Virus record (IMG/VR): IMGVR_UViG_2654587728_000013
Coordinates: 1-43,613 of that record
DNA: 43,613 nt
Source of the DNA: a virus
Taxonomy: Duplodnaviria > Heunggongvirae > Uroviricota > Caudoviricetes
Reading direction: 5' to 3' (one strand)
The first letter of the stretch is position 1, and every line of letters starts with the position of its first letter. Shown one piece after another: positions 1 through 43,613 of this stretch. The translations under genes were made by a program, and so were the position numbers. The notes beneath the pieces are model-generated. The model did no database searches, was not told where the DNA came from, and saw nothing but the letters and a program-made list of their open reading frames with translations.

Positions 1-255
1 TTATTTCTCCGTATTCTTATCGATTAGCCGCATCATGCGTCTGAGCATTTTTTTGTATCGATCTGGTTCATCGAACTCAATAGAGAATCCTGGATCGCAA
101 AGTCCGCCATGTTCGTAATATGGTTTCTCAATCGGATATTTAGCCAATATTTTTGCATGCGCCTCCGCTCTTACCGCTGCCCTGCGCGTCAAAAAATGTC
201 GACCGCGAGAAGGAGAAAACCAGACTTTTTTCATTTGCATGGTCACCGTGCTCAT
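1..255 (-). CDS. hypothetical early protein (last gene of early-left operon)
   Basis: ORF 1..276(-); stop TAA at window position 1-3; start uncertain (ATG candidates at 276/255/240); follows coupled upstream gene. Confidence 0.4.
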   Translation of the reverse strand: MSTVTMQMKKVWFSPSRGRHFLTRRAAVRAEAHAKILAKYPIEKPYYEHGGLCDPGFSIEFDEPDRYKKMLRRMMRLIDKNTEK

Positions 256-428
256 ACTGTTCGTTCCTTCCCGCAAATATTAGATGTTGATGGCGCAGAG
301 TTATTAAGTGCCGCTGTTAGCATCTCAACATCACCGCGTAACCGGTTAATTTCATCGTCGCGCTGAACAATCACAGCGCGCTGCTCTTCCAGTTGGCGGA
401 TTAACTCCGCCTCATTGAACATGGTCAT
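252..428 (-). CDS. small hypothetical protein
   Basis: ORF frame 252..506(-); start MTMFNEAEL overlaps methyltransferase stop as ATGA (translational coupling). Confidence 0.4.
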   Translation of the reverse strand: MTMFNEAELIRQLEEQRAVIVQRDDEINRLRGDVEMLTAALNNSAPSTSNICGKERTV

Positions 429-1018
429 GCTGCCTCCGTCCTTACAACCGGAACAGAGCAGCCTGGTAGCAACTGCACCGACGGGCCTTCGCACTGATTG
501 CCCCATACGTCGAAACCATGTGACGACTGGCGGGCGAATAGCTCAATGCGCGGAACATCGCCCAGCAACTGCACCAGTTTTTCGCGGATGATGTCAGGCT
601 TGCGCGAGTTTTCCATGCGCGGCGCCGTGACGTGCTGGCAGATTGACGCATCCATGCGGGCCGGTAGTTTCCCACGCACCGCAAACAGGCAGTCTTCGCT
701 GTTCGCCCTTGTCATGTGGCCCATGCCGATCGCGCTGTTACCTTTGTGCTTATTCGTCTTGTGCCAGGTGAATCCCTTCATGGTCATCAGCTTGAAGCCC
801 CACGATTCGACCACTTTCAACGCCTCAACCGGCTGAGTAGGAACCCACCACATTGCCAGTAGGCAATCGTCGGCGGCAAGATCCCACACTGGCAGGCGGC
901 AGATATCCAGCACGTTCATCACCGGGTATTTAAACCCTGCTCCGCGCTCGCCGTCGGCTGCTTTGTCGCGGTATGTCCAGGGTGGATCTGCGTAGATAAG
1001 AGTGTATTTACCGGTCAT
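425..1018 (-). CDS. DNA N6-adenine methyltransferase, MT-A70 family (orphan phage methylase)
   Basis: 197 aa; motif IYADPPWTY (DPPW catalytic motif) near N-terminus. Confidence 0.85.
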   Translation of the reverse strand: MTGKYTLIYADPPWTYRDKAADGERGAGFKYPVMNVLDICRLPVWDLAADDCLLAMWWVPTQPVEALKVVESWGFKLMTMKGFTWHKTNKHKGNSAIGMGHMTRANSEDCLFAVRGKLPARMDASICQHVTAPRMENSRKPDIIREKLVQLLGDVPRIELFARQSSHGFDVWGNQCEGPSVQLLPGCSVPVVRTEAA

Positions 1019-1179
1019 TCTGCACCGCCTTTCACGAAAATGTTCATCAGCTCAGCAATGCGCTGAGCCTTTAATGGGTTTTTGATAACCTTTCTGCCTG
1101 GCACAATCCATCCGCAACGAAGAGCTGAATAAACCAGCGTGATGCTACCTACGCGGATATTGTCGTGAGGGTTAGTCAT
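1015..1179 (-). CDS. small hypothetical protein
   Basis: ORF 1015..1254(-); start trimmed to MTNPHDN to avoid overlap with upstream gene; stop overlaps methylase start. Confidence 0.3.
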   Translation of the reverse strand: MTNPHDNIRVGSITLVYSALRCGWIVPGRKVIKNPLKAQRIAELMNIFVKGGAE

Positions 1180-1471
1180 ACACCACCCCACGACATCCGA
1201 TCCCTGCATATTCGCCTCGGCGCAGGCCGTTACCTCTCGATATGCACTGATCACGGCGTATCGCTATTCTGGCGCGTTCAACCTCACCGACTGCTGCATC
1301 CATGCACAGCAACCAAAGCCTGGCTGCAATGCGGAACTGGCCTTTCGATTCTCGCTCAACAGCGCGCTTTTCTACCTCCATCGCCGCAGGAGTTACGGCG
1401 ACAACCTTTGAAGCCTGACGCTGAGACACATAGTTCAGGTGATACTTTTCAAGACGGGTTAATTTGCTCAT
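1172..1471 (-). CDS. hypothetical protein
   Basis: ORF 1172..1555(-); likely start MSKLTRLEKY at 1471. Confidence 0.45.
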   Translation of the reverse strand: MSKLTRLEKYHLNYVSQRQASKVVAVTPAAMEVEKRAVERESKGQFRIAARLWLLCMDAAVGEVERARIAIRRDQCISRGNGLRRGEYAGIGCRGVVYD

Positions 1472-1580
1472 CGGATCCAGCCTTCTCTGAAAATTACCGC
1501 CAGCAGATACAGCCAGGCGGAAACGGCGGTCAGGAATAAGTACCATCCTGACCATTTTTCCCAGTGCCTGATCAGCGCTG

Positions 1581-1832
1581 TCATGCGGCGTTACTTACTG
1601 GGCGGTAAACACGCTGATCAACCGGCGGCTTTTTTCCGGTGAACTCTGCCGGGCTGGTGGCCTGACGCTCATCAAGCCAGTTTTCAACCTCTTCAGCATT
1701 CCATGCACAACGTTTATCAGTGATCCAGAAGCGCTGCGGGAACTCGCCATTGCGCTCCATGCGGTCAATGGTGCTCATCGATACCGGCACCACTGCCATC
1801 AGTTCCTTTTTGCCAAATGCTCTTTTCATCAT
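1581..1832 (-). CDS. AlpA-family HTH transcriptional regulator / excisionase-like
   Basis: 83 aa; KELMAVVPVSMSTIDRMERNGEFPQ...AWNAEEVENWLDER matches AlpA/Xis-type HTH pattern; RBS AGAGAGG upstream. Confidence 0.7.
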   Translation of the reverse strand: MMKRAFGKKELMAVVPVSMSTIDRMERNGEFPQRFWITDKRCAWNAEEVENWLDERQATSPAEFTGKKPPVDQRVYRPVSNAA

Positions 1833-1875
1833 TACCTCTCTTGCATTTGCGACGCGCGCGGCGCCGCAGTGGTGG

Positions 1876-2757
1876 TTACATCGGTACTTCGTTCAGTTCG
1901 TCGCAGCGAATGGTGTAAACGTCAGTTGCTTTTGCCAGCAGGTCATCATCACCAGCCAGTTTCTGGGCAACGTATTTGTATGCTTTGTCCAGGTCAGCCT
2001 GGGTGTTGTAGTTCATCGCCGCGCCGGAAAATGCGTGCAAAATCTCTTCAGGACCGCGATCGTCTTTATGCTGCTGACGCTCTTCCTGCTTCTGCTCTGG
2101 TTTTGAGTTGATCAGGCTGTTCATGCCATGAGCCGTTGCCGCAGATGGCGTGATGTCGCGCTCAACACGCGGTGTTGTCTCCTGCAATTCGTCAGGGGTG
2201 TATACTCCGAGCAGAACATCAGGTGCATGCAGACGAGCCCAACGCTTAACGCACAGGTAAGCAAGCTGCTGTCGTGGATCCTGTTCCCACAGCGGAGAGT
2301 TACGGACACCTGCCTGAGCCATGCTGATGGTAAGCTCGCGCGGCTCTGCTTCGCCTTTCAGTACTGCCGATACTGTTACGGTCAGTGATGGTGATTTGTC
2401 GCTCTTGCCATTCACCTTTGACCAGTCACCATCCCAGCGGTAATTCAGGCGAGTTGAAAGCAGGTTTGAAGAAGACACGACGGCGTTAACCAGTTGTGCT
2501 TCATAGCCAAGAGTTCCGTTTACAACGTGCGTCTTCTGCGCAACAGCGAACGGGTTCATGCCCCATTGCGCCGCCTGCATGGTAACTGCCAGACAATCAG
2601 CAGGCTTTCCTGCCAGGTGCTGAGGAACGGTTGCTTTACTGTCTGCCATCAGGGTTGCGAAACGTACCAGGCGGTCCATACCCTCAGGACTGAATATTGC
2701 AGCCGCTGTCCCTACGGTAGCGCCTGGCTGTGATGTGATTGCGATATCGTTGCTCAT
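1876..2757 (-). CDS. recT: RecT-family single-strand annealing recombinase
   Basis: DRLVRFATLMADSKATVPQHLAGKPADCLAV...QWGMNPFAVAQKTHVVNGTLGYEAQL is characteristic of RecT; start MSNDIA overlaps upstream stop (ATGA). Confidence 0.85.
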   Translation of the reverse strand: MSNDIAITSQPGATVGTAAAIFSPEGMDRLVRFATLMADSKATVPQHLAGKPADCLAVTMQAAQWGMNPFAVAQKTHVVNGTLGYEAQLVNAVVSSSNLLSTRLNYRWDGDWSKVNGKSDKSPSLTVTVSAVLKGEAEPRELTISMAQAGVRNSPLWEQDPRQQLAYLCVKRWARLHAPDVLLGVYTPDELQETTPRVERDITPSAATAHGMNSLINSKPEQKQEERQQHKDDRGPEEILHAFSGAAMNYNTQADLDKAYKYVAQKLAGDDDLLAKATDVYTIRCDELNEVPM

Positions 2758-3575
2758 ACGTACATATCCTGTTTTCGTGCCCATTCAGGGCGTTTAATAA
2801 TTTCCACGCCGCCCCATTCATCGCTGATGCGGCATTCGTGATAGGTGTTCAGATCCCGGCGGAATAACTGATGCCCGGCGTCAACATCTGGCGCATCCAG
2901 CTCGAACACGCGGACAGGGTATCGACCGCAGTCGATGGTTTCGCTCACAGCCAGGAAGAAGAATCCGTGTGGCTGCCCGGTTACTTTCAGTGCGCCTTCG
3001 CGGTACATGGCGTCCTGGACGTGGTAGCGGAATTCCTCGATGTGACGGGCAAAGCGATCCATGTCTGCAACTTTTTTCACATCTACGATCACGTTGTGCT
3101 CATTCAGCCATTTATCTGGACGGATTCGGCACAGTTCGCCAGTCTCTTCGTCATTCCAGTACATCGACGCTTCATAGTGACCTGGTGCTTCCAGCATCCA
3201 CCTCGCCGCAGGGTGGGCCATTGCGCTGTCGCGCATCAGTTTCAGTTTCCGGCCCTGCTCGGCATCCATCACCGTCATACCCATGTCGGCAACGTCTTTC
3301 AGGAATGCTTCTTCGTCTGCTTTTCCCTGATTTGTGCGTCGGTTGAACTGTGGCGCCACGATGAAACGCTTATCGAATTCCTTCGGCTCCAGCAGCAGGC
3401 AGTGCAGAGCAGTACCCATGTCCAGTGCCGATTTTTTCTCTTCATCTTCCGGCGCTGCCTTGACCCATTTCAGAAGGGCAGGGTTCTTGGCCACCATATC
3501 CAGTTGTGACTTACTCACGCCGTCACCGGCGTGGTAGTCCTCGTTGCTGATGTCGAAATAGATACCGGTATTCAT
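2754..3575 (-). CDS. PD-(D/E)XK exonuclease (RecE/YqaJ-like partner of RecT)
   Basis: 273 aa; IVDVKK...EEFRYHVQ nuclease-like motifs; immediately upstream of and coupled to recT. Confidence 0.7.
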   Translation of the reverse strand: MNTGIYFDISNEDYHAGDGVSKSQLDMVAKNPALLKWVKAAPEDEEKKSALDMGTALHCLLLEPKEFDKRFIVAPQFNRRTNQGKADEEAFLKDVADMGMTVMDAEQGRKLKLMRDSAMAHPAARWMLEAPGHYEASMYWNDEETGELCRIRPDKWLNEHNVIVDVKKVADMDRFARHIEEFRYHVQDAMYREGALKVTGQPHGFFFLAVSETIDCGRYPVRVFELDAPDVDAGHQLFRRDLNTYHECRISDEWGGVEIIKRPEWARKQDMYV

Positions 3576-3874
3576 GCCGCATTCCTTTTGCTGTCGATCT
3601 GGTCAGCCAGGTCAAGACGGGCGATGACGCCAGTTAATTCACGTTTGAACGACGACATAAGCTCTTCGAAATCATCGCTTTCAAATGCCGCTTCCAGAAC
3701 TTCATAACGAACACCGGCACGGAGAATTGCCCGCTTGAATGACTCTTCCATTTCGCAACCAGCAACTGCTTCGATCAGCTCAACGTGGCGGTCGTACAGT
3801 TCAGATGACAGCTGGTAGTCATTGCTGAACTGAGTTGCTATTTTTTTCAGGTTATTGAATTGCTGAATGTGCAT
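3572..3874 (-). CDS. hypothetical protein
   Basis: ORF 3572..4003(-) trimmed to MHIQQFNNL start with GAGGTGG RBS; avoids overlap with upstream gene. Confidence 0.45.
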   Translation of the reverse strand: MHIQQFNNLKKIATQFSNDYQLSSELYDRHVELIEAVAGCEMEESFKRAILRAGVRYEVLEAAFESDDFEELMSSFKRELTGVIARLDLADQIDSKRNAA

Positions 3875-3881
3875 AGCCACC

Positions 3882-4874
3882 TCAGTAGTTGATGGTTGTT
3901 GCTGGAACTTTCCCGCGAGCGATGGCGACAACACATGCTTTCGCCCAGTCATCAGGAATACCCTGTTCAATGAGCGCCTGAACCGCAGCAGCATTAATGG
4001 CACGACGGTGCTCTACATCAGCAGCGCGTGCTGCCGCTTCATCAGCGATGCGCTTCTCTTCCGCCAGACGGGCTACTTCTTTCGCTTCAGCTTCACGCTT
4101 GATGCGATCGGCTTCTTCCTGCGCTTTGCGTTGCTCAACTGCGATAGCTTCCTGTTTTTCGCGCTCGGCACGATCTGCGGCTTCCTTCTTCTCTGCTTCA
4201 GCTTTTTGCTCTGTGGCAATGCGGTTACGCTCTGCTTGCTCTGCCTTGAGCTTTAATTCAGCCTCACGACGGGCAGATTCAGCGCGTTCACGCTCTATTT
4301 TCTCTTCAGCTTCACGCCTGGCCTTTTCTTCCGCCTGGCGCTTCAACTCTTCTTCATGAGCAATGCGCTGGCGCTCTGCTTCTTCTGCTTTCGCCTTCGC
4401 TTCTCGGTCGAATGCGTCGTTCATCAGCAGGGCCATCTCGTGATCCGCTTCGAACTTGGCAGCCCGCTCCTGATCGAACTTGATGTTCATCTCCAGTGCT
4501 TCGGCGTGCAGCACATTCATGGCTTCTTCAGCCTTGATGCGTTCCTGCTCGGCCTCCCATTCGGTAAGTGGGCGGCGAACCTCATCGCGCATCTCATCGC
4601 AAGCTGATACAAATCGACGCAGTTCAGCCTCAGCAGGTTTGACGGCTTCTTTCAGATGACGAAGGTAATCTCGACCAGGCTTTTCAACTGCTGTTTTACT
4701 GCGAGAAACCTGTGCTGCCAGAGATGCAATGCGGGCACGACCTTTGGCAGTGCTCAGGTCCGGAACTTCGTTAACGCTTTCGCGGATCTGTTCGAGGAAC
4801 TTTTCCAGACCGTTTTCTACGTAAATGCTTGGCGCCATATCTGGCGCAATTTCGATAATTGCTAATTCGCTCAC
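3882..4874 (-). CDS. highly charged coiled-coil protein (Glu/Arg/Ala/Lys-rich), function unknown
   Basis: 330 aa; ~200-aa central E/R/A/K heptad-like low-complexity region; GTG start with GGGGGTGAG RBS. Confidence 0.6.
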   Translation of the reverse strand: MSELAIIEIAPDMAPSIYVENGLEKFLEQIRESVNEVPDLSTAKGRARIASLAAQVSRSKTAVEKPGRDYLRHLKEAVKPAEAELRRFVSACDEMRDEVRRPLTEWEAEQERIKAEEAMNVLHAEALEMNIKFDQERAAKFEADHEMALLMNDAFDREAKAKAEEAERQRIAHEEELKRQAEEKARREAEEKIERERAESARREAELKLKAEQAERNRIATEQKAEAEKKEAADRAEREKQEAIAVEQRKAQEEADRIKREAEAKEVARLAEEKRIADEAAARAADVEHRRAINAAAVQALIEQGIPDDWAKACVVAIARGKVPATTINY

Positions 4875-5020
4875 TTACTCACCCCCATATCCATTTCCGT
4901 TTTTACCGCCAGCTTGCTGACGAATACCCAGTTCATTGCTTCACCCAGCGTGCGGAACTTCCAGCTCATCAGCCCGCAAGCTGTAACGCAGTACCAACCA
5001 TTGATGACTTTCCACTGCAT
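4871..5020 (-). CDS. small hypothetical protein, first gene of early-left operon
   Basis: Short version of ORF 4871..5152(-); start chosen at MQWKV (RBS AGAGAGG) because two perfect operator sites lie inside the longer ORF. Confidence 0.3.
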   Translation of the reverse strand: MQWKVINGWYCVTACGLMSWKFRTLGEAMNWVFVSKLAVKTEMDMGVSK

Positions 5021-5032
5021 ACGAACCTCTCT

Positions 5033-5188
5033 ATTACCATTTTGGTAATACCTGGAGATGCAGGAAAACCACGAAGTGGTGGTTTCTGCCTGAGCGATGC
5101 GCTCATGTATTACCTTTTGGGTAATAATCAGATCAAAAAGTGATTGTGTCAATAGGTATGACGAGAAAAAAATTACCGTTTTGGTAAT
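5033..5188. promoter_or_regulatory. OL-like operator triplet: ATTACC-N5-GGTAAT at 5033..5049, 5109..5125, 5172..5188
   Basis: Three perfect 17-bp palindromes spaced 76 and 63 bp; minus-strand TTGACA (5147-5152) 17 bp from GATTAT overlapping site 2. Confidence 0.6.
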
Positions 5189-5245
5189 TGCGTGAGGCGC
5201 GAGCTTACCGCCATCGGGCAGGTAAAGCGTCAGAATGGCGGGGGA

Positions 5246-5842
5246 TTACTTGCTTTTGTTCTGCTCAAACACGAAGTTAATGAATGAGGTGATCTTGTTT
5301 TTCTCTTCCTGAGGCAGAGCTGCATACAACCTGTGGTCGTAGTCGATAACACCAGGAGCGCCGACGGGAATAATCATCTCGTATGCTTCATGCCCGAACG
5401 CGCGCGCCAGGGAGGAAAGAACGCCGATAGTTGTGCTGACTTCCGCTTTCATAATCCGGTTAACTGTGGCCGGGCCAATACCAGCTGCTACAGCAACTTT
5501 CTTTTCTGATGTCATTTCCGTGTTCTTTCTCATCCAGGCATTGAGCGTGGCTGCAGCCTGCTTCTCTACAGTCCATTCGCCATCATCAGTGGCCGGAATA
5601 AAGATATCAGCCTGTACCGCGTCCAGTTCGTGATCGACATCAAGCCAGAACTTTTCTTTGCGCGCTGCTTCCTCAATGATACGCGCTGCATTTGGTCCGA
5701 TGTTTTTGATGCCAGTGCACCACCTGTTGACCAGGTTCTGCGAACGCTTCACACGTTCGGCAAAGCGCAACTGGGTATCATCGAAATCCCGGCGAATGAT
5801 TTCGTTAAGGTTTTTGCGTCTTATGTCATAAATACTTTTCAT
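5246..5842 (-). CDS. prophage repressor, tandem XRE-type HTH, no LexA-like peptidase domain
   Basis: 198 aa; two HTH-like segments (QLRFAERVKRSQNLVNRW... and EKKVAVAAGIGPATVNRIMKAE...); flanked by operator triplets; divergent from Cro-like gene. Confidence 0.6.
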   Translation of the reverse strand: MKSIYDIRRKNLNEIIRRDFDDTQLRFAERVKRSQNLVNRWCTGIKNIGPNAARIIEEAARKEKFWLDVDHELDAVQADIFIPATDDGEWTVEKQAAATLNAWMRKNTEMTSEKKVAVAAGIGPATVNRIMKAEVSTTIGVLSSLARAFGHEAYEMIIPVGAPGVIDYDHRLYAALPQEEKNKITSFINFVFEQNKSK

Positions 5843-5895
5843 AGCTATTGTATTTGTCCATTTAATGTTACCTAACTGACTAAATTTAAATGAAT

Positions 5896-5959
5896 ATTAC
5901 CATAAAGGTAAAGTTACCATAACGGTAATAATCATTGATTTTTTCACCAGAAAGGTAAT
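5896..5959. promoter_or_regulatory. OR-like operator triplet: 5896..5912, 5913..5929 (TTACC-N5-GGTAA) and 5943..5959 (TCACC variant)
   Basis: Divergent intergenic region between repressor and Cro-like gene; plus-strand TTGATT (5935-5940) then TAATAA/ATAATT about 17 bp downstream overlapping third site. Confidence 0.6.
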
Positions 5960-5997
5960 AATTCAGATATGAATAGACAGGCTGAGATAAGCAAAAT

Positions 5998-6231
5998 ATG
6001 AGTGACGAAAAAAAATTTGATTTCAAAAAGCACTGGCTGGGACTGTCTCCTGATGAGCGTGAAGCATTTGCAGATGAAGCCGGAACCACCAGTCATTACA
6101 TCCAGACTCACCTGACCGGGCGCCGCAAGATGCCGGGTAAGCGACTGATGGACGGGCTGTTTAAAGCATGTCGCTCCCGCGAATGGACAAAGTCTAAACC
6201 TGAATTAGTGCTCTTCTTCTACGACCGATAA
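5998..6231 (+). CDS. Cro-like HTH regulator
   Basis: 77 aa; first rightward gene divergent from repressor; HTH-like segment AGTTSHYIQTHLTGRRKMPGKRLMDGL. Confidence 0.5.
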   Translation: MSDEKKFDFKKHWLGLSPDEREAFADEAGTTSHYIQTHLTGRRKMPGKRLMDGLFKACRSREWTKSKPELVLFFYDR

Positions 6232-6379
6232 CCCTCCCTGAACCCATCAATGCCGTCATTACCTGGCGGCTCCTTCCTGCATAAAACACCTTTTCGGTAA
6301 TAAAAAACCATATACGGTTGATCTTTTTTTCTTCCTGCATCAAAATCATCGTAATAGTAAACGTTAATGAGGTTGTGCA

Positions 6380-6580
6380 ATGGAGATTATTACTCGCCTT
6401 GACGCTGCAAAGGCAGGTCTTAAGCGTTATTACACCGGAAAACAGTGTAAGCATGGTCATGACAGTGAGCGCTACGTTTACAACGGGCACTGCGTTACAT
6501 GCGCCATCAACACGAGCCTGCGCCGCCAGGCAGAAATAAAGCAGCTCATGGCCGAAGCCAGCCTGCAACACTCAAGCTGA
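6380..6580 (+). CDS. small zinc-binding protein, possible CII-position regulator
   Basis: 66 aa; Cys/His cluster CKHGHDSERYVYNGHCVTC; position between cro-like and replication genes. Confidence 0.35.
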   Translation: MEIITRLDAAKAGLKRYYTGKQCKHGHDSERYVYNGHCVTCAINTSLRRQAEIKQLMAEASLQHSS

Positions 6581-6595
6581 CGACAGGTATTTACC

Positions 6596-7414
6596 ATGAG
6601 CAGATACGCAACAGAGTGGGCATGGAAAACAAATCCGGGCAGCTCATCACTGAAACTCATCCTGCTCTCGATGGCTGATCGAGCCGATGAATACAACCTG
6701 TGCTATCCAAGCATCGAACGCCTGGTTACCGACACAAGCCTGAATAAAAAAACAGTTCAGGCTGGTCTTATTTCGCTCATCGGAATGGGGCTAATTTCAG
6801 ATACAGGAGAAAGAAAAGGGGCAACAAGAAGGGTCCGGGTTTTCTCTTTAAACATACCCAAAAACGGTAATGTTACCAATATTGGGAATATACCCAAAAA
6901 CGGGAAGTTGAATGATCCCAAAAACGGGAAGTTGAATGATCCCAAAAACGGGAAGTTGAATGATCCCAAAAACGGGAAGTTGAATGATCCCAAAAACGGG
7001 ATGCAGAACCTATCAGTTAACCAGTCATATAACCAAGAGAAGGAGAGGGGCGATAAAACTGGGGGTTTAGTGCCTCAGAGGACTGACGCTAACAACGCCG
7101 TGATTAACAACTTTGTCCCTCCTGGTGGACTGGGGCAATTCGGGAAATTTGTCATGCATGAGCACTGGTCACCATCGGATGATTTCCTCCGGGTGTCTTC
7201 ATTGCAGGGCATTAACCTGGATTGCCAGCCAACGCCACAGGAGCTTGCAGAGTTCAGGGTTTACTGGATGGCCGAGGGTAAGGCTTTCCACCATGCGCAA
7301 TGGGAGCAAAAACTTGCCAGACGTCTGCAGATCAGCAGACAGAACAAACTTACCTCACCTGAAAACAACGTACCGCACTGGAACAGTCCAGAGGCGTGGG
7401 AGGATTTCCTGTGA
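6596..7414 (+). CDS. replication initiation protein (lambda O-like) containing the origin iterons
   Basis: 272 aa; N-terminal HTH-like domain; internal PKNGKLND x4 repeats encoded by DNA iterons; followed by P-like gene. Confidence 0.75.
   Translation: MSRYATEWAWKTNPGSSSLKLILLSMADRADEYNLCYPSIERLVTDTSLNKKTVQAGLISLIGMGLISDTGERKGATRRVRVFSLNIPKNGNVTNIGNIPKNGKLNDPKNGKLNDPKNGKLNDPKNGKLNDPKNGMQNLSVNQSYNQEKERGDKTGGLVPQRTDANNAVINNFVPPGGLGQFGKFVMHEHWSPSDDFLRVSSLQGINLDCQPTPQELAEFRVYWMAEGKAFHHAQWEQKLARRLQISRQNKLTSPENNVPHWNSPEAWEDFL
6857..7000 (+). repeat. origin-like iteron array: 4 perfect 24-bp direct repeats (6893..6988) plus flanking partial copies
   Basis: CCCAAAAACGGGAAGTTGAATGAT x4, with CCCAAAAACGG partials at 6857 and 6989; lies inside the O-like gene as in lambda ori. 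Confidence 0.75.
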
Positions 7415-8196
7415 ATAACGTATTTACCGCCATCCAGAACCGAGACGGTGAGGCTATGGCCAGCTTAACCGGTTCAGACCGTCAATATGCAGGCAGCGAC
7501 AACGTTGTGAACATCACGGCAGAGCGCCTTGTAGATGCCCTGTTTAAACAGCTTAAGCAGCTATTCCCGGCAGCTGAGCAGACCAACCTGAAGACTCCGG
7601 CGCAGGAGACAGCAGCAAAGCAACAGTGGATCGCTGCATTCGCCGAAGGTGGCATCCGTACCCGTGAGCAGGTATCGGCAGGGATGCGACATGCCCGTGC
7701 CAGTGAATCACCGTTCTGGCCTTCACCTGGGCAATTCATCAAGTGGTGCAAAGACAGCAAGATGGTTCTGGGGATCAGCATTGATGACGTGATGGGGGAG
7801 TTTCACCGTTACGCCAAAGAGAAAAGCCTCCAGCCTGGTGGGCCCGAGAGATTCCCGTGGCGTCACCCGGTCATGTACTGGATTGTGTGTGATACCCGGA
7901 GGGCGATGTATCAGCGCCAGCTGAGTGAGGCTGAAGTTGAGAAGCATGCTCGCAAGCTGCTGGATGAATGGTCGGCAAAAGTGGCATCCGGTCACCAGAT
8001 TCCAGATCCGATACTCAGCATACAAGCCAAGCCAGAGCCAATGAGCACACCACAGACAGGCTCAGGTAACGCCTACCATCCACCAGGGCGAAGTTTCGGA
8101 TGCATGCCGAACGCAGCCACCCTGGGAGGGATAACGCCTGCACAGTGGCTCATGGAGGAATGCAGGCGAGGGAAGGCAGCAGGACTCATCAAGTAA
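7411..8196 (+). CDS. replication protein P-like helicase loader
   Basis: Recalled lambda P similarity (QQWIAAFAEGGIRTREQVSAGMRHAR...PSPGQFIKWCKD); GTG start at 7411 overlaps O-like stop (GTGA); ORF track start 7396. Confidence 0.75.
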   Translation: MNNVFTAIQNRDGEAMASLTGSDRQYAGSDNVVNITAERLVDALFKQLKQLFPAAEQTNLKTPAQETAAKQQWIAAFAEGGIRTREQVSAGMRHARASESPFWPSPGQFIKWCKDSKMVLGISIDDVMGEFHRYAKEKSLQPGGPERFPWRHPVMYWIVCDTRRAMYQRQLSEAEVEKHARKLLDEWSAKVASGHQIPDPILSIQAKPEPMSTPQTGSGNAYHPPGRSFGCMPNAATLGGITPAQWLMEECRRGKAAGLIK

Positions 8197-8232
8197 TACC
8201 AGCGCAGTAGCGCATTTTTTTACATCCAATGA

Positions 8233-8249
8233 ATTACCAAAAGGGTAAT
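8233..8249. promoter_or_regulatory. operator copy ATTACC-AAAAG-GGTAAT
   Basis: Perfect TTACC-N5-GGTAA in intergenic region upstream of resolvase gene. Confidence 0.5.
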
Positions 8250-8294
8250 AAAATATGCGCATTGCTATTGAAATTAACCCATTTGTGGTTTTAA

Positions 8295-8311
8295 ATTACC
8301 TGAGAGGTAAA
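8295..8311. promoter_or_regulatory. operator copy ATTACC-TGAGA-GGTAAA overlapping RBS of resolvase gene
   Basis: Perfect TTACC-N5-GGTAA ending 3 bp before ATG at 8314. Confidence 0.5.
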
Positions 8312-8313
8312 TC

Positions 8314-8778
8314 ATGGCGGCAGTATTAGGGATTGACCCAGGATGCAGCGGATCTCTGGTCCTGATAACTGAGCAGGGCGGATACATCGACCACCTGGCA
8401 ATGCCGACCATCAAGGTTGGGACAAAGTCCAGAGTCAACGGCGCAGCGGTGGCTGCATGGCTGCGTAAGTACGGAATTACGCACGCATACCTCGAGCAGG
8501 TGGGCGCAATGCCAGGGCAGGGAACGGCGAGCATGTTCACGTTCGGTCATGCCGCTGGGGTAGCGGAGGGGATCCTGCAGGGTCTCAACATTCCGTACAC
8601 GCTGGTAACGCCGCAGGCCTGGAAGAAGTCAGCCGGTCTCATCGGAAGTGACAAGGACGCGGCACGCAGCAGAGCAATTCAGCTCTACCCGGAACTCAGG
8701 GCGCTGGATGCAAAAGCGAAAGGTCAGGCCATAGCTGATGCGCTGTTAATCGCCAGGCACGGGATCGGTATCAAATAA
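8314..8778 (+). CDS. RuvC-like Holliday junction resolvase
   Basis: 154 aa; N-terminal LGIDPGCSGSLVL resembles RuvC-family catalytic motif. Confidence 0.65.
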   Translation: MAAVLGIDPGCSGSLVLITEQGGYIDHLAMPTIKVGTKSRVNGAAVAAWLRKYGITHAYLEQVGAMPGQGTASMFTFGHAAGVAEGILQGLNIPYTLVTPQAWKKSAGLIGSDKDAARSRAIQLYPELRALDAKAKGQAIADALLIARHGIGIK

Positions 8779-8834
8779 CGATCCTTTTAGTTATCAAACT
8801 AATCAATAACTTATACGGGTAAGCGAGGGTAATA

Positions 8835-9152
8835 ATGGGAAGCAATATCATTGAGTTAGCGAAGTTAGGACATGAGCGCGCGGCTGAACTGAAAGCATCA
8901 TGCGGTGCTGTCGACGTGCGCAGCATGGCGCAACTGATTAGCGATCTGGCTACACAACTTGAAGTGCAGCATGTTCGCTCAACCAGCATGGCAGTACAGC
9001 TCGCTAACGCCGAGAGCAAGTGCAGGGAGCTGGAATCTCGGACGGTCAATCTTCCTGAAGCACTGAACAGTTACGCTGGCGTGAAAATCTATCGCCCGAA
9101 TGATGTTATCGAAGCAATCCGCGCCGCTGGCATTGGCGTGAAGGGGGATTGA
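8835..9152 (+). CDS. hypothetical protein (possibly Ead/Ea22-like)
   Basis: 105 aa; RBS GAGGGTAATA; family assignment is a recollection only. Confidence 0.4.
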   Translation: MGSNIIELAKLGHERAAELKASCGAVDVRSMAQLISDLATQLEVQHVRSTSMAVQLANAESKCRELESRTVNLPEALNSYAGVKIYRPNDVIEAIRAAGIGVKGD

Positions 9153-9153
9153 G

Positions 9154-9525
9154 ATGGCACTGACGAAAAAACAACGTGCAGAGCTACGCATGAAGTTTGG
9201 CGGTCGCTGTGCTTACTGTGGGTGTGAGCTTGGAGATAAATGGCATGCAGACCATGTAAAGCCAGTTCTTAGGCACATGAACGGAGGCGGCATGATTCAT
9301 GCAGAAAACGACAATGAGGCAAATATGGTTCCGGCCTGTCACCCATGCAATCTGCATAAACACTGCAGTAGCCTGGAAGATTACCGGCGAATTATCGGTG
9401 ATGGTCGTCGTGAATTCCTTGTGTCCGGGAAAGGAAAAGCGCTAGTTCGTATGGGGTTGGTTGAAATGAAATCTGACCCAGTGGTGTTCTGGTTCGAAAA
9501 ATATCAAGAAGGAGCGTCAGCATGA
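9154..9525 (+). CDS. HNH endonuclease
   Basis: 123 aa; CAYCGCEL...HADHVKP...N...CHPCNLHK zinc-finger HNH motif. Confidence 0.8.
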   Translation: MALTKKQRAELRMKFGGRCAYCGCELGDKWHADHVKPVLRHMNGGGMIHAENDNEANMVPACHPCNLHKHCSSLEDYRRIIGDGRREFLVSGKGKALVRMGLVEMKSDPVVFWFEKYQEGASA

Positions 9526-10229
9526 CAACTAACAACCACCCGGCGAACGGCCCTGTATCACTCGATCGCCTGCACCAGATAAGCGAAATACTCAGTAAAG
9601 CAGCAGCACAAAGCGACGGCGGTAATCTCGGCTACGCAATGGTTGATGCTGTGAAGGTGATTGATGGAGCGATTGCTTCGTTTGGTGCTGATCCTGTTGG
9701 TTACTTCTACGCAGAGAAACCAGGCGATTGGTATCAAATTTCAGATGGAGACAGAGTACCAAGTCATAGGAGTATACCGCTTTACGCCAGACCGCAGTCA
9801 TCGCCAGTAGTGAAACTACCGAATGAATTCATCAGCAGTGAGGGTATCGTTGTTCAGATAGAAAAGTTGATGGCTGTGCTAGCAGTGCATGGAATTCAGT
9901 ATGAGCGCAGAGGTAACGCATGCTGCTCTGCCATGCTTCAGACTGGCAACTCTCCGGTGACTCCGGATGGTTGGATTCCGGTAAGCGAGCGGATACCTGA
10001 AGGAAGCGAAGAAGTTTTATGCACCAAAGAATTTGATGGTCCTGGTGACTGGCGCAAGAAGGTAGGTTATTGGCTCGCAGGGAAATGGACAGTGTATGGC
10101 GCATCATGGACGCCAACTCACTGGATGCCACTTCCAGCAGCACCGCAGCAGGAGGTGAAATCAGCGCTTGAACATGGGATGCAGCGTTACGCCGGAGCTA
10201 TGCAAAAACTGTCAGAAGGGGATAAGTGA
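9522..10229 (+). CDS. DUF551-type phage protein
   Basis: 235 aa; C-terminal W..P.THWMPLP motif typical of DUF551. Confidence 0.55.
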   Translation: MTTNNHPANGPVSLDRLHQISEILSKAAAQSDGGNLGYAMVDAVKVIDGAIASFGADPVGYFYAEKPGDWYQISDGDRVPSHRSIPLYARPQSSPVVKLPNEFISSEGIVVQIEKLMAVLAVHGIQYERRGNACCSAMLQTGNSPVTPDGWIPVSERIPEGSEEVLCTKEFDGPGDWRKKVGYWLAGKWTVYGASWTPTHWMPLPAAPQQEVKSALEHGMQRYAGAMQKLSEGDK

Positions 10230-10314
10230 TGCCGCCAGTTAAAGTGGTTGTTATTACGCTGGCTATGTGCGCTATCTGCCAGTTAATTGCTGCCTCTGGA
10301 ATGGGGATTTGGTG

Positions 10315-10653
10315 ATGGCTAAATCCGCAGCAGAGCGCAAAGCAGCGCAGCGTGCCCGCCAGGCTGAATCTGGTAACCGCAAGCTGGAATTGCAACTAGA
10401 CGAGCAGGAACTGGAGATGCTGGCGAGAAACTGCGCCGCCCGTCGCCCTGGTCGGGCGCCGTATGACATGAACGAGTACATCGCGTTGCTTATACGCCAG
10501 GATGATGCGCGGGTTCGTGGGCGCATCAAGTCAATCAGCTCTAACCGTTGCGGGAAATGTGGCGATGCGCTGCCAGTTGAGTCGTGTCCGTGTGATGGTG
10601 ATTCGGCATGCTGGGTGACGCGTGGCTGGCATGATACTAAACTAGCGGTGTGA
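10315..10653 (+). CDS. hypothetical Cys-rich protein
   Basis: ORF 10267..10653 trimmed to MAKSAAERKAAQ; C-terminal CGKCGD...CPCDGDSAC cluster; last gene before terminase. Confidence 0.45.
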   Translation: MAKSAAERKAAQRARQAESGNRKLELQLDEQELEMLARNCAARRPGRAPYDMNEYIALLIRQDDARVRGRIKSISSNRCGKCGDALPVESCPCDGDSACWVTRGWHDTKLAV

Positions 10654-10661
10654 CATGTCAC
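10650..10661. repeat. 12-bp palindrome GTGACATGTCAC (copy 1 of 3) overlapping stop codon
   Basis: Exact palindrome; same sequence at 13166..13177 and 31721..31732, each next to a GC hairpin. Confidence 0.6.
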
Positions 10662-10681
10662 GATAGAGACAATAAATTGCA

Positions 10682-10712
10682 AAGGCCGCCGACTATGGCG
10701 GCTTTGTTTTGC
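10682..10712 (+). terminator. rho-independent terminator
   Basis: AAAGGCCGCC-GACTAT-GGCGGC followed by TTTGTTTTG. Confidence 0.6.
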
Positions 10713-10720
10713 GTGTTACT

Positions 10721-10737
10721 ATTACCAAAACGGTAAT
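10721..10737. promoter_or_regulatory. operator copy ATTACC-AAAAC-GGTAAT upstream of terminase genes
   Basis: Perfect TTACC-N5-GGTAA between terminator and small terminase start. Confidence 0.5.
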
Positions 10738-10756
10738 TATTACTTCGGTGGTAACA

Positions 10757-11350
10757 ATGCCCGCAGAACCAAAAGCACCAAAACGCAAATCAACGCAGTA
10801 TAAGCCAATTACAGCGATGCAGGAGGCTTACGCGCAGGAATATACCAAATGCCCTGAGAATCAGACTCAGGCAGCGATTAACGCAGGATTTTCGCCAAAT
10901 ACGGCGGCAGTCAAGGCCAGTGTCATGATGCGTGATGAGCGTATCCAGAAACGGATCGCCGAACTGATGGAAGAGCGTAACAAGCGTTTGCGCGTCAGTG
11001 CGGACTACGTACTGCTCCGCCTGGTGGAAATTGACCAGATGGACGTGATCGATATCCTGAACGATGACGGCACACTGAAGCCTATCCGCGAGTGGCCAAA
11101 GATATGGCGTACTACACTGAGCGGTTTCGATTTGTCATCGACCATCATGAATATGAACGAGGATTCGATAGAAACAATCCTCAAAAAAATCAAATGGCCT
11201 GACAAGGTGAAGAACCTCGAGCTTATCGGTAAGCACGTCGACGTCAATGCGTTCAAAGAGCGCATGGAGGTTTCCGGCACAGTAACGATTGCCGACCGCA
11301 TGGCGAAGGCCCGCCGTCGCGTGAAAGAGCTGGATGGTGGTGAAGAATGA
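10757..11350 (+). CDS. terS: terminase small subunit
   Basis: ORF 10709..11350 trimmed to MPAEPKAPKRK; P27-like small terminase signature (AYAQEY...AAINAGFSP); immediately upstream of large subunit. Confidence 0.7.
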   Translation: MPAEPKAPKRKSTQYKPITAMQEAYAQEYTKCPENQTQAAINAGFSPNTAAVKASVMMRDERIQKRIAELMEERNKRLRVSADYVLLRLVEIDQMDVIDILNDDGTLKPIREWPKIWRTTLSGFDLSSTIMNMNEDSIETILKKIKWPDKVKNLELIGKHVDVNAFKERMEVSGTVTIADRMAKARRRVKELDGGEE

Positions 11351-12822
11351 CAGCCGCAGCCATGTCGCCGGAAGAGCAGCTTGTCGAGGATATTGCATCG
11401 TTCACATATGACCCGCTGGGCTATTCGCTGTATGCGTTTCCGTGGGGCGAAGAGGGGACAGAACTGGCGCATGCCACCGGCCCGCGAAAATGGCAGGCAG
11501 ACGCATTCCGCGAGATACGCGATCACCTGCAGAATCCAGCAACGCGTCACCAGCCGCTGATGTTGGCCCGCGCATCCGGCCACGGTATCGGTAAATCTGC
11601 GTTCATCTCGATGCTCATCAACTGGGGCATGTCTACCTGTGAAGACTGCAAGGTGGTGGTGACCGCCAACACCGACAACCAGCTGCGCACCAAAACATGG
11701 CCTGAAATCATCAAATGGTCGAACCTGGCTATCACGAAAGAGTGGTTCACCTGCACCGCCACCGCGATGTACAGCAACGATCCCGGTCACGACAAACGCT
11801 GGCGCGCTGATGCTATTCCATGGTCTGAACACAACACCGAGGCGTTCGCCGGTCTGCACAACGAACGCAAGCGCATCATCGTTGTATTCGATGAAGCGTC
11901 CAACATTGCCGATCTGGTGTGGGAAGTTGCCGAGGGTGCGCTGACGGACGAAGACACCGAAATCATCTGGGTGGCGTTCGGGAACCCTACGCGTAACACC
12001 GGGCGTTTCCGTGAATGCTTCCGCAAATACAAACACCGCTGGAAGTGCGCGCAGATAGACAGCCGCACCGTGGAAGGCACCAACAAGCAGCAGTTGCAGA
12101 AGTGGGTTGATGACTACGGCGAGGATAGCGACTTCGTGAAAGTTCGTGTACGCGGGATCTTCCCTGATGCGTCTGAACTCCAGTTTATCCCGACAGGCCT
12201 GACTGATTCCGCAATGAAGCGCGTGGTGACAGCCGGGCAGGTGGCGCACGCTCCGGTGATTATCGGTGTTGACCCGGCGTATTCCGGTGTGGATGACGCG
12301 GTGATATACCTGCGCCAGGGGCTTCACAGCAAAGTGCTATGGACCGGCAATAAGACAACCGATGATCTGATTATGGCAAAGCGTATCGCTGATTTTGAAG
12401 ACCAGTACCAGGCTGACGCTGTATTCATCGACTTCGGGTATGGTACCGGGCTGAAGTCAATCGGTGATGGCTGGGGCCGTTCCTGGCAACTGATACCTTT
12501 CGGCGGCGGCTCTACCGATCCGCAGATGCTCAACAAGCGCGGCGAGATGTTCAACAGCTGCAAAACGTGGCTGAAAATTGGTGGCGCACTGGATGACCAG
12601 GAAACGGCTGACGACCTGTCGGCGGCTGAGTACAAAGTCAGGGTGGACGGCAAGATAGTTATTGAGCCGAAGGAAGATATCAAAGAGCGGTTAGGCCGTT
12701 CTCCTGGCAAGGGTGATGCGCTGCTGCTGACGTTTGCTTTCCCGGTGTCGAAACGTATGAATATACCAGGACAGCAAAGCCAGCAGGGCAAGGCGTTGAC
12801 AGAATACGACCCCTATGCATAG
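11347..12822 (+). CDS. terL: terminase large subunit
   Basis: 491 aa; Walker A-like ASGHGIGKS, Walker B-like IIVVFDEASN; ATGA overlap with small subunit. Confidence 0.85.
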   Translation: MTAAAMSPEEQLVEDIASFTYDPLGYSLYAFPWGEEGTELAHATGPRKWQADAFREIRDHLQNPATRHQPLMLARASGHGIGKSAFISMLINWGMSTCEDCKVVVTANTDNQLRTKTWPEIIKWSNLAITKEWFTCTATAMYSNDPGHDKRWRADAIPWSEHNTEAFAGLHNERKRIIVVFDEASNIADLVWEVAEGALTDEDTEIIWVAFGNPTRNTGRFRECFRKYKHRWKCAQIDSRTVEGTNKQQLQKWVDDYGEDSDFVKVRVRGIFPDASELQFIPTGLTDSAMKRVVTAGQVAHAPVIIGVDPAYSGVDDAVIYLRQGLHSKVLWTGNKTTDDLIMAKRIADFEDQYQADAVFIDFGYGTGLKSIGDGWGRSWQLIPFGGGSTDPQMLNKRGEMFNSCKTWLKIGGALDDQETADDLSAAEYKVRVDGKIVIEPKEDIKERLGRSPGKGDALLLTFAFPVSKRMNIPGQQSQQGKALTEYDPYA

Positions 12823-13094
12823 TGAATTGATATCAGAGCTACAACCAAGGCAACTAATGCAATGATTAGTGACGCACCAGTTAGCAAAAGTGATGCGGTA
12901 TTCATCATGCGCTGATAATAGAATGCACGCATTGACTCTATTCTTTCACCGGTCTCAGCAGGGTCTTTTAATCCATTAGGGAATGTGCTTTCAAATCCTT
13001 CAAATACCTTTCTTTCAATGGCATTGTGCATGGCCATGTTCCACTCATGGGTTGAGTTCACAAAGGTATTAACAATTTTTTGTTTAATTTTCAT
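12813..13094 (-). CDS. small C-terminally membrane-anchored protein (moron)
   Basis: ORF 12813..13172 trimmed to MKIKQK so it excludes the terminator hairpin; C-terminal TM helix LLLTGASLIIALVALVVALISI; opposite strand to flanking operon. Confidence 0.45.
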   Translation of the reverse strand: MKIKQKIVNTFVNSTHEWNMAMHNAIERKVFEGFESTFPNGLKDPAETGERIESMRAFYYQRMMNTASLLLTGASLIIALVALVVALISIHYA

Positions 13095-13136
13095 GGTCCA
13101 CTCGCTGTGATAATCGAATGAGTGATTATGCCATAC

Positions 13137-13160
13137 AAAAAAGCCCGCGCATCGGCGGGC
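13137..13160 (-). terminator. rho-independent terminator (minus strand)
   Basis: GCCCGC-GCATCG-GCGGGC hairpin with T-run on minus strand, just downstream of stop of 13182..13613. Confidence 0.55.
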
Positions 13161-13165
13161 TGAAT

Positions 13166-13177
13166 GTGACATGTCAC
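13166..13177. repeat. 12-bp palindrome GTGACATGTCAC (copy 2 of 3)
   Basis: Exact copy; lies between stop of 13182..13613 and its terminator hairpin. Confidence 0.6.
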
Positions 13178-13181
13178 AGCG

Positions 13182-13613
13182 TTATATCAAATCTTTCCAT
13201 TCTACCCATTTTCCAGTTCTGCGATGGACCTCATCTCGTTTCAAAAACAGCAACTCCCTGCATCGTTCGCAGCCATCAAACTCATCGGAATTATTCTTGA
13301 AATTTTTTGCTCGGCGATACGTATAAATCCCGCAAACACAACGAGCAACATAGCGAGCACCTTTATTTTTTGCTCCTTGCGTGACAGCAAGGCCAATTAT
13401 TGTCAATCTCCCGCGCTTTCTTCCGATCATTGCTTTCACTTCTCGCCGTTGTTGCGGGTTTTTAATGTTATATACAGAAAACACTGGCAACGGCAGATCG
13501 CTGTCTCCTGTCTGGATAACTTTGTTTGGTGTCCAATCCACGCCCTTACCAACAACTCTCGCAGCAACCCGGTCAACCGGAAGGCGCTTCATGTCAAACA
13601 GGTCTTTGCTCAT
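13182..13613 (-). CDS. hypothetical basic Cys-cluster protein (moron)
   Basis: 143 aa; RBS AAGGTGAG; C-terminal CVCG...CERC cluster; opposite strand to flanking terminase/portal genes. Confidence 0.5.
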   Translation of the reverse strand: MSKDLFDMKRLPVDRVAARVVGKGVDWTPNKVIQTGDSDLPLPVFSVYNIKNPQQRREVKAMIGRKRGRLTIIGLAVTQGAKNKGARYVARCVCGIYTYRRAKNFKNNSDEFDGCERCRELLFLKRDEVHRRTGKWVEWKDLI

Positions 13614-13620
13614 AATCTCA

Positions 13621-13647
13621 CCTTAAAAAAATGCCCACCGAAGTGGG
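13621..13647 (-). terminator. intrinsic terminator on minus strand abutting the RBS of 13182..13613
   Basis: Minus strand reads GCCCAC-UUCG-GUGGGC followed by seven U, then AAGGTGAG-ATG. Confidence 0.55.
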
Positions 13648-14250
13648 CGAACTGGAAGTAAGGGTGCCTTCCATGGCAGTTACGGGTTTACAGCGCAACG
13701 TCATCGCAATGGCGTTCTGCTGTAAAAAAAGTGTCGGTACCAGCGAGGGGCAACTCGGGATGAATCTGGCACCGACAAAGTCACACAGCAATTACATTGG
13801 CACTACGGTTTACCACGGTCCTAACGTGATTCGTTTGTGGTGGCTGGTGCTGAACTCCAGCTCAGTGGCGCGGTGTTTCAATATCGTAACCGCCCGTTCC
13901 ATCCGCGTTCGATCAGTCCGTATGCTCGCTTAGAACGTTTCGCCTGCTTATCTTTTCTCAACCGTTTGACGGTCAGCCCCGCCATTAACCACAACATTGA
14001 GAGCACTGCGCCTGTATCGGTTAGCGTCATGGGATTAACCGGTCACCCCAATGCTCTCATCGTTGCATCCTCGTCTCTTCCGAGGTGTCACACCGTATCG
14101 CCACGATGGTGAATCGTCTGTCCGTGCTTACCTGACACTGGCTTGCACATTCCGGCTACCCGGCTGGGGAAGTAGCATCAATGGAACCCATCCGGACCGC
14201 TGCGGCACATGTGCCATATGCCGTACATCAACTGCGTTACATCAACATCA

Positions 14251-14267
14251 ATTACCTAAAAGGTAAT
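14251..14267. promoter_or_regulatory. operator copy ATTACC-TAAAA-GGTAAT upstream of portal operon
   Basis: Perfect TTACC-N5-GGTAA about 90 bp upstream of small ORF 14357. Confidence 0.5.
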
Positions 14268-14356
14268 ATCTGATGTTATAAGTGTCAATAGCCTACGCTA
14301 AATAAATCATATGTGGTTAAATTGGTAATAATTTAATTGCGTACGGAGCTATTGCT

Positions 14357-14563
14357 ATGTGTATCGGCAGCAAGCCATCAGTGCCAGCAGCGCCAGAAGT
14401 ACAGGCTGCGCCACAGGAGCAGGATGCAGCAGTTGTCAGTTCTCGTGACGACGAAGAACGCCGCCGCCGTGCAGCAGCAGGACGCAGTTCCACTCTGCTG
14501 ACTGGTGCTCAGGGTGACACCTCAACCGCAAACACCAGCGGTAAAACGCTGCTTGGTCAGTAA
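14357..14563 (+). CDS. small low-complexity protein preceding portal
   Basis: 68 aa; RBS GGAG 8 nt upstream; Ala/Gln/Arg-rich; could be spurious. Confidence 0.35.
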   Translation: MCIGSKPSVPAAPEVQAAPQEQDAAVVSSRDDEERRRRAAAGRSSTLLTGAQGDTSTANTSGKTLLGQ

Positions 14564-14577
14564 CGGAGTAGGCAGAG

Positions 14578-16248
14578 ATGGCGGAAACCGAAAAAGAGCG
14601 CCTGCTGAAGCAACTTGCGCAGCTGAAGAATGAGCGCACATCGTTCGAATCGCACTGGCGTGATCTGAGTGACTTCATCAATCCGCGTGGCTCCCGCTTT
14701 CTGACATCTGATGTAAACCGTGATGATCGCCGTAACACCAAGATTGTTGATCCCACTGGCTCAATGGCTCAGCGCATTCTGTCCAGCGGCATGATGTCAG
14801 GCATCACCAGTCCGGCACGACCGTGGTTCAAACTGGCAACGCCTGACCCTGACATGATGGACTATGGCCCGGTGAAAATCTGGCTGGAAGTCGTGCAGCG
14901 CCGCATGAACGAAGTGTTCAACAAATCGAATTTGTATCAGTCACTGCCTGTTATGTACGCAAGTCTGGGTACTTTCGGCACCGGCGCTATGGCTGTTCTG
15001 GAAGATGACCAGGACGTGATCCGCACAATGCCTTTCCCTATTGGCAGTTACTACCTGGCTAACAGTCCGCGCGGTAGCGTAGACACCTGCATTCGCCAGT
15101 TCTCCATGACCGTGCGCCAGATGGTGCAGGAATTCGGTCTGGATAACGTCAGTACATCCGTAAAAGGCATGTGGGAAAATGGCACGTATGAAACGTGGGT
15201 GGAGGTTAACCACTGCATCACGCCTAACGTCAACCGCGACAGCGGTAAGATGGACAGCAAGAACAAGCCTTACCGCTCTGTCTATTTCGAAACTGGCGGT
15301 GACGCTGACAAGCTGCTGCGTGAATCCGGATTTGATGAATTCCCTATTCTGGCGCCGCGCTGGGAAGTGAATGGCGAAGACGTTTACGCCTCATCCTGTC
15401 CTGGAATGCTGGCACTCGGTCAGGTTAAAGCCCTTCAGGTTGAGCAGAAGCGCAAAGCTCAGTTGATCGATAAAGCCACTAACCCGCCGATGGTTGCCCC
15501 GACATCGCTCAAGAATCAGCGGGTTTCCCTGTTGCCTGGCGATGTGACGTACCTCGACGTGTTGACCGGTCAGGATGGTTTCAAACCTGCATACCTGGTA
15601 AACCCGAATACCGCCGACCTGCTGGCTGACATTCAGGACACTAGGCAGACCATCAACAGCGCCTACTTCGTTGACCTCTTCATGATGCTGCAAAACATCA
15701 ACACCCGATCTATGCCGGTGGAAGCGGTGATCGAGATGAAGGAAGAGAAACTGCTGATGCTTGGCCCGGTGCTTGAGCGCCTGAATGACGAAGCGCTTAA
15801 CCCGCTTATCGATCGCGTGTTCTCAATCATGGCCCGCAAGAACATGTTGCCAGAACCTCCTGACGTTCTTCAGGGTATGCCGCTGCGTATCGAGTACATC
15901 TCTGTGATGGCTCAGGCTCAGAAATCTATCGGCCTCACCAGCCTGTCGCAGACAGTTGGATTTATCGGGCAACTGGCGCAGTTCAAACCTGAAGCGCTCG
16001 ACAAGCTTGATGTGGATCAGGCTATCGACGCGTTCTCTGAAATGTCAGGCGTATCGCCAACCGTCATCGTTCCGCAGGAGCAGGTACAGGGTATTCGTGA
16101 AGAGCGAGCTAAACAGGCTCAGGCGGCACAGGCAATGGCTATGGGTCAGGCGGCAGCGCAGGGGGCCAAGACTCTCAGCGAAACGCAGACCAGCGACCCG
16201 AGCGCATTAACTGCTATCGCTAATGCAGCAGGAGCACCGCAGCAATGA
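14578..16248 (+). CDS. portal protein
   Basis: 556 aa directly after terminase module; RBS GGAG; size and position typical of portal. Confidence 0.75.
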   Translation: MAETEKERLLKQLAQLKNERTSFESHWRDLSDFINPRGSRFLTSDVNRDDRRNTKIVDPTGSMAQRILSSGMMSGITSPARPWFKLATPDPDMMDYGPVKIWLEVVQRRMNEVFNKSNLYQSLPVMYASLGTFGTGAMAVLEDDQDVIRTMPFPIGSYYLANSPRGSVDTCIRQFSMTVRQMVQEFGLDNVSTSVKGMWENGTYETWVEVNHCITPNVNRDSGKMDSKNKPYRSVYFETGGDADKLLRESGFDEFPILAPRWEVNGEDVYASSCPGMLALGQVKALQVEQKRKAQLIDKATNPPMVAPTSLKNQRVSLLPGDVTYLDVLTGQDGFKPAYLVNPNTADLLADIQDTRQTINSAYFVDLFMMLQNINTRSMPVEAVIEMKEEKLLMLGPVLERLNDEALNPLIDRVFSIMARKNMLPEPPDVLQGMPLRIEYISVMAQAQKSIGLTSLSQTVGFIGQLAQFKPEALDKLDVDQAIDAFSEMSGVSPTVIVPQEQVQGIREERAKQAQAAQAMAMGQAAAQGAKTLSETQTSDPSALTAIANAAGAPQQ

Positions 16249-16544
16249 TGGATATCGACGACGAAGGACGCAAAGCAGAGCTTGACGCCAAACAGCAACT
16301 TCTGGCTCAGCGTGATATCGACGACATCAAGTTCGTTATGGGTAGCGAGCAAGGCCGCCGCGTTATCTGGTCGATGCTGGAGAGGGGAAAGGTGTTCTCA
16401 CCATGCTTCGCTGGTGATTCGCACTTAACTGCATTCAACGAAGGGCAGCGCAACCTGGCACTGGCATTGTTTCAGCGCGTCATGGCGCACTGTCCTGAAC
16501 AGTATCTGAAAATGGCCGCTGAGTCTCAGGAGAAAGACAAATGA
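16245..16544 (+). CDS. hypothetical head-morphogenesis protein
   Basis: 99 aa; ATGA-coupled to portal. Confidence 0.45.
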   Translation: MMDIDDEGRKAELDAKQQLLAQRDIDDIKFVMGSEQGRRVIWSMLERGKVFSPCFAGDSHLTAFNEGQRNLALALFQRVMAHCPEQYLKMAAESQEKDK

Positions 16545-17086
16545 TCCGTAAACGCATGATCAGGCTGAGAAACGATGGTAACTCGACCATTGCAGACTTT
16601 TATGCAGTGGATGAAGAGCCGCAGACATTTCAGATGGACATATTTAACTGGACTGGATCTCAGGTTGTGGCTGATGCCGCTTTTCAGAACTTCTTTTCAC
16701 TTTCCGGGATCGTTAAAGCTGCTGACGGTAACGCGAATCTCAGCATCAATTCGGGAAATCTTATATTCCCTGCTCAGGAAGCGCCGAGCCAGGTTCTTTT
16801 CAGTACCCGTATTAACGGTACCGTTGGTGGTGCGTCAGGAACGGCAAGGGAATGGATGATTCAGACCAGGCGCCCAAATGGCGACATCGTCGGATCCGAG
16901 TCAAGCGTGAAGGTGAACGGAACCAGCATCAGTAACCGTGACGATGTACTTGCCAGTTTCACCATGAATGAACTTGATCCGTTCACCGTCAGCGGAATTC
17001 AGGTCGGCCTTTCAAATGAATCAGGCCAGACCATCACGTTGACCTCTGTATCTGTCAGGGTTCAACGCGTCATCAGCATTGATTAA
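16541..17086 (+). CDS. hypothetical virion protein
   Basis: 181 aa; coupled to upstream gene. Confidence 0.45.
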   Translation: MIRKRMIRLRNDGNSTIADFYAVDEEPQTFQMDIFNWTGSQVVADAAFQNFFSLSGIVKAADGNANLSINSGNLIFPAQEAPSQVLFSTRINGTVGGASGTAREWMIQTRRPNGDIVGSESSVKVNGTSISNRDDVLASFTMNELDPFTVSGIQVGLSNESGQTITLTSVSVRVQRVISID

Positions 17087-17100
17087 CAAGAAGGTAACGT

Positions 17101-17811
17101 ATGAATTTATTTGATCGTTTGCTGCATCGCCGTCTTTGCAATGAGCAACCTGCTGATGGTGGCGCAGCTCCTGCTGCATCTGAACCCGCAGCATCAACTG
17201 GTGATAATCCGGCACCCGCTGGCGATCCGGCTAAACCAGAAGGCGATAAGTCACATCCTGGCACTGAAAGCGACAAGCCTCAGGACGACAAGCCTATCGA
17301 TGGCGATAAGCCAAAAGAGGAAAAGCCTGGTGAAGACAAGGATAAGAAGCCGGAAGGCGCTCCGGAGAAATACGAGTTCAAACCAGCTGAAGGTCAGGAA
17401 CTTGATGCTGCCGCTCTGGAGCAGTTCGAGCCTATCGCCCGCGAACTGAACCTGACTAATGAGCAGGCGCAGAAGATGGTCGATCTGTACGGCACCAAGA
17501 TTATGCCAATGGTCCAGCAGCAGCAGGCGGAAGCCTGGCAGAAAACCACCGAACAGTGGGCTGCTGACGTTAAGGCAGACAAGGAGATCGGCGGAGACAA
17601 TCTCACCGGTAACCTGAGCGCAGCACAGCGTGCTCTTGCTCAGTTCGGCACACCTGAACTGAAAGAATATCTGGAAGGCACCGGCCTGGGTAATCACCCT
17701 GAACTGGTGAAGGCTTTCATCAAAATCGGTAAAGCCATGTCAGAAGACGGCATGGTAACCGGGAAAGAAAGCGGTCAGCGTAGTGCTGCCGAAGTGCTCT
17801 ATGGCAAATAA
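17101..17811 (+). CDS. scaffolding protein (putative)
   Basis: 236 aa, acidic Pro/Lys/Asp-rich N-terminus, helical C-terminus; immediately upstream of capsid gene. Confidence 0.55.
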   Translation: MNLFDRLLHRRLCNEQPADGGAAPAASEPAASTGDNPAPAGDPAKPEGDKSHPGTESDKPQDDKPIDGDKPKEEKPGEDKDKKPEGAPEKYEFKPAEGQELDAAALEQFEPIARELNLTNEQAQKMVDLYGTKIMPMVQQQQAEAWQKTTEQWAADVKADKEIGGDNLTGNLSAAQRALAQFGTPELKEYLEGTGLGNHPELVKAFIKIGKAMSEDGMVTGKESGQRSAAEVLYGK

Positions 17812-17825
17812 GAGAGGAAATAACC

Positions 17826-18812
17826 ATGGCTGTTAAAGGCTTAACTGCGCTGACGCTGGCAGACTGGGGCAAGCGCATCGACCCGAACGGGAAAGTCGAT
17901 AAGATTATCGAGCTTCTCGCACAAACCAACCCTATCCTGCAGGATATGCTGATCGTTGAAGGTAACCTTCCTACAGGTCACCGTACCACTATCCGCTCAG
18001 GCCTGCCGTCAGCAACATGGCGTCTGCTGAACTATGGCGTGCAGCCAAGCAAATCCACCACTGTACAGGTAACAGACTCCTGCGGAATGCTGGAAACCTA
18101 TGCCGAAATCGATAAGTCTCTGGCTGACCTGAACGGCAACACCGCTGAATTCCGTCTGTCTGAAGACCGCGCATTCATTGAAGCTATGAACCAGCAGATG
18201 GCTCAGACCCTGTTCTATGGTGATACCAGTGTTAACCCGCAGCAGTTTATGGGGCTGGCGTCTCGTTATTCCAGCAAATCAGCTGGTAACGGCCAGAACA
18301 TTATCGACGCTGGTGGCACTGGCACAGATAACACTTCTATCTGGCTGGTTGTATGGGGTGAAAACACTGTTCACGGCATCTTCCCGAAAGGTCAAAAGGC
18401 TGGCCTTCATATGGAAGATAAGGGCCAGCAGACCCTTAAAGATGCCAATGGTGGCCAGTATGAAGGCTACCGCACTCACTATAAGTGGGATAACGGCCTG
18501 GCTCTTCGTGACTGGCGCTACGTTGTTCGTATCGCCAACATCGATGTAAGCGATCTGTCTGTTCCTGCCTCTGCTGCAAACATCGTCACTCAGATGGTTA
18601 AAGCTCTGCACCGCGTTCCTAACCTGAAGATGGGCCGTGCGGCTTTCTACATGAACCGCACCGTTGCCCAGGCTCTCGACCTGCAATCTCTGGATAAAGC
18701 CTCTCTGGCTCTGTCCGTCAAAGAGACAGAAGGCGAATGGTGGACCACTTTCCGTGGCATTCCTATCCGTGAAACCGATGCGATTCTGGAAACAGAAGCG
18801 CGCGTTGTTTAA
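17826..18812 (+). CDS. major capsid protein
   Basis: 328 aa following scaffold; strong RBS. Confidence 0.75.
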   Translation: MAVKGLTALTLADWGKRIDPNGKVDKIIELLAQTNPILQDMLIVEGNLPTGHRTTIRSGLPSATWRLLNYGVQPSKSTTVQVTDSCGMLETYAEIDKSLADLNGNTAEFRLSEDRAFIEAMNQQMAQTLFYGDTSVNPQQFMGLASRYSSKSAGNGQNIIDAGGTGTDNTSIWLVVWGENTVHGIFPKGQKAGLHMEDKGQQTLKDANGGQYEGYRTHYKWDNGLALRDWRYVVRIANIDVSDLSVPASAANIVTQMVKALHRVPNLKMGRAAFYMNRTVAQALDLQSLDKASLALSVKETEGEWWTTFRGIPIRETDAILETEARVV

Positions 18813-18863
18813 CGCCTGTTATTAACTGATGGGCCTTAACCGGCCCATGAATGGAGAAAGAAA

Positions 18864-19304
18864 ATGATCCTCGACAAACTGTTGATGTTCTCCGAAGCGC
18901 AGGCGGTTACGGCTTCCGCAGCTTCTACTGATGTAATCGATCTCGGTCCTATCGACGGTACCCGCCGTGATATCGGTGTTGGTTACCCGCTGGAGTTCTG
19001 GGCAAACGTGAATACCACTGCAACCGCAGGCGGTGCTGCAACCCTGAACGTTCAGTTGCAGACCAGCCCGGATAACTCCACCTGGACCACGCTGTACGAT
19101 AGCGGCACGTTGGCGCTAGCGGCGTTGACTGCTGGAAAGCGCCTGTTTTCCGCGAAAGTTCCGGCAGGTGTCCAGCGTTATCTGCGTGTTAACTATGTGG
19201 TCGGTACTGGCCCGCTGACTGCCGGTGCTTTCACCTCGGGAATTAACCTGGATGTTGATAACAACAGCCCGTACTACCCGATTCGTTCAAAAGTGACTGG
19301 CTAA
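18864..19304 (+). CDS. hypothetical structural protein (possible capsid decoration)
   Basis: 146 aa; RBS GGAGA; Thr/Ala/Gly-rich beta-like composition. Confidence 0.45.
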   Translation: MILDKLLMFSEAQAVTASAASTDVIDLGPIDGTRRDIGVGYPLEFWANVNTTATAGGAATLNVQLQTSPDNSTWTTLYDSGTLALAALTAGKRLFSAKVPAGVQRYLRVNYVVGTGPLTAGAFTSGINLDVDNNSPYYPIRSKVTG

Positions 19305-19314
19305 GGGGATAGCG

Positions 19315-19695
19315 ATGTCAGGTGAAAAAGCAAGATACCGCGTCCTGCGTTTATCTCACATTCATAACAACCTCTGGCCAGAAGGCTCTGAAGTTGAGTA
19401 TGACGGCGAACCAGGTACGGCGCTGGAGCCACTGAACGATGCGGCGAAATTGGCAAAAGAGATCGCCGAAAAGCGTAAAGGAAGATCGGCTTCTGTAGTT
19501 ATCAATGTTCCATCTCCAGCTGCGGTTCATCAAGTAGTGGAAGAAGTGAAATCTGATGGCACTGGCGCGGTAAGTGAAGACCTTACTCTGCTTCGACAGC
19601 AGTATGAGGATTTACTAGGCAAGAAGCCGGGCAATAAAACGGCTGAAACTCTGGCAAAAGAGATCGCCGAAAAGCGTGCCGAACTGGGCGTCTAA
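19315..19695 (+). CDS. hypothetical protein with internal 27-bp direct repeat
   Basis: 126 aa; LAKEIAEKR occurs twice; followed by terminator. Confidence 0.45.
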   Translation: MSGEKARYRVLRLSHIHNNLWPEGSEVEYDGEPGTALEPLNDAAKLAKEIAEKRKGRSASVVINVPSPAAVHQVVEEVKSDGTGAVSEDLTLLRQQYEDLLGKKPGNKTAETLAKEIAEKRAELGV

Positions 19696-19711
19696 GCCTC
19701 GCTAATCAAAC

Positions 19712-19733
19712 AAGGGGCTTCGGCCCCTTTATT
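19712..19733 (+). terminator. rho-independent terminator/attenuator
   Basis: AAGGGGC-TTCG-GCCCCTT followed by TATT. Confidence 0.6.
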
Positions 19734-19746
19734 GCAGGAGTCCGTT

Positions 19747-20070
19747 ATGGATCTGGTAAACCTCAAAACCGGCACCGACACCTATCAGGATGAGGAGGGT
19801 AAAACCCAGACTCGTGATGATTATCCGTGGGGCCTTTGCATTGAATTGAACAACGAGACGTTAGCCAAGCTAAAGGCAGCACCTCAATCTGCTGGCACTG
19901 AAGTAATGATCACTGCAAAGGCAACTATTCGCTCAACTTCTACCCGCGAAACGGAAGATGGAATGCAGCATAACGCCAGTCTGCAGATCACTGATATGGC
20001 GCTCAGTCCAGTATCCGGTGAGCAACCGAAGTCAGCAGCGCAAACTCTCTACGGTGGGGAGGATGATTAA
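19747..20070 (+). CDS. hypothetical virion protein
   Basis: ORF track start 19732 is TTG; ATG at 19747 with CAGGAG RBS preferred. Confidence 0.45.
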   Translation: MDLVNLKTGTDTYQDEEGKTQTRDDYPWGLCIELNNETLAKLKAAPQSAGTEVMITAKATIRSTSTRETEDGMQHNASLQITDMALSPVSGEQPKSAAQTLYGGEDD

Positions 20071-20675
20071 TGGCTTCTGTTATCGAGATCTGCAACCGCG
20101 CGCTGAGCAATATCGGCAACAGTCGCAGCATTAACAGCCTGAATGAAGCCAGCAAAGAGGCCGGGCAGTGCTCCCTGCATTTTGATGCGTGCCGCGATGC
20201 TGCTCTGGCTGACTTCGACTGGAACTTTGCTACCAAACGCGTGGCGCTGGCTGATACCAATAACCCGCCTCCTGACTGGCAGTACGCTTACCAGTACCCA
20301 TCTGATTGCGTCCGTATAACTGAGATCATGCCGACCGGCATACGCAATCCTACCGCTGCGCAGCGCATTGAATATGTTGTCGGTTCCAATGAGGACCTGA
20401 CAGGTAAGCTCATTTACACCGATCAGCCGAAAGCGTGGTTGAAGTACGTGGCGCGGGTTACTGACGTCAATATGTATGATGCCATTTTTATGGAGGCGCT
20501 TTCCTGGCGTCTGGCCGCTGCCATTAATATGGCGCTTACCGGTAGCGCAGATCTCGGTAACAACGCACTGACGATGTACAACCGTGTGATCCTGAGCGCT
20601 GGCTCACATAGCCAGAATGAATCGCAGGAGCCACAACCTCCGGTAGATGAATTCACAGCAGCGAGGTTGTCATAA
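20070..20675 (+). CDS. tail adaptor-like protein (podovirus gatekeeper-like)
   Basis: 201 aa directly upstream of 825-aa protein; assignment by size and gene order only. Confidence 0.4.
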   Translation: MASVIEICNRALSNIGNSRSINSLNEASKEAGQCSLHFDACRDAALADFDWNFATKRVALADTNNPPPDWQYAYQYPSDCVRITEIMPTGIRNPTAAQRIEYVVGSNEDLTGKLIYTDQPKAWLKYVARVTDVNMYDAIFMEALSWRLAAAINMALTGSADLGNNALTMYNRVILSAGSHSQNESQEPQPPVDEFTAARLS

Positions 20676-23152
20676 TGGCTTTTAGCTGGATTCAACCGAG
20701 CTTTGCCGGTGGTGAAATTGGTCCGTCACTGTATGGCCGTATTGATATGTCAAAGTATCAGGTGGCACTGCGCAAGTGCGATAACTTCATTGTTCGCCAA
20801 TATGGTGGTGTAGAGAACAGACCAGGTACGCGCTTTGTTGGTCCTGCTAAATACCCTGATCGCAAGTGCCGGTTAATCCCATTTCAGTTCTCGACCGTAC
20901 AGACCTATGCTCTGGAGTTCGGGCACAACTATATGCGCGTTATCAAAGATGGCGCTTATGTTCTGACGACCAGCAATGTTATTTATGAGCTGGCGATGCC
21001 GTATGCTGACACTGACCTTTTCCGCATTAAATTCACGCAGAGCGCCGATGTTCTGACGCTGGTGCATCCCGCATACCCTCCGAAAGAACTGCGCCGCTAT
21101 GCGCACGACAACTGGCAGATCGTCGATGTCACCACCAAAAACGGGCCGTTCGAAGATATCAACGTTGACGAGACTGTGAAGGTCTACGCCAGCGCCAGCA
21201 CCGGCACCATTACGTTGACGGCCAGTTCTGCAATCTTCGGTGCTGAACAGGTTGGAAAACTGTTCTATCTCGAGCAGCCCGCGGTTGATTCCGTCCCAGT
21301 ATGGGAAACCAGTAAAACCACAGCAATAAACGACGTTCGTCGTGCAGACAGCAACTACTACCGCGCGAATACTGCAGGTAAGACCGGGACCCTTCGCCCG
21401 TCTCACACTGAAGGTATGTCTTGGGATGGATGGGGCGGTACCGGATCAGATGATACCGGGATACAGTGGGAATACCTGCACAGCGGTTTCGGCATTGCAA
21501 AAATCACAGCAGTGGCTGGCGATGGCCTGACAGCAACTGCCGATGTGATCTCGTTCATTCCATCTCAGGTTGTTGGCTCCGCTAACGCCAGCTATAAGTG
21601 GGCTAAATATGCGTGGAACAGCGTTAACGGCTACCCTAGTACCGTTGTTTACTACCAGCAGCGCCTGTACTTTGCCGCATCTACCGCGTATCCACAAACC
21701 ATCTGGGCAAGCCGCACCGGAGACTATAAAGACTTCGGTAAGAACAACCCTATTCAGGATGACGATCGCATCATCTACACCTACGCCGGGCGACAGGTGA
21801 ATGAGATCCGTCATCTTATTGACGTTGGTAACCTGGTCGCTCTGACATCTGGCGGGGAATATACGATATCCGGGGACCAGAATAAGGTCCTCACGCCATC
21901 GGCGTTCTCGTTCAGTTCGCAGGGCAATAACGGCTCCAGCAATGTTCCGCCGATCGCTGTGGCAAACATCGCACTGTTCATCCAGGAGAAAGGTAGCGTT
22001 GTGCGTGATCTGGCCTACTCCTTCGATGTCGACGGATATCAGGGAACAGACCTGACCATACTGGCAAACCACCTGTTCCAGAAACACAGCATTGTTGACT
22101 GGTCATTCTGCATTGTGCCGTACAGCAGCGCTTTCTGCATTCGTGATGACGGTAAATTACTGGTGCTCACGTATATGCGCGATCAGCAGGTTTTCGCCTG
22201 GGCACCGCAGTCCAGCGCTGGTAAATACGAAAGCACCTGCTCAATCAGTGAAGGCAGCGAGGATGCTGTTTACTTCGTGGTTAACCGTACTATCAATGGG
22301 CAGACCGTACGTTACATCGAACGCCTGTCCAGCCGCCTGTTTACCAGTGATGAAGATGCGTTCTTTGTCGATTGTGGCCTGAGCTACGACGGGCGCAATA
22401 CATCATCACGCACAATGACCATCAGTGGAGGCACAGGTGACTGGAACTATCAGGTTGATTACCCGGTTACAGTAAGCGGTGGTGCGTATTTCGTTAATAC
22501 TGATGTAGGCGCTCAGATTCAGTTCCCATATACCGGCACAGATCCAGACACTAATGAACCGGTCGCTAAAGAGTTGCGCGGCGACATCATTTCAGTGACC
22601 AGTAATACTGCGGTAGTCGTGCGCTTCAATCGTAATGTTCCGGCGGTACTGCGCAATGCGGCCACAACTAACTGGCAGATGGCCCGCCAGACGTTCAGTG
22701 GCCTGTCGCACCTCGAAGGTCAGACAGTAAACATCCTGTCAGATGCCAGCGTTGAGCCTCAGAAGGTTGTCACTGGTGGTTCAGTCACGCTGGAGTCACC
22801 AGGTGCAGTTGTGCATATCGGATTGCCTATCACCGCTGAATTCGAAACACTGGACATCAATATCAATGGGCAGGAAACGCTGCTGGACAAAAAGCAGGTA
22901 ATCCCTACTGTCACGATGGTAGTCAACGCAAGCCGTGGAATCTGGGCAACAACTCCTGGCGGAACCTGGTATGAATATCCGCAGCGTGAATTTGAGTTCT
23001 ACGACGATCCTGTTGATGATGCTACAGGCAAGGTTGAAGTGAAACTCGACAGCAACTGGGATAAAAACGGACGCGTTAAGGTTCGCCAGCTTGACCCACT
23101 CCCGCTTTCTGTTCTTGCTGTATTGCCTCGCCTCACCGTCGGAGGCTTCTGA
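20675..23152 (+). CDS. large tail structural protein (nozzle/tail-tube-B-like)
   Basis: 825 aa; position between adaptor-like gene and internal virion genes. Confidence 0.5.
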   Translation: MAFSWIQPSFAGGEIGPSLYGRIDMSKYQVALRKCDNFIVRQYGGVENRPGTRFVGPAKYPDRKCRLIPFQFSTVQTYALEFGHNYMRVIKDGAYVLTTSNVIYELAMPYADTDLFRIKFTQSADVLTLVHPAYPPKELRRYAHDNWQIVDVTTKNGPFEDINVDETVKVYASASTGTITLTASSAIFGAEQVGKLFYLEQPAVDSVPVWETSKTTAINDVRRADSNYYRANTAGKTGTLRPSHTEGMSWDGWGGTGSDDTGIQWEYLHSGFGIAKITAVAGDGLTATADVISFIPSQVVGSANASYKWAKYAWNSVNGYPSTVVYYQQRLYFAASTAYPQTIWASRTGDYKDFGKNNPIQDDDRIIYTYAGRQVNEIRHLIDVGNLVALTSGGEYTISGDQNKVLTPSAFSFSSQGNNGSSNVPPIAVANIALFIQEKGSVVRDLAYSFDVDGYQGTDLTILANHLFQKHSIVDWSFCIVPYSSAFCIRDDGKLLVLTYMRDQQVFAWAPQSSAGKYESTCSISEGSEDAVYFVVNRTINGQTVRYIERLSSRLFTSDEDAFFVDCGLSYDGRNTSSRTMTISGGTGDWNYQVDYPVTVSGGAYFVNTDVGAQIQFPYTGTDPDTNEPVAKELRGDIISVTSNTAVVVRFNRNVPAVLRNAATTNWQMARQTFSGLSHLEGQTVNILSDASVEPQKVVTGGSVTLESPGAVVHIGLPITAEFETLDININGQETLLDKKQVIPTVTMVVNASRGIWATTPGGTWYEYPQREFEFYDDPVDDATGKVEVKLDSNWDKNGRVKVRQLDPLPLSVLAVLPRLTVGGF

Positions 23153-23616
23153 TGATTAAAGCTCAGATCGTACCAGCTACCACAGAGCACATCGAAGCCA
23201 TCGTTCCACATGTTCGCCAGGCTGATATCGATGAATTTCTGGCAACCAATGGATGGAGTCCGCGTCGCGTACTGGAAACCGGTCTGCGCACGTCAACATT
23301 CTGCTGCGCCGGATTGATTAATGGTGAAGTGGTGACTGTCTTTGGCGTAGCGCCAGCATCGATGATCGGCGGCAGCGGTATTCCGTGGCTGGTTGGCACT
23401 GACGCGCTGGAAAAATACCAGCGTACTTTCCTTCGCCGCTGCGGAAAAGTGGTCAATGCAATGCTGACCGTTTATCCGTATCTTGAAAATTATGTTGATG
23501 CGCGTAACCACACTGCACGCATCTGGCTTCACTGGCTGGGATTCACCATCGATGAGCCTCAGCCATACGGCATTAATAACCTACCGTTTCACCGTTTCCA
23601 CATGGAGAGAAAATAA
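23152..23616 (+). CDS. hypothetical virion protein
   Basis: 154 aa; coupled start. Confidence 0.4.
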   Translation: MIKAQIVPATTEHIEAIVPHVRQADIDEFLATNGWSPRRVLETGLRTSTFCCAGLINGEVVTVFGVAPASMIGGSGIPWLVGTDALEKYQRTFLRRCGKVVNAMLTVYPYLENYVDARNHTARIWLHWLGFTIDEPQPYGINNLPFHRFHMERK

Positions 23617-24158
23617 TGTGCAGCCCGGCTATCGCTCTTGCTGGCGCCAGTGTCGCTTTAAGTGGCGTTTCAGCATACAACCAGTACCAGCAAGGTAAGT
23701 ATTCATCTGCTGTTGCAGAGCAGAATGCAGAAGTGGCCACGGCACAGGCACAGGATTCTATCAACCGTGGCAACGCTCAGGCTGATGAGGTTCGTCGCCG
23801 TAATCGTCAGGCCGCTGGCACCCAGGCGGCAACCATGGGCGCTACAGGTGCAGATCTATCCACTGGTGGAGCGCTGGATATCTTCGGCGATACAGCGCAG
23901 TTTGGCGCGCTGGATGCGCTGACCACGGTCAATAACGCTCAGCGTGAAGCATATGGCTTTCAGGTTCAGGCTGAAAACTACAAAGCTCAGGCCAACTCAG
24001 CACGCAAGCAGGGGAATATGGGAGCATTTACCACACTGCTGACTGCTCCGCTTAATGCCTATGGTGCTTATAGGATTGGTGGTGGTGAATGGAACCCGTT
24101 CACACAAAGTACCCCAGCACCGATCAGCGCTGCCATCGGCACACCAACCGGTCGATAA
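23616..24158 (+). CDS. internal virion protein (putative)
   Basis: 180 aa; N-terminal hydrophobic segment, Ala/Gln/Gly-rich. Confidence 0.45.
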   Translation: MCSPAIALAGASVALSGVSAYNQYQQGKYSSAVAEQNAEVATAQAQDSINRGNAQADEVRRRNRQAAGTQAATMGATGADLSTGGALDIFGDTAQFGALDALTTVNNAQREAYGFQVQAENYKAQANSARKQGNMGAFTTLLTAPLNAYGAYRIGGGEWNPFTQSTPAPISAAIGTPTGR

Positions 24159-24170
24159 GGAGACATAGAA

Positions 24171-26792
24171 ATGCCAACAGTACCAACAGTCACCGGTCGA
24201 CAGGTAGAAAGCAGAGGGTTTCAGTCTCCTGGGTTTCAGGCATTCGATCAGCCAAATATCGGTGATGCTATCGTCGACGCTGGCAGCAAAGCCATCAACG
24301 TATTTGGAGAGGCCAAGCAACGGGCAAATGTGGCACTTACCCAAGAGGCAACTCTTCAACTGAATGCGGTTGGCAACGATCTGCTAAATAACCCTGATTC
24401 AGGATTCATGAATCTGCAAGGGAAGAACGCGATCGGCAAGGGGCAGGAGTACGTGCAGCAGTTTGATTCTCAGGCGCAGAGCATTGCAGCAAGCCTGCCG
24501 GATGAGCAGGCGCGAAATGCGTTTCTTCAGCAGGCACAGCAGCAGAGAATCCAGTTCAAGACGACCGCTGTTCGCCATGAAGTTGGGCAGGTGCGTCAGT
24601 ACGAAGCAGGTATGCAGGAGGGAACGTTACGTTCGCTGGCACAGCAGGCGATTTCTCCTGGTCTGTTTGTTCCTGCATTGATGAATGCTCGTAATTCTAT
24701 TATCGCTTATGGGAAAGCCCACGGACAGAGCGATGAGGAAATAGAGTCTAATTTCGTGCAGTGGCGTGAGCAGGCCGCCAACCGCGCCAGCGAAGCATGG
24801 TATACACCAACCTATCAGCAAATCATGGGGCCGGAAGGTAAGATCGAAGTTACCGACACTCCGAGCGAATCGCAGCTTTTTTCCGCGATGATCTGGCAGG
24901 AATCCGGAGGTAATCAGTATGGCAAAGACGGTTTACCACTGGTATCTCCGAAAGGTGCAGTAGGGGTGGCGCAGGTGATGGAGGATACGGGGCCGGAAGC
25001 AGCACGACTGGCTGGCGTACCGTGGGATCGTGATAAGTGGCTGAACGATACGCGCTACAATGCGAAGCTTGGTCAAGCCTACTTCGGCGCGCAGATGAAG
25101 AAGTATGACAATAATCCTGTACTGGCGGTGGCGGCGTATAACGCTGGGCCAGGTGCGGTTGATGGATGGATAAAGCAGTTTGGCGACCCGCGTACTGGTG
25201 CGGTGAGCAATGAGCAATTCGCTGCGGCAATCCCTTATGATGAAACTCGCAACTATGTCGCGAAAGTAACCGGCAGCGCTCCGGCGATACCAGGAACTGC
25301 TACGATGGAAAACCTCATCAATCAGCCTTTCTGGGATGCGATGAGTCCGCAGAACAAATCAGCGATGATGAGCAAAGTGGCAGGCATGTACGATATGCAA
25401 GCCGCAGCTGGTCGCGTGTCATTGCAAAGCCGCATGCAGGATGACCTTGCTAAATTAGAGTCAGGACAGAAAGTTAACCCGATCTCGGAACGTGAGTGGC
25501 TGGCGGTCATGCCGTTGCAGGCAAGCCCGGCGGAGCGCATTCAGATGCGCGAGTCATTCCAGCAATATCAGCAGGCGATGACGCTGCAACCGGTATATCA
25601 ATCCATTGTTCAGGGTTCTGCGCAGCAGGGTATCGCTGCGGTGCAGTCTATGGTGCCGCAGGAAGATGACCCTGACTTTAAATTTAAGCAGAGCTTGTAC
25701 GCAACTGCGCAGGCCAAACTGAATCAGGTAATTAAAGCGCGCGAGTCCGACCCGGGTACGTGGCTACAAGCCAACTCGCCGGTGGTGAAAAACGCCTTTG
25801 AGCAATATCAGAACAACCAGGCATCAGGTGAATATCTGGTTTCCCGTCTGCAAGCAGAGAAAGACCGCCTTGGTATCAATAGTAAGAAGGTACTTCCTGA
25901 CGCCATGGTTAACAACCTCATTTCTCAGATCGATAACAATAAAGAATCAAGCGTAACCGCCATTCAGTCGGTGGCGCAGTCGTTCGGAAAATACTCCGAT
26001 CAGGTTATGCAGCAGGTGCAGAAAAGCGCATATCCAGCGCTTCAAGTCATCATGGCGACCAATAATCCTCGGGCCGCCAACGCGCTCTGGCAAAACCGCA
26101 GTGTTAAAACTTCTGACCTGCGCGGCAGCTTTGAGAAGACAGACGCCGACAGCGCTGATTCATCTTGGAATGACCAGGCAAAAGATTTTGCCGGGACGAT
26201 GGTTGTACAGCCTGGCGGGTCTGCCGTGTGGAACAACTTCAACGAGCAGGGTAAACGCCTGACCTACACCTATATGCAGCGCGGCATGTCGCCTGGCGAT
26301 GCAGCAAAACAGGCATATCAGGACGTTCTCGGTGAGCAGTATCAGACCAATGGCACCTGGCGTATGCCTAACAACGCCGGGCATGATATTCGTGACGTTA
26401 ATGACGGCGCTAACGTGTACCTGAAGAATCTGTCAGCAGATCAGATCATGCCGCTAATCGGTGACGCCCGTCTGCCGGATGAGGTTAACCGAGAGCAAAG
26501 TATTTCCCGCATTCGTGATAACGCACAGTGGGTAACCAACAGCGACGAAACAGGGCTTACGCTGATGATGAATGGTCTGTTGATCAACAATGCGCAGGGG
26601 CAGCCGATTACAGTTTCGTTTGCTGACCTCGCGAAACTTGGCGCTGGCAACCGTACAACTTGGAACAGCCTGACCAAATTCGTGCAGACGCCGGTTAAGT
26701 ACACTCCGGGCCAGTCGAAGAATTACACGGTAGAAAGTCAGCGTGAAAATCTGATCAACATTATCCAGAACGGCCAGCAGACGGGACGATAA
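24171..26792 (+). CDS. internal virion protein with lytic transglycosylase (SLT) domain
   Basis: 873 aa; WQESGGNQYGKDG...GVAQVMEDTGPE...AAYNAGPGAVDGW matches SLT signature. Confidence 0.75.
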   Translation: MPTVPTVTGRQVESRGFQSPGFQAFDQPNIGDAIVDAGSKAINVFGEAKQRANVALTQEATLQLNAVGNDLLNNPDSGFMNLQGKNAIGKGQEYVQQFDSQAQSIAASLPDEQARNAFLQQAQQQRIQFKTTAVRHEVGQVRQYEAGMQEGTLRSLAQQAISPGLFVPALMNARNSIIAYGKAHGQSDEEIESNFVQWREQAANRASEAWYTPTYQQIMGPEGKIEVTDTPSESQLFSAMIWQESGGNQYGKDGLPLVSPKGAVGVAQVMEDTGPEAARLAGVPWDRDKWLNDTRYNAKLGQAYFGAQMKKYDNNPVLAVAAYNAGPGAVDGWIKQFGDPRTGAVSNEQFAAAIPYDETRNYVAKVTGSAPAIPGTATMENLINQPFWDAMSPQNKSAMMSKVAGMYDMQAAAGRVSLQSRMQDDLAKLESGQKVNPISEREWLAVMPLQASPAERIQMRESFQQYQQAMTLQPVYQSIVQGSAQQGIAAVQSMVPQEDDPDFKFKQSLYATAQAKLNQVIKARESDPGTWLQANSPVVKNAFEQYQNNQASGEYLVSRLQAEKDRLGINSKKVLPDAMVNNLISQIDNNKESSVTAIQSVAQSFGKYSDQVMQQVQKSAYPALQVIMATNNPRAANALWQNRSVKTSDLRGSFEKTDADSADSSWNDQAKDFAGTMVVQPGGSAVWNNFNEQGKRLTYTYMQRGMSPGDAAKQAYQDVLGEQYQTNGTWRMPNNAGHDIRDVNDGANVYLKNLSADQIMPLIGDARLPDEVNREQSISRIRDNAQWVTNSDETGLTLMMNGLLINNAQGQPITVSFADLAKLGAGNRTTWNSLTKFVQTPVKYTPGQSKNYTVESQRENLINIIQNGQQTGR

Positions 26793-26793
26793 T

Positions 26794-28500
26794 ATGCCGA
26801 TTTATACAGATGACCCAGGGCAGGGAATAAACCAGCCGCTGTCGAATGCCCCATCAGGGCTTGGTGAATCGCTGCTTTCCTCCCTGAAAGAGGGATTCAA
26901 AGAGGGGCCTGTTGTGTCAGGTTATCGGTTTTCTCAAGCCGACCAACTGGCAAATGACCCAAATTCGACCATCGTCAGTAAATCTGACGCGGAAACACGC
27001 CTTAAAGAGTACGGCGTTAAAAGTATCAATGTGCCTGACGGCGGTGTTACACAAACATTCCTCGACCATGTGATCAGCGAGCGCAGAGAAACTCTGGCGA
27101 AGCAGCAGATCGCCATGTCTGCCCCGTCTGGATGGGTTGCCACTCCGCTTAACTTTGCCGCAAACCTTGCAGGATCAATGGCTGATCCCGGTAACGTGGC
27201 TTTGGCGCTGGTCCCGTTCGGTGGAGAAGCAAAGGCGGCAACTATGCTTGGGCGCTTCGGTGAGCGTCTTTCCACCGGTGCTCGGCTTGGCGCTGCTCAG
27301 GCCATTGCCACCGTACCTCTGACGGCACAGGCAGCAGCGGCAGAAGGAGATGACTTCACATATGGCAACGCGCTGGAGAGCACCTTCTTTAACACCATCG
27401 CTGGCGGGTTGATGCACGCTGGCGGCGGGCTGATATCGGATGTGGTACGCTCCCGCAGGGCTGGTACTGTTGAAAATCCTGCTGCCTCGCAAGACGTTCA
27501 GCCTGTCGCTGATGCGCAGCCAACACCGGTGTTTACGCCTGACAATATACCGGCAGGCGTAAATATTCCTGAGTCCGGCACCAACGCCGATCTGTCAGCG
27601 GCAATCGCGCGGGATGCGGAAGCGTATGCCTACAGCCGCGCCTATGATGATGTTGTGCCGGAATATATGGCAAGGCAGCAGGAGCTACAGACAGGGAGCA
27701 TTGACAACGTTGCGGATCTGCGAACTGAGTTGGTGACCAACAACAGGCAAAGTGAGGCACTTGACGCAACTCTGGCCCAGCGCACGACCGATTACCAGGC
27801 GCAACGCATGAAATTCAAAGCAGCACGAGCCAGGGCGCAGCGAGATATTGAGGTTGAGAAAGACGCCATCACCGCGCGTAACCAGGAAATTACGCAACAG
27901 ATTGAACGTAATGCTGCAGCAGAGCAGGCAAAAGGCAGAGAGGCGCAACTGTCCCGCAAAGAGATACCTGACGACTTGGCGCCGTTGATAGCCCAGCGTG
28001 CGCAACAGATTCGCGAAAGCATGCAGATGTCGCCTGTGGCTGGCGCAGTGCGCACTGCGTCGGCAGCGGTTCGTGAGGCTGACTGGAGCGTTAACCAGCA
28101 GGCGTATCGAGGCGCACTGGCGCACATGATGGAAGGGCGCTCGCCTGATATTGAGCCATTCTATGATCTGCACAAACCAGCTCTACGCGAGCGTGCTATC
28201 CAGCGCATACAAAATCCGGTGCGGCAGGCTGATGAAGGTTCCCGCGCCGTCAGTGAAAGTGCGGATCGTGTGTGGCAGGATACGCAGAAGGTTGACCATG
28301 AAATAACAGCGGCTACCGCTGATCTGGAAAATGAATTTAATATCAGTGATGCGCTGCTGAACGACATTGCCACTGACAATCCTGACCTGGCTGCGTCGAT
28401 GCGGGAGAATATTGCAGCGATCCGTGCAGAGGCCAGTGACGACTCTATCGGAAAAGCGTACCGCGCTTTCGCCGCCTGTCTGATTAACCGGGGGCTGTAA
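26794..28500 (+). CDS. internal virion / ejection protein (putative)
   Basis: 568 aa; in injection-protein block. Confidence 0.5.
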   Translation: MPIYTDDPGQGINQPLSNAPSGLGESLLSSLKEGFKEGPVVSGYRFSQADQLANDPNSTIVSKSDAETRLKEYGVKSINVPDGGVTQTFLDHVISERRETLAKQQIAMSAPSGWVATPLNFAANLAGSMADPGNVALALVPFGGEAKAATMLGRFGERLSTGARLGAAQAIATVPLTAQAAAAEGDDFTYGNALESTFFNTIAGGLMHAGGGLISDVVRSRRAGTVENPAASQDVQPVADAQPTPVFTPDNIPAGVNIPESGTNADLSAAIARDAEAYAYSRAYDDVVPEYMARQQELQTGSIDNVADLRTELVTNNRQSEALDATLAQRTTDYQAQRMKFKAARARAQRDIEVEKDAITARNQEITQQIERNAAAEQAKGREAQLSRKEIPDDLAPLIAQRAQQIRESMQMSPVAGAVRTASAAVREADWSVNQQAYRGALAHMMEGRSPDIEPFYDLHKPALRERAIQRIQNPVRQADEGSRAVSESADRVWQDTQKVDHEITAATADLENEFNISDALLNDIATDNPDLAASMRENIAAIRAEASDDSIGKAYRAFAACLINRGL

Positions 28501-31046
28501 TGGCTAACGAATTTCTTACGCAATGCGAAATGACCGTCAATGCAGCTGCCGGGCGCAAGCTGTCTGATGACGAAATGGAATCTTTGGTGCGTGACATGAA
28601 CGACACCACAAACCGGATACTGGCTGGTAATGAAGCACTGACGCTGGAAGAAGCAGCGATGCGCGCCGCGCAGGAGCTTGGTAATCGCGAGCAACTGGCT
28701 AAAGTCATTGAGGCACGGAATAAGGCCATTAATACCCGTATTGCAGCTCAGCGCCTTGGCGAGCTTCGCCGGACTTGGAAAGACCGTCCGGACATCGGTC
28801 TGGAGGCTATTCTTGTCGGACGTAATGACGCGCGCACTGGTTCCCGCCGCTCGGTATCCTCTGAGGTTGCCCAACTGCGCGGTAAGTATCATGCTGGTAT
28901 CAACTATGATTTCGACCAGGCAGGACTGGTTAAATTTATTGCCAGTGGCAGCAATGACCGCGAGATAGCCGACGCCATGTGGCGCATTGGCCGCGGACAG
29001 AAAACGGACGGTATGACGCCGCAATCAGTCAGTGCCGCTAAGATCATCATGAAGTGGCAGGAAACTGCGCGCGTGGATGAAAACCGTGCTGGTGCCTGGA
29101 TTGGTAAGATGCCTGGCTACATCGTCCGGCAGTCGCATGACATACTGAAAATCCGTGCCGCCGGGTATGAATCCTGGCGCAATACCATTCTGCCGCGGCT
29201 GGATGATGCCACCTTTGACGGGATCACAGACCGAGAAGGGTTCCTGCGTGGTGTCTACGACGGCCTTGCCTCCGGTGTGCACCTTACCTCTGAAAAACCA
29301 GACTGGATGAATGGCTTTAAGGGATCGGCGAATGCGGCCAAACGAGCCAGCCAGGAGCGGGTGTTGCACTTCAAAGACGGTGTTAACTGGCACGAATACA
29401 ACGAGCAATTCGGAACTGGCAGCCTGCGTGAGGCAGTATTCGGCGGACTGAACAGCGCGGCGCGCACTACGGGCATGATGCGCGTGCTTGGTACCAACCC
29501 GCAGAACATGTTCAAGTACCTGACAGACACCATCGCAAAAGACGTGAGCAAGCAGAGCAACCCTTCGGCGCTGGCTGATTTCATGACCAAGGTGCGCCGC
29601 CTGAATCGCACGGTTATGCCACAGGTTGATGGATCGCTGAATATCCCCGGCAGTGTTGGCTGGGCTAATGCCTCAGCCAACGTGCGCGGCTGGCTGCGTA
29701 TGAGTCAGCTTGGAGGAGCGGTCATTTCATCTTTTAACGACGTGCCAATCTCGGCGACAGAAATGCGGTATCAGGGCCAGAACTTCATGCAGGCGCTGAC
29801 CGGCGCGATGAAGGGGCGCTTTTCCCGCTACACCAGTGATGAGCAGAAGGAGATCCTTTCATCTATCGGCGTTTACTCCGACGCGATGACGCAGGAAATC
29901 ATCCGTCGCATGTCTGGCGACGACAGCATGAGCGGCAAGATGGGGCGTGCGCAGCAGCTATTCTTCAAATACAACCTTATGAACTTCTGGACAGAATCCG
30001 GGCGTAACAGCAACGCCATGATGATAACAAACTGGCTGGCGAAGAACGCCGATCAGCAATTTTCTGCACTGCCGGAGGACCTGCGCCGCGTTCTGGACCT
30101 GCACGGCATAGGTGACGCTGAATGGAATATCTACCGCAGCATGGACATGGCAGACAGCGAAGGCCGCAAATTCATGACGACCAGCGGAATTCGTGGCGTT
30201 CCGGATGAGGTGATAGCCTCATATGTTGAAGGAAAAGGCATGAAGGTCACCGAGCGATCTATTGCCGATGCGAGAGACACGCTGGAAAGCCAACTTCGTG
30301 GGTATATTCTTGACCGACTAAACATCGCTATGTCAGAGCCGGGAGATCGTACGCAGGCGTTTATGAAGATGGGCACTGTACCAGGAACAGTAGCTGGGGA
30401 GGCAATACGTTTCGCTGGTCAGTACAAATCGTTCACTGCGAGTTTCATGCAGAACGTGCTTGGACGTGAGGTATTCGGGCGCGGTTATACTCCCGCTGGC
30501 CTGGGTGAATCAAAAACAGGATCGCTGACGAATGCGCTGCTGCGTAACGGAAAAGGTGCATTCTTGGGGGCGGCAAACCTGTTCGTCTGGGCAACCATGT
30601 TTGGCTATATCTCTATGCAGTCGAAACTATTGCTTAAGGGGCAGACGCCGCGTCCGGCAGATGCCAAGACATTCCTCGCAGCCGCATCTCAGGGCGGCGG
30701 CCTAGGCATCTTGGGCGACTTCATGTTTGGCGAAGTCAATCGCATGGGTGCTGGTCCAGTGACATCATTGATGGGGCCAGCCGCGTCGAACGCTGATAGC
30801 ATTATCACGCTGTTCCAGCAGACAACGCGCGGCGATGCAGACCTGGGTGACTGGTATCGCACCGCGCTGGACAATACGCCTTTCCTTAACGTGTTCTGGC
30901 TGCGCACAGCAATGAATGGTTTAATATTGAACCGTATACAGGATGCTCTTGACCCTGGATCACTGGAGCGCTATCAGCGCCGTGTTGAACGGGAGCAGGG
31001 TAACGACTTTCTGATCCCACCATCGCAGTTCATGCTAGGGAAGTAA
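28500..31046 (+). CDS. large internal virion / ejection protein (putative)
   Basis: 848 aa; last large gene of the core block. Confidence 0.5.
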   Translation: MANEFLTQCEMTVNAAAGRKLSDDEMESLVRDMNDTTNRILAGNEALTLEEAAMRAAQELGNREQLAKVIEARNKAINTRIAAQRLGELRRTWKDRPDIGLEAILVGRNDARTGSRRSVSSEVAQLRGKYHAGINYDFDQAGLVKFIASGSNDREIADAMWRIGRGQKTDGMTPQSVSAAKIIMKWQETARVDENRAGAWIGKMPGYIVRQSHDILKIRAAGYESWRNTILPRLDDATFDGITDREGFLRGVYDGLASGVHLTSEKPDWMNGFKGSANAAKRASQERVLHFKDGVNWHEYNEQFGTGSLREAVFGGLNSAARTTGMMRVLGTNPQNMFKYLTDTIAKDVSKQSNPSALADFMTKVRRLNRTVMPQVDGSLNIPGSVGWANASANVRGWLRMSQLGGAVISSFNDVPISATEMRYQGQNFMQALTGAMKGRFSRYTSDEQKEILSSIGVYSDAMTQEIIRRMSGDDSMSGKMGRAQQLFFKYNLMNFWTESGRNSNAMMITNWLAKNADQQFSALPEDLRRVLDLHGIGDAEWNIYRSMDMADSEGRKFMTTSGIRGVPDEVIASYVEGKGMKVTERSIADARDTLESQLRGYILDRLNIAMSEPGDRTQAFMKMGTVPGTVAGEAIRFAGQYKSFTASFMQNVLGREVFGRGYTPAGLGESKTGSLTNALLRNGKGAFLGAANLFVWATMFGYISMQSKLLLKGQTPRPADAKTFLAAASQGGGLGILGDFMFGEVNRMGAGPVTSLMGPAASNADSIITLFQQTTRGDADLGDWYRTALDNTPFLNVFWLRTAMNGLILNRIQDALDPGSLERYQRRVEREQGNDFLIPPSQFMLGK

Positions 31047-31047
31047 T

Positions 31048-31419
31048 ATGAACAGAATTATATTAATGACTCTTCTTATTTTTTTTGTTGGAAAAGCTTC
31101 TGCTGATACTACATCACCTTTAATGATTCAGCCTAAAAATGGAGAAACATTGGAGGATTCTAAAAAGCATACAATGGAATACTTTGGATGCATAAAAGGG
31201 CAGGCTGTAAAGTATGCCAAGACAGGAGAAAGTGTTGATTCCATATCAAAAGCTTCGGTTGTGTCATGCGAGTCATATATACCAATGATCGCCGAGTCGA
31301 ATATATATTATTTAAACTCTTCGCAAGATGGTAAGCGGCAATTTACAGAAAGGCTAAAATCTGATGGTGAGAGATTAGCCACAAAATTTGCCATGGATGA
31401 GAAGATTAAAAATAAATAG
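31048..31419 (+). CDS. small secreted protein (AT-rich moron)
   Basis: 123 aa; signal peptide MNRIILMTLLIFFVGKASA; visibly low GC (estimated ~35%, not computed). Confidence 0.55.
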   Translation: MNRIILMTLLIFFVGKASADTTSPLMIQPKNGETLEDSKKHTMEYFGCIKGQAVKYAKTGESVDSISKASVVSCESYIPMIAESNIYYLNSSQDGKRQFTERLKSDGERLATKFAMDEKIKNK

Positions 31420-31427
31420 GTGACCAC

Positions 31428-31724
31428 ATGCAAGCTATTGGTTTCATTGTTTACATAGTTGTTGGTCTTTTTCAGTTGGCTGCGATCATGGCTGGTCTTG
31501 AATCGTGGTGGGGACTGCACTGGATAGTGGCTGCACCCATTGCTTTCATCGTTAGTTATATCCCGTTGGTCGGTTCCATTGTTGGAATGGTTGGCGCTGT
31601 CGACGTATGGCGTTGGGAATGGTGGCAGGCAGGGCTTCTTTTCTTTGGCGGCCTGGTTTTTGCTATTGCGTGCGGGGGGATGTCTTCGTTCTTCGAATGG
31701 CTATCCTTCAGGAAAAGAGCGTGA
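31428..31724 (+). CDS. small three-TM membrane protein
   Basis: 98 aa; three hydrophobic helices; RBS AGGTGA; stop overlaps GTGACATGTCAC palindrome. Confidence 0.55.
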   Translation: MQAIGFIVYIVVGLFQLAAIMAGLESWWGLHWIVAAPIAFIVSYIPLVGSIVGMVGAVDVWRWEWWQAGLLFFGGLVFAIACGGMSSFFEWLSFRKRA

Positions 31725-31732
31725 CATGTCAC
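31721..31732. repeat. 12-bp palindrome GTGACATGTCAC (copy 3 of 3)
   Basis: Exact copy overlapping stop of 31428..31724; GC hairpin 25 bp downstream. Confidence 0.6.
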
Positions 31733-31748
31733 AAAGGCCACTGCACCC

Positions 31749-31771
31749 ACAAAAAAGCCCGCGTCGCGGGC
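31749..31771 (-). terminator. rho-independent terminator (minus strand; possibly bidirectional)
   Basis: GCCCGCG-T-CGCGGGC hairpin with A-run on plus / T-run on minus, directly after stop of 31772..32236. Confidence 0.55.
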
Positions 31772-32236
31772 TTACTCTTCTTCATCGCTACCAAAGAGCG
31801 GGTTATCGTTGTAGTCAGAGAGAAGAAACGGTATGTGCTCCCTCGAATACCCAACCACAACTATTTCATCTCCGTCTTTCGCATAGTGAATGCATTCATT
31901 TGAATGCTTCCCACCAGGGTTGAATTTTAAGTCAACAGTATGATTTCTGAAGGTGTTAGGATACCACGTGGGACCACAATGATAGTGCCAGTAATTTTCC
32001 TGCTCATAATTGTCTGAACCGGGAATTTTATCATAGTTGTCGTCAACCCAAGATGGCTTGTTTTTACCTACAAGCGTTCTGCCATTGGCAACATCTTCCA
32101 TAAAATTTTGGATGGTTTCCAACTCCAGGTCCGTGAGATGTGGTCCATCTACTGCGAAAGGTTCGTTACTGGCACCGGTTATAAAGCCAAATGCAACCCT
32201 AGGCTTAAACTTCAAGTTACACCCCTGACAGGTCAA
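31772..32236 (-). CDS. hypothetical protein with acidic C-terminal tail
   Basis: 154 aa; only start-like codon at 5' end is TTG immediately after in-frame TAA of upstream small ORF; start uncertain. Confidence 0.4.
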   Translation of the reverse strand: MTCQGCNLKFKPRVAFGFITGASNEPFAVDGPHLTDLELETIQNFMEDVANGRTLVGKNKPSWVDDNYDKIPGSDNYEQENYWHYHCGPTWYPNTFRNHTVDLKFNPGGKHSNECIHYAKDGDEIVVVGYSREHIPFLLSDYNDNPLFGSDEEE

Positions 32237-32404
32237 TTATTTTGCGCGAAATGCCGCCTTGAAGTCGTTGAAAGAAGTCCCTGACTGATAAGTCATGTCC
32301 TGGTCGCGATCTTTGTTAGCGCGACCAAGCATTACTTTACCAATGGCATCCCAGCATTGCTTGGCTTGCTCATTTTGTTGAGTCCGATTTTTCAACGCTG
32401 TCAT
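32237..32404 (-). CDS. small ORF (55 aa) in same frame as downstream 154-aa ORF
   Basis: Found by manual translation (below ORF-track size cut-off); strong RBS AGGAGA; ends at TAA followed in frame by TTG of next ORF. Confidence 0.35.
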   Translation of the reverse strand: MTALKNRTQQNEQAKQCWDAIGKVMLGRANKDRDQDMTYQSGTSFNDFKAAFRAK

Positions 32405-32418
32405 AGTGCGTCTCCTTC

Positions 32419-32435
32419 TTTACCTTTGAGGTAAT
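32419..32435. promoter_or_regulatory. operator copy TTTACC-TTTGA-GGTAAT over RBS of small ORF
   Basis: Perfect TTACC-N5-GGTAA. Confidence 0.5.
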
Positions 32436-32499
32436 ATTACGCGAATCTACGTCACACCGCCAATGATTATTTTATAGGCGCATCCCTGCGCCATCGTCA

Positions 32500-33198
32500 T
32501 CAGAACTTACCAGTCATGCTGTTGATGTACTGCGCATGAGTCTGGATATCGCGCAGGCATTTACTGGCGCCGACAATGTAGCTCATCATGGCCGCGAACT
32601 CTGCTACAGCACCTTCAACATCATGCCCGTCTGCGTCCAGTTGGCGTAGCAGGCTCATCATCAAAGAGTGCTCTGTCAGACCAAGAACACCTTCAGGTGA
32701 ATGGATGTGTTCACGGTAGTTTGGCTTGAGTGGGGCGCTGTATTCCTGTTTCTCTTCCGTCTTCATCGCTTCCAGAATGGCGGGCATGAAGCTGGCTACA
32801 ACCTTTTGCGCTTTGTCTGCCGGTGATAATTCTTCACGAACGTATCGACCAGTGCGGCGGATTTGCGGAAGAACGTCGCCAGTTACCCATTTGCGGAAAC
32901 GATAGGGGATAGTACCAGGAGTTACCGCATCGCGGCAGCGCAGGATCAGAGTGTAGAGGCCGGATTCAGAGATGATGAGGGTATTAGGGTTCCCTCGTTT
33001 TCCGTCGGTTAAAGCGACGGTATTCTTTTCGTCGTCATCCAATTTAAGCAGAGCATCACGGTTGTTTGATATACCAAGAGCATTACATACATCTAACGCA
33101 ATAAACCATGGCTCGCCGTCGATGATGATTGCACGAATATCGGCTTGCGATTCGAAAGAAAAAACTGAAGTATTTTTTTGAGTTGTCATAGTGATCAC
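32500..33198 (-). CDS. Bro-N domain antirepressor
   Basis: 232 aa; N-terminal FSFESQADIRAIIIDGEPWFIALDVCNALGI matches Bro-N; distinct C-terminal domain. Confidence 0.7.
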   Translation of the reverse strand: MITMTTQKNTSVFSFESQADIRAIIIDGEPWFIALDVCNALGISNNRDALLKLDDDEKNTVALTDGKRGNPNTLIISESGLYTLILRCRDAVTPGTIPYRFRKWVTGDVLPQIRRTGRYVREELSPADKAQKVVASFMPAILEAMKTEEKQEYSAPLKPNYREHIHSPEGVLGLTEHSLMMSLLRQLDADGHDVEGAVAEFAAMMSYIVGASKCLRDIQTHAQYINSMTGKF

Positions 33199-33457
33199 CT
33201 TTTAGTCTGGTTAATCACCACCGGAGGTTCCAATCTCGGAGGTGGTGAACTGTGCAGGGTTGGAACTACCGGCTAAAAGGACCCGGCGCACCTTTCGGTG
33301 CCCCCACACAGCCCACCATAATGCGAATGTGGCCGTGCTTAACGCATAAAAAAACCGCTTGCGCGGTGAATGCGCCTTTTAGTATCCGGGGTTCCAATCC
33401 CGGCACTGGATTTTGCCAGTGCCTGATCACTATGGCACAAGTATTTTGCGTTGTAAA

Positions 33458-33474
33458 TTTACCGTAAAGGTAAT
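33458..33474. promoter_or_regulatory. operator copy TTTACC-GTAAA-GGTAAT in antirepressor promoter region
   Basis: Perfect TTACC-N5-GGTAA. Confidence 0.5.
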
Positions 33475-33504
33475 AATAAACGCATTATGTAGGTTATTTC
33501 AACC

Positions 33505-33765
33505 TTATGTGGTTTGCTTGCGTAACTGTTCCGCACAGTAATCGAGATGCGTTTGCAGATCCTGCATGGTCATTTGAGAGCTTGTTACGTAATTCACAAG
33601 GGCAACCAATTCAGCCAGCGGCCCGTCAACGTTGAAGCCGTCTTTATCGAGTTCCCGCAGCAACTTCATCAGATGCGAGTCCTCCACCAGGGATCTAACG
33701 CCTACCGGCGTGTGTATTCTTTCCTCAAATCCTTCTTCCAGCGGATGGTGATACTGCCGTTGCAT
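33505..33765 (-). CDS. stand-alone paralog of the antirepressor C-terminal domain
   Basis: Aligns by eye to C-terminus of 32500..33198 (HLMKLLRELDKDGFNVDGPLAEL vs SLMMSLLRQLDADGHDVEGAVAEF); start at MQRQYHH with GGAG RBS. Confidence 0.5.
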   Translation of the reverse strand: MQRQYHHPLEEGFEERIHTPVGVRSLVEDSHLMKLLRELDKDGFNVDGPLAELVALVNYVTSSQMTMQDLQTHLDYCAEQLRKQTT

Positions 33766-33840
33766 CTCTTCTTCTCCATGCAATCACTGTATAAACATAC
33801 AGTAGCAGAAGATTTACTGACTATCCAGCACGAAATGTAA

Positions 33841-33857
33841 ATTACCTGTAAGGTAAT
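33841..33857. promoter_or_regulatory. operator copy ATTACC-TGTAA-GGTAAT between antirepressor paralog and tailspike
   Basis: Perfect TTACC-N5-GGTAA in divergent intergenic region. Confidence 0.5.
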
Positions 33858-33962
33858 AAAGTATGTGTTCATTCCTCATTAGGTTCATATAAGGTTTTTA
33901 TGGTAATACAATGATTCAGAGTGCATGCGCGCCGGGCGCAAAAGCAATCTGGAGAAAATGAC

Positions 33963-36650
33963 ATGACGGTTTCAACCGAAGTTGACCACAATGACTACAC
34001 AGGTAACGGGGTCACGACATCATTCCCATATACCTTCCGAATTTTTCATAAGTCTGATCTGGTGGTGCGGGTTGTTGACCTGAGCGAAAACATCACTGAA
34101 TTAACACTGGACACTGACTACACGGTGACAGGTGCTGGCGGATATACTGGCGGGAATGTTGTTTTATCGTCGCCTCTTGCCAATGGTTATCAGATTTCGA
34201 TATCCAGAGAGTTACCGGTTACCCAGGAGACTGATCTCAGAAATCAGGGTAAGTTTTTCGCAGAAGTGCATGAGGATGCTTTTGATAAGTTGACCATGCT
34301 GATACAGCAGGCAATTAGTTGGCTGCGCCTTTCTTTACGTAAGCCGTCTTTTATTGCAAATTATTATGATGCCCTGGGTAACTACATACGAAATCTTCGT
34401 GACCCGTCACGACCACAGGATGCAGCTACAAAAAATTACGTTGACGGAGTTGCTGAAGGTAACACTTCTTATGCAGATTCTCTATTTAAAAGAACCTTAA
34501 GAGTTCCTGAGGATTATGTTGACCAGATACCATCAAATGCTGATAGATCAAATAAAATACTTGCTTTTGATTCTGGCGGTAAACCTATTGCTGTTTTACC
34601 TGAATCTGGTTCTGCTTCAGATGTTTTAATTGAGCTGGCAAATAACGGTGATAAAAAAATTGGTAGCTCATATGGAGGCACAGTTTATAGCGACTACCAA
34701 CGATCAATTTTTGTCAAAAAGGCAGAATTTTCTTCAGGTTTAACCATTTCATCAAAGAATGATGCTTGTCTTTATGCTGATGGGCTATGGTACGTATGGA
34801 CTGGAGCATTACCTCACACCATCTCGTCTGGTGAATTTCCGGATGTCGAAACAACTAAATGGGCATGCGTTGGACTTCTGAATGGTTACCGAATCAATGA
34901 AGTAAAAAATTTCATTGAGAAACCCGGCATCACAAATGATTCACCAGCAATTAAACTTGCTATTTACTCGTTAGTGCGTCTTGGCTACGGAGAGTTGATT
35001 GTTACAGCTAACTCAAAAGTAAACATAATCACAGAGGTTGCAATACCATTTGCCATTGATGGAATCCCTGTATCCATAGGAATAAGAGGTGAAGGTGTAA
35101 TAAACTCTCTGGGGAATGTCCCAGAGATAAGGTTTGGACTTAACTCAAGGGGGATTGTGTTTGGTAATGTTTGCTATTCATTAGACCGCCTGGTGTTATC
35201 ACAATATGTAGGATCAGAAAATACAGATGTGATAAGCAAAACATCCAACACCATTACTCTGGTATCAAATCCATTTCAGGCTAATGGTGGAAATATAATT
35301 ACATGGCCTTTGACTGACAACAACACCGCAGGTGTTCCAGTAAGTAACTTCTGTCAATTCAGCACTAACTCTGGGGCTTTCTTTGCTACAGGACTTGTTA
35401 ATAACTCTGATGGGAGTTGTACATTAACCGGAGTTACTGGGTGCAATGGAACCCCTTCGTCAGAGATATCGAACGTCACAAAAGTTGTCAGATTTACATC
35501 AAGAGCGCATCAGTTACCAGATGACACCTATCCGCGCACAGCAGCATGCATCAGTTTAGATGTCATAGAGAACCCTACTATAAGCAACTTATGGGTTCTG
35601 CAAACATATCGAACTTTCTCATTCAAAGATGGAAATGGAGGCGGAGAAGGTTCAGGTCTGGGTCATTACGGATTGTGGAATGACATCATAGTCGATGGGA
35701 CCAAAGAATTTGTAGGCGGTACAGATTTGAGTGGCGGCAGCATTCAAGGAATTGAAGGCGGACAGTTTGTTAATATCCATCTGTTTGGTACTAAGTATGG
35801 TTTTCGTGGCCGAAGAATGAAGTCATGTATGTTCTCAAACTGCACACACTATGCTTTTACAGGCGGTAAAATATTTGACATTCTGGAGTTTGATGGTTTT
35901 TCATGGGGAGGCGGTTCTATTGGTTGGAACTCAGGTTCTGGGTACATCAGCAATGTTATGGATTGTGTAAATGGTGATAACATTACATTCACCGGTGTTA
36001 AGTTTGGTAGGCACCACACTACAGAATCAGGACCGGCTTTTAAATGCTCATCTCGTTTTACTAATTTTTCATTTACCGGAAACAGCCATGAATCAGTGAG
36101 CGAAGGTGGATTCACTGATATTGGTTTCTTTGATGTAAATGAATTTTCTAGATCAAGTATTGGCGAAAACGCAATTGGGTTTAATGGTAATGGGCAACCA
36201 ACACTAACGATGTCTACTTCTGCACCTGATATTGCAAGATTCGCAGGTACTAGATTTAATCAGCCTGTTCTCACAAATGCCCCTGCTGGCATTTATGATA
36301 ACGAACATACTTCAGGTAAAGGAACATTCTATTCTACATCAGACTATCGTGACTCAGGTAAGATTTTAATAATACCTGATATTAACTCGGCCTCACCATG
36401 GCCTGATGATTCTAGAAATATAATAAAATTTGGCGGTACTTTATCTCCTGGTAAAACTCTAATGCTTCCAGAGCTAACTATATTGAATGGGACGCTTCTT
36501 AGGAGCATGGTTTTACTAGATCTTTCATCAGTAAATTTCAATGGTCAGACTATCGGTATTTATAATGGACCTACACTTATAACTACATTGTCATCACAAG
36601 GAATATATGAGTTTCTTAGTGTAGGATCTACTTATTACAGGATAAAATAA
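33963..36650 (+). CDS. tailspike / receptor-binding protein (mosaic)
   Basis: 895 aa from ATG with GGAGAAAA RBS (ORF track start 33921); N-terminal region of normal GC, C-terminal ~2.2 kb AT-rich and Gly/Asn/Ser/Thr-rich. Confidence 0.7.
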   Translation: MTVSTEVDHNDYTGNGVTTSFPYTFRIFHKSDLVVRVVDLSENITELTLDTDYTVTGAGGYTGGNVVLSSPLANGYQISISRELPVTQETDLRNQGKFFAEVHEDAFDKLTMLIQQAISWLRLSLRKPSFIANYYDALGNYIRNLRDPSRPQDAATKNYVDGVAEGNTSYADSLFKRTLRVPEDYVDQIPSNADRSNKILAFDSGGKPIAVLPESGSASDVLIELANNGDKKIGSSYGGTVYSDYQRSIFVKKAEFSSGLTISSKNDACLYADGLWYVWTGALPHTISSGEFPDVETTKWACVGLLNGYRINEVKNFIEKPGITNDSPAIKLAIYSLVRLGYGELIVTANSKVNIITEVAIPFAIDGIPVSIGIRGEGVINSLGNVPEIRFGLNSRGIVFGNVCYSLDRLVLSQYVGSENTDVISKTSNTITLVSNPFQANGGNIITWPLTDNNTAGVPVSNFCQFSTNSGAFFATGLVNNSDGSCTLTGVTGCNGTPSSEISNVTKVVRFTSRAHQLPDDTYPRTAACISLDVIENPTISNLWVLQTYRTFSFKDGNGGGEGSGLGHYGLWNDIIVDGTKEFVGGTDLSGGSIQGIEGGQFVNIHLFGTKYGFRGRRMKSCMFSNCTHYAFTGGKIFDILEFDGFSWGGGSIGWNSGSGYISNVMDCVNGDNITFTGVKFGRHHTTESGPAFKCSSRFTNFSFTGNSHESVSEGGFTDIGFFDVNEFSRSSIGENAIGFNGNGQPTLTMSTSAPDIARFAGTRFNQPVLTNAPAGIYDNEHTSGKGTFYSTSDYRDSGKILIIPDINSASPWPDDSRNIIKFGGTLSPGKTLMLPELTILNGTLLRSMVLLDLSSVNFNGQTIGIYNGPTLITTLSSQGIYEFLSVGSTYYRIK

Positions 36651-36672
36651 AAAAGCGGGGCATTGACCCCGC
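36642..36672 (-). terminator. rho-independent terminator (minus strand)
   Basis: GCGGGG-CATTGA-CCCCGC hairpin preceded on plus strand by A-run (T-run on minus). Confidence 0.55.
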
Positions 36673-36732
36673 AGCTAAACTATCTTCGAATCTTATTAAT
36701 TATCTTTCTTCCTAGATTAACAAAAGGCTTTT

Positions 36733-37698
36733 CTACTGTCCTGTAGAAATAATTAAAGGAATACCATTTATTAAATTGAAGTAACTTTTATATCCAACAA
36801 AGAAAGCAGAAGGATACTTATCACTCACATTTAATCTTTTCCCTAATCCGTATTTAGTGTCTAACCATACCACAACTTCATCATTATGTTTGTTCTTTGC
36901 AGTCATGCGGTAAACATTTGGATATTTACCCTTAGGGCCACTATCATTTGGTCCGCTGGAGGTGTCTTTCCATTCTTGAGAGTCACCTGATTCATAACAA
37001 ATTGAACTGTTAGCATACAGTTGGGAAAGTGCAGTTTGTAGTCCGTAGTAAGTGTGTATCCTCACCTTTTCAAGGGGAACCATTTTGATATGCACATCTG
37101 CACGTCCTTCATTAAATTTCATTTTTACTTTCTGTTGAATAATCTCTCTACCAGAACCATCTTTCTTTTTGGTGTTAAAGCCCTGTATGTTAGACGTAGT
37201 TTCTATCACTAAATCATTTGTATACCCCTTAAATGTATCATTGACCATCTTCCCATCTACCCATACCTGAAGAGAAACATGCCTGGCTGTAGGAGAGCCA
37301 CTCTGGTTCCCATTAAACCCATGCCAGCCACCTGTGAACTCAGCTATTGGGTCATCACCATCTTCATTACTTTCTGCGCTGACCATAATTGGTCCAATGA
37401 TGTCCGTGTCGAATGTTTGAACTGTCGTTAACCCATCCAGTCTGCCACTGGGAAAATCTGTATACTTCCAAGAAAAATTTTTGTAAATCCTTGAAAATGA
37501 AAATATTTTGTTAAGACCAGTTCTATTAAGCTCAATTACCCGGTCTTCAAGTAGTGAATATTTGTACTGAATTTTTATGTCTGCGTTCGGAACATCAACA
37601 CTAACGTACTGTTTTTCTTTTGCAACATCCTCAGACGCTGTTCCTGCTAACGTGCAAGCTATGATGATAAACAAAGAAATTGATATCGTTTTTTTCAT
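36733..37698 (-). CDS. predicted lipoprotein, function unknown (AT-rich moron)
   Basis: 321 aa; signal peptide with lipobox-like IIAC; low GC; convergent with tailspike. Confidence 0.55.
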   Translation of the reverse strand: MKKTISISLFIIIACTLAGTASEDVAKEKQYVSVDVPNADIKIQYKYSLLEDRVIELNRTGLNKIFSFSRIYKNFSWKYTDFPSGRLDGLTTVQTFDTDIIGPIMVSAESNEDGDDPIAEFTGGWHGFNGNQSGSPTARHVSLQVWVDGKMVNDTFKGYTNDLVIETTSNIQGFNTKKKDGSGREIIQQKVKMKFNEGRADVHIKMVPLEKVRIHTYYGLQTALSQLYANSSICYESGDSQEWKDTSSGPNDSGPKGKYPNVYRMTAKNKHNDEVVVWLDTKYGLGKRLNVSDKYPSAFFVGYKSYFNLINGIPLIISTGQ

Positions 37699-37816
37699 GC
37701 CAATTTACCCGAAAACAATCTTGTAGTAATCATAACTTTTCTGTGCATTTTTTTCATTTTGTTAGATTTATCCACAAATAATGTGTAGAAACTCGCCAAG
37801 AGTGTCATAGTTTATT

Positions 37817-37834
37817 TAAACCATATATGGTTTA
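37817..37834. promoter_or_regulatory. 18-bp perfect palindrome TAAACCATATATGGTTTA
   Basis: In divergent promoter region between lipoprotein gene and lysis cassette. Confidence 0.4.
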
Positions 37835-37894
37835 TTGTGTATGATGTGATCACCAACTAATGGGGGTCTTTATGCACAGTAAACGGTGGTCACC

Positions 37895-38299
37895 ATGTCA
37901 GCCCAGCTAACCAGTGAGTCTTTAAATCAGTGGCTTAGTATGGGTTCTCTGGCTGCAGTGATCGCAGGAGTTCCACCCGAAGTGGCGCTTGGTGCTTTAT
38001 CAGGTGCGGTAATATTTATTACCTCAGCCGTTGAGTATCCAATACGCCGCCGGGTTCTCCTGTCGATGCTCAGCTTCCTCTGCGGGCTTCTATTCTACAA
38101 ACCAACTGCATCAATCCTTATCGGCGTAGCCAGCCTGATCCCAACTATCACACAGGATTCATTCGAGAAAGGGATCGTCTTCTCTGCTGGCGCGTTCGTG
38201 TCGGCAATCGTCGCAGTACGTATTGGTATCTGGCTCTATCACCGTTCCGACAATCCACGCGATTTAATCCCGGGGAGAAAAGACGATGACAACTCATGA
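37895..38299 (+). CDS. holin-like membrane protein (about 4 TM)
   Basis: First gene of lysis cassette; multiple hydrophobic helices; ORF track start is GTG at 37886. Confidence 0.45.
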   Translation: MSAQLTSESLNQWLSMGSLAAVIAGVPPEVALGALSGAVIFITSAVEYPIRRRVLLSMLSFLCGLLFYKPTASILIGVASLIPTITQDSFEKGIVFSAGAFVSAIVAVRIGIWLYHRSDNPRDLIPGRKDDDNS

Positions 38300-38594
38300 G
38301 CTGCTTTTACTGATTGCCAATGCGGTTATCTGTTCTGCGATAGCAATCCGCGTCGGAACCTTCCGGCGTAATGGATCGCAACACCGCCGGTGGGGTGGGT
38401 GGATAGCCTACTTCCTTATCGTGGCATCAGCCAGCATCCCCGTCCGCGCCGCATATGCAATCTGGTATCACACACCAATGGCCGCTGATTTATCAGAGGT
38501 CATCATCAATGCTGTCATGCTTGCCGCTGTTCTGAAGACGCGCGGCAATGTCGTGCAGATATTCAAAATATCGAGGTCTCAACATGGACATTAA
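38286..38594 (+). CDS. holin/antiholin-like membrane protein (3 TM)
   Basis: 102 aa; three TM helices, basic C-terminus; overlaps neighbours. Confidence 0.45.
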
Positions 38595-39210
38595 CCAGTT
38601 CCGGCTAGCAGCCGGTATTACTGAACAACTGGCCACGCGCTGGTACCCACACATCACCGCAGCCATGAATGAGTTTGGCATTATTAAACCTGATGACCAG
38701 GCGATGTTTATTGCGCAGGTCGGGCATGAGTCCGAAGGGTTTACCCGGTTACAGGAAAACTTCAACTACAGCGTTAACGGTCTGTCCGGGTTTATCCGTG
38801 CCGGGCGTATCACTCCAGACCAGGCCAACGCACTCGGCAGGAAAACATATGAGAAGTCTCTTCCTCTGGAGCGCCAGCGCGCGATCGCCAATCTGGTGTA
38901 CAGCAAGCGCATGGGTAACAACGGCCCAGGTGATGGATGGAATTATCGCGGTCGTGGACTTATCCAGATCACTGGTCTGAACAACTACCGGGATTGCGGT
39001 AATGGTCTGAAGGTTGATCTGGTCGCTCATCCTGAACTGCTGGCGCAGGATGAATACGCGGCCCGCAGCGCGGCGTGGTTCTTCGCCAGCAAAGGTTGCA
39101 TGAAGTACACGGGAGACCTAGTGCGCGTCACGCAGATTATCAACGGTGGCCAGAACGGTATCGACGACCGGCGAGCACGTTACGCCGCTGCTCGTAAGGC
39201 ACTGTTATGA
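38584..39210 (+). CDS. endolysin, glycoside hydrolase family 19 (chitinase-like)
   Basis: [17 protein letters not shown] and QVGHESEGF motifs; start MDINQF (ORF track 38548). Confidence 0.8.
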
Positions 39211-39689
39211 TCTGGGCATTCATCAAAGCGTACTGGAAACAGTTGCTTATCGTAGTGATGCTTGCGGCGCTGGTTATCGGTGGAGTGGTTGCGTGGAAGG
39301 ATAACGGCGACCGGAAGTATGCCGCCGGGTATGCTCAGGCGCAGGCAGACCAGAAACAGGCTGATGATAAAGCCCGTAAACACGACGAACAGGAGAAAGT
39401 GATCAATGAACGTGAAGCGCAGCAGAGGATCGACCAGGCGCGTAATGATGCTCTTGATGCTTCCGCTCGCGCTGGCCGGTTGCAGCAACAGCTCGTTGCC
39501 ATCCGTGAGCAGCTCAGGCAGTATAACTCCACTGTCGGCGCTGGGACGTCAGCCGCAGATACCGGCGTTTTGCTTACCGACGTGCTCAGCAAATCTCTCG
39601 AGCGAAACCGACAACTGGCAGAGTACGCTGACCGGGCCGCCGAAGCCGGAAGAGTCTGTGAAAAGCAGTACGATTCGCTGACTAGGTGA
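39207..39689 (+). CDS. i-spanin (Rz-like)
   Basis: 160 aa; N-terminal TM helix then Gln/Ala/Arg-rich coiled coil; follows endolysin. Confidence 0.7.
39406..39681 (+). CDS. o-spanin (Rz1-like lipoprotein) embedded in +1 frame
   Basis: 91 aa; RBS AGGAGA; signal peptide with lipobox LALAGC; Pro/Ser-rich; fully nested in i-spanin gene. Confidence 0.6.
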   Translation: MNVKRSRGSTRRVMMLLMLPLALAGCSNSSLPSVSSSGSITPLSALGRQPQIPAFCLPTCSANLSSETDNWQSTLTGPPKPEESVKSSTIR

Positions 39690-40120
39690 CATGGCATTTT
39701 TCATGGTACTGATTTCCGGTGACGGTATATAAAACGGTACGGTAAAAATCGGTTTCAGGAAAATTGTTGTCAGTCAATTAGTTATGCTTACCGTAAATAA
39801 TTGAGTGGGAATGATTTAACGTCTGGCAACAGCCTGCACGTAAAAGCAGTAAAGTACCTCTAAGCCCGCGTAACTGCGGGCTTTTTTGTTTTTGTATCTG
39901 GCACTTTCTGGCAGCTGTTAGCAACGGGAAGCACGGTTTTTTCAATGGAATTTTTGATGGTACTCTCTGGTTTCGAATTCAGGTTTGAAAAAGTACCATG
40001 TGATAAATTTCGGTTGAGTTATGGTATTTATTTTTTATAACTCAATTAAAAACAGAGAGTTAAACAAGTTTTCTGAATTTTTTACAACATGGTATTTTTG
40101 ATAAAGGAAAACAATAAAAC
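39690..40120. other. candidate attP / integrase arm-site region
   Basis: Non-coding 430 bp upstream of int with repeated ATGGTA(C/T)T elements at 39702, 39955, 40019, 40088 and inverted copy AGTACCATG at 39992. Confidence 0.4.
39862..39893 (+). terminator. rho-independent terminator after lysis cassette
   Basis: AAGCCCGCG-TAACT-GCGGGCTT followed by TTTTTGTTTTT. Confidence 0.7.
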
Positions 40121-41311
40121 ATGTTGACTGACACCAGGCTGCGTCACCTTAAGCCGAAGGAGAAACTCTATAAAGTTAATGACCGTGATGGTCTGTATGT
40201 TGCGGTCACTCCGGCTGGAACTATTTCATTTCGTTATAACTATTCAATAAACGGAAGACAGGAGACCGTTACTTTTGGCCGCTATGGTGTTGGAGGGATC
40301 ACGCTTGCAGAAGCGCGTGAACGGCTCAATGAAGCTAAAAAAATGGTTGCCAGTGGAAGATCGCCAGCGAGGGAAAAAGCTAGAGATAAAGCTCGTATCA
40401 AAGATGCGGAGACTTTTGGTGCATGGGCTGAGAAATGGTTACGCGGTTATCAAATGGCTGAATCGACGCGTGATATGCGGCGTTCGGTATATCAAAGGGA
40501 GTTGAAGTCAAAATTTGCGCAGCAGAAATTGACCGAGATTACACATGAAGACTTACGCGCATTAACCGATAACATTGTCGAGAGAGGGGCACCGGCGACA
40601 GCTGTGCACGCCAGAGAGATTGTATTGCAAGTCTATCGCTGGGCTATTGAGCGCGGTCAGAAGGTTGAGAATCCCGCTGATCTGGTACGGCCTGCAAGCA
40701 TAGCGAAATTTGAGCCTCGTGACAGGGCATTGACGCCAGTTGAAATTGGTCTGATGTATCGGTACATGGAACGGGTAGGAACGACGCCATCAATCAGAGC
40801 AGCGGTTAAACTTTTGCTGTTAACGATGGTACGTAAAAGTGAGCTTACTAACGCAACCTGGAACGAGATCAATTTTAGTGAGGCATTATGGACGATACCA
40901 AAGGAGAGGATGAAACGACGTAATCCACATTTGGTTTTTCTTTCCAGACAGGCAATGGATATTATGATTGCTCTCAAAACCTTTGCCGGTAGCTCTGATT
41001 TTATCCTTCCTTCGCGGTACGATTCCGATGCGCCAATGAGTAGCGCTACTTTAAACCGGGTTTTGACACTGACGTATCGTCTGGCTCAGAAAGAAGGGGA
41101 CTTGTTACCTAAGTTTGGTCCCCATGACTTACGGCGTACTGCCAGCACCTTGCTACATGAGGCCGGGTACAATACTGACTGGATTGAGAAGTGCCTTGCC
41201 CATGAACAAAAGGGGGTACGAGCTGTTTATAACAAGGCTGAATATCGTGAGCAGAGGGCCGAGATGCTACAAGATTGGGCGAATATGATTGATGAATGGA
41301 CTAGTAAGTAG
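40121..41311 (+). CDS. int: site-specific tyrosine integrase
   Basis: 396 aa; N-terminal arm-binding-like domain (LTDTRLRHLKPKEKLYKV), C-terminal catalytic region with HDLRRT and conserved Tyr context. Confidence 0.9.
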   Translation: MLTDTRLRHLKPKEKLYKVNDRDGLYVAVTPAGTISFRYNYSINGRQETVTFGRYGVGGITLAEARERLNEAKKMVASGRSPAREKARDKARIKDAETFGAWAEKWLRGYQMAESTRDMRRSVYQRELKSKFAQQKLTEITHEDLRALTDNIVERGAPATAVHAREIVLQVYRWAIERGQKVENPADLVRPASIAKFEPRDRALTPVEIGLMYRYMERVGTTPSIRAAVKLLLLTMVRKSELTNATWNEINFSEALWTIPKERMKRRNPHLVFLSRQAMDIMIALKTFAGSSDFILPSRYDSDAPMSSATLNRVLTLTYRLAQKEGDLLPKFGPHDLRRTASTLLHEAGYNTDWIEKCLAHEQKGVRAVYNKAEYREQRAEMLQDWANMIDEWTSK

Positions 41312-41434
41312 TTAATAATCAGTGATTTAAGTGGATATACTTCTTTTATCTACGCCAGGAGAGCAATTTTAGCCGCTAAAATTTACTGAATCTTTACTGG
41401 TTTTATCTGGATTGCATAAAAAGGAAAAATAAAA

Positions 41435-42064
41435 GTGCCTGAGTTGTCTGTAATTATACAATGGATGAATCAATACCCTAAGACCGGCTGGCTATTGCTG
41501 TGTATCTATATTGCACTCGGTGTAGTTCGTCACAGAGTAATTAATGCTGAATCTGGAAGTGTATTTCGTGGACTACTCAATCTTAGGAAGCGCCGGCTAG
41601 AGCAAATGCTGACACAGCCATATTTGAATAAAAATGCGGTCCGTCTGGCAAAGCGTGAGCTTCGTCAGCGCAGCCTTTATCGGCTCACAGGCTTGTATAA
41701 TTATCGGCTGCAGGATTTGGCTGTAATAATGTGTGATCGTTATGGGTTGCGGGCTGGTTATCTCAAGCCGTGGCGTAACTGGCTCGAAGAACGGGATGGA
41801 CGGATTGTGTTCAACAGGAAATGGCATTGTTTTCGCTGGCGTCTTTTTCTGGTAGGTCAGATTGTAAACACAGTTCTACTAATCTTATTCATTATGTATA
41901 TAGTTTCTCATTCTTCGGCCGAAATGATCGCACCGCTTATGTTACTCTTCATGCTTGTATGGTGGTTTCCTTGGCTAATGATCACCTCGGTACCTACCCC
42001 TAGGTGGACTCGCGAAATGGAAGTCTATCTTGAGAAATTTAACGCTGAACAGACCATGGTTTAA
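41435..42064 (+). CDS. membrane protein, function unknown (AT-rich, integrase-adjacent)
   Basis: 209 aa; one N-terminal and two C-terminal TM helices around a basic cytoplasmic region; GTG start (ATG alternative at 41465). Confidence 0.45.
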   Translation: MPELSVIIQWMNQYPKTGWLLLCIYIALGVVRHRVINAESGSVFRGLLNLRKRRLEQMLTQPYLNKNAVRLAKRELRQRSLYRLTGLYNYRLQDLAVIMCDRYGLRAGYLKPWRNWLEERDGRIVFNRKWHCFRWRLFLVGQIVNTVLLILFIMYIVSHSSAEMIAPLMLLFMLVWWFPWLMITSVPTPRWTREMEVYLEKFNAEQTMV

Positions 42065-42641
42065 ACTGTTCTTTGTTACCATGCATTCAGAGTGAATTGT
42101 CAGAGTTTTGGAAGATTCCATCCTACGAGTAATACTCACAAGGTAATTCACATAATCAATAGGTTAAGTCATAAGCTTCTTGACCCTACATGAGAAGACG
42201 AATTTTAGCTGCTAAAAGTTTGGGCATATTTGGACTTAAATGCCACCGACATGATTCTAATAATTAAGCCAGTACCTAATGAGCCAAGAGAAGACAACTG
42301 TAAACGCCCCTTGGCTTAGACTTGCTTTCAGGAAAGCGAATGCTTTTTATGGTCAGGGACAAGTAAGGGGATGAGCCATTGCATAACCATAAAACCAATT
42401 CGTTCTATGTCATTACAGATCGGCTTCAGTGATTTACTGGTGAGGTAGTATCACTGTGATCCGTTTTGCATAACGCTTACAGCTGCGCTACAAACAATAA
42501 ACTATAATACTGTATTTTCAAAATCATCAATTTGAAGCAGGGTAATCGCGAAAAACCCTCGTAAGTGGCTGGTTATAATTCAATAAAGTGGATGATATTA
42601 AGACTTAAACTGCCACCATAATAGCTCGTGGATATACTATT

Positions 42642-43613
42642 TTAAATATTAAATTCTTTCCTCACAGACGCTAAGGCCTTGGACACAGCCTGCTTTGTCA
42701 TAGTTGTGTAGTGATTTTTTTCTAAAACCTGTGCGGTTTCAAACTGGTTAAAACCTTGGTGTTTTAATATGATTATTTTTTTCTTAGTATCAGTGAATTT
42801 GGAGTCAACCATTCGTCTGGCAATATTCCTAAGTTTATCTAGATCTGCTGGGGTTAAAGTTTGACCCTGCATCCACTCATGAAAATAGGTATCAATCAAT
42901 ATATCCCCTGTGTTTGCGTTAGCTTTATGCGGTTTAGCGCATTGCCGTCTAAGCCTTATTAATTCTTTATTGAACTGTTCGAGAGACCGCTTTCCTTGTC
43001 TGTATTTGGGATTCCATAGACCATTGGTGAGTTTGGGCCTATGGTCAGAACAATATCGATGACTAAGGACCTGTTTTTCATGAACGGGGAACTCATTATC
43101 GTTAGCAACAAATTCTGATATCTCACTGATCAACTTGGAAAATTCGGTTAGATTACCGCAGAACTCGCAATAACCGAGCTTACGCTGTGAATTTATAGTT
43201 ACTCCTTTTGCAGGAGAGGATTTCTTCGGCCGCTTGGATGCGCACTCACTGACTAATTCAATAAGAGACTCAATCGTAGCGGTAAAGCATTTATCAAGAG
43301 AAGTTTGTTGATCTAAAGTCAGAACGAAATTACGCAAAAGAAGTCTTTGTGCCTGTACTACGACGTTTAAGCCCACTTTTTTAAGTACATCACTAAATCC
43401 TAGATTTACTCCAGAAATGTAGTCTTTATGACTTGGTGGCAGGGAATTTACATAAGCAGCTACTGCTGGATCAATAACTTCCTGTATGAGACGCAGTATT
43501 GGATACCTCCGTGAAAATATGGAGTACGGATAACTACGCTCTACAAATAATTTAATTGCAGCTGCAACTGTGAGGTCACAGCCTTCCCAGATAGTAATTT
43601 TCATGTCAACCAT
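42642..43613 (-). CDS. hypothetical protein with C-terminal HTH (LuxR/sigma-70 region-4-like), possibly truncated at window edge
   Basis: 323 aa; AT-rich; C-terminus IIILKHQGFNQFETAQVLEKNHYTTMTKQAVSKAL; first ATG is the last 3 nt of the window. Confidence 0.45.
   Translation of the reverse strand: MVDMKITIWEGCDLTVAAAIKLFVERSYPYSIFSRRYPILRLIQEVIDPAVAAYVNSLPPSHKDYISGVNLGFSDVLKKVGLNVVVQAQRLLLRNFVLTLDQQTSLDKCFTATIESLIELVSECASKRPKKSSPAKGVTINSQRKLGYCEFCGNLTEFSKLISEISEFVANDNEFPVHEKQVLSHRYCSDHRPKLTNGLWNPKYRQGKRSLEQFNKELIRLRRQCAKPHKANANTGDILIDTYFHEWMQGQTLTPADLDKLRNIARRMVDSKFTDTKKKIIILKHQGFNQFETAQVLEKNHYTTMTKQAVSKALASVRKEFNI

Follow-up and report, generated by a model that had tools for sequence, protein, structure and literature searches.

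Prophage O-antigen seroconversion cassettes include gtrABC of P22, epsilon34, and the Sf phages and the Oac acyltransferase genes, of the AT3 type, of Sf6 and the phiV10-type epsilon15-like phages. These AT-rich, moron-like units lie between the tailspike and the int/lysis genes, on the strand opposite the tailspike. In a 43,613-nt stretch of caudoviricete DNA (IMG/VR record IMGVR_UViG_2654587728_000013; hereafter, the window), an AT-rich gene for a 321-amino acid (aa) protein occupies the same slot in the same orientation, and its relatives elsewhere adjoin AT3 or gtrABC genes co-directionally, as in the described cassettes. Unlike those cassettes, the locus encodes a protein predicted to be exported and to adopt a supersandwich fold, of which we found no mention in the literature searched. 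A further difference is that the unit in the window has had its modifying enzyme deleted. The seroconversion moron locus type and the supersandwich fold are already known. What is new is an undescribed protein family that repeatedly leads AT3 as well as gtr cassettes, a position for which the literature we searched contained no report.

Other described proteins share some features with the 321-aa protein. The supersandwich enzymes, namely GH174 (8jd7 and 9k1g), PL26 (5xq3), PL4 (1nkg), the aldose 1-epimerases, and OpgG/OpgD, have the same galactose-mutarotase-like supersandwich fold. They act on carbohydrates outside the cytoplasm, OpgG/OpgD in the periplasm. The SGNH partners of membrane acyltransferases, such as the SGNH domain of OafA/OafB and PatB, resemble the 321-aa protein in that the gene for a predicted exported protein neighbors one for a membrane acyltransferase acting on an envelope glycan (PMC9558356). 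However, the SGNH fold is alpha/beta/alpha, whereas our protein is modeled as an all-beta supersandwich whose gene occurs also with gtrABC where AT3 is absent. Whether AT3-only proteins require a partner, "SGNH or otherwise," is described as an open question in a review that itself concludes that these proteins probably work alone (PMC9558356). Finally, like T5 Llp and Cor, the 321-aa protein is phage-encoded, carries an N-terminal lipobox-type signal, and could plausibly function in superinfection exclusion. Unlike Llp and Cor, it is several times larger, has a carbohydrate-enzyme fold, lacks a conserved cysteine, and revealed no sequence-family link to either protein.

The features of the locus are listed in Table 1. 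As stated in a preliminary description made from the letters of the window, the 321-aa open reading frame (ORF) is encoded opposite to both of its neighbors and is AT-rich, with a GC content of 37.6% compared to 40.5% for the tailspike gene and 53.1% for the phage backbone. Since an in-frame TAA sits two codons 5′ of the ATG, the ORF does not start further upstream. Searches identified 48 homologs of the protein at E ≤ 1e-3, among which the members of the enterobacterial clade are 74–99% identical. The dN/dS ratio of the ORF is 0.20 when compared with the 75%-identical allele of the E. coli clade, which is carried by argW prophages. Both the 48 homologs and the low dN/dS indicate that the ORF is a real gene. 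The protein is exactly that of WP_052930564.1 (E. coli), which is found on only two to three contigs, and the DNA of the tailspike gene is 98.3% identical to that of the tailspike gene in the E2348/69 prophage. The assignment of the ORF as an AT-rich, horizontally acquired moron is supported, as is that of its slot as the place where genes that modify surface polysaccharide are found in epsilon15-like and P22-like prophages.

Table 1. Features of the moron slot and its surroundings in the window
Feature	Position	Strand	Remarks
Palindrome near-copy	6304-6321		3 mismatches
Palindrome near-copy	14303-14320		3 mismatches
Tailspike gene	33921..36650	plus	Pfam Tail_spike_N; tail-to-tail with the 321-aa ORF
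Intrinsic-terminator-like hairpin and T-run	36645..36672	minus	GCGGGGTCAATGCCCCGC then TTTTTTATTT at 36672-36655; overlaps the tailspike stop codon
AT3 O-acyltransferase 3′-end remnant	36680..36739	minus	60 nt, encoding TVEKPFVNLGRKIINKIRR and stop; intact AT3 present in relatives
321-aa ORF	36733..37698	minus	ATG start; 3′-truncated allele of a 335-aa protein
Deletion junction	36737..36739		3-bp microhomology TGT; from blastn and base-by-base comparison with E2348/69
Codons 1-15, putative signal peptide with lipobox-type pattern	37654..37698	minus	MKKTISISLFIIIAC; IIAC, Cys15; pattern test
Sigma-70-like match	37729..37757	minus	ATGAAA-17-TATGAT; weak; 5′ of the ORF
18-bp perfect palindrome	37817..37834		TAAACCATATATGGTTTA; right-hand limit of the slot; in the lysis-operon leader
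First holin gene	37886..38299	plus	head-to-head with the 321-aa ORF
Lysis cassette	37886..39689	plus	Phage_holin_8, Phage_holin_3_7, GH19 endolysin, DUF2514 protein; divergent from the 321-aa ORF

Comparison with the prophage of the enteropathogenic E. coli (EPEC) strain E2348/69 (L001) revealed a deletion within the slot. Using blastn, window positions 33505-36739 matched L001 3612-6847 with 98.3% identity, and window positions 36737-39817 matched L001 8001-11081 with 96% identity. Together with base-by-base comparison, these alignments showed that 1,153 bp of the E2348/69 prophage (L001 6848-8000) are missing in the window. The missing stretch contains almost all of a 357-aa Acyl_transf_3 (AT3) gene, the spacer of 93 nt, and 46 nt from the 3′ end of the full-length gene, including its final 14 codons. 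No O-antigen-modifying enzyme gene, either AT3 or gtrABC, is left in the unit apart from the short AT3 remnant, and the present stop codon of the ORF, a TAG at 36733-36735, comes from this remnant read in another frame. All full-length relatives are 335–339 aa, making them 14–18 residues longer than the protein in the window, and run on beyond its last residue with ...SAEVHGGLEWIRSN or a variant of it. The full-length allele with a downstream AT3 gene is the common state, present on at least 139 contigs, mostly from Salmonella enterica, and in the E2348/69 lineage. These alignments identify the ORF as the truncated survivor of a two-gene unit with AT3 and not as a self-contained intact unit.

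The segment lost from the protein forms an 11-residue strand (residues 323–333; block pLDDT 97) in the AF2 model. This strand bears three of the best-conserved positions of the family: G327, with 99% conservation, and two aromatic positions, 329 (91%) and 331 (86%). When the truncated protein was modeled with AF2, the fold was unchanged (pLDDT 87.8), a result that is silent on stability, lends no support to misfolding, and does not separate the readings of function discussed below. As the deletion removed both the AT3 gene and the final conserved beta-strand of the protein, we infer that the copy in the window is most likely non-functional or impaired. Since the window allele and the Salmonella allele differ at only two amino acids, the truncation would be recent, and partial activity is possible. 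For the window itself, the practical message is that the ORF should be annotated as a deletion remnant.

The preliminary description gave the gene its own terminator and placed an 18-bp palindrome in a promoter region shared with the divergent lysis genes. The hairpin is present, but since it lies 8 nt past the stop codon of the AT3 remnant, it belonged to the former two-gene unit rather than to the ORF alone. On the promoter side, the sole sigma-70-like match for the ORF is not above chance, as three sites were found compared to 4.8 expected from shuffled sequences. The perfect palindrome is also present, but it belongs to the phage backbone and not to a promoter of the ORF. In a prophage of E. 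coli VE-T9, AT3 is found alone in the same slot, without a homolog of the ORF, and homology to the window begins exactly at the palindrome core, AACCATATATGGTT, and extends into the holin gene. A role for the palindrome as an operator of the 321-aa gene was rejected on account of this conservation. From the ORF maps and Pfam matches, the two near-copies of the palindrome appear to lie just 5′ of plus-strand operons, those of the early/replication genes and of the portal/structural genes, and the three matches to the motif compare with 0.01 expected by chance. Its retention in a prophage lacking the gene and its recurrence ahead of two other operons identify the palindrome as a phage-backbone control element in the conserved leader of the lysis operon.

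The product had also been called a lipoprotein. Its N terminus, which consists of MKK followed by TISISLFIIIA, passes a hydrophobic-stretch test, and residues 1–25 are disordered in the AF2 model. The first 15 residues pass a PROSITE PS00013-type lipobox pattern, with Cys15 at the lowest position allowed (range 15–35), and the claim holds at the level of this pattern. The Salmonella and Citrobacter alleles (…LLSISC) pass the pattern too. However, the window allele also has a competing signal-peptidase-I site, AGTA↓S, after residue 22 (AGTA↓SE). In the E. coli argW-prophage clade, the signal region either lacks a cysteine (P0012, P0015-P0020, and P0025) or, in P0014, has a Cys17 that does not satisfy the lipobox pattern. 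The whole clade contains a KIANA↓DD site of the signal-peptidase-I type, which aligns with AGTA↓SE of the window allele. The lipobox cysteine is therefore not conserved among orthologs. In the wider family, most stand-alone members likewise begin with a signal peptide or lipobox. Since the argW clade has no usable cysteine but keeps a signal-peptidase-I-type site, the conserved property appears to be export, with lipid anchoring allele-specific at best. As a pattern-level call, the lipoprotein status of the window allele is uncertain.

The preliminary description suggested structure prediction followed by a fold search. The AF2 model (pLDDT 88.6, pTM 0.85) is all-beta, and the predicted fold is a single galactose-mutarotase-like beta-supersandwich of ~300 residues that matches several members of this superfamily. 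The fold matches were to PL26 exo-rhamnogalacturonan lyase (score 15.3), GH174 endo-1,3-fucanases (15.2), aldose 1-epimerases (about 14), the periplasmic domain of YidC (12.5), and OpgG/OpgD (about 12). Foldseek searches against the PDB agreed with the supersandwich assignment. Across the fold-match alignments, sequence identity is just 5–12%, and the conserved set of residues in the family (D, H, T, K, Y, N, and Q) is its own.

Sequence searches bore out the statement that the protein could not be placed in a known family. Scans of the 321-aa protein against Pfam, PHROGs, NCBIfam, and PADLOC found no significant family and no match to a housekeeping host lipoprotein, and Pfam scans of 34 relatives, one by one, gave no match. 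The Pfam Aldose_epim profile and signature matched neither the protein nor any of the 34 relatives, and PDB sequences yielded nothing in either a single-protein or a family-profile search. Sequence-level membership in CAZy GH174, PL26, or PL4 was not found. Features of SGNH proteins were also absent: the model is all-beta and not alpha/beta/alpha, there is no GDSL Pfam match, and the GDS(L) and DxxH blocks are not among the conserved residues.

Profile searches nevertheless place the protein in a large family that is both unmodelled and unnamed. Among 1.84 billion representative proteins, the profile matched 1,379 clusters at E ≤ 1e-3 and 864 at E ≤ 1e-30. Of 184 family sequences, 105 are stand-alone proteins of ~320 aa and 69 have more than 150 extra residues at the N terminus; in 160, the domain is at the extreme C terminus, with at most 15 residues beyond it. 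In the long forms, the domain is C-terminal in proteins of 441–1,285 aa, and several of these belong to phage tails or virions. Among BFVD fold matches, the best were two Pseudomonas phage proteins of 1,182–1,189 aa, and the names "distal tail protein" and "tail fiber protein" occurred among those ranked lower. On IMG/VR contigs, the domain ends proteins of 441–936 aa, one of which is encoded after minor tail genes and another of which matches a virion-structural-protein PHROG. In gp23 of Pseudomonas phage DDSR119, the family domain and a C-terminal GDSL/SGNH domain are part of one polypeptide. A tblastn search of 50,697 phage records returned only two Pseudomonas phage tail proteins and no isolated enterobacterial phage with the gene. 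Kapi1, an O-antigen-modifying E. coli phage with unexplained seroconversion, was considered as a carrier; it was not among the tblastn matches, and its paper names no such protein.

The domain is also fused to DUF4855, F5/8 type C (discoidin), Ig, and dockerin domains. In 13–17 Bacteroidota loci, the family gene adjoins genes for DUF4855 and DUF4434 proteins, and smaller subsets of these loci add SusC/SusD, NagA/NagB-like, and GFO-type oxidoreductase genes. These neighbors place the gene in polysaccharide-utilisation loci. In a Clostridia genome, the gene lies within a polysaccharide-synthesis cluster that includes a Wzx-like flippase, UDP-glucose dehydrogenase, glycosyltransferases, and NAGPA. 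Polysaccharides are the common theme of these family contexts. In the literature searched, we found no biochemical or genetic data on any family member and nothing relevant on DUF4855, supersandwich tail domains, or genes upstream of gtrA.

We examined conservation across 152 diverse family sequences. Conservation reaches at least 98% at D99, P103, G123, G124, H126, T137, K304, Y306, and G327 and at least 92% at N63, T122, N175, Y218, and Q221. A polar set that is fixed in such varied contexts fits better with a catalytic or fixed sugar-binding center than with a variable receptor-binding tip. Most of the family has E189 (93% conserved) and N169, whereas the enterobacterial clade and a minority of the tail-protein homologs have Q189 and S169. 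We considered E189Q as decisive evidence for a pseudoenzyme and rejected it, because position 189 covaries with position 169 and the change is also found in tail-protein homologs. As the two positions covary, Q189/S169 is better read as a subfamily variant, the chemistry of which may differ from that of the family majority.

The intact enterobacterial relatives keep consistent company. All those examined are in the tailspike-proximal moron slot of P22-like or epsilon15-like prophages and are directly upstream of O-antigen-modification genes on the same strand. In E2348/69, Salmonella, E. coli S1, and one IMG/VR prophage, the downstream gene is AT3, 93 nt away; in the E. coli argW prophages and in Citrobacter, the downstream genes are gtrA-gtrB-gtrC. 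The link to surface polysaccharide made in the preliminary description finds its counterpart in this physical association. The tailspikes and modifying enzymes vary between these prophages, and the central 165 residues of the protein are almost invariant. That this region stays constant despite the differing tailspikes and enzymes hints at a serotype-independent ligand. The gene is rare, as most of its length is present in only about 10 of the 5,426 complete genomes of E. coli, and it was found in none of the enterobacterial species representatives. Neighborhood association alone does not prove a shared function.

With moderate confidence, we propose that the protein is exported and serves prophage seroconversion cassettes as an accessory that binds or processes glycans, acting in the periplasm or envelope beside AT3 or Gtr enzymes. 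The ORF would be the remnant of the first gene of a lysogenic-conversion unit consisting of an exported supersandwich protein and an AT3 O-acyltransferase, encoded on the minus strand of an epsilon15-like prophage, with the tailspike gene on one side and the lysis genes on the other. We infer that the intact 335-aa protein is exported by Sec. The window allele may be lipid-anchored through Cys15, and the alleles of the E. coli argW prophages are probably soluble in the periplasm. The invariant D99, H126, T137, K304, and Y306 and the nearly invariant N63, N175, Y218, and Q221, together with the company that the gene keeps, suggest a module that binds or cuts polysaccharide. In lysogens, the protein would act on O-antigen or another envelope glycan alongside AT3 or Gtr and so contribute to alteration of the receptor. 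In the window, the 1,153-bp deletion would have left a copy that is disabled or impaired.

One alternative is that the protein is a non-catalytic secreted lectin or decoy, derived from the tip domain of a tail fiber, that coats or sequesters a conserved envelope glycan. We consider this unlikely. The domain is indeed mostly C-terminal in long proteins, which on viral contigs are encoded within structural-gene modules, and a serotype-independent ligand, as suggested by the near-invariant central region, would suit a decoy. However, the nine polar or glycine positions that are at least 98% conserved are more typical of a catalytic center, and the nearest folds include the catalytic supersandwich domains of GH174, PL26, and GalM. 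The replacement of the well-conserved E189 by Q in the enterobacterial clade, which might be taken as loss of catalysis, reads as a subfamily difference for the reasons given above and not as inactivation.

A second alternative, to which we assign a low probability, is that the protein is the periplasmic partner of AT3-only O-acyltransferases, either taking the acyl group from AT3 or presenting the O-antigen in a role like that of SGNH domains or PatB. In four independent prophage contexts, the gene directly precedes an AT3-only gene, with which it shares the strand and from which 93 nt separate it, but it precedes gtrABC just as well where AT3 is not nearby, and other prophages hold AT3 alone in the same slot. 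Although the distant homolog DDSR119 gp23 carries an SGNH/GDSL domain on the same polypeptide, our protein does not have the SGNH fold, and a motif of the Ser-His-Asp type is not among its conserved features. The review that leaves the need for a partner open also favors AT3-only proteins acting by themselves (PMC9558356).

In lipoproteins, Thr at position +2 relative to the lipobox cysteine would direct the protein to the outer membrane. The preliminary description raised receptor blocking, but an intact outer-membrane lipoprotein that confers autonomous superinfection exclusion in the manner of T5 Llp or Cor is very improbable and gained no support from our analysis: although the window allele has a lipobox-type pattern with Cys15 followed by Thr at +2 and its gene sits in a moron slot beside the tailspike, the ORF is truncated and its partner gene is gone, the argW clade lacks the cysteine and retains only a signal-peptidase-I-type site, the fold is a 300-residue supersandwich of the carbohydrate-enzyme kind and not a small blocker, PHROGs and PADLOC gave no match, and phages of the resident type use as receptor the O-antigen, read by the tailspike, and not a protein that could be plugged.

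Returning to the accessory role that we favor, a more specific and rather doubtful form of it is that the intact protein is a third, hitherto unrecognized kind of component of seroconversion cassettes. In this form, a tail-fiber tip domain would have been co-opted as an exported enzyme or adaptor with the supersandwich fold, which would pre-process or present an envelope glycan for AT3-only or GtrC-type enzymes or would itself trim the receptor. Candidate glycans include the Und-PP-linked O-antigen and a serotype-independent glycan such as ECA.

In E. coli, Salmonella, and Citrobacter, seroconversion cassettes set the serotype, the susceptibility to phages, and recognition by the immune system. 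Within these cassettes, the protein is a concrete candidate for the periplasmic helper that AT3-only acyltransferases may need, a question left open in the literature (PMC9558356). Assigning its activity would annotate a large family whose members include phage tail proteins and proteins of Bacteroidota polysaccharide-utilisation loci, and might yield a new depolymerase or binding module. If true, the reading of the protein as a third cassette component would also establish what the unmodelled family, with its at least 1,379 clusters, does.

The DNA of the tailspike gene is 98.3% identical among the window, which is from E. coli, EPEC O127:H6 E2348/69 and Salmonella enterica prophages. Judged from this identity, the tailspike module, along with the conversion cassette (the homologue of the exported protein encoded at 36733-37698 plus O-antigen-modification genes), is common to different genera. 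Coordinates are listed in the table.

Decay of conversion cassettes that bear the homologue is common and not limited to the window, since insertion sequences occur in two other E. coli cassettes. At L056 (2779-6362), an argW prophage locus of E. coli 2017.01.04CC, IS3 and IS1 insertions break gtrB and gtrC, which lie downstream of the homologue. In a second strain, S1, which carries the homologue with AT3, IS1 is directly upstream of the homologue.

A further cell-envelope polymer context is found in Paenibacillus sp. (locus L013, 6001-9177), where a 366-aa secreted homologue is followed directly, on the same strand, by a gene encoding an LtaS-type lipoteichoic acid synthase.

Around the ORF at 36733-37698, the most clear-cut lipoprotein signal belongs to a 91-aa ORF embedded in the DUF2514 gene of the lysis region, which we take to be Rz-like. 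The embedded ORF contains a canonical lipobox, in keeping with an embedded Rz1-type o-spanin, and has no Pfam match.

Directly behind the long structural genes, GC content drops sharply to 37% (31001-31500). The two small ORFs in this dip, neither with a Pfam match, may be a further moron, that is, horizontally acquired accessory DNA.

In E2348/69 and Salmonella, the DUF2514 gene is the last of the prophage, and what comes directly behind it is host DNA with host genes. At this place the window instead contains a tyrosine integrase gene and unannotated AT-rich ORFs (40121-43613), and locus L003 additionally contains an AlpA gene past the point matching the window's end. Together, these genes suggest that a second integrative element adjoins the prophage.

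Finally, a palindromic motif (consensus approximately wAAAyCATATryGGTTrA) is present in three copies in the window, compared to 0.01 expected by chance. Directly 3′ of each copy there appears to be a plus-strand operon, containing early/replication genes, portal/structural genes and the lysis cassette, respectively. The motif may serve this epsilon15-like prophage as an operator or activator site.

Coordinates of features in the window and in the E2348/69 prophage locus (L001)
Feature	Location	Strand	Remarks
Palindromic motif, copy 1	6304-6321
Palindromic motif, copy 2	14303-14320
Palindromic motif, copy 3	37817-37834
Small ORFs, 123 and 127 aa	31048-31923		In GC dip
Tailspike region	33505-36650		Compared with L001 3612-6758
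DUF2514 gene	39207-39689
Embedded ORF, 91 aa	39406-39681	+	Other frame within DUF2514 gene
Tyrosine integrase gene	40121-41311

Follow-up and report, generated by a model that had tools for sequence, protein, structure and literature searches.

An oriented 11-bp box at the core of an 18-bp palindrome upstream of the lysis genes of an epsilon15-like phage: a candidate late-promoter element common to several operons

The DNA analysed here, referred to as the window (43,613 nucleotides), represents an epsilon15-like (Uetakevirus) genome, in which the region of interest matches epsilon15, SPN1S/SPC32H, phiV10, Tyrion and PAS61 and, from 37640 to 37900, features 100% identity to a prophage of EPEC E2348/69. 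The genes are arranged in phage order, not in the order of an integrated prophage, starting with Rz and the integrase and continuing with the early leftward operon, the repressor, a cro-like gene, the replication genes, terS/terL, an operon reaching from the portal to the ejection proteins, the tailspike gene, a variable insert and the lysis genes. The lysis cassette is located on the plus strand and begins with a gene for an epsilon15 gp23-like membrane protein (37895-38299), annotated in relatives as a putative holin and 100% identical at the protein level in epsilon15, SPN1S and SPC32H. The remaining cassette (38286-39689) was assigned by open reading frames and the colinear annotation of epsilon15 and E2348/69 and comprises a holin (38286-38594), a GH19 endolysin (38584-39210), Rz (39207-39689) and an embedded Rz1 (39406-39681), all on the plus strand. 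In addition, a conserved upstream mini-ORF of 12 codons (MHSKRWSPCQPS, followed by a stop) can be read directly from the sequence at 37873-37911 on the plus strand, out of frame with the first lysis gene and overlapping its start. It is preceded by a strong Shine-Dalgarno sequence, TGGGGG (37861-37866), and its ATG, its Shine-Dalgarno sequence and a stop shortly past the ATG of the lysis gene are retained in all variants compared below, including HEMP4, in which the peptide is frameshifted and the overlap with the lysis gene is retained.

On the other side of the intergenic region, a divergent lipoprotein-like gene is encoded on the minus strand (36733-37698), recognizable as an ORF with a signal peptide and an IIAC lipobox. 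A separate promoter-like site is found on its side of the region at 37757-37729 on the minus strand. The slot occupied by this gene holds different genes in epsilon15, SPNIS2, Tyrion, PAS61 and SPC32H, and in relatives genes for an O-antigen polymerase, acetylase or translocase are found ahead of the lysis cassette; the slot is a hot spot for inserted genes. The lipoprotein-like gene and the DNA upstream of it are absent from most relatives.

Between the two divergent genes, a perfect 18-bp palindrome, TAAACCATATATGGTTTA, is located at 37817-37834. It forms an inverted repeat of 9+9 bp, has no strand of its own and was read directly from the sequence, with the flanking T/T adding no further pairing. 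From its end, 39 bp remain to the mini-ORF (37873) and 61 bp to the start codon of the first gene in the lysis cassette (37895), and 118 bp lie between its start and the ATG of the lipoprotein-like gene (37698, minus strand). An earlier note on this DNA had described such a perfect palindrome about 60 bp from the first lysis gene and about 120 bp from the lipoprotein gene, and both the sequence and the distances agree with our measurements. Its placement in a divergent lipoprotein/lysis region was likewise right as to location; a link to the lipoprotein gene did not emerge, as this gene is a variable insert that most relatives lack. The palindrome is the longest perfect one anywhere in the window. 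Nevertheless, when the whole window was shuffled 300 times with its dinucleotides preserved, 17% of the shuffles also contained palindromes with 9-bp arms (mean of 0.17 per shuffle), so that perfect symmetry alone is not significant.

A search of the window with the 18-mer, allowing up to three mismatches, returned three sites at an expectation of 0.01, a number reached by none of 100 shuffles, with the two further sites (6304 and 14303) both being intergenic. Hence, it is the recurrence of the 18-mer and not its symmetry which constitutes the non-random signal. The core CATATGTGGTT with at most one mismatch yielded five matches compared to 0.61 expected, a figure which has to be read in the light of a core pattern that was derived post hoc, the 18-mer search being the unbiased test of recurrence. 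The core of the palindrome belongs to an oriented 11-bp box with the consensus yCATATGTGGTT. At up to two mismatches, the core has five intergenic matches in the window (6309, 8280, 14308, 33886 and 37822), the others lying inside genes; in particular, a match at 33504 (CTTATGTGGTT) was set aside, since the antirepressor gene, read from the opposite strand, has its final codons and stop there.

These five sites are designated copies A to E in genome order. Copy A (AAAACCATATACGGTTGA; 6304-6321, core match at 6309) is near-symmetric and was assigned to no strand, follows directly after the cro-like gene and is itself followed by GATC and a T-run; in relatives from E. coli and Salmonella its AACC-N6-GGTT is retained and the inner six bases vary. 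Copy B (CATTTGTGGTT; 8280-8290, plus strand) precedes a RuvC-like gene and lies between two repressor operators. Copy C (CATATGTGGTT; 14308-14318, plus strand) is located upstream of the gp3/portal/head operon, copy D (CATATAAGGTT; 33886-33896, plus strand) upstream of the tailspike gene and copy E (CATATATGGTT; 37822-37832, plus strand) upstream of the lysis cassette, where it forms the conserved palindrome core. Copies B to E are read on the strand of their downstream genes, and copies A and E additionally match on the opposite strand due to their near-palindromic character. The box is placed ahead of portal/head, tailspike and lysis genes as well as at two early-operon sites and is not specific for lysis. 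This speaks against a role confined to lysis timing, which the earlier note had proposed for the palindrome, since the portal/head operon and the tailspike gene are preceded by the box in the same orientation, too. None of the annotated phage records examined marks the box, with the record of epsilon15 labeling an overlapping stretch as 'RNaseIII'.

The positions of the box are conserved in epsilon15, SPC32H, phiV10, HEMP4, PAS61 and the Klebsiella phages Kp4865-1 and BUCT711, the latter lacking copy E. Copies C and D occupy the same places in all eight complete genomes compared, which belong to phages of E. coli, Salmonella and Klebsiella. Seven of the eight share an identical copy C, which reads AATATGTGGTT in BUCT711, with its flanks being the same, and copy D reads CATATGTGGTT in phiV10, HEMP4 and PAS61 and CATATATGGTT in the Klebsiella phages. 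Every complete genome with an intergenic region ahead of its lysis cassette also has copy E. BUCT711, whose lysis genes start 7 bp after the tailspike gene, lacks it, which suggests that copy E is present where a promoter is needed; as far as these genome comparisons reach, it exists exactly where opposite-strand inserts separate the lysis genes from the tailspike transcript.

The conservation of copy E was followed through the downstream mini-ORF in 23 unique variants from IMG/VR and phage records and in six sequences from GTDB genomes, which, including one duplicate, resulted in 28 unique variants. In most of these the core of copy E is kept and the left flank is not, so that an element is indeed conserved upstream of the lysis genes of relatives, as the earlier note had suggested checking. 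The megablast similarity to epsilon15, SPN1S, Tyrion and PAS61 begins at window positions 37813-37821 and hence inside the palindrome, and several unrelated sequences adjoin the box upstream among the 23 unique variants, the box thereby marking a mosaic boundary. The block CC(A/G)TATATGGTTTATTGTGTATGATG and everything downstream of it are near-invariant among the variants, and the bases to the left of the block differ (CATTCC, TAATCC, ATAACC, TTACTCC and others). The box of copy E degenerates (CGAATGTGAAT, CAGATTTGGAT, CGCAAACGGAT) in relatives at a greater distance, which come from Klebsiella, Kluyvera and other enterobacterial genera, and the downstream hexamers described below stay.

The palindrome as a unit of 18 bp did not withstand this comparison. 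Among the 20 unique relatives that were aligned (of the 28), the perfect arms range from 0 to 9 bp, only the window type reaching 9, with the right side (GGTTTA and downstream) being near-invariant and the left outer arm variable. Owing to this variation of the outer left arm, the full 18-bp symmetry is, in the variants aligned, specific to the lineage of the window, and the outer left arm (TAAA), and with it the perfect symmetry, is probably incidental. Several variants retain a 14-bp palindrome, AACCATATATGGTT, and a partial dyad may accordingly matter.

As the gene upstream of the lysis cassette is divergent, transcription of the lysis genes must start within 37699-37894, and of this interval only 37821-37894 is conserved. 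Two -10-like hexamers follow the box on the plus strand. The first, TATTGT (37833-37838), abuts the box directly and conforms to TAnnnT in every variant (TATTGT, TATAGT, TATTAT, TATGAT), and the second, TATGAT (37840-37845), is placed 7 bp after the box and conforms to TAnnnT in all variants (TATGAT, TATAAT, TATCAT, TACTAT) except HEMP4, which has CGTAAT. The second hexamer aligns with the AATAAT of copy C and of the early promoter pR. The box would lie at about -30 to -20 if TATGAT served as the -10 element and at -23 to -13 if TATTGT did. A consensus scan found no plus-strand promoter of the sigma-70 type at copy E or copy C, and no usable -35 element was recognized at copy E, where TAAACC, GTTTAT and TTTATT match TTGACA at one to three of six positions and are not conserved; in a manual reading, the -35 positions of copies C and E match at two to four of six. 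Copy D was flagged by the promoter scan (TTCATA-17-TACAAT, 9/12), with the left end of the box taken as the -35 element. The early promoter pR features a -35 element, TTGATT, ahead of GGTAATAAT and no box, and copy C has the same GGTAATAAT as its -10 region with the box in the position of the -35 element and spacer. Measured from the box, the -10 hexamer is placed at 0 or +7 for copy E, at -1, +8 or +10 for copy C and at +7 or +10 for copy D. For a common spacing of +7 at C, D and E, TAATAC/TAATAG would have to count as the -10 element of copy D, as the best hexamers are found at +7 (E), +8 (C) and +10 (D), and no convincing -10 element was seen at copies A and B at the spacing of C, D and E. 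The papers on ZX5 and phiV10 contain no promoter mapping.

The immunity operator in the window is ATTACC-N5-GGTAAT, as annotated in epsilon15, and bears no resemblance to the palindrome, in line with the earlier statement that the two are unlike. It occurs in 13 copies at up to one mismatch, which are located at OL and OR, upstream of the RuvC-like gene, terS, the portal operon and the tailspike gene, and in the antirepressor region. Full operators are situated 28-40 bp upstream of copies B, C and D; downstream, a GGTAAT half-site follows at exactly 5 bp at C and D and a full operator at 4 bp at B. Most relatives likewise carry ATCACC-N5-GGTAAT about 30 bp upstream of the box of copy E and an AGGTAAT half-site just before it. 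The interval 37699-37894 of the window contains no operator at up to two mismatches and no GGTAA/TTACC half-site, i.e., copy E of the window has lost all operators and retained the box. The lack of operators at a lysis promoter in a stable lysogen suggests that a positive factor is needed. The box parallels the Uetakevirus immunity operators (Rep of SPC32H/epsilon15) in being a repeated palindromic element at the same promoters, including late ones, and differs from them in its unrelated sequence and in its symmetry, the operator being fully symmetric with both arms conserved, unlike the box.

Considering these features together, the palindrome is best explained as the symmetric version, in this lineage, of a conserved oriented 11-bp box which heads late transcription units. 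We hold it to be probable, if only modestly so, that the box is a late-promoter recognition element for a phage-encoded factor, common to several operons and not restricted to lysis. The box would then fill the -35/spacer zone of the sole promoter able to serve the lysis genes; a phage-encoded DNA-binding protein made in lytic growth would attach to it and either bring in sigma-70 RNA polymerase or load onto the polymerase, and the lysis genes would switch on together with the structural genes and be silent in the lysogen. Confidence in this reading is held at a modest level because the distance from the box to the -10 element varies, copies A and B do not fit the geometry and copy D passes as an ordinary promoter. 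The degeneration of copy E in distant relatives and some compensatory change in an overlapping RNA hairpin (see below) count against it as well. Of the earlier proposal of a site for a late activator or a host factor, the late-regulator part persists as the best available reading, and no match emerged among the host-factor consensuses compared.

In a rival explanation, plain weak sigma-70 promoters, possibly two overlapping ones, would serve these operons, the box being -35-like and spacer sequence copied by descent, its symmetry a product of chance and a dedicated binder not existing. The frequency of 9+9 palindromes in shuffled sequences, the lack of conservation in the left arm, the score of copy D and the varying distance between box and -10 element all agree with this. 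However, the scan recognized neither copy C nor copy E, whose -35 positions are poor, and 11 bp that are identical at copy C from phages of E. coli to those of Klebsiella and common to non-homologous promoters are more than a spacer needs. Moreover, an unregulated, operator-free lysis promoter would harm the lysogen, and we regard plain promoters as a rather unlikely solution. Regulation of the opposite sign would accommodate the variable spacing as well, since repressor sites tolerate a variable position relative to the -10 element. The box would then be a negative control site, either the operator of a second repressor, e.g., the cro-like gp39 homologue, or a secondary contact of the immunity repressor tetramer. 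All copies except copy E of the window lie near immunity operators, copy A directly follows the cro-like gene, and the cro-like protein is restricted to the genus apart from two distant matches in Psychrobacter phages. Yet promoters without a -35 element would stay weak even after removal of a repressor, copy E of the window keeps the box without any operator, and it is not obvious why a lytic repressor of the cro type should occupy the promoters of late structural and lysis genes, so that negative control appears unlikely.

The label in the epsilon15 record would imply a function of the stretch at the level of RNA. The 'RNaseIII' feature (epsilon15 24755-24817) corresponds to window positions 37826-37888 and covers the right half of the palindrome, and a long leader hairpin is predicted here on the plus strand (37832-37882, arms 37832-37844 and 37870-37882), overlapping the right arm of the palindrome by three bases. 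As an RNase III site, it could process read-through transcripts or control the translation of the mini-ORF or the first lysis gene. A stem of 12-15 bp is part of the predicted MFE structure of the 101-nt region, and across 20 variants its 12 pairs are formed in 99% of the cells. In HEMP4, four positions of the 5' arm are changed and all still pair, including one double change from G-C to A-U, and an inner anti-SD/SD helix shows C-G replaced by U-A in four sequences. In total, one pair changed on both sides and three on one side; this score exceeded 500 of 500 shuffles, in an alignment of closely related sequences. Nevertheless, the z-score of the fold is only -1.46, and PAS61, L020 and SPC32H each break pairs of the hairpin and L048 breaks 5 of 14 (manual count), with the hexamers staying -10-like throughout. 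Formation of the hairpin requires a transcript that begins upstream of 37832, in a stretch without conservation next to a gene on the opposite strand; the two -10-like hexamers make up its 5' arm, which transcription directed by them would leave out. Besides, copies C and D are without such a hairpin, and Rfam 15 returned a single match at chance level (24.4 bits versus a threshold of 56, E = 0.13). The epsilon15 annotation concerns the same stretch as our box, being itself a prediction for which covariation offers thin support, and an RNA-level element as the explanation of the palindrome is quite unlikely; a role of the hairpin may apply in relatives with co-oriented upstream genes, e.g., PAS61 and HEMP4. 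The box on its own as an RNA hairpin, nut-like site or terminator was rejected, as it folds weakly (-0.9 to -5.5 kcal/mol), its left arm lacks co-variation and a U-tract is found only at copy A. The box is hence neither an immunity operator nor an intrinsic terminator nor a known RNA family. A further reading is a loading site for an antiterminator of the Q/AlpA type, from which the bound factor would travel with RNA polymerase through terminators. The AlpA-binding element GGGACG is located at -25 to -20 of the alpBCDE lysis operon of Pseudomonas aeruginosa, where AlpA acts as antiterminator, and the position of the box between -35 and -10 matches this element as well as the Q-binding element of lambda (PMC7969949, PMC9371919). 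These elements share with the box their shortness and, for AlpA, the association with a lysis operon; the phage itself encodes an AlpA-family protein (82 aa, PF05930 at 25.6 bits), a second -10-like hexamer follows the first, and an internal terminator is present inside the structural operon (19711-19733). On the other hand, the helix-turn-helix match of the 82-aa protein covers residues 8-52, compared to a much longer protein in P. aeruginosa with an N-terminal ring-forming segment and DNA contacts in a C-terminal helix-turn-helix at residues 128-142 (PMC9371919). There is also no functional -35 element for a constitutive basal promoter and no correctly placed pause element, as the second hexamer lies only 7 bp after the first, outside the stretch transcribed initially. 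Also rejected was a terminator in the leader ahead of the first lysis gene, the hairpins being weak and inconsistent (-6, -9.7 and -2.3 kcal/mol) and lacking a proper U-tract. Antiterminator loading is very improbable.

A late-promoter element for a phage-encoded factor, the reading preferred here, has counterparts in other phages, where boxes upstream of late promoters lacking a -35 element are well known. P1 has a 9-bp inverted repeat as its late element, with the centre near -22, and the MotA box of T4 is centred at -30. Like the sites described here, the late promoters of the P1 Lpa type, as well as those depending on P2 Ogr, Mu C or the T4 MotA box, combine a good -10 element with a missing -35 element, and a short conserved element likewise stands upstream of the -10 element before several late operons, including lysis genes. 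Late expression in P1 requires the phage protein Lpa (PMC8198154). In contrast to the elements of P1, P2, Mu and T4, the box is unrelated in sequence, oriented and only partly symmetric, and its distance to the -10 element varies by up to 3 bp. A further difference is that no protein of the Lpa, Ogr, C/Mor or MotA families was matched among the candidates scanned here, and the dependence on an activator is proposed.

No principle is overturned by such an element. If the reading is correct, the box would mark the late promoters of the epsilon15/phiV10/SPN1S group, and the 11-bp site would offer a handle for finding the late regulator of the genus. Phages of this group serve as reporter phages and provide endolysins, and epsilon15 is a structural model phage; prophages related to the group are moreover found in strains of pathogenic E. 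coli, among them EPEC E2348/69. Reporter genes could accordingly be placed under true late control, and the record of epsilon15, which labels the stretch only as an RNase III site, would be corrected.

With regard to the protein that might bind the box, ten early or regulatory candidates were scanned against Pfam and PHROGs and seven of them also against NCBIfam, which is the scope of the missing family matches mentioned above; for the small candidate proteins, sequence searches of PDB, Pfam and NCBIfam returned nothing usable. The host factors IHF, Fis, CRP, DnaA, PhoP, TyrR, ArgR, LexA and sigma-54 were rejected, since none of their consensuses appears to fit all copies; the nearest is the DnaA box, matched by copy C only at 8/9. 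Rejected as well was gp40 (6380-6577), which is found across unrelated phages of Vibrio, Xanthomonas and Klebsiella. The gp49-like zinc-cluster protein (10315-10650), assigned to PHROG 536 ('transcriptional regulator') and encoded by the last early gene before terS, is disfavoured by an 86%-identical copy in Citrobacter phage Omnitron, which has no other protein in common with the window and whose box-like matches all fall within long ORFs. Its homologue in a P2-like Yersinia phage is not Ogr, and the context of gp46 in N15 is uninformative for this protein.

More restricted distributions were found for a PerC-like protein and the AlpA-like protein (1581-1829), both confined to this genus, with 36 phage records each and the same genus distribution as gp23, and for the cro-like protein (gp39 homologue, 5998-6228), with 37 records including those of the two Psychrobacter phages. 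As these distributions are nearly alike, co-occurrence cannot choose among the three. PerC/Pch proteins are prophage-borne virulence regulators of EPEC and EHEC. They are described as small DNA-binding activators, with no DNA motif given (PMC4764244). A tentative and rather doubtful proposal is that the genus-specific PerC-like protein (1172-1552, minus strand) recognizes the box and activates the late genes; if it were true, the PerC/Pch family would gain a native role in phages and a first defined target sequence. As a separate observation, a region identical to the one that carries the box site considered for the PerC-like candidate is situated in EPEC E2348/69.

In BUCT711 (L042), a related Klebsiella phage, the tailspike gene is followed after a gap of 7 bp by the lysis cassette (record 14525-14533), and this junction contains neither inserted genes nor a separate promoter region. 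This direct tailspike-lysis arrangement may represent the ancestral layout. The module consisting of the box, an oriented 11-bp element, and the adjoining -10-like hexamers precedes the lysis genes only where inserts on the opposite strand intervene. The window stretch 37640-37900 is 100% identical to 2814149-2814409 of NC_011601.1, a prophage of EPEC E2348/69, which carries an additional acyltransferase gene between the tailspike and lipoprotein-like genes and whose integration site adjoins yfgI. In contrast to this prophage, the window features the phage-type gene order with int located after Rz.

At the beginning of the cassette, the start of the gp23-like first lysis gene (37895) is overlapped in another frame by an upstream ORF of 12 codons (37873-37911; MHSKRWSPCQPS, then stop), which has a stronger Shine-Dalgarno sequence than the lysis gene itself and terminates 14 nt beyond the gp23-like ATG. 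The overlap is present in all relatives, with the peptide being frameshifted in HEMP4, and looks like a device by which translation of the first lysis gene is coupled to that of the ORF or gated by it.

The immunity repressor site, the 17-bp operator ATTACC-N5-GGTAAT, was located at 5033-5188, 5896-5959, 8233-8311, 10721-10755, 14251-14267, 32419-32435, 33458-33474, and 33841-33857. Its distribution extends beyond the immunity region: terS, the RuvC-like gene, the portal operon and the tailspike gene each have a copy upstream that matches the operator exactly or almost so, and the repressor therefore appears to act directly on late as well as middle promoters. The annotation of the epsilon15 record agrees with repressor action at both promoter classes.

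Copy A of the box, which with its 3' flank spans 6304-6335 and is situated after the cro-like gene, behaves unlike copies C-E. Comparison of the same site in seven relatives revealed that the outer AACC/GGTT is kept while the six inner bases are variable, and that the 3' side always carries GATC and then 7-8 consecutive T; an A run and the half-operator GGTAAT lie on the 5' side. Copy A could act as a bidirectional terminator of low strength, or else the cro-like gene could be followed here by a regulatory site of a separate kind. Midway through the structural operon, two genes are separated by a GC-rich hairpin (AAGGGGCTTCGGCCCCTT, 19711-19733) with TATT after it, and at the equivalent position the epsilon15 annotation places a terminator for both strands; late transcription must either read through or be attenuated at this point. 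Inside a large structural gene, CGCAGTGCGCACTGCG (28044-28059, 8+8) constitutes the second-longest perfect palindrome of the window.

Within the replication-protein gene (6596-7414), a perfect 24-bp tandem repeat (6893-7001; 4.5 copies, 100% identity) encodes PKNGKLND repeats and is neighbored by a degenerate 18-bp repeat (6854-6906). Both are possibly origin iterons inside the initiator gene, a suggested arrangement that would resemble lambda O.

Follow-up and report, generated by a model that had tools for sequence, protein, structure and literature searches.

The stretch of DNA analysed here (the window) is 43,613 nt long. Towards its right end, an Rz-like spanin gene and a tyrosine integrase gene flank a region (39690-40120) that is non-coding, as the original prediction stated: no ORF longer than 55 aa is found between the stop codon of the spanin gene (39689) and the ATG of the integrase gene (40121). 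At least four direct ATGGTA(C/T)T elements and one inverted copy had also been described in this region and are indeed present, four on the plus strand (39703-39710, 39957-39964, 40021-40028 and 40089-40096) and one on the minus strand (39992-39999). The genes and sites considered below are as follows, with the evidence for each in brackets.

1-255, minus strand: 84-aa phage gene whose stop codon is at window base 1 (phrog_21496 match)
1581-1829, minus strand: AlpA-family phage protein (Pfam Phage_AlpA, 25.6 bits against a cut-off of 21)
39207-39689, plus strand: Rz-like spanin (DUF2514), the last prophage gene on this side (~91% identity to the epsilon15 lysis cassette; Pfam DUF2514 on the identical gene of JHRJ01000003.1)
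39690-39799, plus strand: lysis-side arm (P arm) of an epsilon15-type attP, now read as the phage arm of the prophage attR (phage homology)
39800-39817, plus strand: common att core ATTGAGTGGGAATGATTT, in which the final four codons of guaA and its stop codon (39800-39814) are followed by TTT
39818-40120, plus strand: int-proximal arm (P' arm) of an island, now read as the island arm of its attL (99.8% identity to E. coli M8 just downstream of guaA)
39862-39883 with a T-run (to 39887), plus strand: terminator-like hairpin (conserved across 81 loci, mean 0.86)
40121-41311, plus strand: tyrosine integrase of 396 aa, the island's and not the phage's (Pfam domains; M8 identity)
41435-42064, plus strand: 209-aa hypothetical protein, island cargo or regulatory (in the M8-identical segment)
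42642-43613, minus strand: 323-aa protein with the RefSeq name LuxR-family regulator (the window ends on its ATG)

Homology across the att core

The region contains a homology breakpoint. The genomes of epsilon15, phiV10, SPN1S and other Uetakevirus members match the lysis genes up to about 39818-39820 and then stop, with 90.8% identity between epsilon15 and window positions 37821-39818, and hundreds of E. coli chromosomes match the window from 39800 onward. E. coli M8, for example, is 99.8% (99.79%) identical over 39800-43613; its match begins inside guaA, and no phage is present. In a three-way comparison, the phage and island homologies overlap in the 18-mer ATTGAGTGGGAATGATTT (39800-39817). 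This sequence occurs once in the window and is identical in the empty site of K-12, in epsilon15 attP (2801-2818 of the epsilon15 segment analysed), at both ends of the M8 island and in the attL of the E. coli contig JHRJ01000003.1 (see below). Within it, GAGTGGGA (39803-39810) is 99.5% conserved across 81 loci. The attP core of Uetakevirus has been placed at the 3' end of guaA as attgagtgggaatgatt (PMC9782041), and the GIsul2 Int was found experimentally to recombine 19-bp att sites sharing GAGTGGGA at guaA (PMC9376610). The K-12-type flank carries GACCCTGCAC. We infer that the overlap lies at GAGTGGG in the core, and that a 9-bp inverted repeat around it (TAAATAATT / AATGATTTA), read by eye, may represent the core-type sites.

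The two arms differ in content as well as in origin. The P arm carries the doublet ATGGCATTTTTCATGGTACT (39691-39710), GTGACGGTAT (39719-39728) and AACGGTAC (39733-39740); the epsilon15 record labels the 10-mer GTGACGGTAT an integrase site. Alignment with the left arm of epsilon15 attP shows hardly any change in the first ~55 nt of the P arm, followed by ~45 nt of diverged sequence. The P' arm holds the terminator (39862-39887) and repeats at 39945-39964 (a doublet), 39992-39999 (minus strand), 40021-40028 and 40089-40096. If the P arm and core of the window are joined instead to the attL arm of JHRJ01000003.1, the rebuilt 317-nt site aligns end to end with epsilon15 attP. The region had been put forward as a candidate attP. 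It does contain an att core of 18 bp (39800-39817), but it is not an attP, since its arms come from two different elements, the right one being island DNA. Furthermore, the epsilon15-type integrase that should adjoin such a site is absent from the window and is found at the other end of the prophage, outside it.

The hairpin past the core had been taken for a lysis terminator. However, it belongs to the island, as it is conserved across the 81 loci, including islands without a neighbouring phage. The terminator in the int-side arm of the phage, AACCCTCTGTTTTCACAGGGGGTTTTT, closely resembles the native K-12 guaA terminator AACCCTCTGTTACTACAGAGGGTTTTTT, both in the JHRJ01000003.1 arm and in epsilon15 (2819-3007 of the segment analysed); the island terminator is unrelated. 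The int-side arm of the phage may include captured host sequence.

Chromosomal context of the window

JHRJ01000003.1 (E. coli, 160,487 nt, assembly GCA_001267345.1) is 100.000% identical to the window over positions 1-17414 and 29207-43613; this comparison covered 31.8 kb, including both ends, and left out 17415-29206. JHRF01000333.1 is only 99.5% identical to the window. Directly to the left of window base 1, JHRJ01000003.1 carries the phage integrase of 417 aa, a 192-nt attL with the core, guaA (99.9% identical to guaA of E. coli E2348/69) and guaB. Directly to the right of the last window base lie alpA, repA, a NikA/TraJ-like gene, trbJ and trbL, and these island genes past the window end are 99.1% identical to E. 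coli M8. In this contig, guaA and the island are therefore separated by the prophage. In a near-identity search with window positions 1-2500, the first ~360 nt had no match in phage records or complete E. coli genomes.

Both edges of the window are gene boundaries, base 1 being the stop codon of a minus-strand gene and base 43613 the ATG of another, so that the window looks like a cut-out provirus call. The cut left out the 417-aa integrase of the prophage (start 3 nt left of base 1) and its attL, and took in 3.8 kb of the adjoining island. IMGVR_UViG_2645727810_000025, one of four further IMG/VR proviruses with the junction (see below), terminates at precisely the base that ends the window. 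Such misplaced provirus boundaries at tandem arrays look systematic. Seen through such a provirus call, the genome resembles a free phage with the order lysis, attP, int, and its host range and life cycle are easily annotated wrongly. The main value of the present analysis is a correction: the call lost the phage's own integrase and gained 3.8 kb of island.

These comparisons make us highly confident that the region is the seam between an integrated epsilon15-like prophage and a guaA island, that is, a chimeric site made up of the prophage attR and the island attL. Two other readings have to be set against it. If the window were a circular, non-integrated phage, the region would be its intact attP and the adjoining int its own integrase. 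Free epsilon15-like phages also show the order lysis, attP, int, with ~320 nt from Rz to int, a layout that the window copies, and the window contains no obvious host gene and, in a tRNA scan for an att target, no tRNA. However, in JHRJ01000003.1, guaA, an attL and a separate phage Int of 417 aa precede the window and island genes follow it, and the right arm and int of the window are 99.8% identical to the phage-free M8 island. In addition, the window ends on gene boundaries, and its start is not a continuation of the M8 sequence past the window end. A permuted circle was rejected when this closure test failed, because the island homology reaches the last window base and the M8 continuation is absent at the window start. 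The reading as an intact attP is almost certainly wrong, and the original prediction that the genome is in the non-integrated permutation does not hold, the window being, over the 31.8 kb compared, part of a 160-kb E. coli contig with guaA and attL to its left and island genes to its right. The accompanying statement that no host genes flank the window is contradicted by the same contig, where guaB and guaA are found.

The other reading is a recombinant phage that has captured the int, hypothetical and luxR genes of an island as a module, the region then being a functional hybrid attP. Exchange of att-site modules is common among temperate phages, the two integrases share the core and are 53% identical, and the window, at 43.6 kb, exceeds epsilon15 by ~4 kb. 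On the other hand, the prophage retains its own intact Int and attL on the guaA side, and the island homology does not end with luxR but runs through alpA, repA, traJ, trbJ and trbL on the same contig. The extra 3.8 kb is exactly the part of the island that lies inside the cut. We consider a captured module very unlikely.

The identity of the island can be read from M8, where it spans 25.2 kb, is non-phage and has the core as a direct repeat at both ends. The order of genes is guaA, int (396 aa), hypothetical, LuxR-family regulator, HTH/AlpA, RepA helicase, traJ, trbJ, trbL and HigA, followed by an ABC-three-component defence system, Fic/DOC, IS elements, the second core copy and yfgI. In JHRJ01000003.1, the island genes, all on the plus strand, encode AlpA (PF05930), an AAA_25 RepA, a NikA-like TraJ, a 264-aa protein at the TrbJ position and TrbL (PF04610). 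PIME1 is a subfamily of guaA-targeting integrative mobilizable elements related to GIsul2, and its members (int, luxR, alpA, repA, traJ, trbJ, trbL) sit at guaA (bioRxiv 10.64898/2026.01.12.698999). By sequence, the present island matches the PIME1/GIsul2 kind: its Int lies at the 3' end of guaA with the GAGTGGGA core, and alpA, repA, trbJ and trbL share the orientation of int. A LuxR-family regulator in the regulatory region is what marks PIME1, and the candidate for it here is the 323-aa protein, which is a LuxR-family regulator by its RefSeq name in M8; neither it nor the 209-aa island protein has a PHROG, Pfam or NCBIfam match. In the M8 copy of the island, at 33939-38125 of the M8 segment analysed, lie the genes for the ABC-three-component system, an AAA ATPase, Fic/DOC and HigA; this copy is riddled with IS911 and ISEc38. 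The presence of these defence genes is consistent with the reported role of PIMEs as reservoirs of defence systems (bioRxiv 10.64898/2026.01.12.698999).

Elsewhere in the window, a perfect 24-nt tandem repeat, with 4.5 copies of CCCAAAAACGGGAAGTTGAATGAT at 6893-7001 (also 6854-6906), lies inside a 272-aa HTH_36/DnaT-like replication gene (6596-7414). By analogy with lambdoid phages, these copies are probably origin iterons within an O-like initiator gene. A 321-aa ORF without a Pfam, NCBIfam or PHROG match (36733-37698, minus strand) is located between the tailspike and holin genes on the opposite strand, and may be a moron because it occupies the position of the O-antigen serotype-conversion genes of epsilon15.

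Integrases and the ATGGTAYT repeats

The integrase directly downstream of the region is 99.8% identical to the int beside guaA in the M8 island. It matches the Pfam domains Arm-DNA-bind_3 (69.7 bits), Phage_int_M (45.4 bits) and Phage_integrase (83.5 bits), the cut-offs being 27, 27 and 27.1, respectively. On the phage side, the AlpA-family protein encoded at 1581-1829 has a homologue that the SPN1S record names ‘excisionase and transcriptional regulator’. It is therefore a probable excisionase (recombination directionality factor), which would assist the phage Int at attL and at the chimeric site.

ATGGTAYT occurs nine times in the whole window, where shuffling predicts 2.08; a count of nine was not reached in any of 100 shuffled sequences. 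Five of the nine lie inside 394 bp; with the rest of the window as background, only 0.04 would be expected in 431 bp (Poisson P(≥5) ~8e-10). In addition, the degenerate copies ATGGCATT (39691) and ATGGAATT (39945) are each located 12 bp upstream of a perfect copy, and the two resulting 20-nt doublets (39691-39710 and 39945-39964) are 90% identical to each other. Four of the five perfect copies and one degenerate copy are found in the int-proximal arm of the island, while the fifth (39703) and its partner are in the phage arm.

We surveyed the same int-upstream arm in alpha-, beta- and gamma-proteobacteria, taking it from 80 species in which the integrase is 87-100% identical to that of the island. 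Nearly all of the 80 loci have copies of the motif at -31, -100 and -129 relative to the start of int. In 78 of them, the core precedes int by 316-326 nt, mostly 316-320. A conservation footprint was then obtained from an alignment of 81 distinct sequences, with a median identity to the window of 56%. Only four runs of at least 7 nt are conserved at 90% or more, namely: GAGTGGGA, TACCATG (39994-40000), ATGGTAT (40021-40027) and CATGGTAT (40088-40095). Three repeat copies are thus the best-conserved blocks of the island proximal arm across 81 divergent homologues; the doublet copies at 39945 and 39957 show only moderate conservation, ranking 46 and 79 among 296 8-nt windows. In E. coli R18, the copy at 40021 reads ATGGTGTT. 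The distal arm of the M8 island also holds a doublet, ATGGTATTTTTAATGGTATT, ~60-77 bp from the distal core, and the two island arms account for 6 of the 10 ATGGTAYT copies in 49.9 kb of M8. At -148, where TCGAATTCAGG stands in the window, most loci from outside the enterobacteria show an additional inverted copy, ATGGCAT. The 80 species that carry the integrase include members of Vibrio, Yersinia, Dickeya, Bordetella, Cupriavidus, Xanthomonas, Mesorhizobium and Brucella, and one carrier is a MAG labelled Bacteroidota.

Because the motif is distinct from the core, occurs in both arms and in both orientations, and is conserved among homologous elements beside an Int with an arm-binding domain, the repeats of the island arm are very probably arm-type sites of the int directly downstream. 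The earlier assignment of the repeats to integrase arm sites is retained in this form, but the integrase in question is that of the island and not that of the phage. It is also conceivable that the CATGGTAT repeats are operators for another protein, for example a directionality factor of the AlpA type or a protein that regulates the int promoter, which would be compatible with a tandem array. The copy at 40088-40095 is only ~25-33 nt upstream of the int ATG, a position suited to a promoter or operator. Directionality factors, such as lambda Xis, often bind tandem direct repeats, which the doublets with their 12-bp spacing resemble. Yet the copies extend over more than 150 bp, occur in either orientation and in each of the island arms, and adjoin an Int with Arm-DNA-bind_3, as is classic for arm sites; a search of 39500-40300 found no sigma-70-like promoter for int. 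We judge the operator reading to be unlikely.

The doublet of the phage arm (39691-39710) is conserved in free epsilon15, although the epsilon15 record gives GTGACGGTAT, and not ATGGTAYT, as the site of the phage Int. The copy at 39703 and its degenerate partner may serve the phage Int as a related arm-type site, or else be a trait retained from common ancestry. The island Int and the 417-aa phage Int are 53% identical overall and ~67% identical over their first 60 residues (counted from the alignment), which makes related A(T/C)GGTAY motifs plausible. CATGGTAT is a candidate consensus for the arm sites of the island integrase, by which sul2 and defence cargo are moved, and the layout of these sites is conserved. 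The word ‘arm’ has no occurrence in either PMC9376610 or bioRxiv 10.64898/2026.01.12.698999, and the CATGGTAT repeats were not found in either.

The tandem array at guaA and known systems

The same layout is found in the complete genome of E. coli R18, which has guaB, guaA, int, phage, lysis genes, the junction, a second int and an element with RepA and traJ/trbJ/trbL. The junction layout also occurs in four IMG/VR proviruses, one of which is 100% identical to window positions 36522-43341 and one of which continues into the island. A 201-nt junction probe was at least 80% covered in 6 of 5,426 complete E. coli genomes. In IMGVR_UViG_2908567220_000006 (7740-12302), the element after the junction consists of int and the 209-aa gene only, with the host gene yfgH directly after it; what is left of this decayed island still supplies the chimeric att. 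The same guaA core is competed for by Uetakevirus prophages and PIME/GIsul2-type islands, which stack there.

The array has the order guaA, attL, phage int (417 aa) through lysis genes, chimeric att, island int (396 aa), hyp, luxR, alpA, repA, traJ, trbJ, trbL and further island genes, with the chimeric att doubling as the prophage's attR and the island's attL. Since both elements have P4-like Ints with an N-terminal arm-binding domain that are related and use the same core, the array presumably arose when one of them, whichever came second, entered the core copy kept by the other. Following established tyrosine-integrase biology, the phage Int and its AlpA-type excisionase would recombine attL with the chimeric site, yielding a circle with a normal epsilon15-type attP and leaving guaA, the core and the island arm as the ordinary attL of the island. 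Conversely, the island Int would recombine the chimeric site with the distal attR of the island, so that the island is released and an ordinary prophage attR remains. In this scheme, the N-terminal domain of the island Int would bind the (C)ATGGTAY repeats, namely the four perfect copies and one degenerate copy of the proximal arm and the doublet of the distal arm. Recombination between the outermost sites would excise the whole composite. Finally, each element would bring its own terminator just past the core, restoring both the guaA stop codon and termination after integration.

It is unlikely, though worth stating, that the recombination modules of phage and island cross-talk, with the Int or directionality factor of one acting on the sites of the other. 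The idea comes from the ATGGCATTTTTCATGGTACT doublet, which is of the same type as the CATGGTAT sites, and from the Int N-termini (~67% identical). If true, cross-talk would couple island excision to prophage induction or permit excision of a composite of ~65 kb.

The left half of the region corresponds closely to the att sites of Uetakevirus (epsilon15, phiV10 and vB_EcoP_ZX5), which have the same core, a homologous lysis-side arm and the order holin, endolysin, Rz, att; the same 417-aa type of Int lies beside guaA in JHRJ01000003.1. Compared with the Uetakevirus attP, however, the window has only the lysis-side arm and core from the phage, the int-side arm being at attL outside the window, and compared with the attR, the bacterial side is here replaced by another mobile element. 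The right half shares with PIME1/GIsul2 the position of int downstream of guaA, the GAGTGGGA core and the gene set, with a candidate luxR as the one gene not in the orientation of int, but here the island attL is flanked by a 40-kb prophage rather than by guaA itself.

In lambda attP, arm-type sites are bound by the N-terminal domain of Int, and core-type sites lie around a 7-bp overlap. The present system resembles it in having repeats that are distinct from the core and present in both arms and orientations, and in the separate arm-binding domain of Int; in addition, IHF sites are part of the epsilon15 annotation, located between its arm sites and core. It differs from lambda in that the integrases are P4-like and not lambda-like, the arm motif is different, and the arm-type sites and the overlap are predicted ones.

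Tandem accretion with chimeric internal att sites (‘attI’) has been reviewed (PMC5704250). Such arrays likewise consist of a head-to-tail pair of elements with related but distinct tyrosine integrases and a hybrid att usable by each for excision; the reviewed cases are mostly ICEs, IMEs and CIMEs of Firmicutes, whereas here a podovirus prophage is paired with a proteobacterial IME. Both element families, the shared core, the guaA target and tandem accretion with a chimeric att are already known, and to that extent the finding is an ordinary one. What appears to be new is the particular prophage-IME pair, together with a candidate consensus, conserved among loci, for the arm sites of the island integrase.

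Follow-up and report, generated by a model that had tools for sequence, protein, structure and literature searches.

IncP plasmids are major carriers of multidrug resistance, and islands of the PIME and GIsul2 types, integrated at guaA, spread defence systems and resistance genes in an IncP-dependent manner. KorB, the ParB-type and CTP-dependent sliding clamp of IncP plasmids, serves both as global repressor and as partition protein. According to the searchable text of a recent preprint, from which the statements on PIME elements below are taken, PIME1 elements excise, replicate and transfer only when an IncP conjugative plasmid is present (bioRxiv 10.64898/2026.01.12.698999, 2026; hereafter the PIME preprint). 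IncP-induced excision and replication have been reported there for two other PIME1 elements, and the excised, replicating island is reported to lower the abundance of the plasmid pB10, an effect termed "potential incompatibility". In the same text, the plasmid-encoded inducer is stated to be unknown and the incompatibility with the helper is left unexplained. An attB core, GAGTGGGA, at the 3' end of guaA has been described for another island, GIsul2 (PMC9376610), whose overall similarity to PIME elements is low and limited to mobility genes (PIME preprint). In a different helper group, the mobilizable island SGI1 hijacks parABS, the partition system of the IncC plasmid that serves as its helper (PMC10954446).

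The window analysed here, i.e., the whole stretch of 43,613 nucleotides, contains an epsilon15-like prophage and, in tandem with it at the attachment site in guaA, the left end of a PIME1-type element (Table 1). The last phage DNA is 85–91% identical to the attP region, in which IHF and Int sites are annotated, of 27 phage records, epsilon15 and phiV10 among them, and the match to these phages is confined to a 120-bp attP arm which ends at about position 39820. The attachment core, common to attB, attP, attL and attR (alignment A9), is at once the attR of the prophage and the left junction of the island, and it includes the GIsul2-type core. In prophage-free genomes, the match begins at 39800 and runs rightward; to the right of attR, the sequence is 99.8% identical to prophage-free E. 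coli, immediately 3' of guaA. Uetakevirus prophages such as epsilon15 and phiV10 use the same guaA core and encode an Int 52% identical to the island integrase, but they contain none of the block 39819-43613. The block 41312-43613, which lies outside attR, was absent from all 50,697 phage records searched; it had no match in PLSDB (distant mode) either, and a plasmid origin of the block was thus rejected. A sub-threshold Rfam match to Trp_leader is due to the intrinsic terminator of guaA.

A first-pass annotation of this DNA had described 41312-43613 as a low-GC block downstream of int and, being an integrase-proximal variable region, as a possible carrier of defence or exclusion cargo, which amounts to a phage-borne moron or defence island adjoining the phage integrase. 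The low GC content stands (39.9%, against 50.8% in the phage part, 1-39799) and, together with an integrase gene at the end of a prophage-containing window, it would suit such a reading. However, the epsilon15-like homology ends at the att core, the entire block sits beside guaA in 33 prophage-free E. coli genomes, and neither of its two proteins has a PHROG match. The integrase itself belongs to the other element: it is found adjacent to guaA without any prophage and, in one complete genome with the same tandem arrangement, the prophage carries its own int at the opposite end. Cargo of the phage can hardly be upheld as an explanation, and a phage cassette was rejected on the basis of the att alignment and of the prophage-free loci. 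For genome scans, two cautions follow: a prophage window can extend into a neighbouring island using the same attachment site, and the only integrase visible in such a window may be that of the neighbour.

Table 1. Features at the prophage–island junction and in the left end of the island (window coordinates)
Feature	Position	Strand	Remarks
Right attP-type arm of the epsilon15/phiV10-like prophage	39700..39799	+	Final phage DNA of the window
Attachment core ATTGAGTGGGAATGATTTA	39800..39818	+	Final codons and stop of guaA
guaA intrinsic terminator	39862..39893	+	Terminator scan; same sequence at guaA loci without prophage
Tyrosine integrase of the PIME1 island, P4-type with Arm-DNA-bind_3 domain	40121..41311	+	Pfam PF13356, PF22022, PF00589
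GTGGATATACT, copy 1	41331..41341	+	Contains a TATACT -10-like hexamer; chance level
OB1, perfect IncP KorB operator sequence (TTTAGCCGCTAAA core)	41367..41381	.	Identity to OB oligonucleotide (PMC11790492)
orf209, conserved inner-membrane protein, 209 aa	41435..42064	+	Occupies the cargo slot
OB', KorB-operator variant with central T (TTTAGCTGCTAAA)	42203..42217	.	Differs from OB1 only in the central base
Hairpin GGCAT...ATGCC	42226..42247	-	Holds motif 3 copy 1; stem GGCAT/ATGCC kept in types A and C
Conserved non-coding module, ~290 nt	42270..42562	-	Three sequence types, 78-87% alike
Imperfect direct repeat, copy 2, ATATTAAGACTTAAACTGCCACC	42595..42617	+	Just right of the module; sequence type A only
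GTGGATATACT, copy 2	42628..42638	+	Chance level
LuxR-family core regulator of the PIME1 island, 323 aa	42642..43613	-	Convergent ORF

Judged from homology and gene order, the region to the right of 39800-39818 is the left end of an integrative mobilizable element of the PIME1 type, with int, a variable cargo slot and a LuxR-family regulator. Integration is at the 3' end of guaA with int next to the junction, and the layout matches that of prophage-free genomes, where the gene order in the 99.8%-identical loci is int, slot, luxR, alpA, repA, traJ, trbJ, trbK, trbL. The divergent pair of luxR-family and alpA regulators typical of PIME1 is completed just past the end of the window, the position of alpA being read from one of these loci (L002) and from Pantoea, where the gene product matches PF05930. 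Co-occurrence of replicase, trbJ and trbL defines the search for PIMEs in the preprint (bioRxiv 10.64898/2026.01.12.698999); these three genes lie outside the window, directly downstream in L002 and in 11 of the 12 genome loci found via LuxR. As described there, PIME1 elements such as PIME1EcRHB23-C07 share with the present island and its related loci the guaA site, the P4-type integrase, the divergent luxR-family and alpA genes, repA, the series traJ-trbJ-trbK-trbL, large, defence-rich cargo and an accessory slot that separates int from the regulators. Of this description, the window covers int, the slot and luxR only. Similarly, GIsul2 has the same attB core, alpA and rep genes after its int, and transfer genes of the Trb type; it differs, as judged by its description, in carrying sul2, CR2 and an arsenic-resistance module, which are not seen in the related loci.

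Among the short repeats which the first-pass annotation had proposed to mark the boundaries of the membrane-protein gene, the motif TTTTAGC(C/T)GCTAAAA is far above chance: it occurs twice in the window, where chance predicts 0.12 occurrences even if one mismatch is tolerated, and none of 100 shuffles reached two, while two perfect 7+1+7 palindromes arose in only 0.8% of the shuffles of the region. Its two copies are the only repeats of the set to flank this gene, motif 3 bracketing the non-coding module instead. A role as cassette boundary was not borne out. In its sequence, the palindrome TTTTAGCSGCTAAAA agrees at every base with OB, the operator of KorB. OB1 (TTTTAGCCGCTAAAA), about 55 bp past the int stop and 54 bp before the start of orf209, is an exact match to 13 sites on the enterobacterial IncP plasmid pPSS-04_3, which encodes KorA, IncC and KorB, and it is the same as the IncP-1 OB (TTTAGCSGCTAAA; RK2/RP4 and related plasmids) over 15 bp including the flanking T/A. 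The 13-bp palindrome TTTAGC(G/C)GCTAAA is thus exact at 41368-41380 and departs at the central base (T) at 42204-42216. At this base, OB' differs from the S (G or C) present at 13/13 pPSS-04_3 sites; the T is kept in the Phytobacter copy, and OB' corresponds to the int-proximal OB of the island lineage with a 344-aa LuxR. Like IncP-1 plasmids, PIME1 islands have several spread-out OB copies, and some islands also have a perfect KorA operator, GTTTAGCTAAAC, upstream of traJ. Unlike in these plasmids, the sites are on a chromosomal island, no KorB gene was found in the searched loci, and both sites of this region sit between the 3' ends of genes and not at promoters. An integron-like gene cassette was rejected, the flanking repeat being a perfect 7+1+7 palindrome identical to OB and not of attC type, and the integrase being P4-type with an arm-binding domain and not an IntI.

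The survey of OB sites, made on islands other than the two PIMEs of the preprint's experiments, covered Escherichia, Phytobacter, Pantoea, Serratia, Lonsdalea, Dickeya, Buttiauxella, Erwinia, Citrobacter, Vibrio, Salinivibrio, Aeromonadaceae and Uliginosibacterium. Complete PIME1 loci contain 2-4 perfect OB sites each, at fixed positions: about 55 bp past the int stop, about 25-30 bp past the luxR stop, upstream of traJ, and inside the 5' end of trbJ. Every PIME1 locus examined (Enterobacterales, Vibrio, Aeromonadaceae and one betaproteobacterium) has a perfect OB beside the stop of int or of luxR; the Vibrio loci have none next to int, and the int-proximal position is therefore not universal. 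The site is invariant, the DNA flanking it poorly conserved or unalignable. Neither the phage portion of the window (39.8 kb) nor the retrieved chromosomal flanks contained an OB. By tblastn, KorB, IncC, KorA, TrbA and KorC had no match in six island loci (one of them, L002, near-complete) or in the window, while TraJ, TrbJ and TrbL were found in 6/6 of these loci, the window ending before their genes. Since the searches of these island sequences turned up no homolog of korB, incC, korA or trbA, the OB sites are orphan operators. The OB internal to trbJ occurs at the same place in the plasmid trbJ, and TrbJ is 85-91% identical to that of pPSS-04_3, so that at least this copy could be inherited with the gene. 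KorB, operators and palindromes are not mentioned in the searchable text of the PIME preprint, and orf209 and the non-coding module are absent from its description of PIME1.

As the best explanation of the whole locus, which we consider probable on sequence grounds, a prophage and a PIME1 island stand in tandem and the orphan OB sites of the latter would act as loading sites for the KorB of a helper plasmid. Upon entry of an IncP helper into the cell, its KorB would load at the island OB sites, one of which is always in the gap between the 3' ends of int and luxR, the others being at traJ and trbJ. Such loading could tie transcription of the island to the helper regulon, for example if KorB slid to distant promoters or if it separated the convergent int/orf209 and luxR transcripts as a roadblock or insulator. 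In the excised, replicating island, the OB sites could constitute a centromere, segregation being ensured by the IncC-KorB proteins of the helper. A multicopy island could also soak up KorB, which would explain the reported drop in helper plasmid abundance. Perfect, conserved and orphan, the OB sites at fixed positions are a concrete candidate for the basis of both the IncP induction and the helper incompatibility. Points against this explanation are the central T of OB', the trbJ copy shared with the plasmid gene, the lack of an int-proximal OB in Vibrio and the invariant recognition helix of LuxR, in view of which a protein of the island might bind the sites. It is tempting to go further and to propose orphan KorB operators as the means by which PIME1 islands detect and exploit IncP plasmids, through a switch from the silent to the excising state and through KorB-IncC titration or mis-partition lowering helper copy number, in which case a chromosomal island would be wired into the global regulon of a plasmid by operator sites alone; this extension is put forward tentatively, as a possibility which we do not favour over its negation, and the known function of KorB as a repressor counts against KorB binding switching excision on. 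The proposal is reminiscent of SGI1 (PMC10954446), likewise a mobilizable island with sequence sites for a ParB-family protein of its helper, and would parallel it in combining self-stabilisation with interference with the helper. SGI1 differs in helper group, in site sequence and in the protein involved, KorB being also a global repressor and sliding clamp.

Other readings of the palindromes have to be weighed against this one. The sites might be inert relics carried along with traJ and trbJKL derived from an IncP-like plasmid, which would fit both the trbJ-internal OB, at the identical place in plasmid trbJ, and the high identity between the island and pPSS-04_3 TrbJ proteins. However, the sites on the int and luxR sides adjoin no plasmid-derived gene, and they stay perfect even though LuxR is only 37-40% identical and the flanking DNA unalignable. 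A neutral 13-bp sequence would be expected to decay as its surroundings did, and we regard the relic explanation as improbable. Binding by the island LuxR or AlpA, rather than by plasmid KorB, with the identity to OB reflecting shared ancestry or mimicry, could be invoked from the recognition helix of LuxR, whose invariance in 24 homologs implies a conserved DNA target. Yet the luxR-alpA divergent promoter region, at which a regulator of this kind should act, holds no OB-like sequence, even with one mismatch allowed, and the site is the exact plasmid consensus, flanking T/A included, while the perfect KorA operator found upstream of traJ in some islands points to plasmid regulators. Recognition by an island regulator thus appears improbable.

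The idea of boundary motifs survives in another form, in which the palindromes are crossover points for the exchange of cargo modules between islands, KorB binding being possible as well. By comparison with an empty-slot island, the orf209 segment is bracketed by two OB-containing copies of about 26 bp, variable material falls between OBs wherever two occur, and the arrangement of the window resembles a two-lineage recombinant. Against it, Vibrio islands have 3.6-5.9 kb of cargo separating int from a single OB, a second one being absent, no dedicated recombinase for OB sites is present, and 13-17 bp is short for RecA-dependent exchange. Such a role is in our opinion unlikely. In the explanation which we prefer, OB' and the duplicated operator around orf209 would record a recombination between two island lineages, one contributing an int-OB-orf209 arm and the other an OB-module arm.

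The slot between int and the convergent regulator holds variable cargo: nothing in E. coli L6-21, an EexN entry-exclusion lipoprotein in other E. coli, CBASS in Vibrio cincinnatiensis and ABC-3C in V. injensis; in PIME1MmNCTC12028, a restriction-modification system has been described at this place (PIME preprint). In the present island, the slot is occupied by orf209, correctly recognized early on as a membrane protein: it combines a C-terminal hairpin of two strong transmembrane segments with a basic domain (about 100 aa) and, at the N-terminus, a weaker hydrophobic helix. The suggestion of defence or exclusion cargo holds for the slot, in view of its contents in relatives, but is not supported for orf209, which has no match in PADLOC (E up to 1), PHROGs or Pfam, no informative fold match, and is syntenic in one island lineage across several genera. 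One may still suppose that orf209 is an exclusion or defence effector, blocking for example plasmid or phage entry and shut off by helper KorB at the operator. The company it keeps in the slot, the location of OB1 just upstream of its start codon and its faster evolution than int (79% versus 97% amino-acid identity in Lonsdalea) speak for such a function; the lack of any defence, phage, Pfam or fold match, and a synteny which is stable within one lineage and not sporadic, speak against it, and leave it rather doubtful.

The convergent ORF, presented in the first-pass annotation as an HTH protein within the cargo, is instead the conserved LuxR-family core regulator of the island. The ORF itself is real, and its HTH character rests on NCBI naming (LuxR family or transcriptional regulator for more than 416 homologs), on the precomputed HTH Pfam matches of one homolog and on model helices, namely a C-terminal run of four helices (model residues 258-316; AlphaFold2 pLDDT 81). 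For the regulator itself, Pfam returned no significant match, and PADLOC (E up to 1) and PHROG none. It has an invariant CxxC...CxxH motif, and the recognition-helix residues Q308, A309, S311 and K312 are invariant in 24 diverse LuxR homologs. The protein shares 40% of its residues with the 344-aa allele and 75% with that of Pantoea. Its start codon is on the final bases of the window; the 342-aa form present in databases would begin beyond them. In PIME1MmNCTC12028, deletion of luxR has been reported to abolish excision (bioRxiv 10.64898/2026.01.12.698999).

Between orf209 and luxR, the gap of exactly 577 bp (42065-42641) proved to be non-coding as proposed: across more than 30 RefSeq genomes, it has neither a conserved ORF nor an annotated gene. 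It contains a conserved module, also present in about 64 further E. coli islands without orf209 and in Phytobacter, Citrobacter, Buttiauxella and Erwinia. A closing helix (42294-42305 / 42474-42485) can be drawn; RNAalifold predicts 85 pairs, 7 with compensatory changes, and the folding z-score is -1.67 (window) and -3.03 (L004) on the minus strand versus -0.17 on the plus strand. The module is thus possibly a structured minus-strand RNA, for which it is a candidate. Rfam gave no match for the gap (42065-42641; E up to 1). When metagenomes were scanned for the pattern of the closing helix, only the known types and three chance matches were recovered, and the power of the covariation analysis therefore stays low. 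A protein-coding module was rejected, the sole ORF common to the three types (20-24 aa) having a shifting stop codon and, between types A and C, 1 synonymous and 7 non-synonymous changes (hand count). An RNA complementary to the helper was rejected as well, since no complementarity of at least 14 nt to two IncP plasmids was found except OB.

The two remaining motifs of the first-pass annotation fared differently. GTGGATATACT is present at 41331 and 42628, but it is not above chance (4 repeated 11-mers in the region versus 1.05 expected, p about 0.06), the corresponding intergenic regions of Pantoea and Serratia do not conserve it, and it was rejected as a functional motif. Motif 3 does occur twice, at 42233-42247 and 42602-42617, the copies being separated by a one-base indel (GACTTAAA-TGCCACC versus GACTTAAACTGCCACC) and not by the T/C substitution initially read. 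Both are part of a longer imperfect direct repeat (ATATT..GACTTAAA(C)TGCCACC) which brackets the non-coding module. The hairpin which holds the first copy has loops that differ between types A and C and is followed on the minus strand by a U-containing tract; from these features, it may be the terminator of the module transcript.

The first-pass annotation had pointed out a low-GC block downstream of an integrase gene as a possible carrier of defence or exclusion cargo, an observation which was partly confirmed. An epsilon15/phiV10-like (Uetakevirus) prophage takes up the bulk of the 43.6-kb window, and its left end carries the early genes, encoding an MT-A70 methylase, RecT and a PD-(D/E)XK nuclease-like protein, with the tail spike further right and a lysis cassette. 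When 39700-43613 was compared with 50,697 phage records, only the part up to 39820 matched; 27 phages, epsilon15 and phiV10 among them, have an annotated attP region 85-91% identical to it. Full-length copies of 39800-43613 were found in 33 complete E. coli chromosomes (98-99.8% identity), directly after an intact guaA and with no prophage, which places the block outside the phage. Within the prophage, a second low-GC stretch (42%) spans a BRO-N protein, the 909-aa tail spike and a 321-aa minus-strand ORF without Pfam match, and is probably a host-range or serotype-conversion region.

The window junction was aligned with epsilon15 attP, with guaA of a strain lacking the prophage, and with both attachment sites (attL, attR) of a related lysogen. 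A core, ATTGAGTGGGAATGATT(T)A, is common to all five sequences and corresponds to the end of guaA. To its left the window has phage sequence, and to its right chromosomal sequence that does not differ from the prophage-free strain. The full layout is visible in E. coli VE-V11-M: guaA, phage integrase, early genes, structural genes, lysis, attR and then a second integrase. The window begins just right of the expected position of the phage's own integrase, which is absent, and its only integrase therefore belongs to the neighboring element. The island and phage integrases, 52% identical, use the same core, which accounts for the tandem insertion. Two or more complete E. coli genomes likewise have an epsilon15-like prophage and a PIME1 island in tandem at one guaA core (~90% identity). 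Next to the core, a sub-threshold Rfam Trp_leader match (30.6 bits; gathering score 41) overlaps the guaA terminator hairpin and is almost certainly a false positive.

The identity of this neighbor was established from a 99.8%-identical locus of strain EH53, in which the integrase, the 209-aa ORF, the gap and the 323-aa ORF are followed by a 76-aa HTH regulator occupying the position of the Pantoea AlpA-type protein (PF05930), a RepA-family helicase, traJ, trbJ, a 57-aa gene at the trbK position, trbL, HigA, an ABC-3C system and IS100. The accessible text of a January 2026 preprint (bioRxiv 10.64898/2026.01.12.698999) defines PIME1 as a subfamily of integrative mobilizable elements with guaA integration, divergent luxR-family/alpA regulators, repA and oriV, an IncP-like oriT with traJ and trbJKL, and extensive cargo rich in defence genes; these elements excise and replicate only in the presence of an IncP plasmid (pB10 or pKJK5). 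Judged by its gene order, the neighbor of the prophage has PIME1 architecture. It is a member of this recently described family, with near-identical copies in many sequenced genomes. Between the att core and the island integrase, the island attL has inverted repeats and two direct repeats, ATGGAATTTTTGAT and ATGGTATTTTTGAT, which may be arm-type sites for the integrase or sites for IHF.

The palindromes flanking the membrane-protein gene, first taken for cassette-boundary motifs, have another identity. TTTTAGCCGCTAAAA (OB1) is identical to OB, the operator used in recent KorB biochemistry (ATTTTAGCGGCTAAAAG; PMC11790492), and the enterobacterial IncP plasmid pPSS-04_3 (45.5 kb), which encodes KorA, IncC and KorB, has 13 such sites. 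With one mismatch allowed, the OB pattern occurs twice in the window versus 0.12 expected. Perfect copies are present in every PIME1 locus fetched, at fixed positions: ~55 bp past the integrase stop, ~25-30 bp past that of luxR, ahead of traJ and within the first part of trbJ (5' end); the minimal Aeromonadaceae island has a single site, between the int and luxR stop codons. At the int- and luxR-proximal sites, OB is invariant across islands whose LuxR proteins are only 37-40% identical, with flanks poorly conserved or unalignable. Six island loci, one of them near-complete, were searched for KorB, IncC, KorA, TrbA and KorC without finding a homolog, while TraJ, TrbJ and TrbL were present in all six (48-71%, 57-91% and 34-61% amino acid identity to the plasmid proteins across the loci compared). 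The island operators are thus both conserved and orphan in the loci searched; KorB, the protein predicted to recognize them, is encoded by the helper plasmids. No paper linking KorB with guaA islands, GIsul2 or PIMEs was found in the literature searched, the accessible preprint text mentions neither KorB nor operators, and conserved orphan KorB operators in PIME1 appear to be new.

Some islands also have a perfect KorA operator (GTTTAGCTAAAC) upstream of traJ, in several cases ~95-150 bp from the KorB operator located there; the window's own lineage (L002) is without it. Island TrbJ is 85-91% identical in amino acids to TrbJ of enterobacterial IncP plasmids, and parts of trbJ-trbL match pKPC2_sg1 (90% DNA identity, 31% of a 3-kb query). 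Instead of pB10 or pKJK5, enterobacterial IncP plasmids may be the natural helpers of the E. coli islands.

KorB, a CTPase of the ParB family, is loaded onto DNA at OB and then slides, so that with KorA or TrbA as partner it can repress distant promoters (PMC11790492); with IncC, it also partitions the plasmid. Binding of KorB to OB1 in vitro is very probable, and a helper-dependent function of the island sites, be it regulation, partition or titration, is favored with less assurance. Located between the 3' ends of convergent genes, OB would be poorly placed for classical promoter occlusion and well placed as a loading site, a transcript roadblock or a centromere. According to the accessible preprint text, the plasmid-encoded inducer of PIME1 is not known, and the excised, replicating island sharply lowers pB10 abundance, termed "potential incompatibility". 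A multicopy array of KorB sites would predict exactly this drop. An equivalent is known from SGI1, which exploits parABS of its IncC helper plasmids (PMC10954446). How a repressor would trigger excision is the weakest step of this proposal. With the orphan KorB operators, the sensing of IncP helpers by these islands, and their interference with them, come down to a short experimental list.

The suggestion of integrase-proximal variable cargo held for the int-luxR interval, as a slot of the island and not of the phage. It contains the non-coding module only (E. coli L6-21, Buttiauxella, Erwinia), an EexN entry-exclusion lipoprotein, an 83-aa ORF and the module (other E. coli, Citrobacter), orf209 and the module (this window, Phytobacter), orf209 alone (Pantoea, Lonsdalea, Serratia), a gap of ~60 bp without cargo (Aeromonadaceae MAG), a CBASS system with patatin, DncV-like cyclase, E1/E2, JAB and Cap15-like receptor (Vibrio cincinnatiensis), an ABC-3C system (V. 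injensis) or, in the accessible preprint text, a restriction-modification system (PIME1MmNCTC12028). In a Serratia genome, a UvrD-type helicase and an OLD-family ATPase that has a TOPRIM domain form a Gabija-like pair 2-4 kb beyond orf209 and a luxR-homologous stretch.

orf209 is a real gene. Its homologs number 28 and are confined to Enterobacterales (E. coli, Pantoea, Lonsdalea, Serratia, an insect symbiont); they share 28 invariant columns and the start position, with ATG where the window has GTG. It directly follows the island integrase in every full-length context examined, and a truncated copy adjoins an integrase fragment on a Pantoea plasmid. The protein has a weak N-terminal hydrophobic helix, a ~100-aa basic domain (22 K/R versus 8 D/E) and two strong C-terminal transmembrane helices. 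Profile searches gave no family or defence-model match, nor was a fold match obtained. Compared with an empty-slot island, the orf209 segment is bracketed by two ~26-bp operator-containing copies. The right-hand one, OB', has T as its central base and is the counterpart of the operator next to int in the 344-aa-LuxR lineage; the int-OB1-orf209 arm (88-89%) and the luxR gene (78%) match the Pantoea/Serratia lineage, which points to a recombinant of two island lineages.

The convergent HTH protein is a core regulator and not cargo, since luxR deletion in PIME1MmNCTC12028 abolishes excision (accessible text of bioRxiv 10.64898/2026.01.12.698999). This 323-aa protein shares 75% identity with its Pantoea counterpart and 40% with the 344-aa regulator found in other E. 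coli PIME1 islands. NCBI uses the names "LuxR family" or "transcriptional regulator" for its homologs, which number more than 416 and are without Pfam domain. The protein has a CxxC...CxxH motif and, in the presumed recognition helix, Q-A-x-S-K, both of them invariant. Its structure was modelled with confidence (pLDDT 81), with four helices at the C-terminal end (residues 258-316); neither sequence nor fold searches of the PDB were informative. The window stops with the three bases of the start codon; P0031, a database form of 342 aa that is 98% identical, would have its start 57 bp beyond it, ~20 bp from the divergent HTH gene at the alpA position.

The conserved module inside the 577-bp gap is also found in ~64 further E. 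coli islands without orf209 and in four other genera, as three sequence types 78-87% alike, with no conserved ORF or Rfam match. The minus strand folds better than its shuffles, with z -1.67 (window) and -3.03 (type C); the plus-strand value is -0.17. A consensus fold of 85 pairs, with 98% of cells paired, includes a 13-bp closing helix; seven pairs carry compensatory changes versus 4.2 in shuffles (at least seven in 10 of 500), and many one-sided G-C to G-U changes keep pairing on the minus strand only. Since the structure was derived from the sequences on which it was judged, and these represent only three independent lineages, the data suggest but do not prove a structured minus-strand RNA. 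The module could also be a promoter plus leader, since in EexN-type islands it lies upstream of minus-strand cargo genes.

Of the other two repeats, the third motif brackets this module rather than the membrane-protein gene, as part of a ~23-33 bp imperfect direct repeat at its two ends; copy 1 forms a hairpin, GGCAT...ATGCC, kept in type C. GTGGATATACT is at chance level and absent from the relatives examined. Directly beside it, after the integrase stop, the 11-mer TCAGTGATTTA recurs exactly inside the module; for two adjacent 11-mers, each repeated in the gap, a chance origin is unlikely.

Positions of the features in the window and in the comparison loci (L-numbers)
Feature	Sequence	Position
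Second low-GC stretch	window	31000-38000
Lysis cassette	window	37.9-39.7 kb
Prophage/PIME1 tandem	window	39700-40120
Prophage/PIME1 tandem	L034	5900-7500; 44700-46400
att core	window	39800-39818
Trp_leader match	window	39818-39889
Repeats near attL	window	39945-40102
Inverted repeats	window	39989-40007 with 40081-40099
Island integrase	window	40121-41311
GTGGATATACT and TCAGTGATTTA	window	41319-41341
OB1	window	41367-41381
orf209	window	41435-42064 (+)
OB'	window	42203-42217
Module	window	42270-42562
Closing helix	window	42294-42305 with 42474-42485
Second TCAGTGATTTA	window	42426-42436
323-aa regulator	window	42642-43613 (-)
Beyond regulator start	L002	23815-23891
trbJ comparison, island	L002	26855-29228
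trbJ comparison	L011	26605-29125
trbJ comparison	L035	11985-14550
KorA operator	L004	9158-9169
KorA operator	L015	6266-6277
KorA operator	L016	6269-6280
KorA operator	L017	6266-6277
Vibrio slot	L018	9232-14728
Vibrio slot	L023	8772-12054
Gabija-like pair, Serratia	L008	10764-14962
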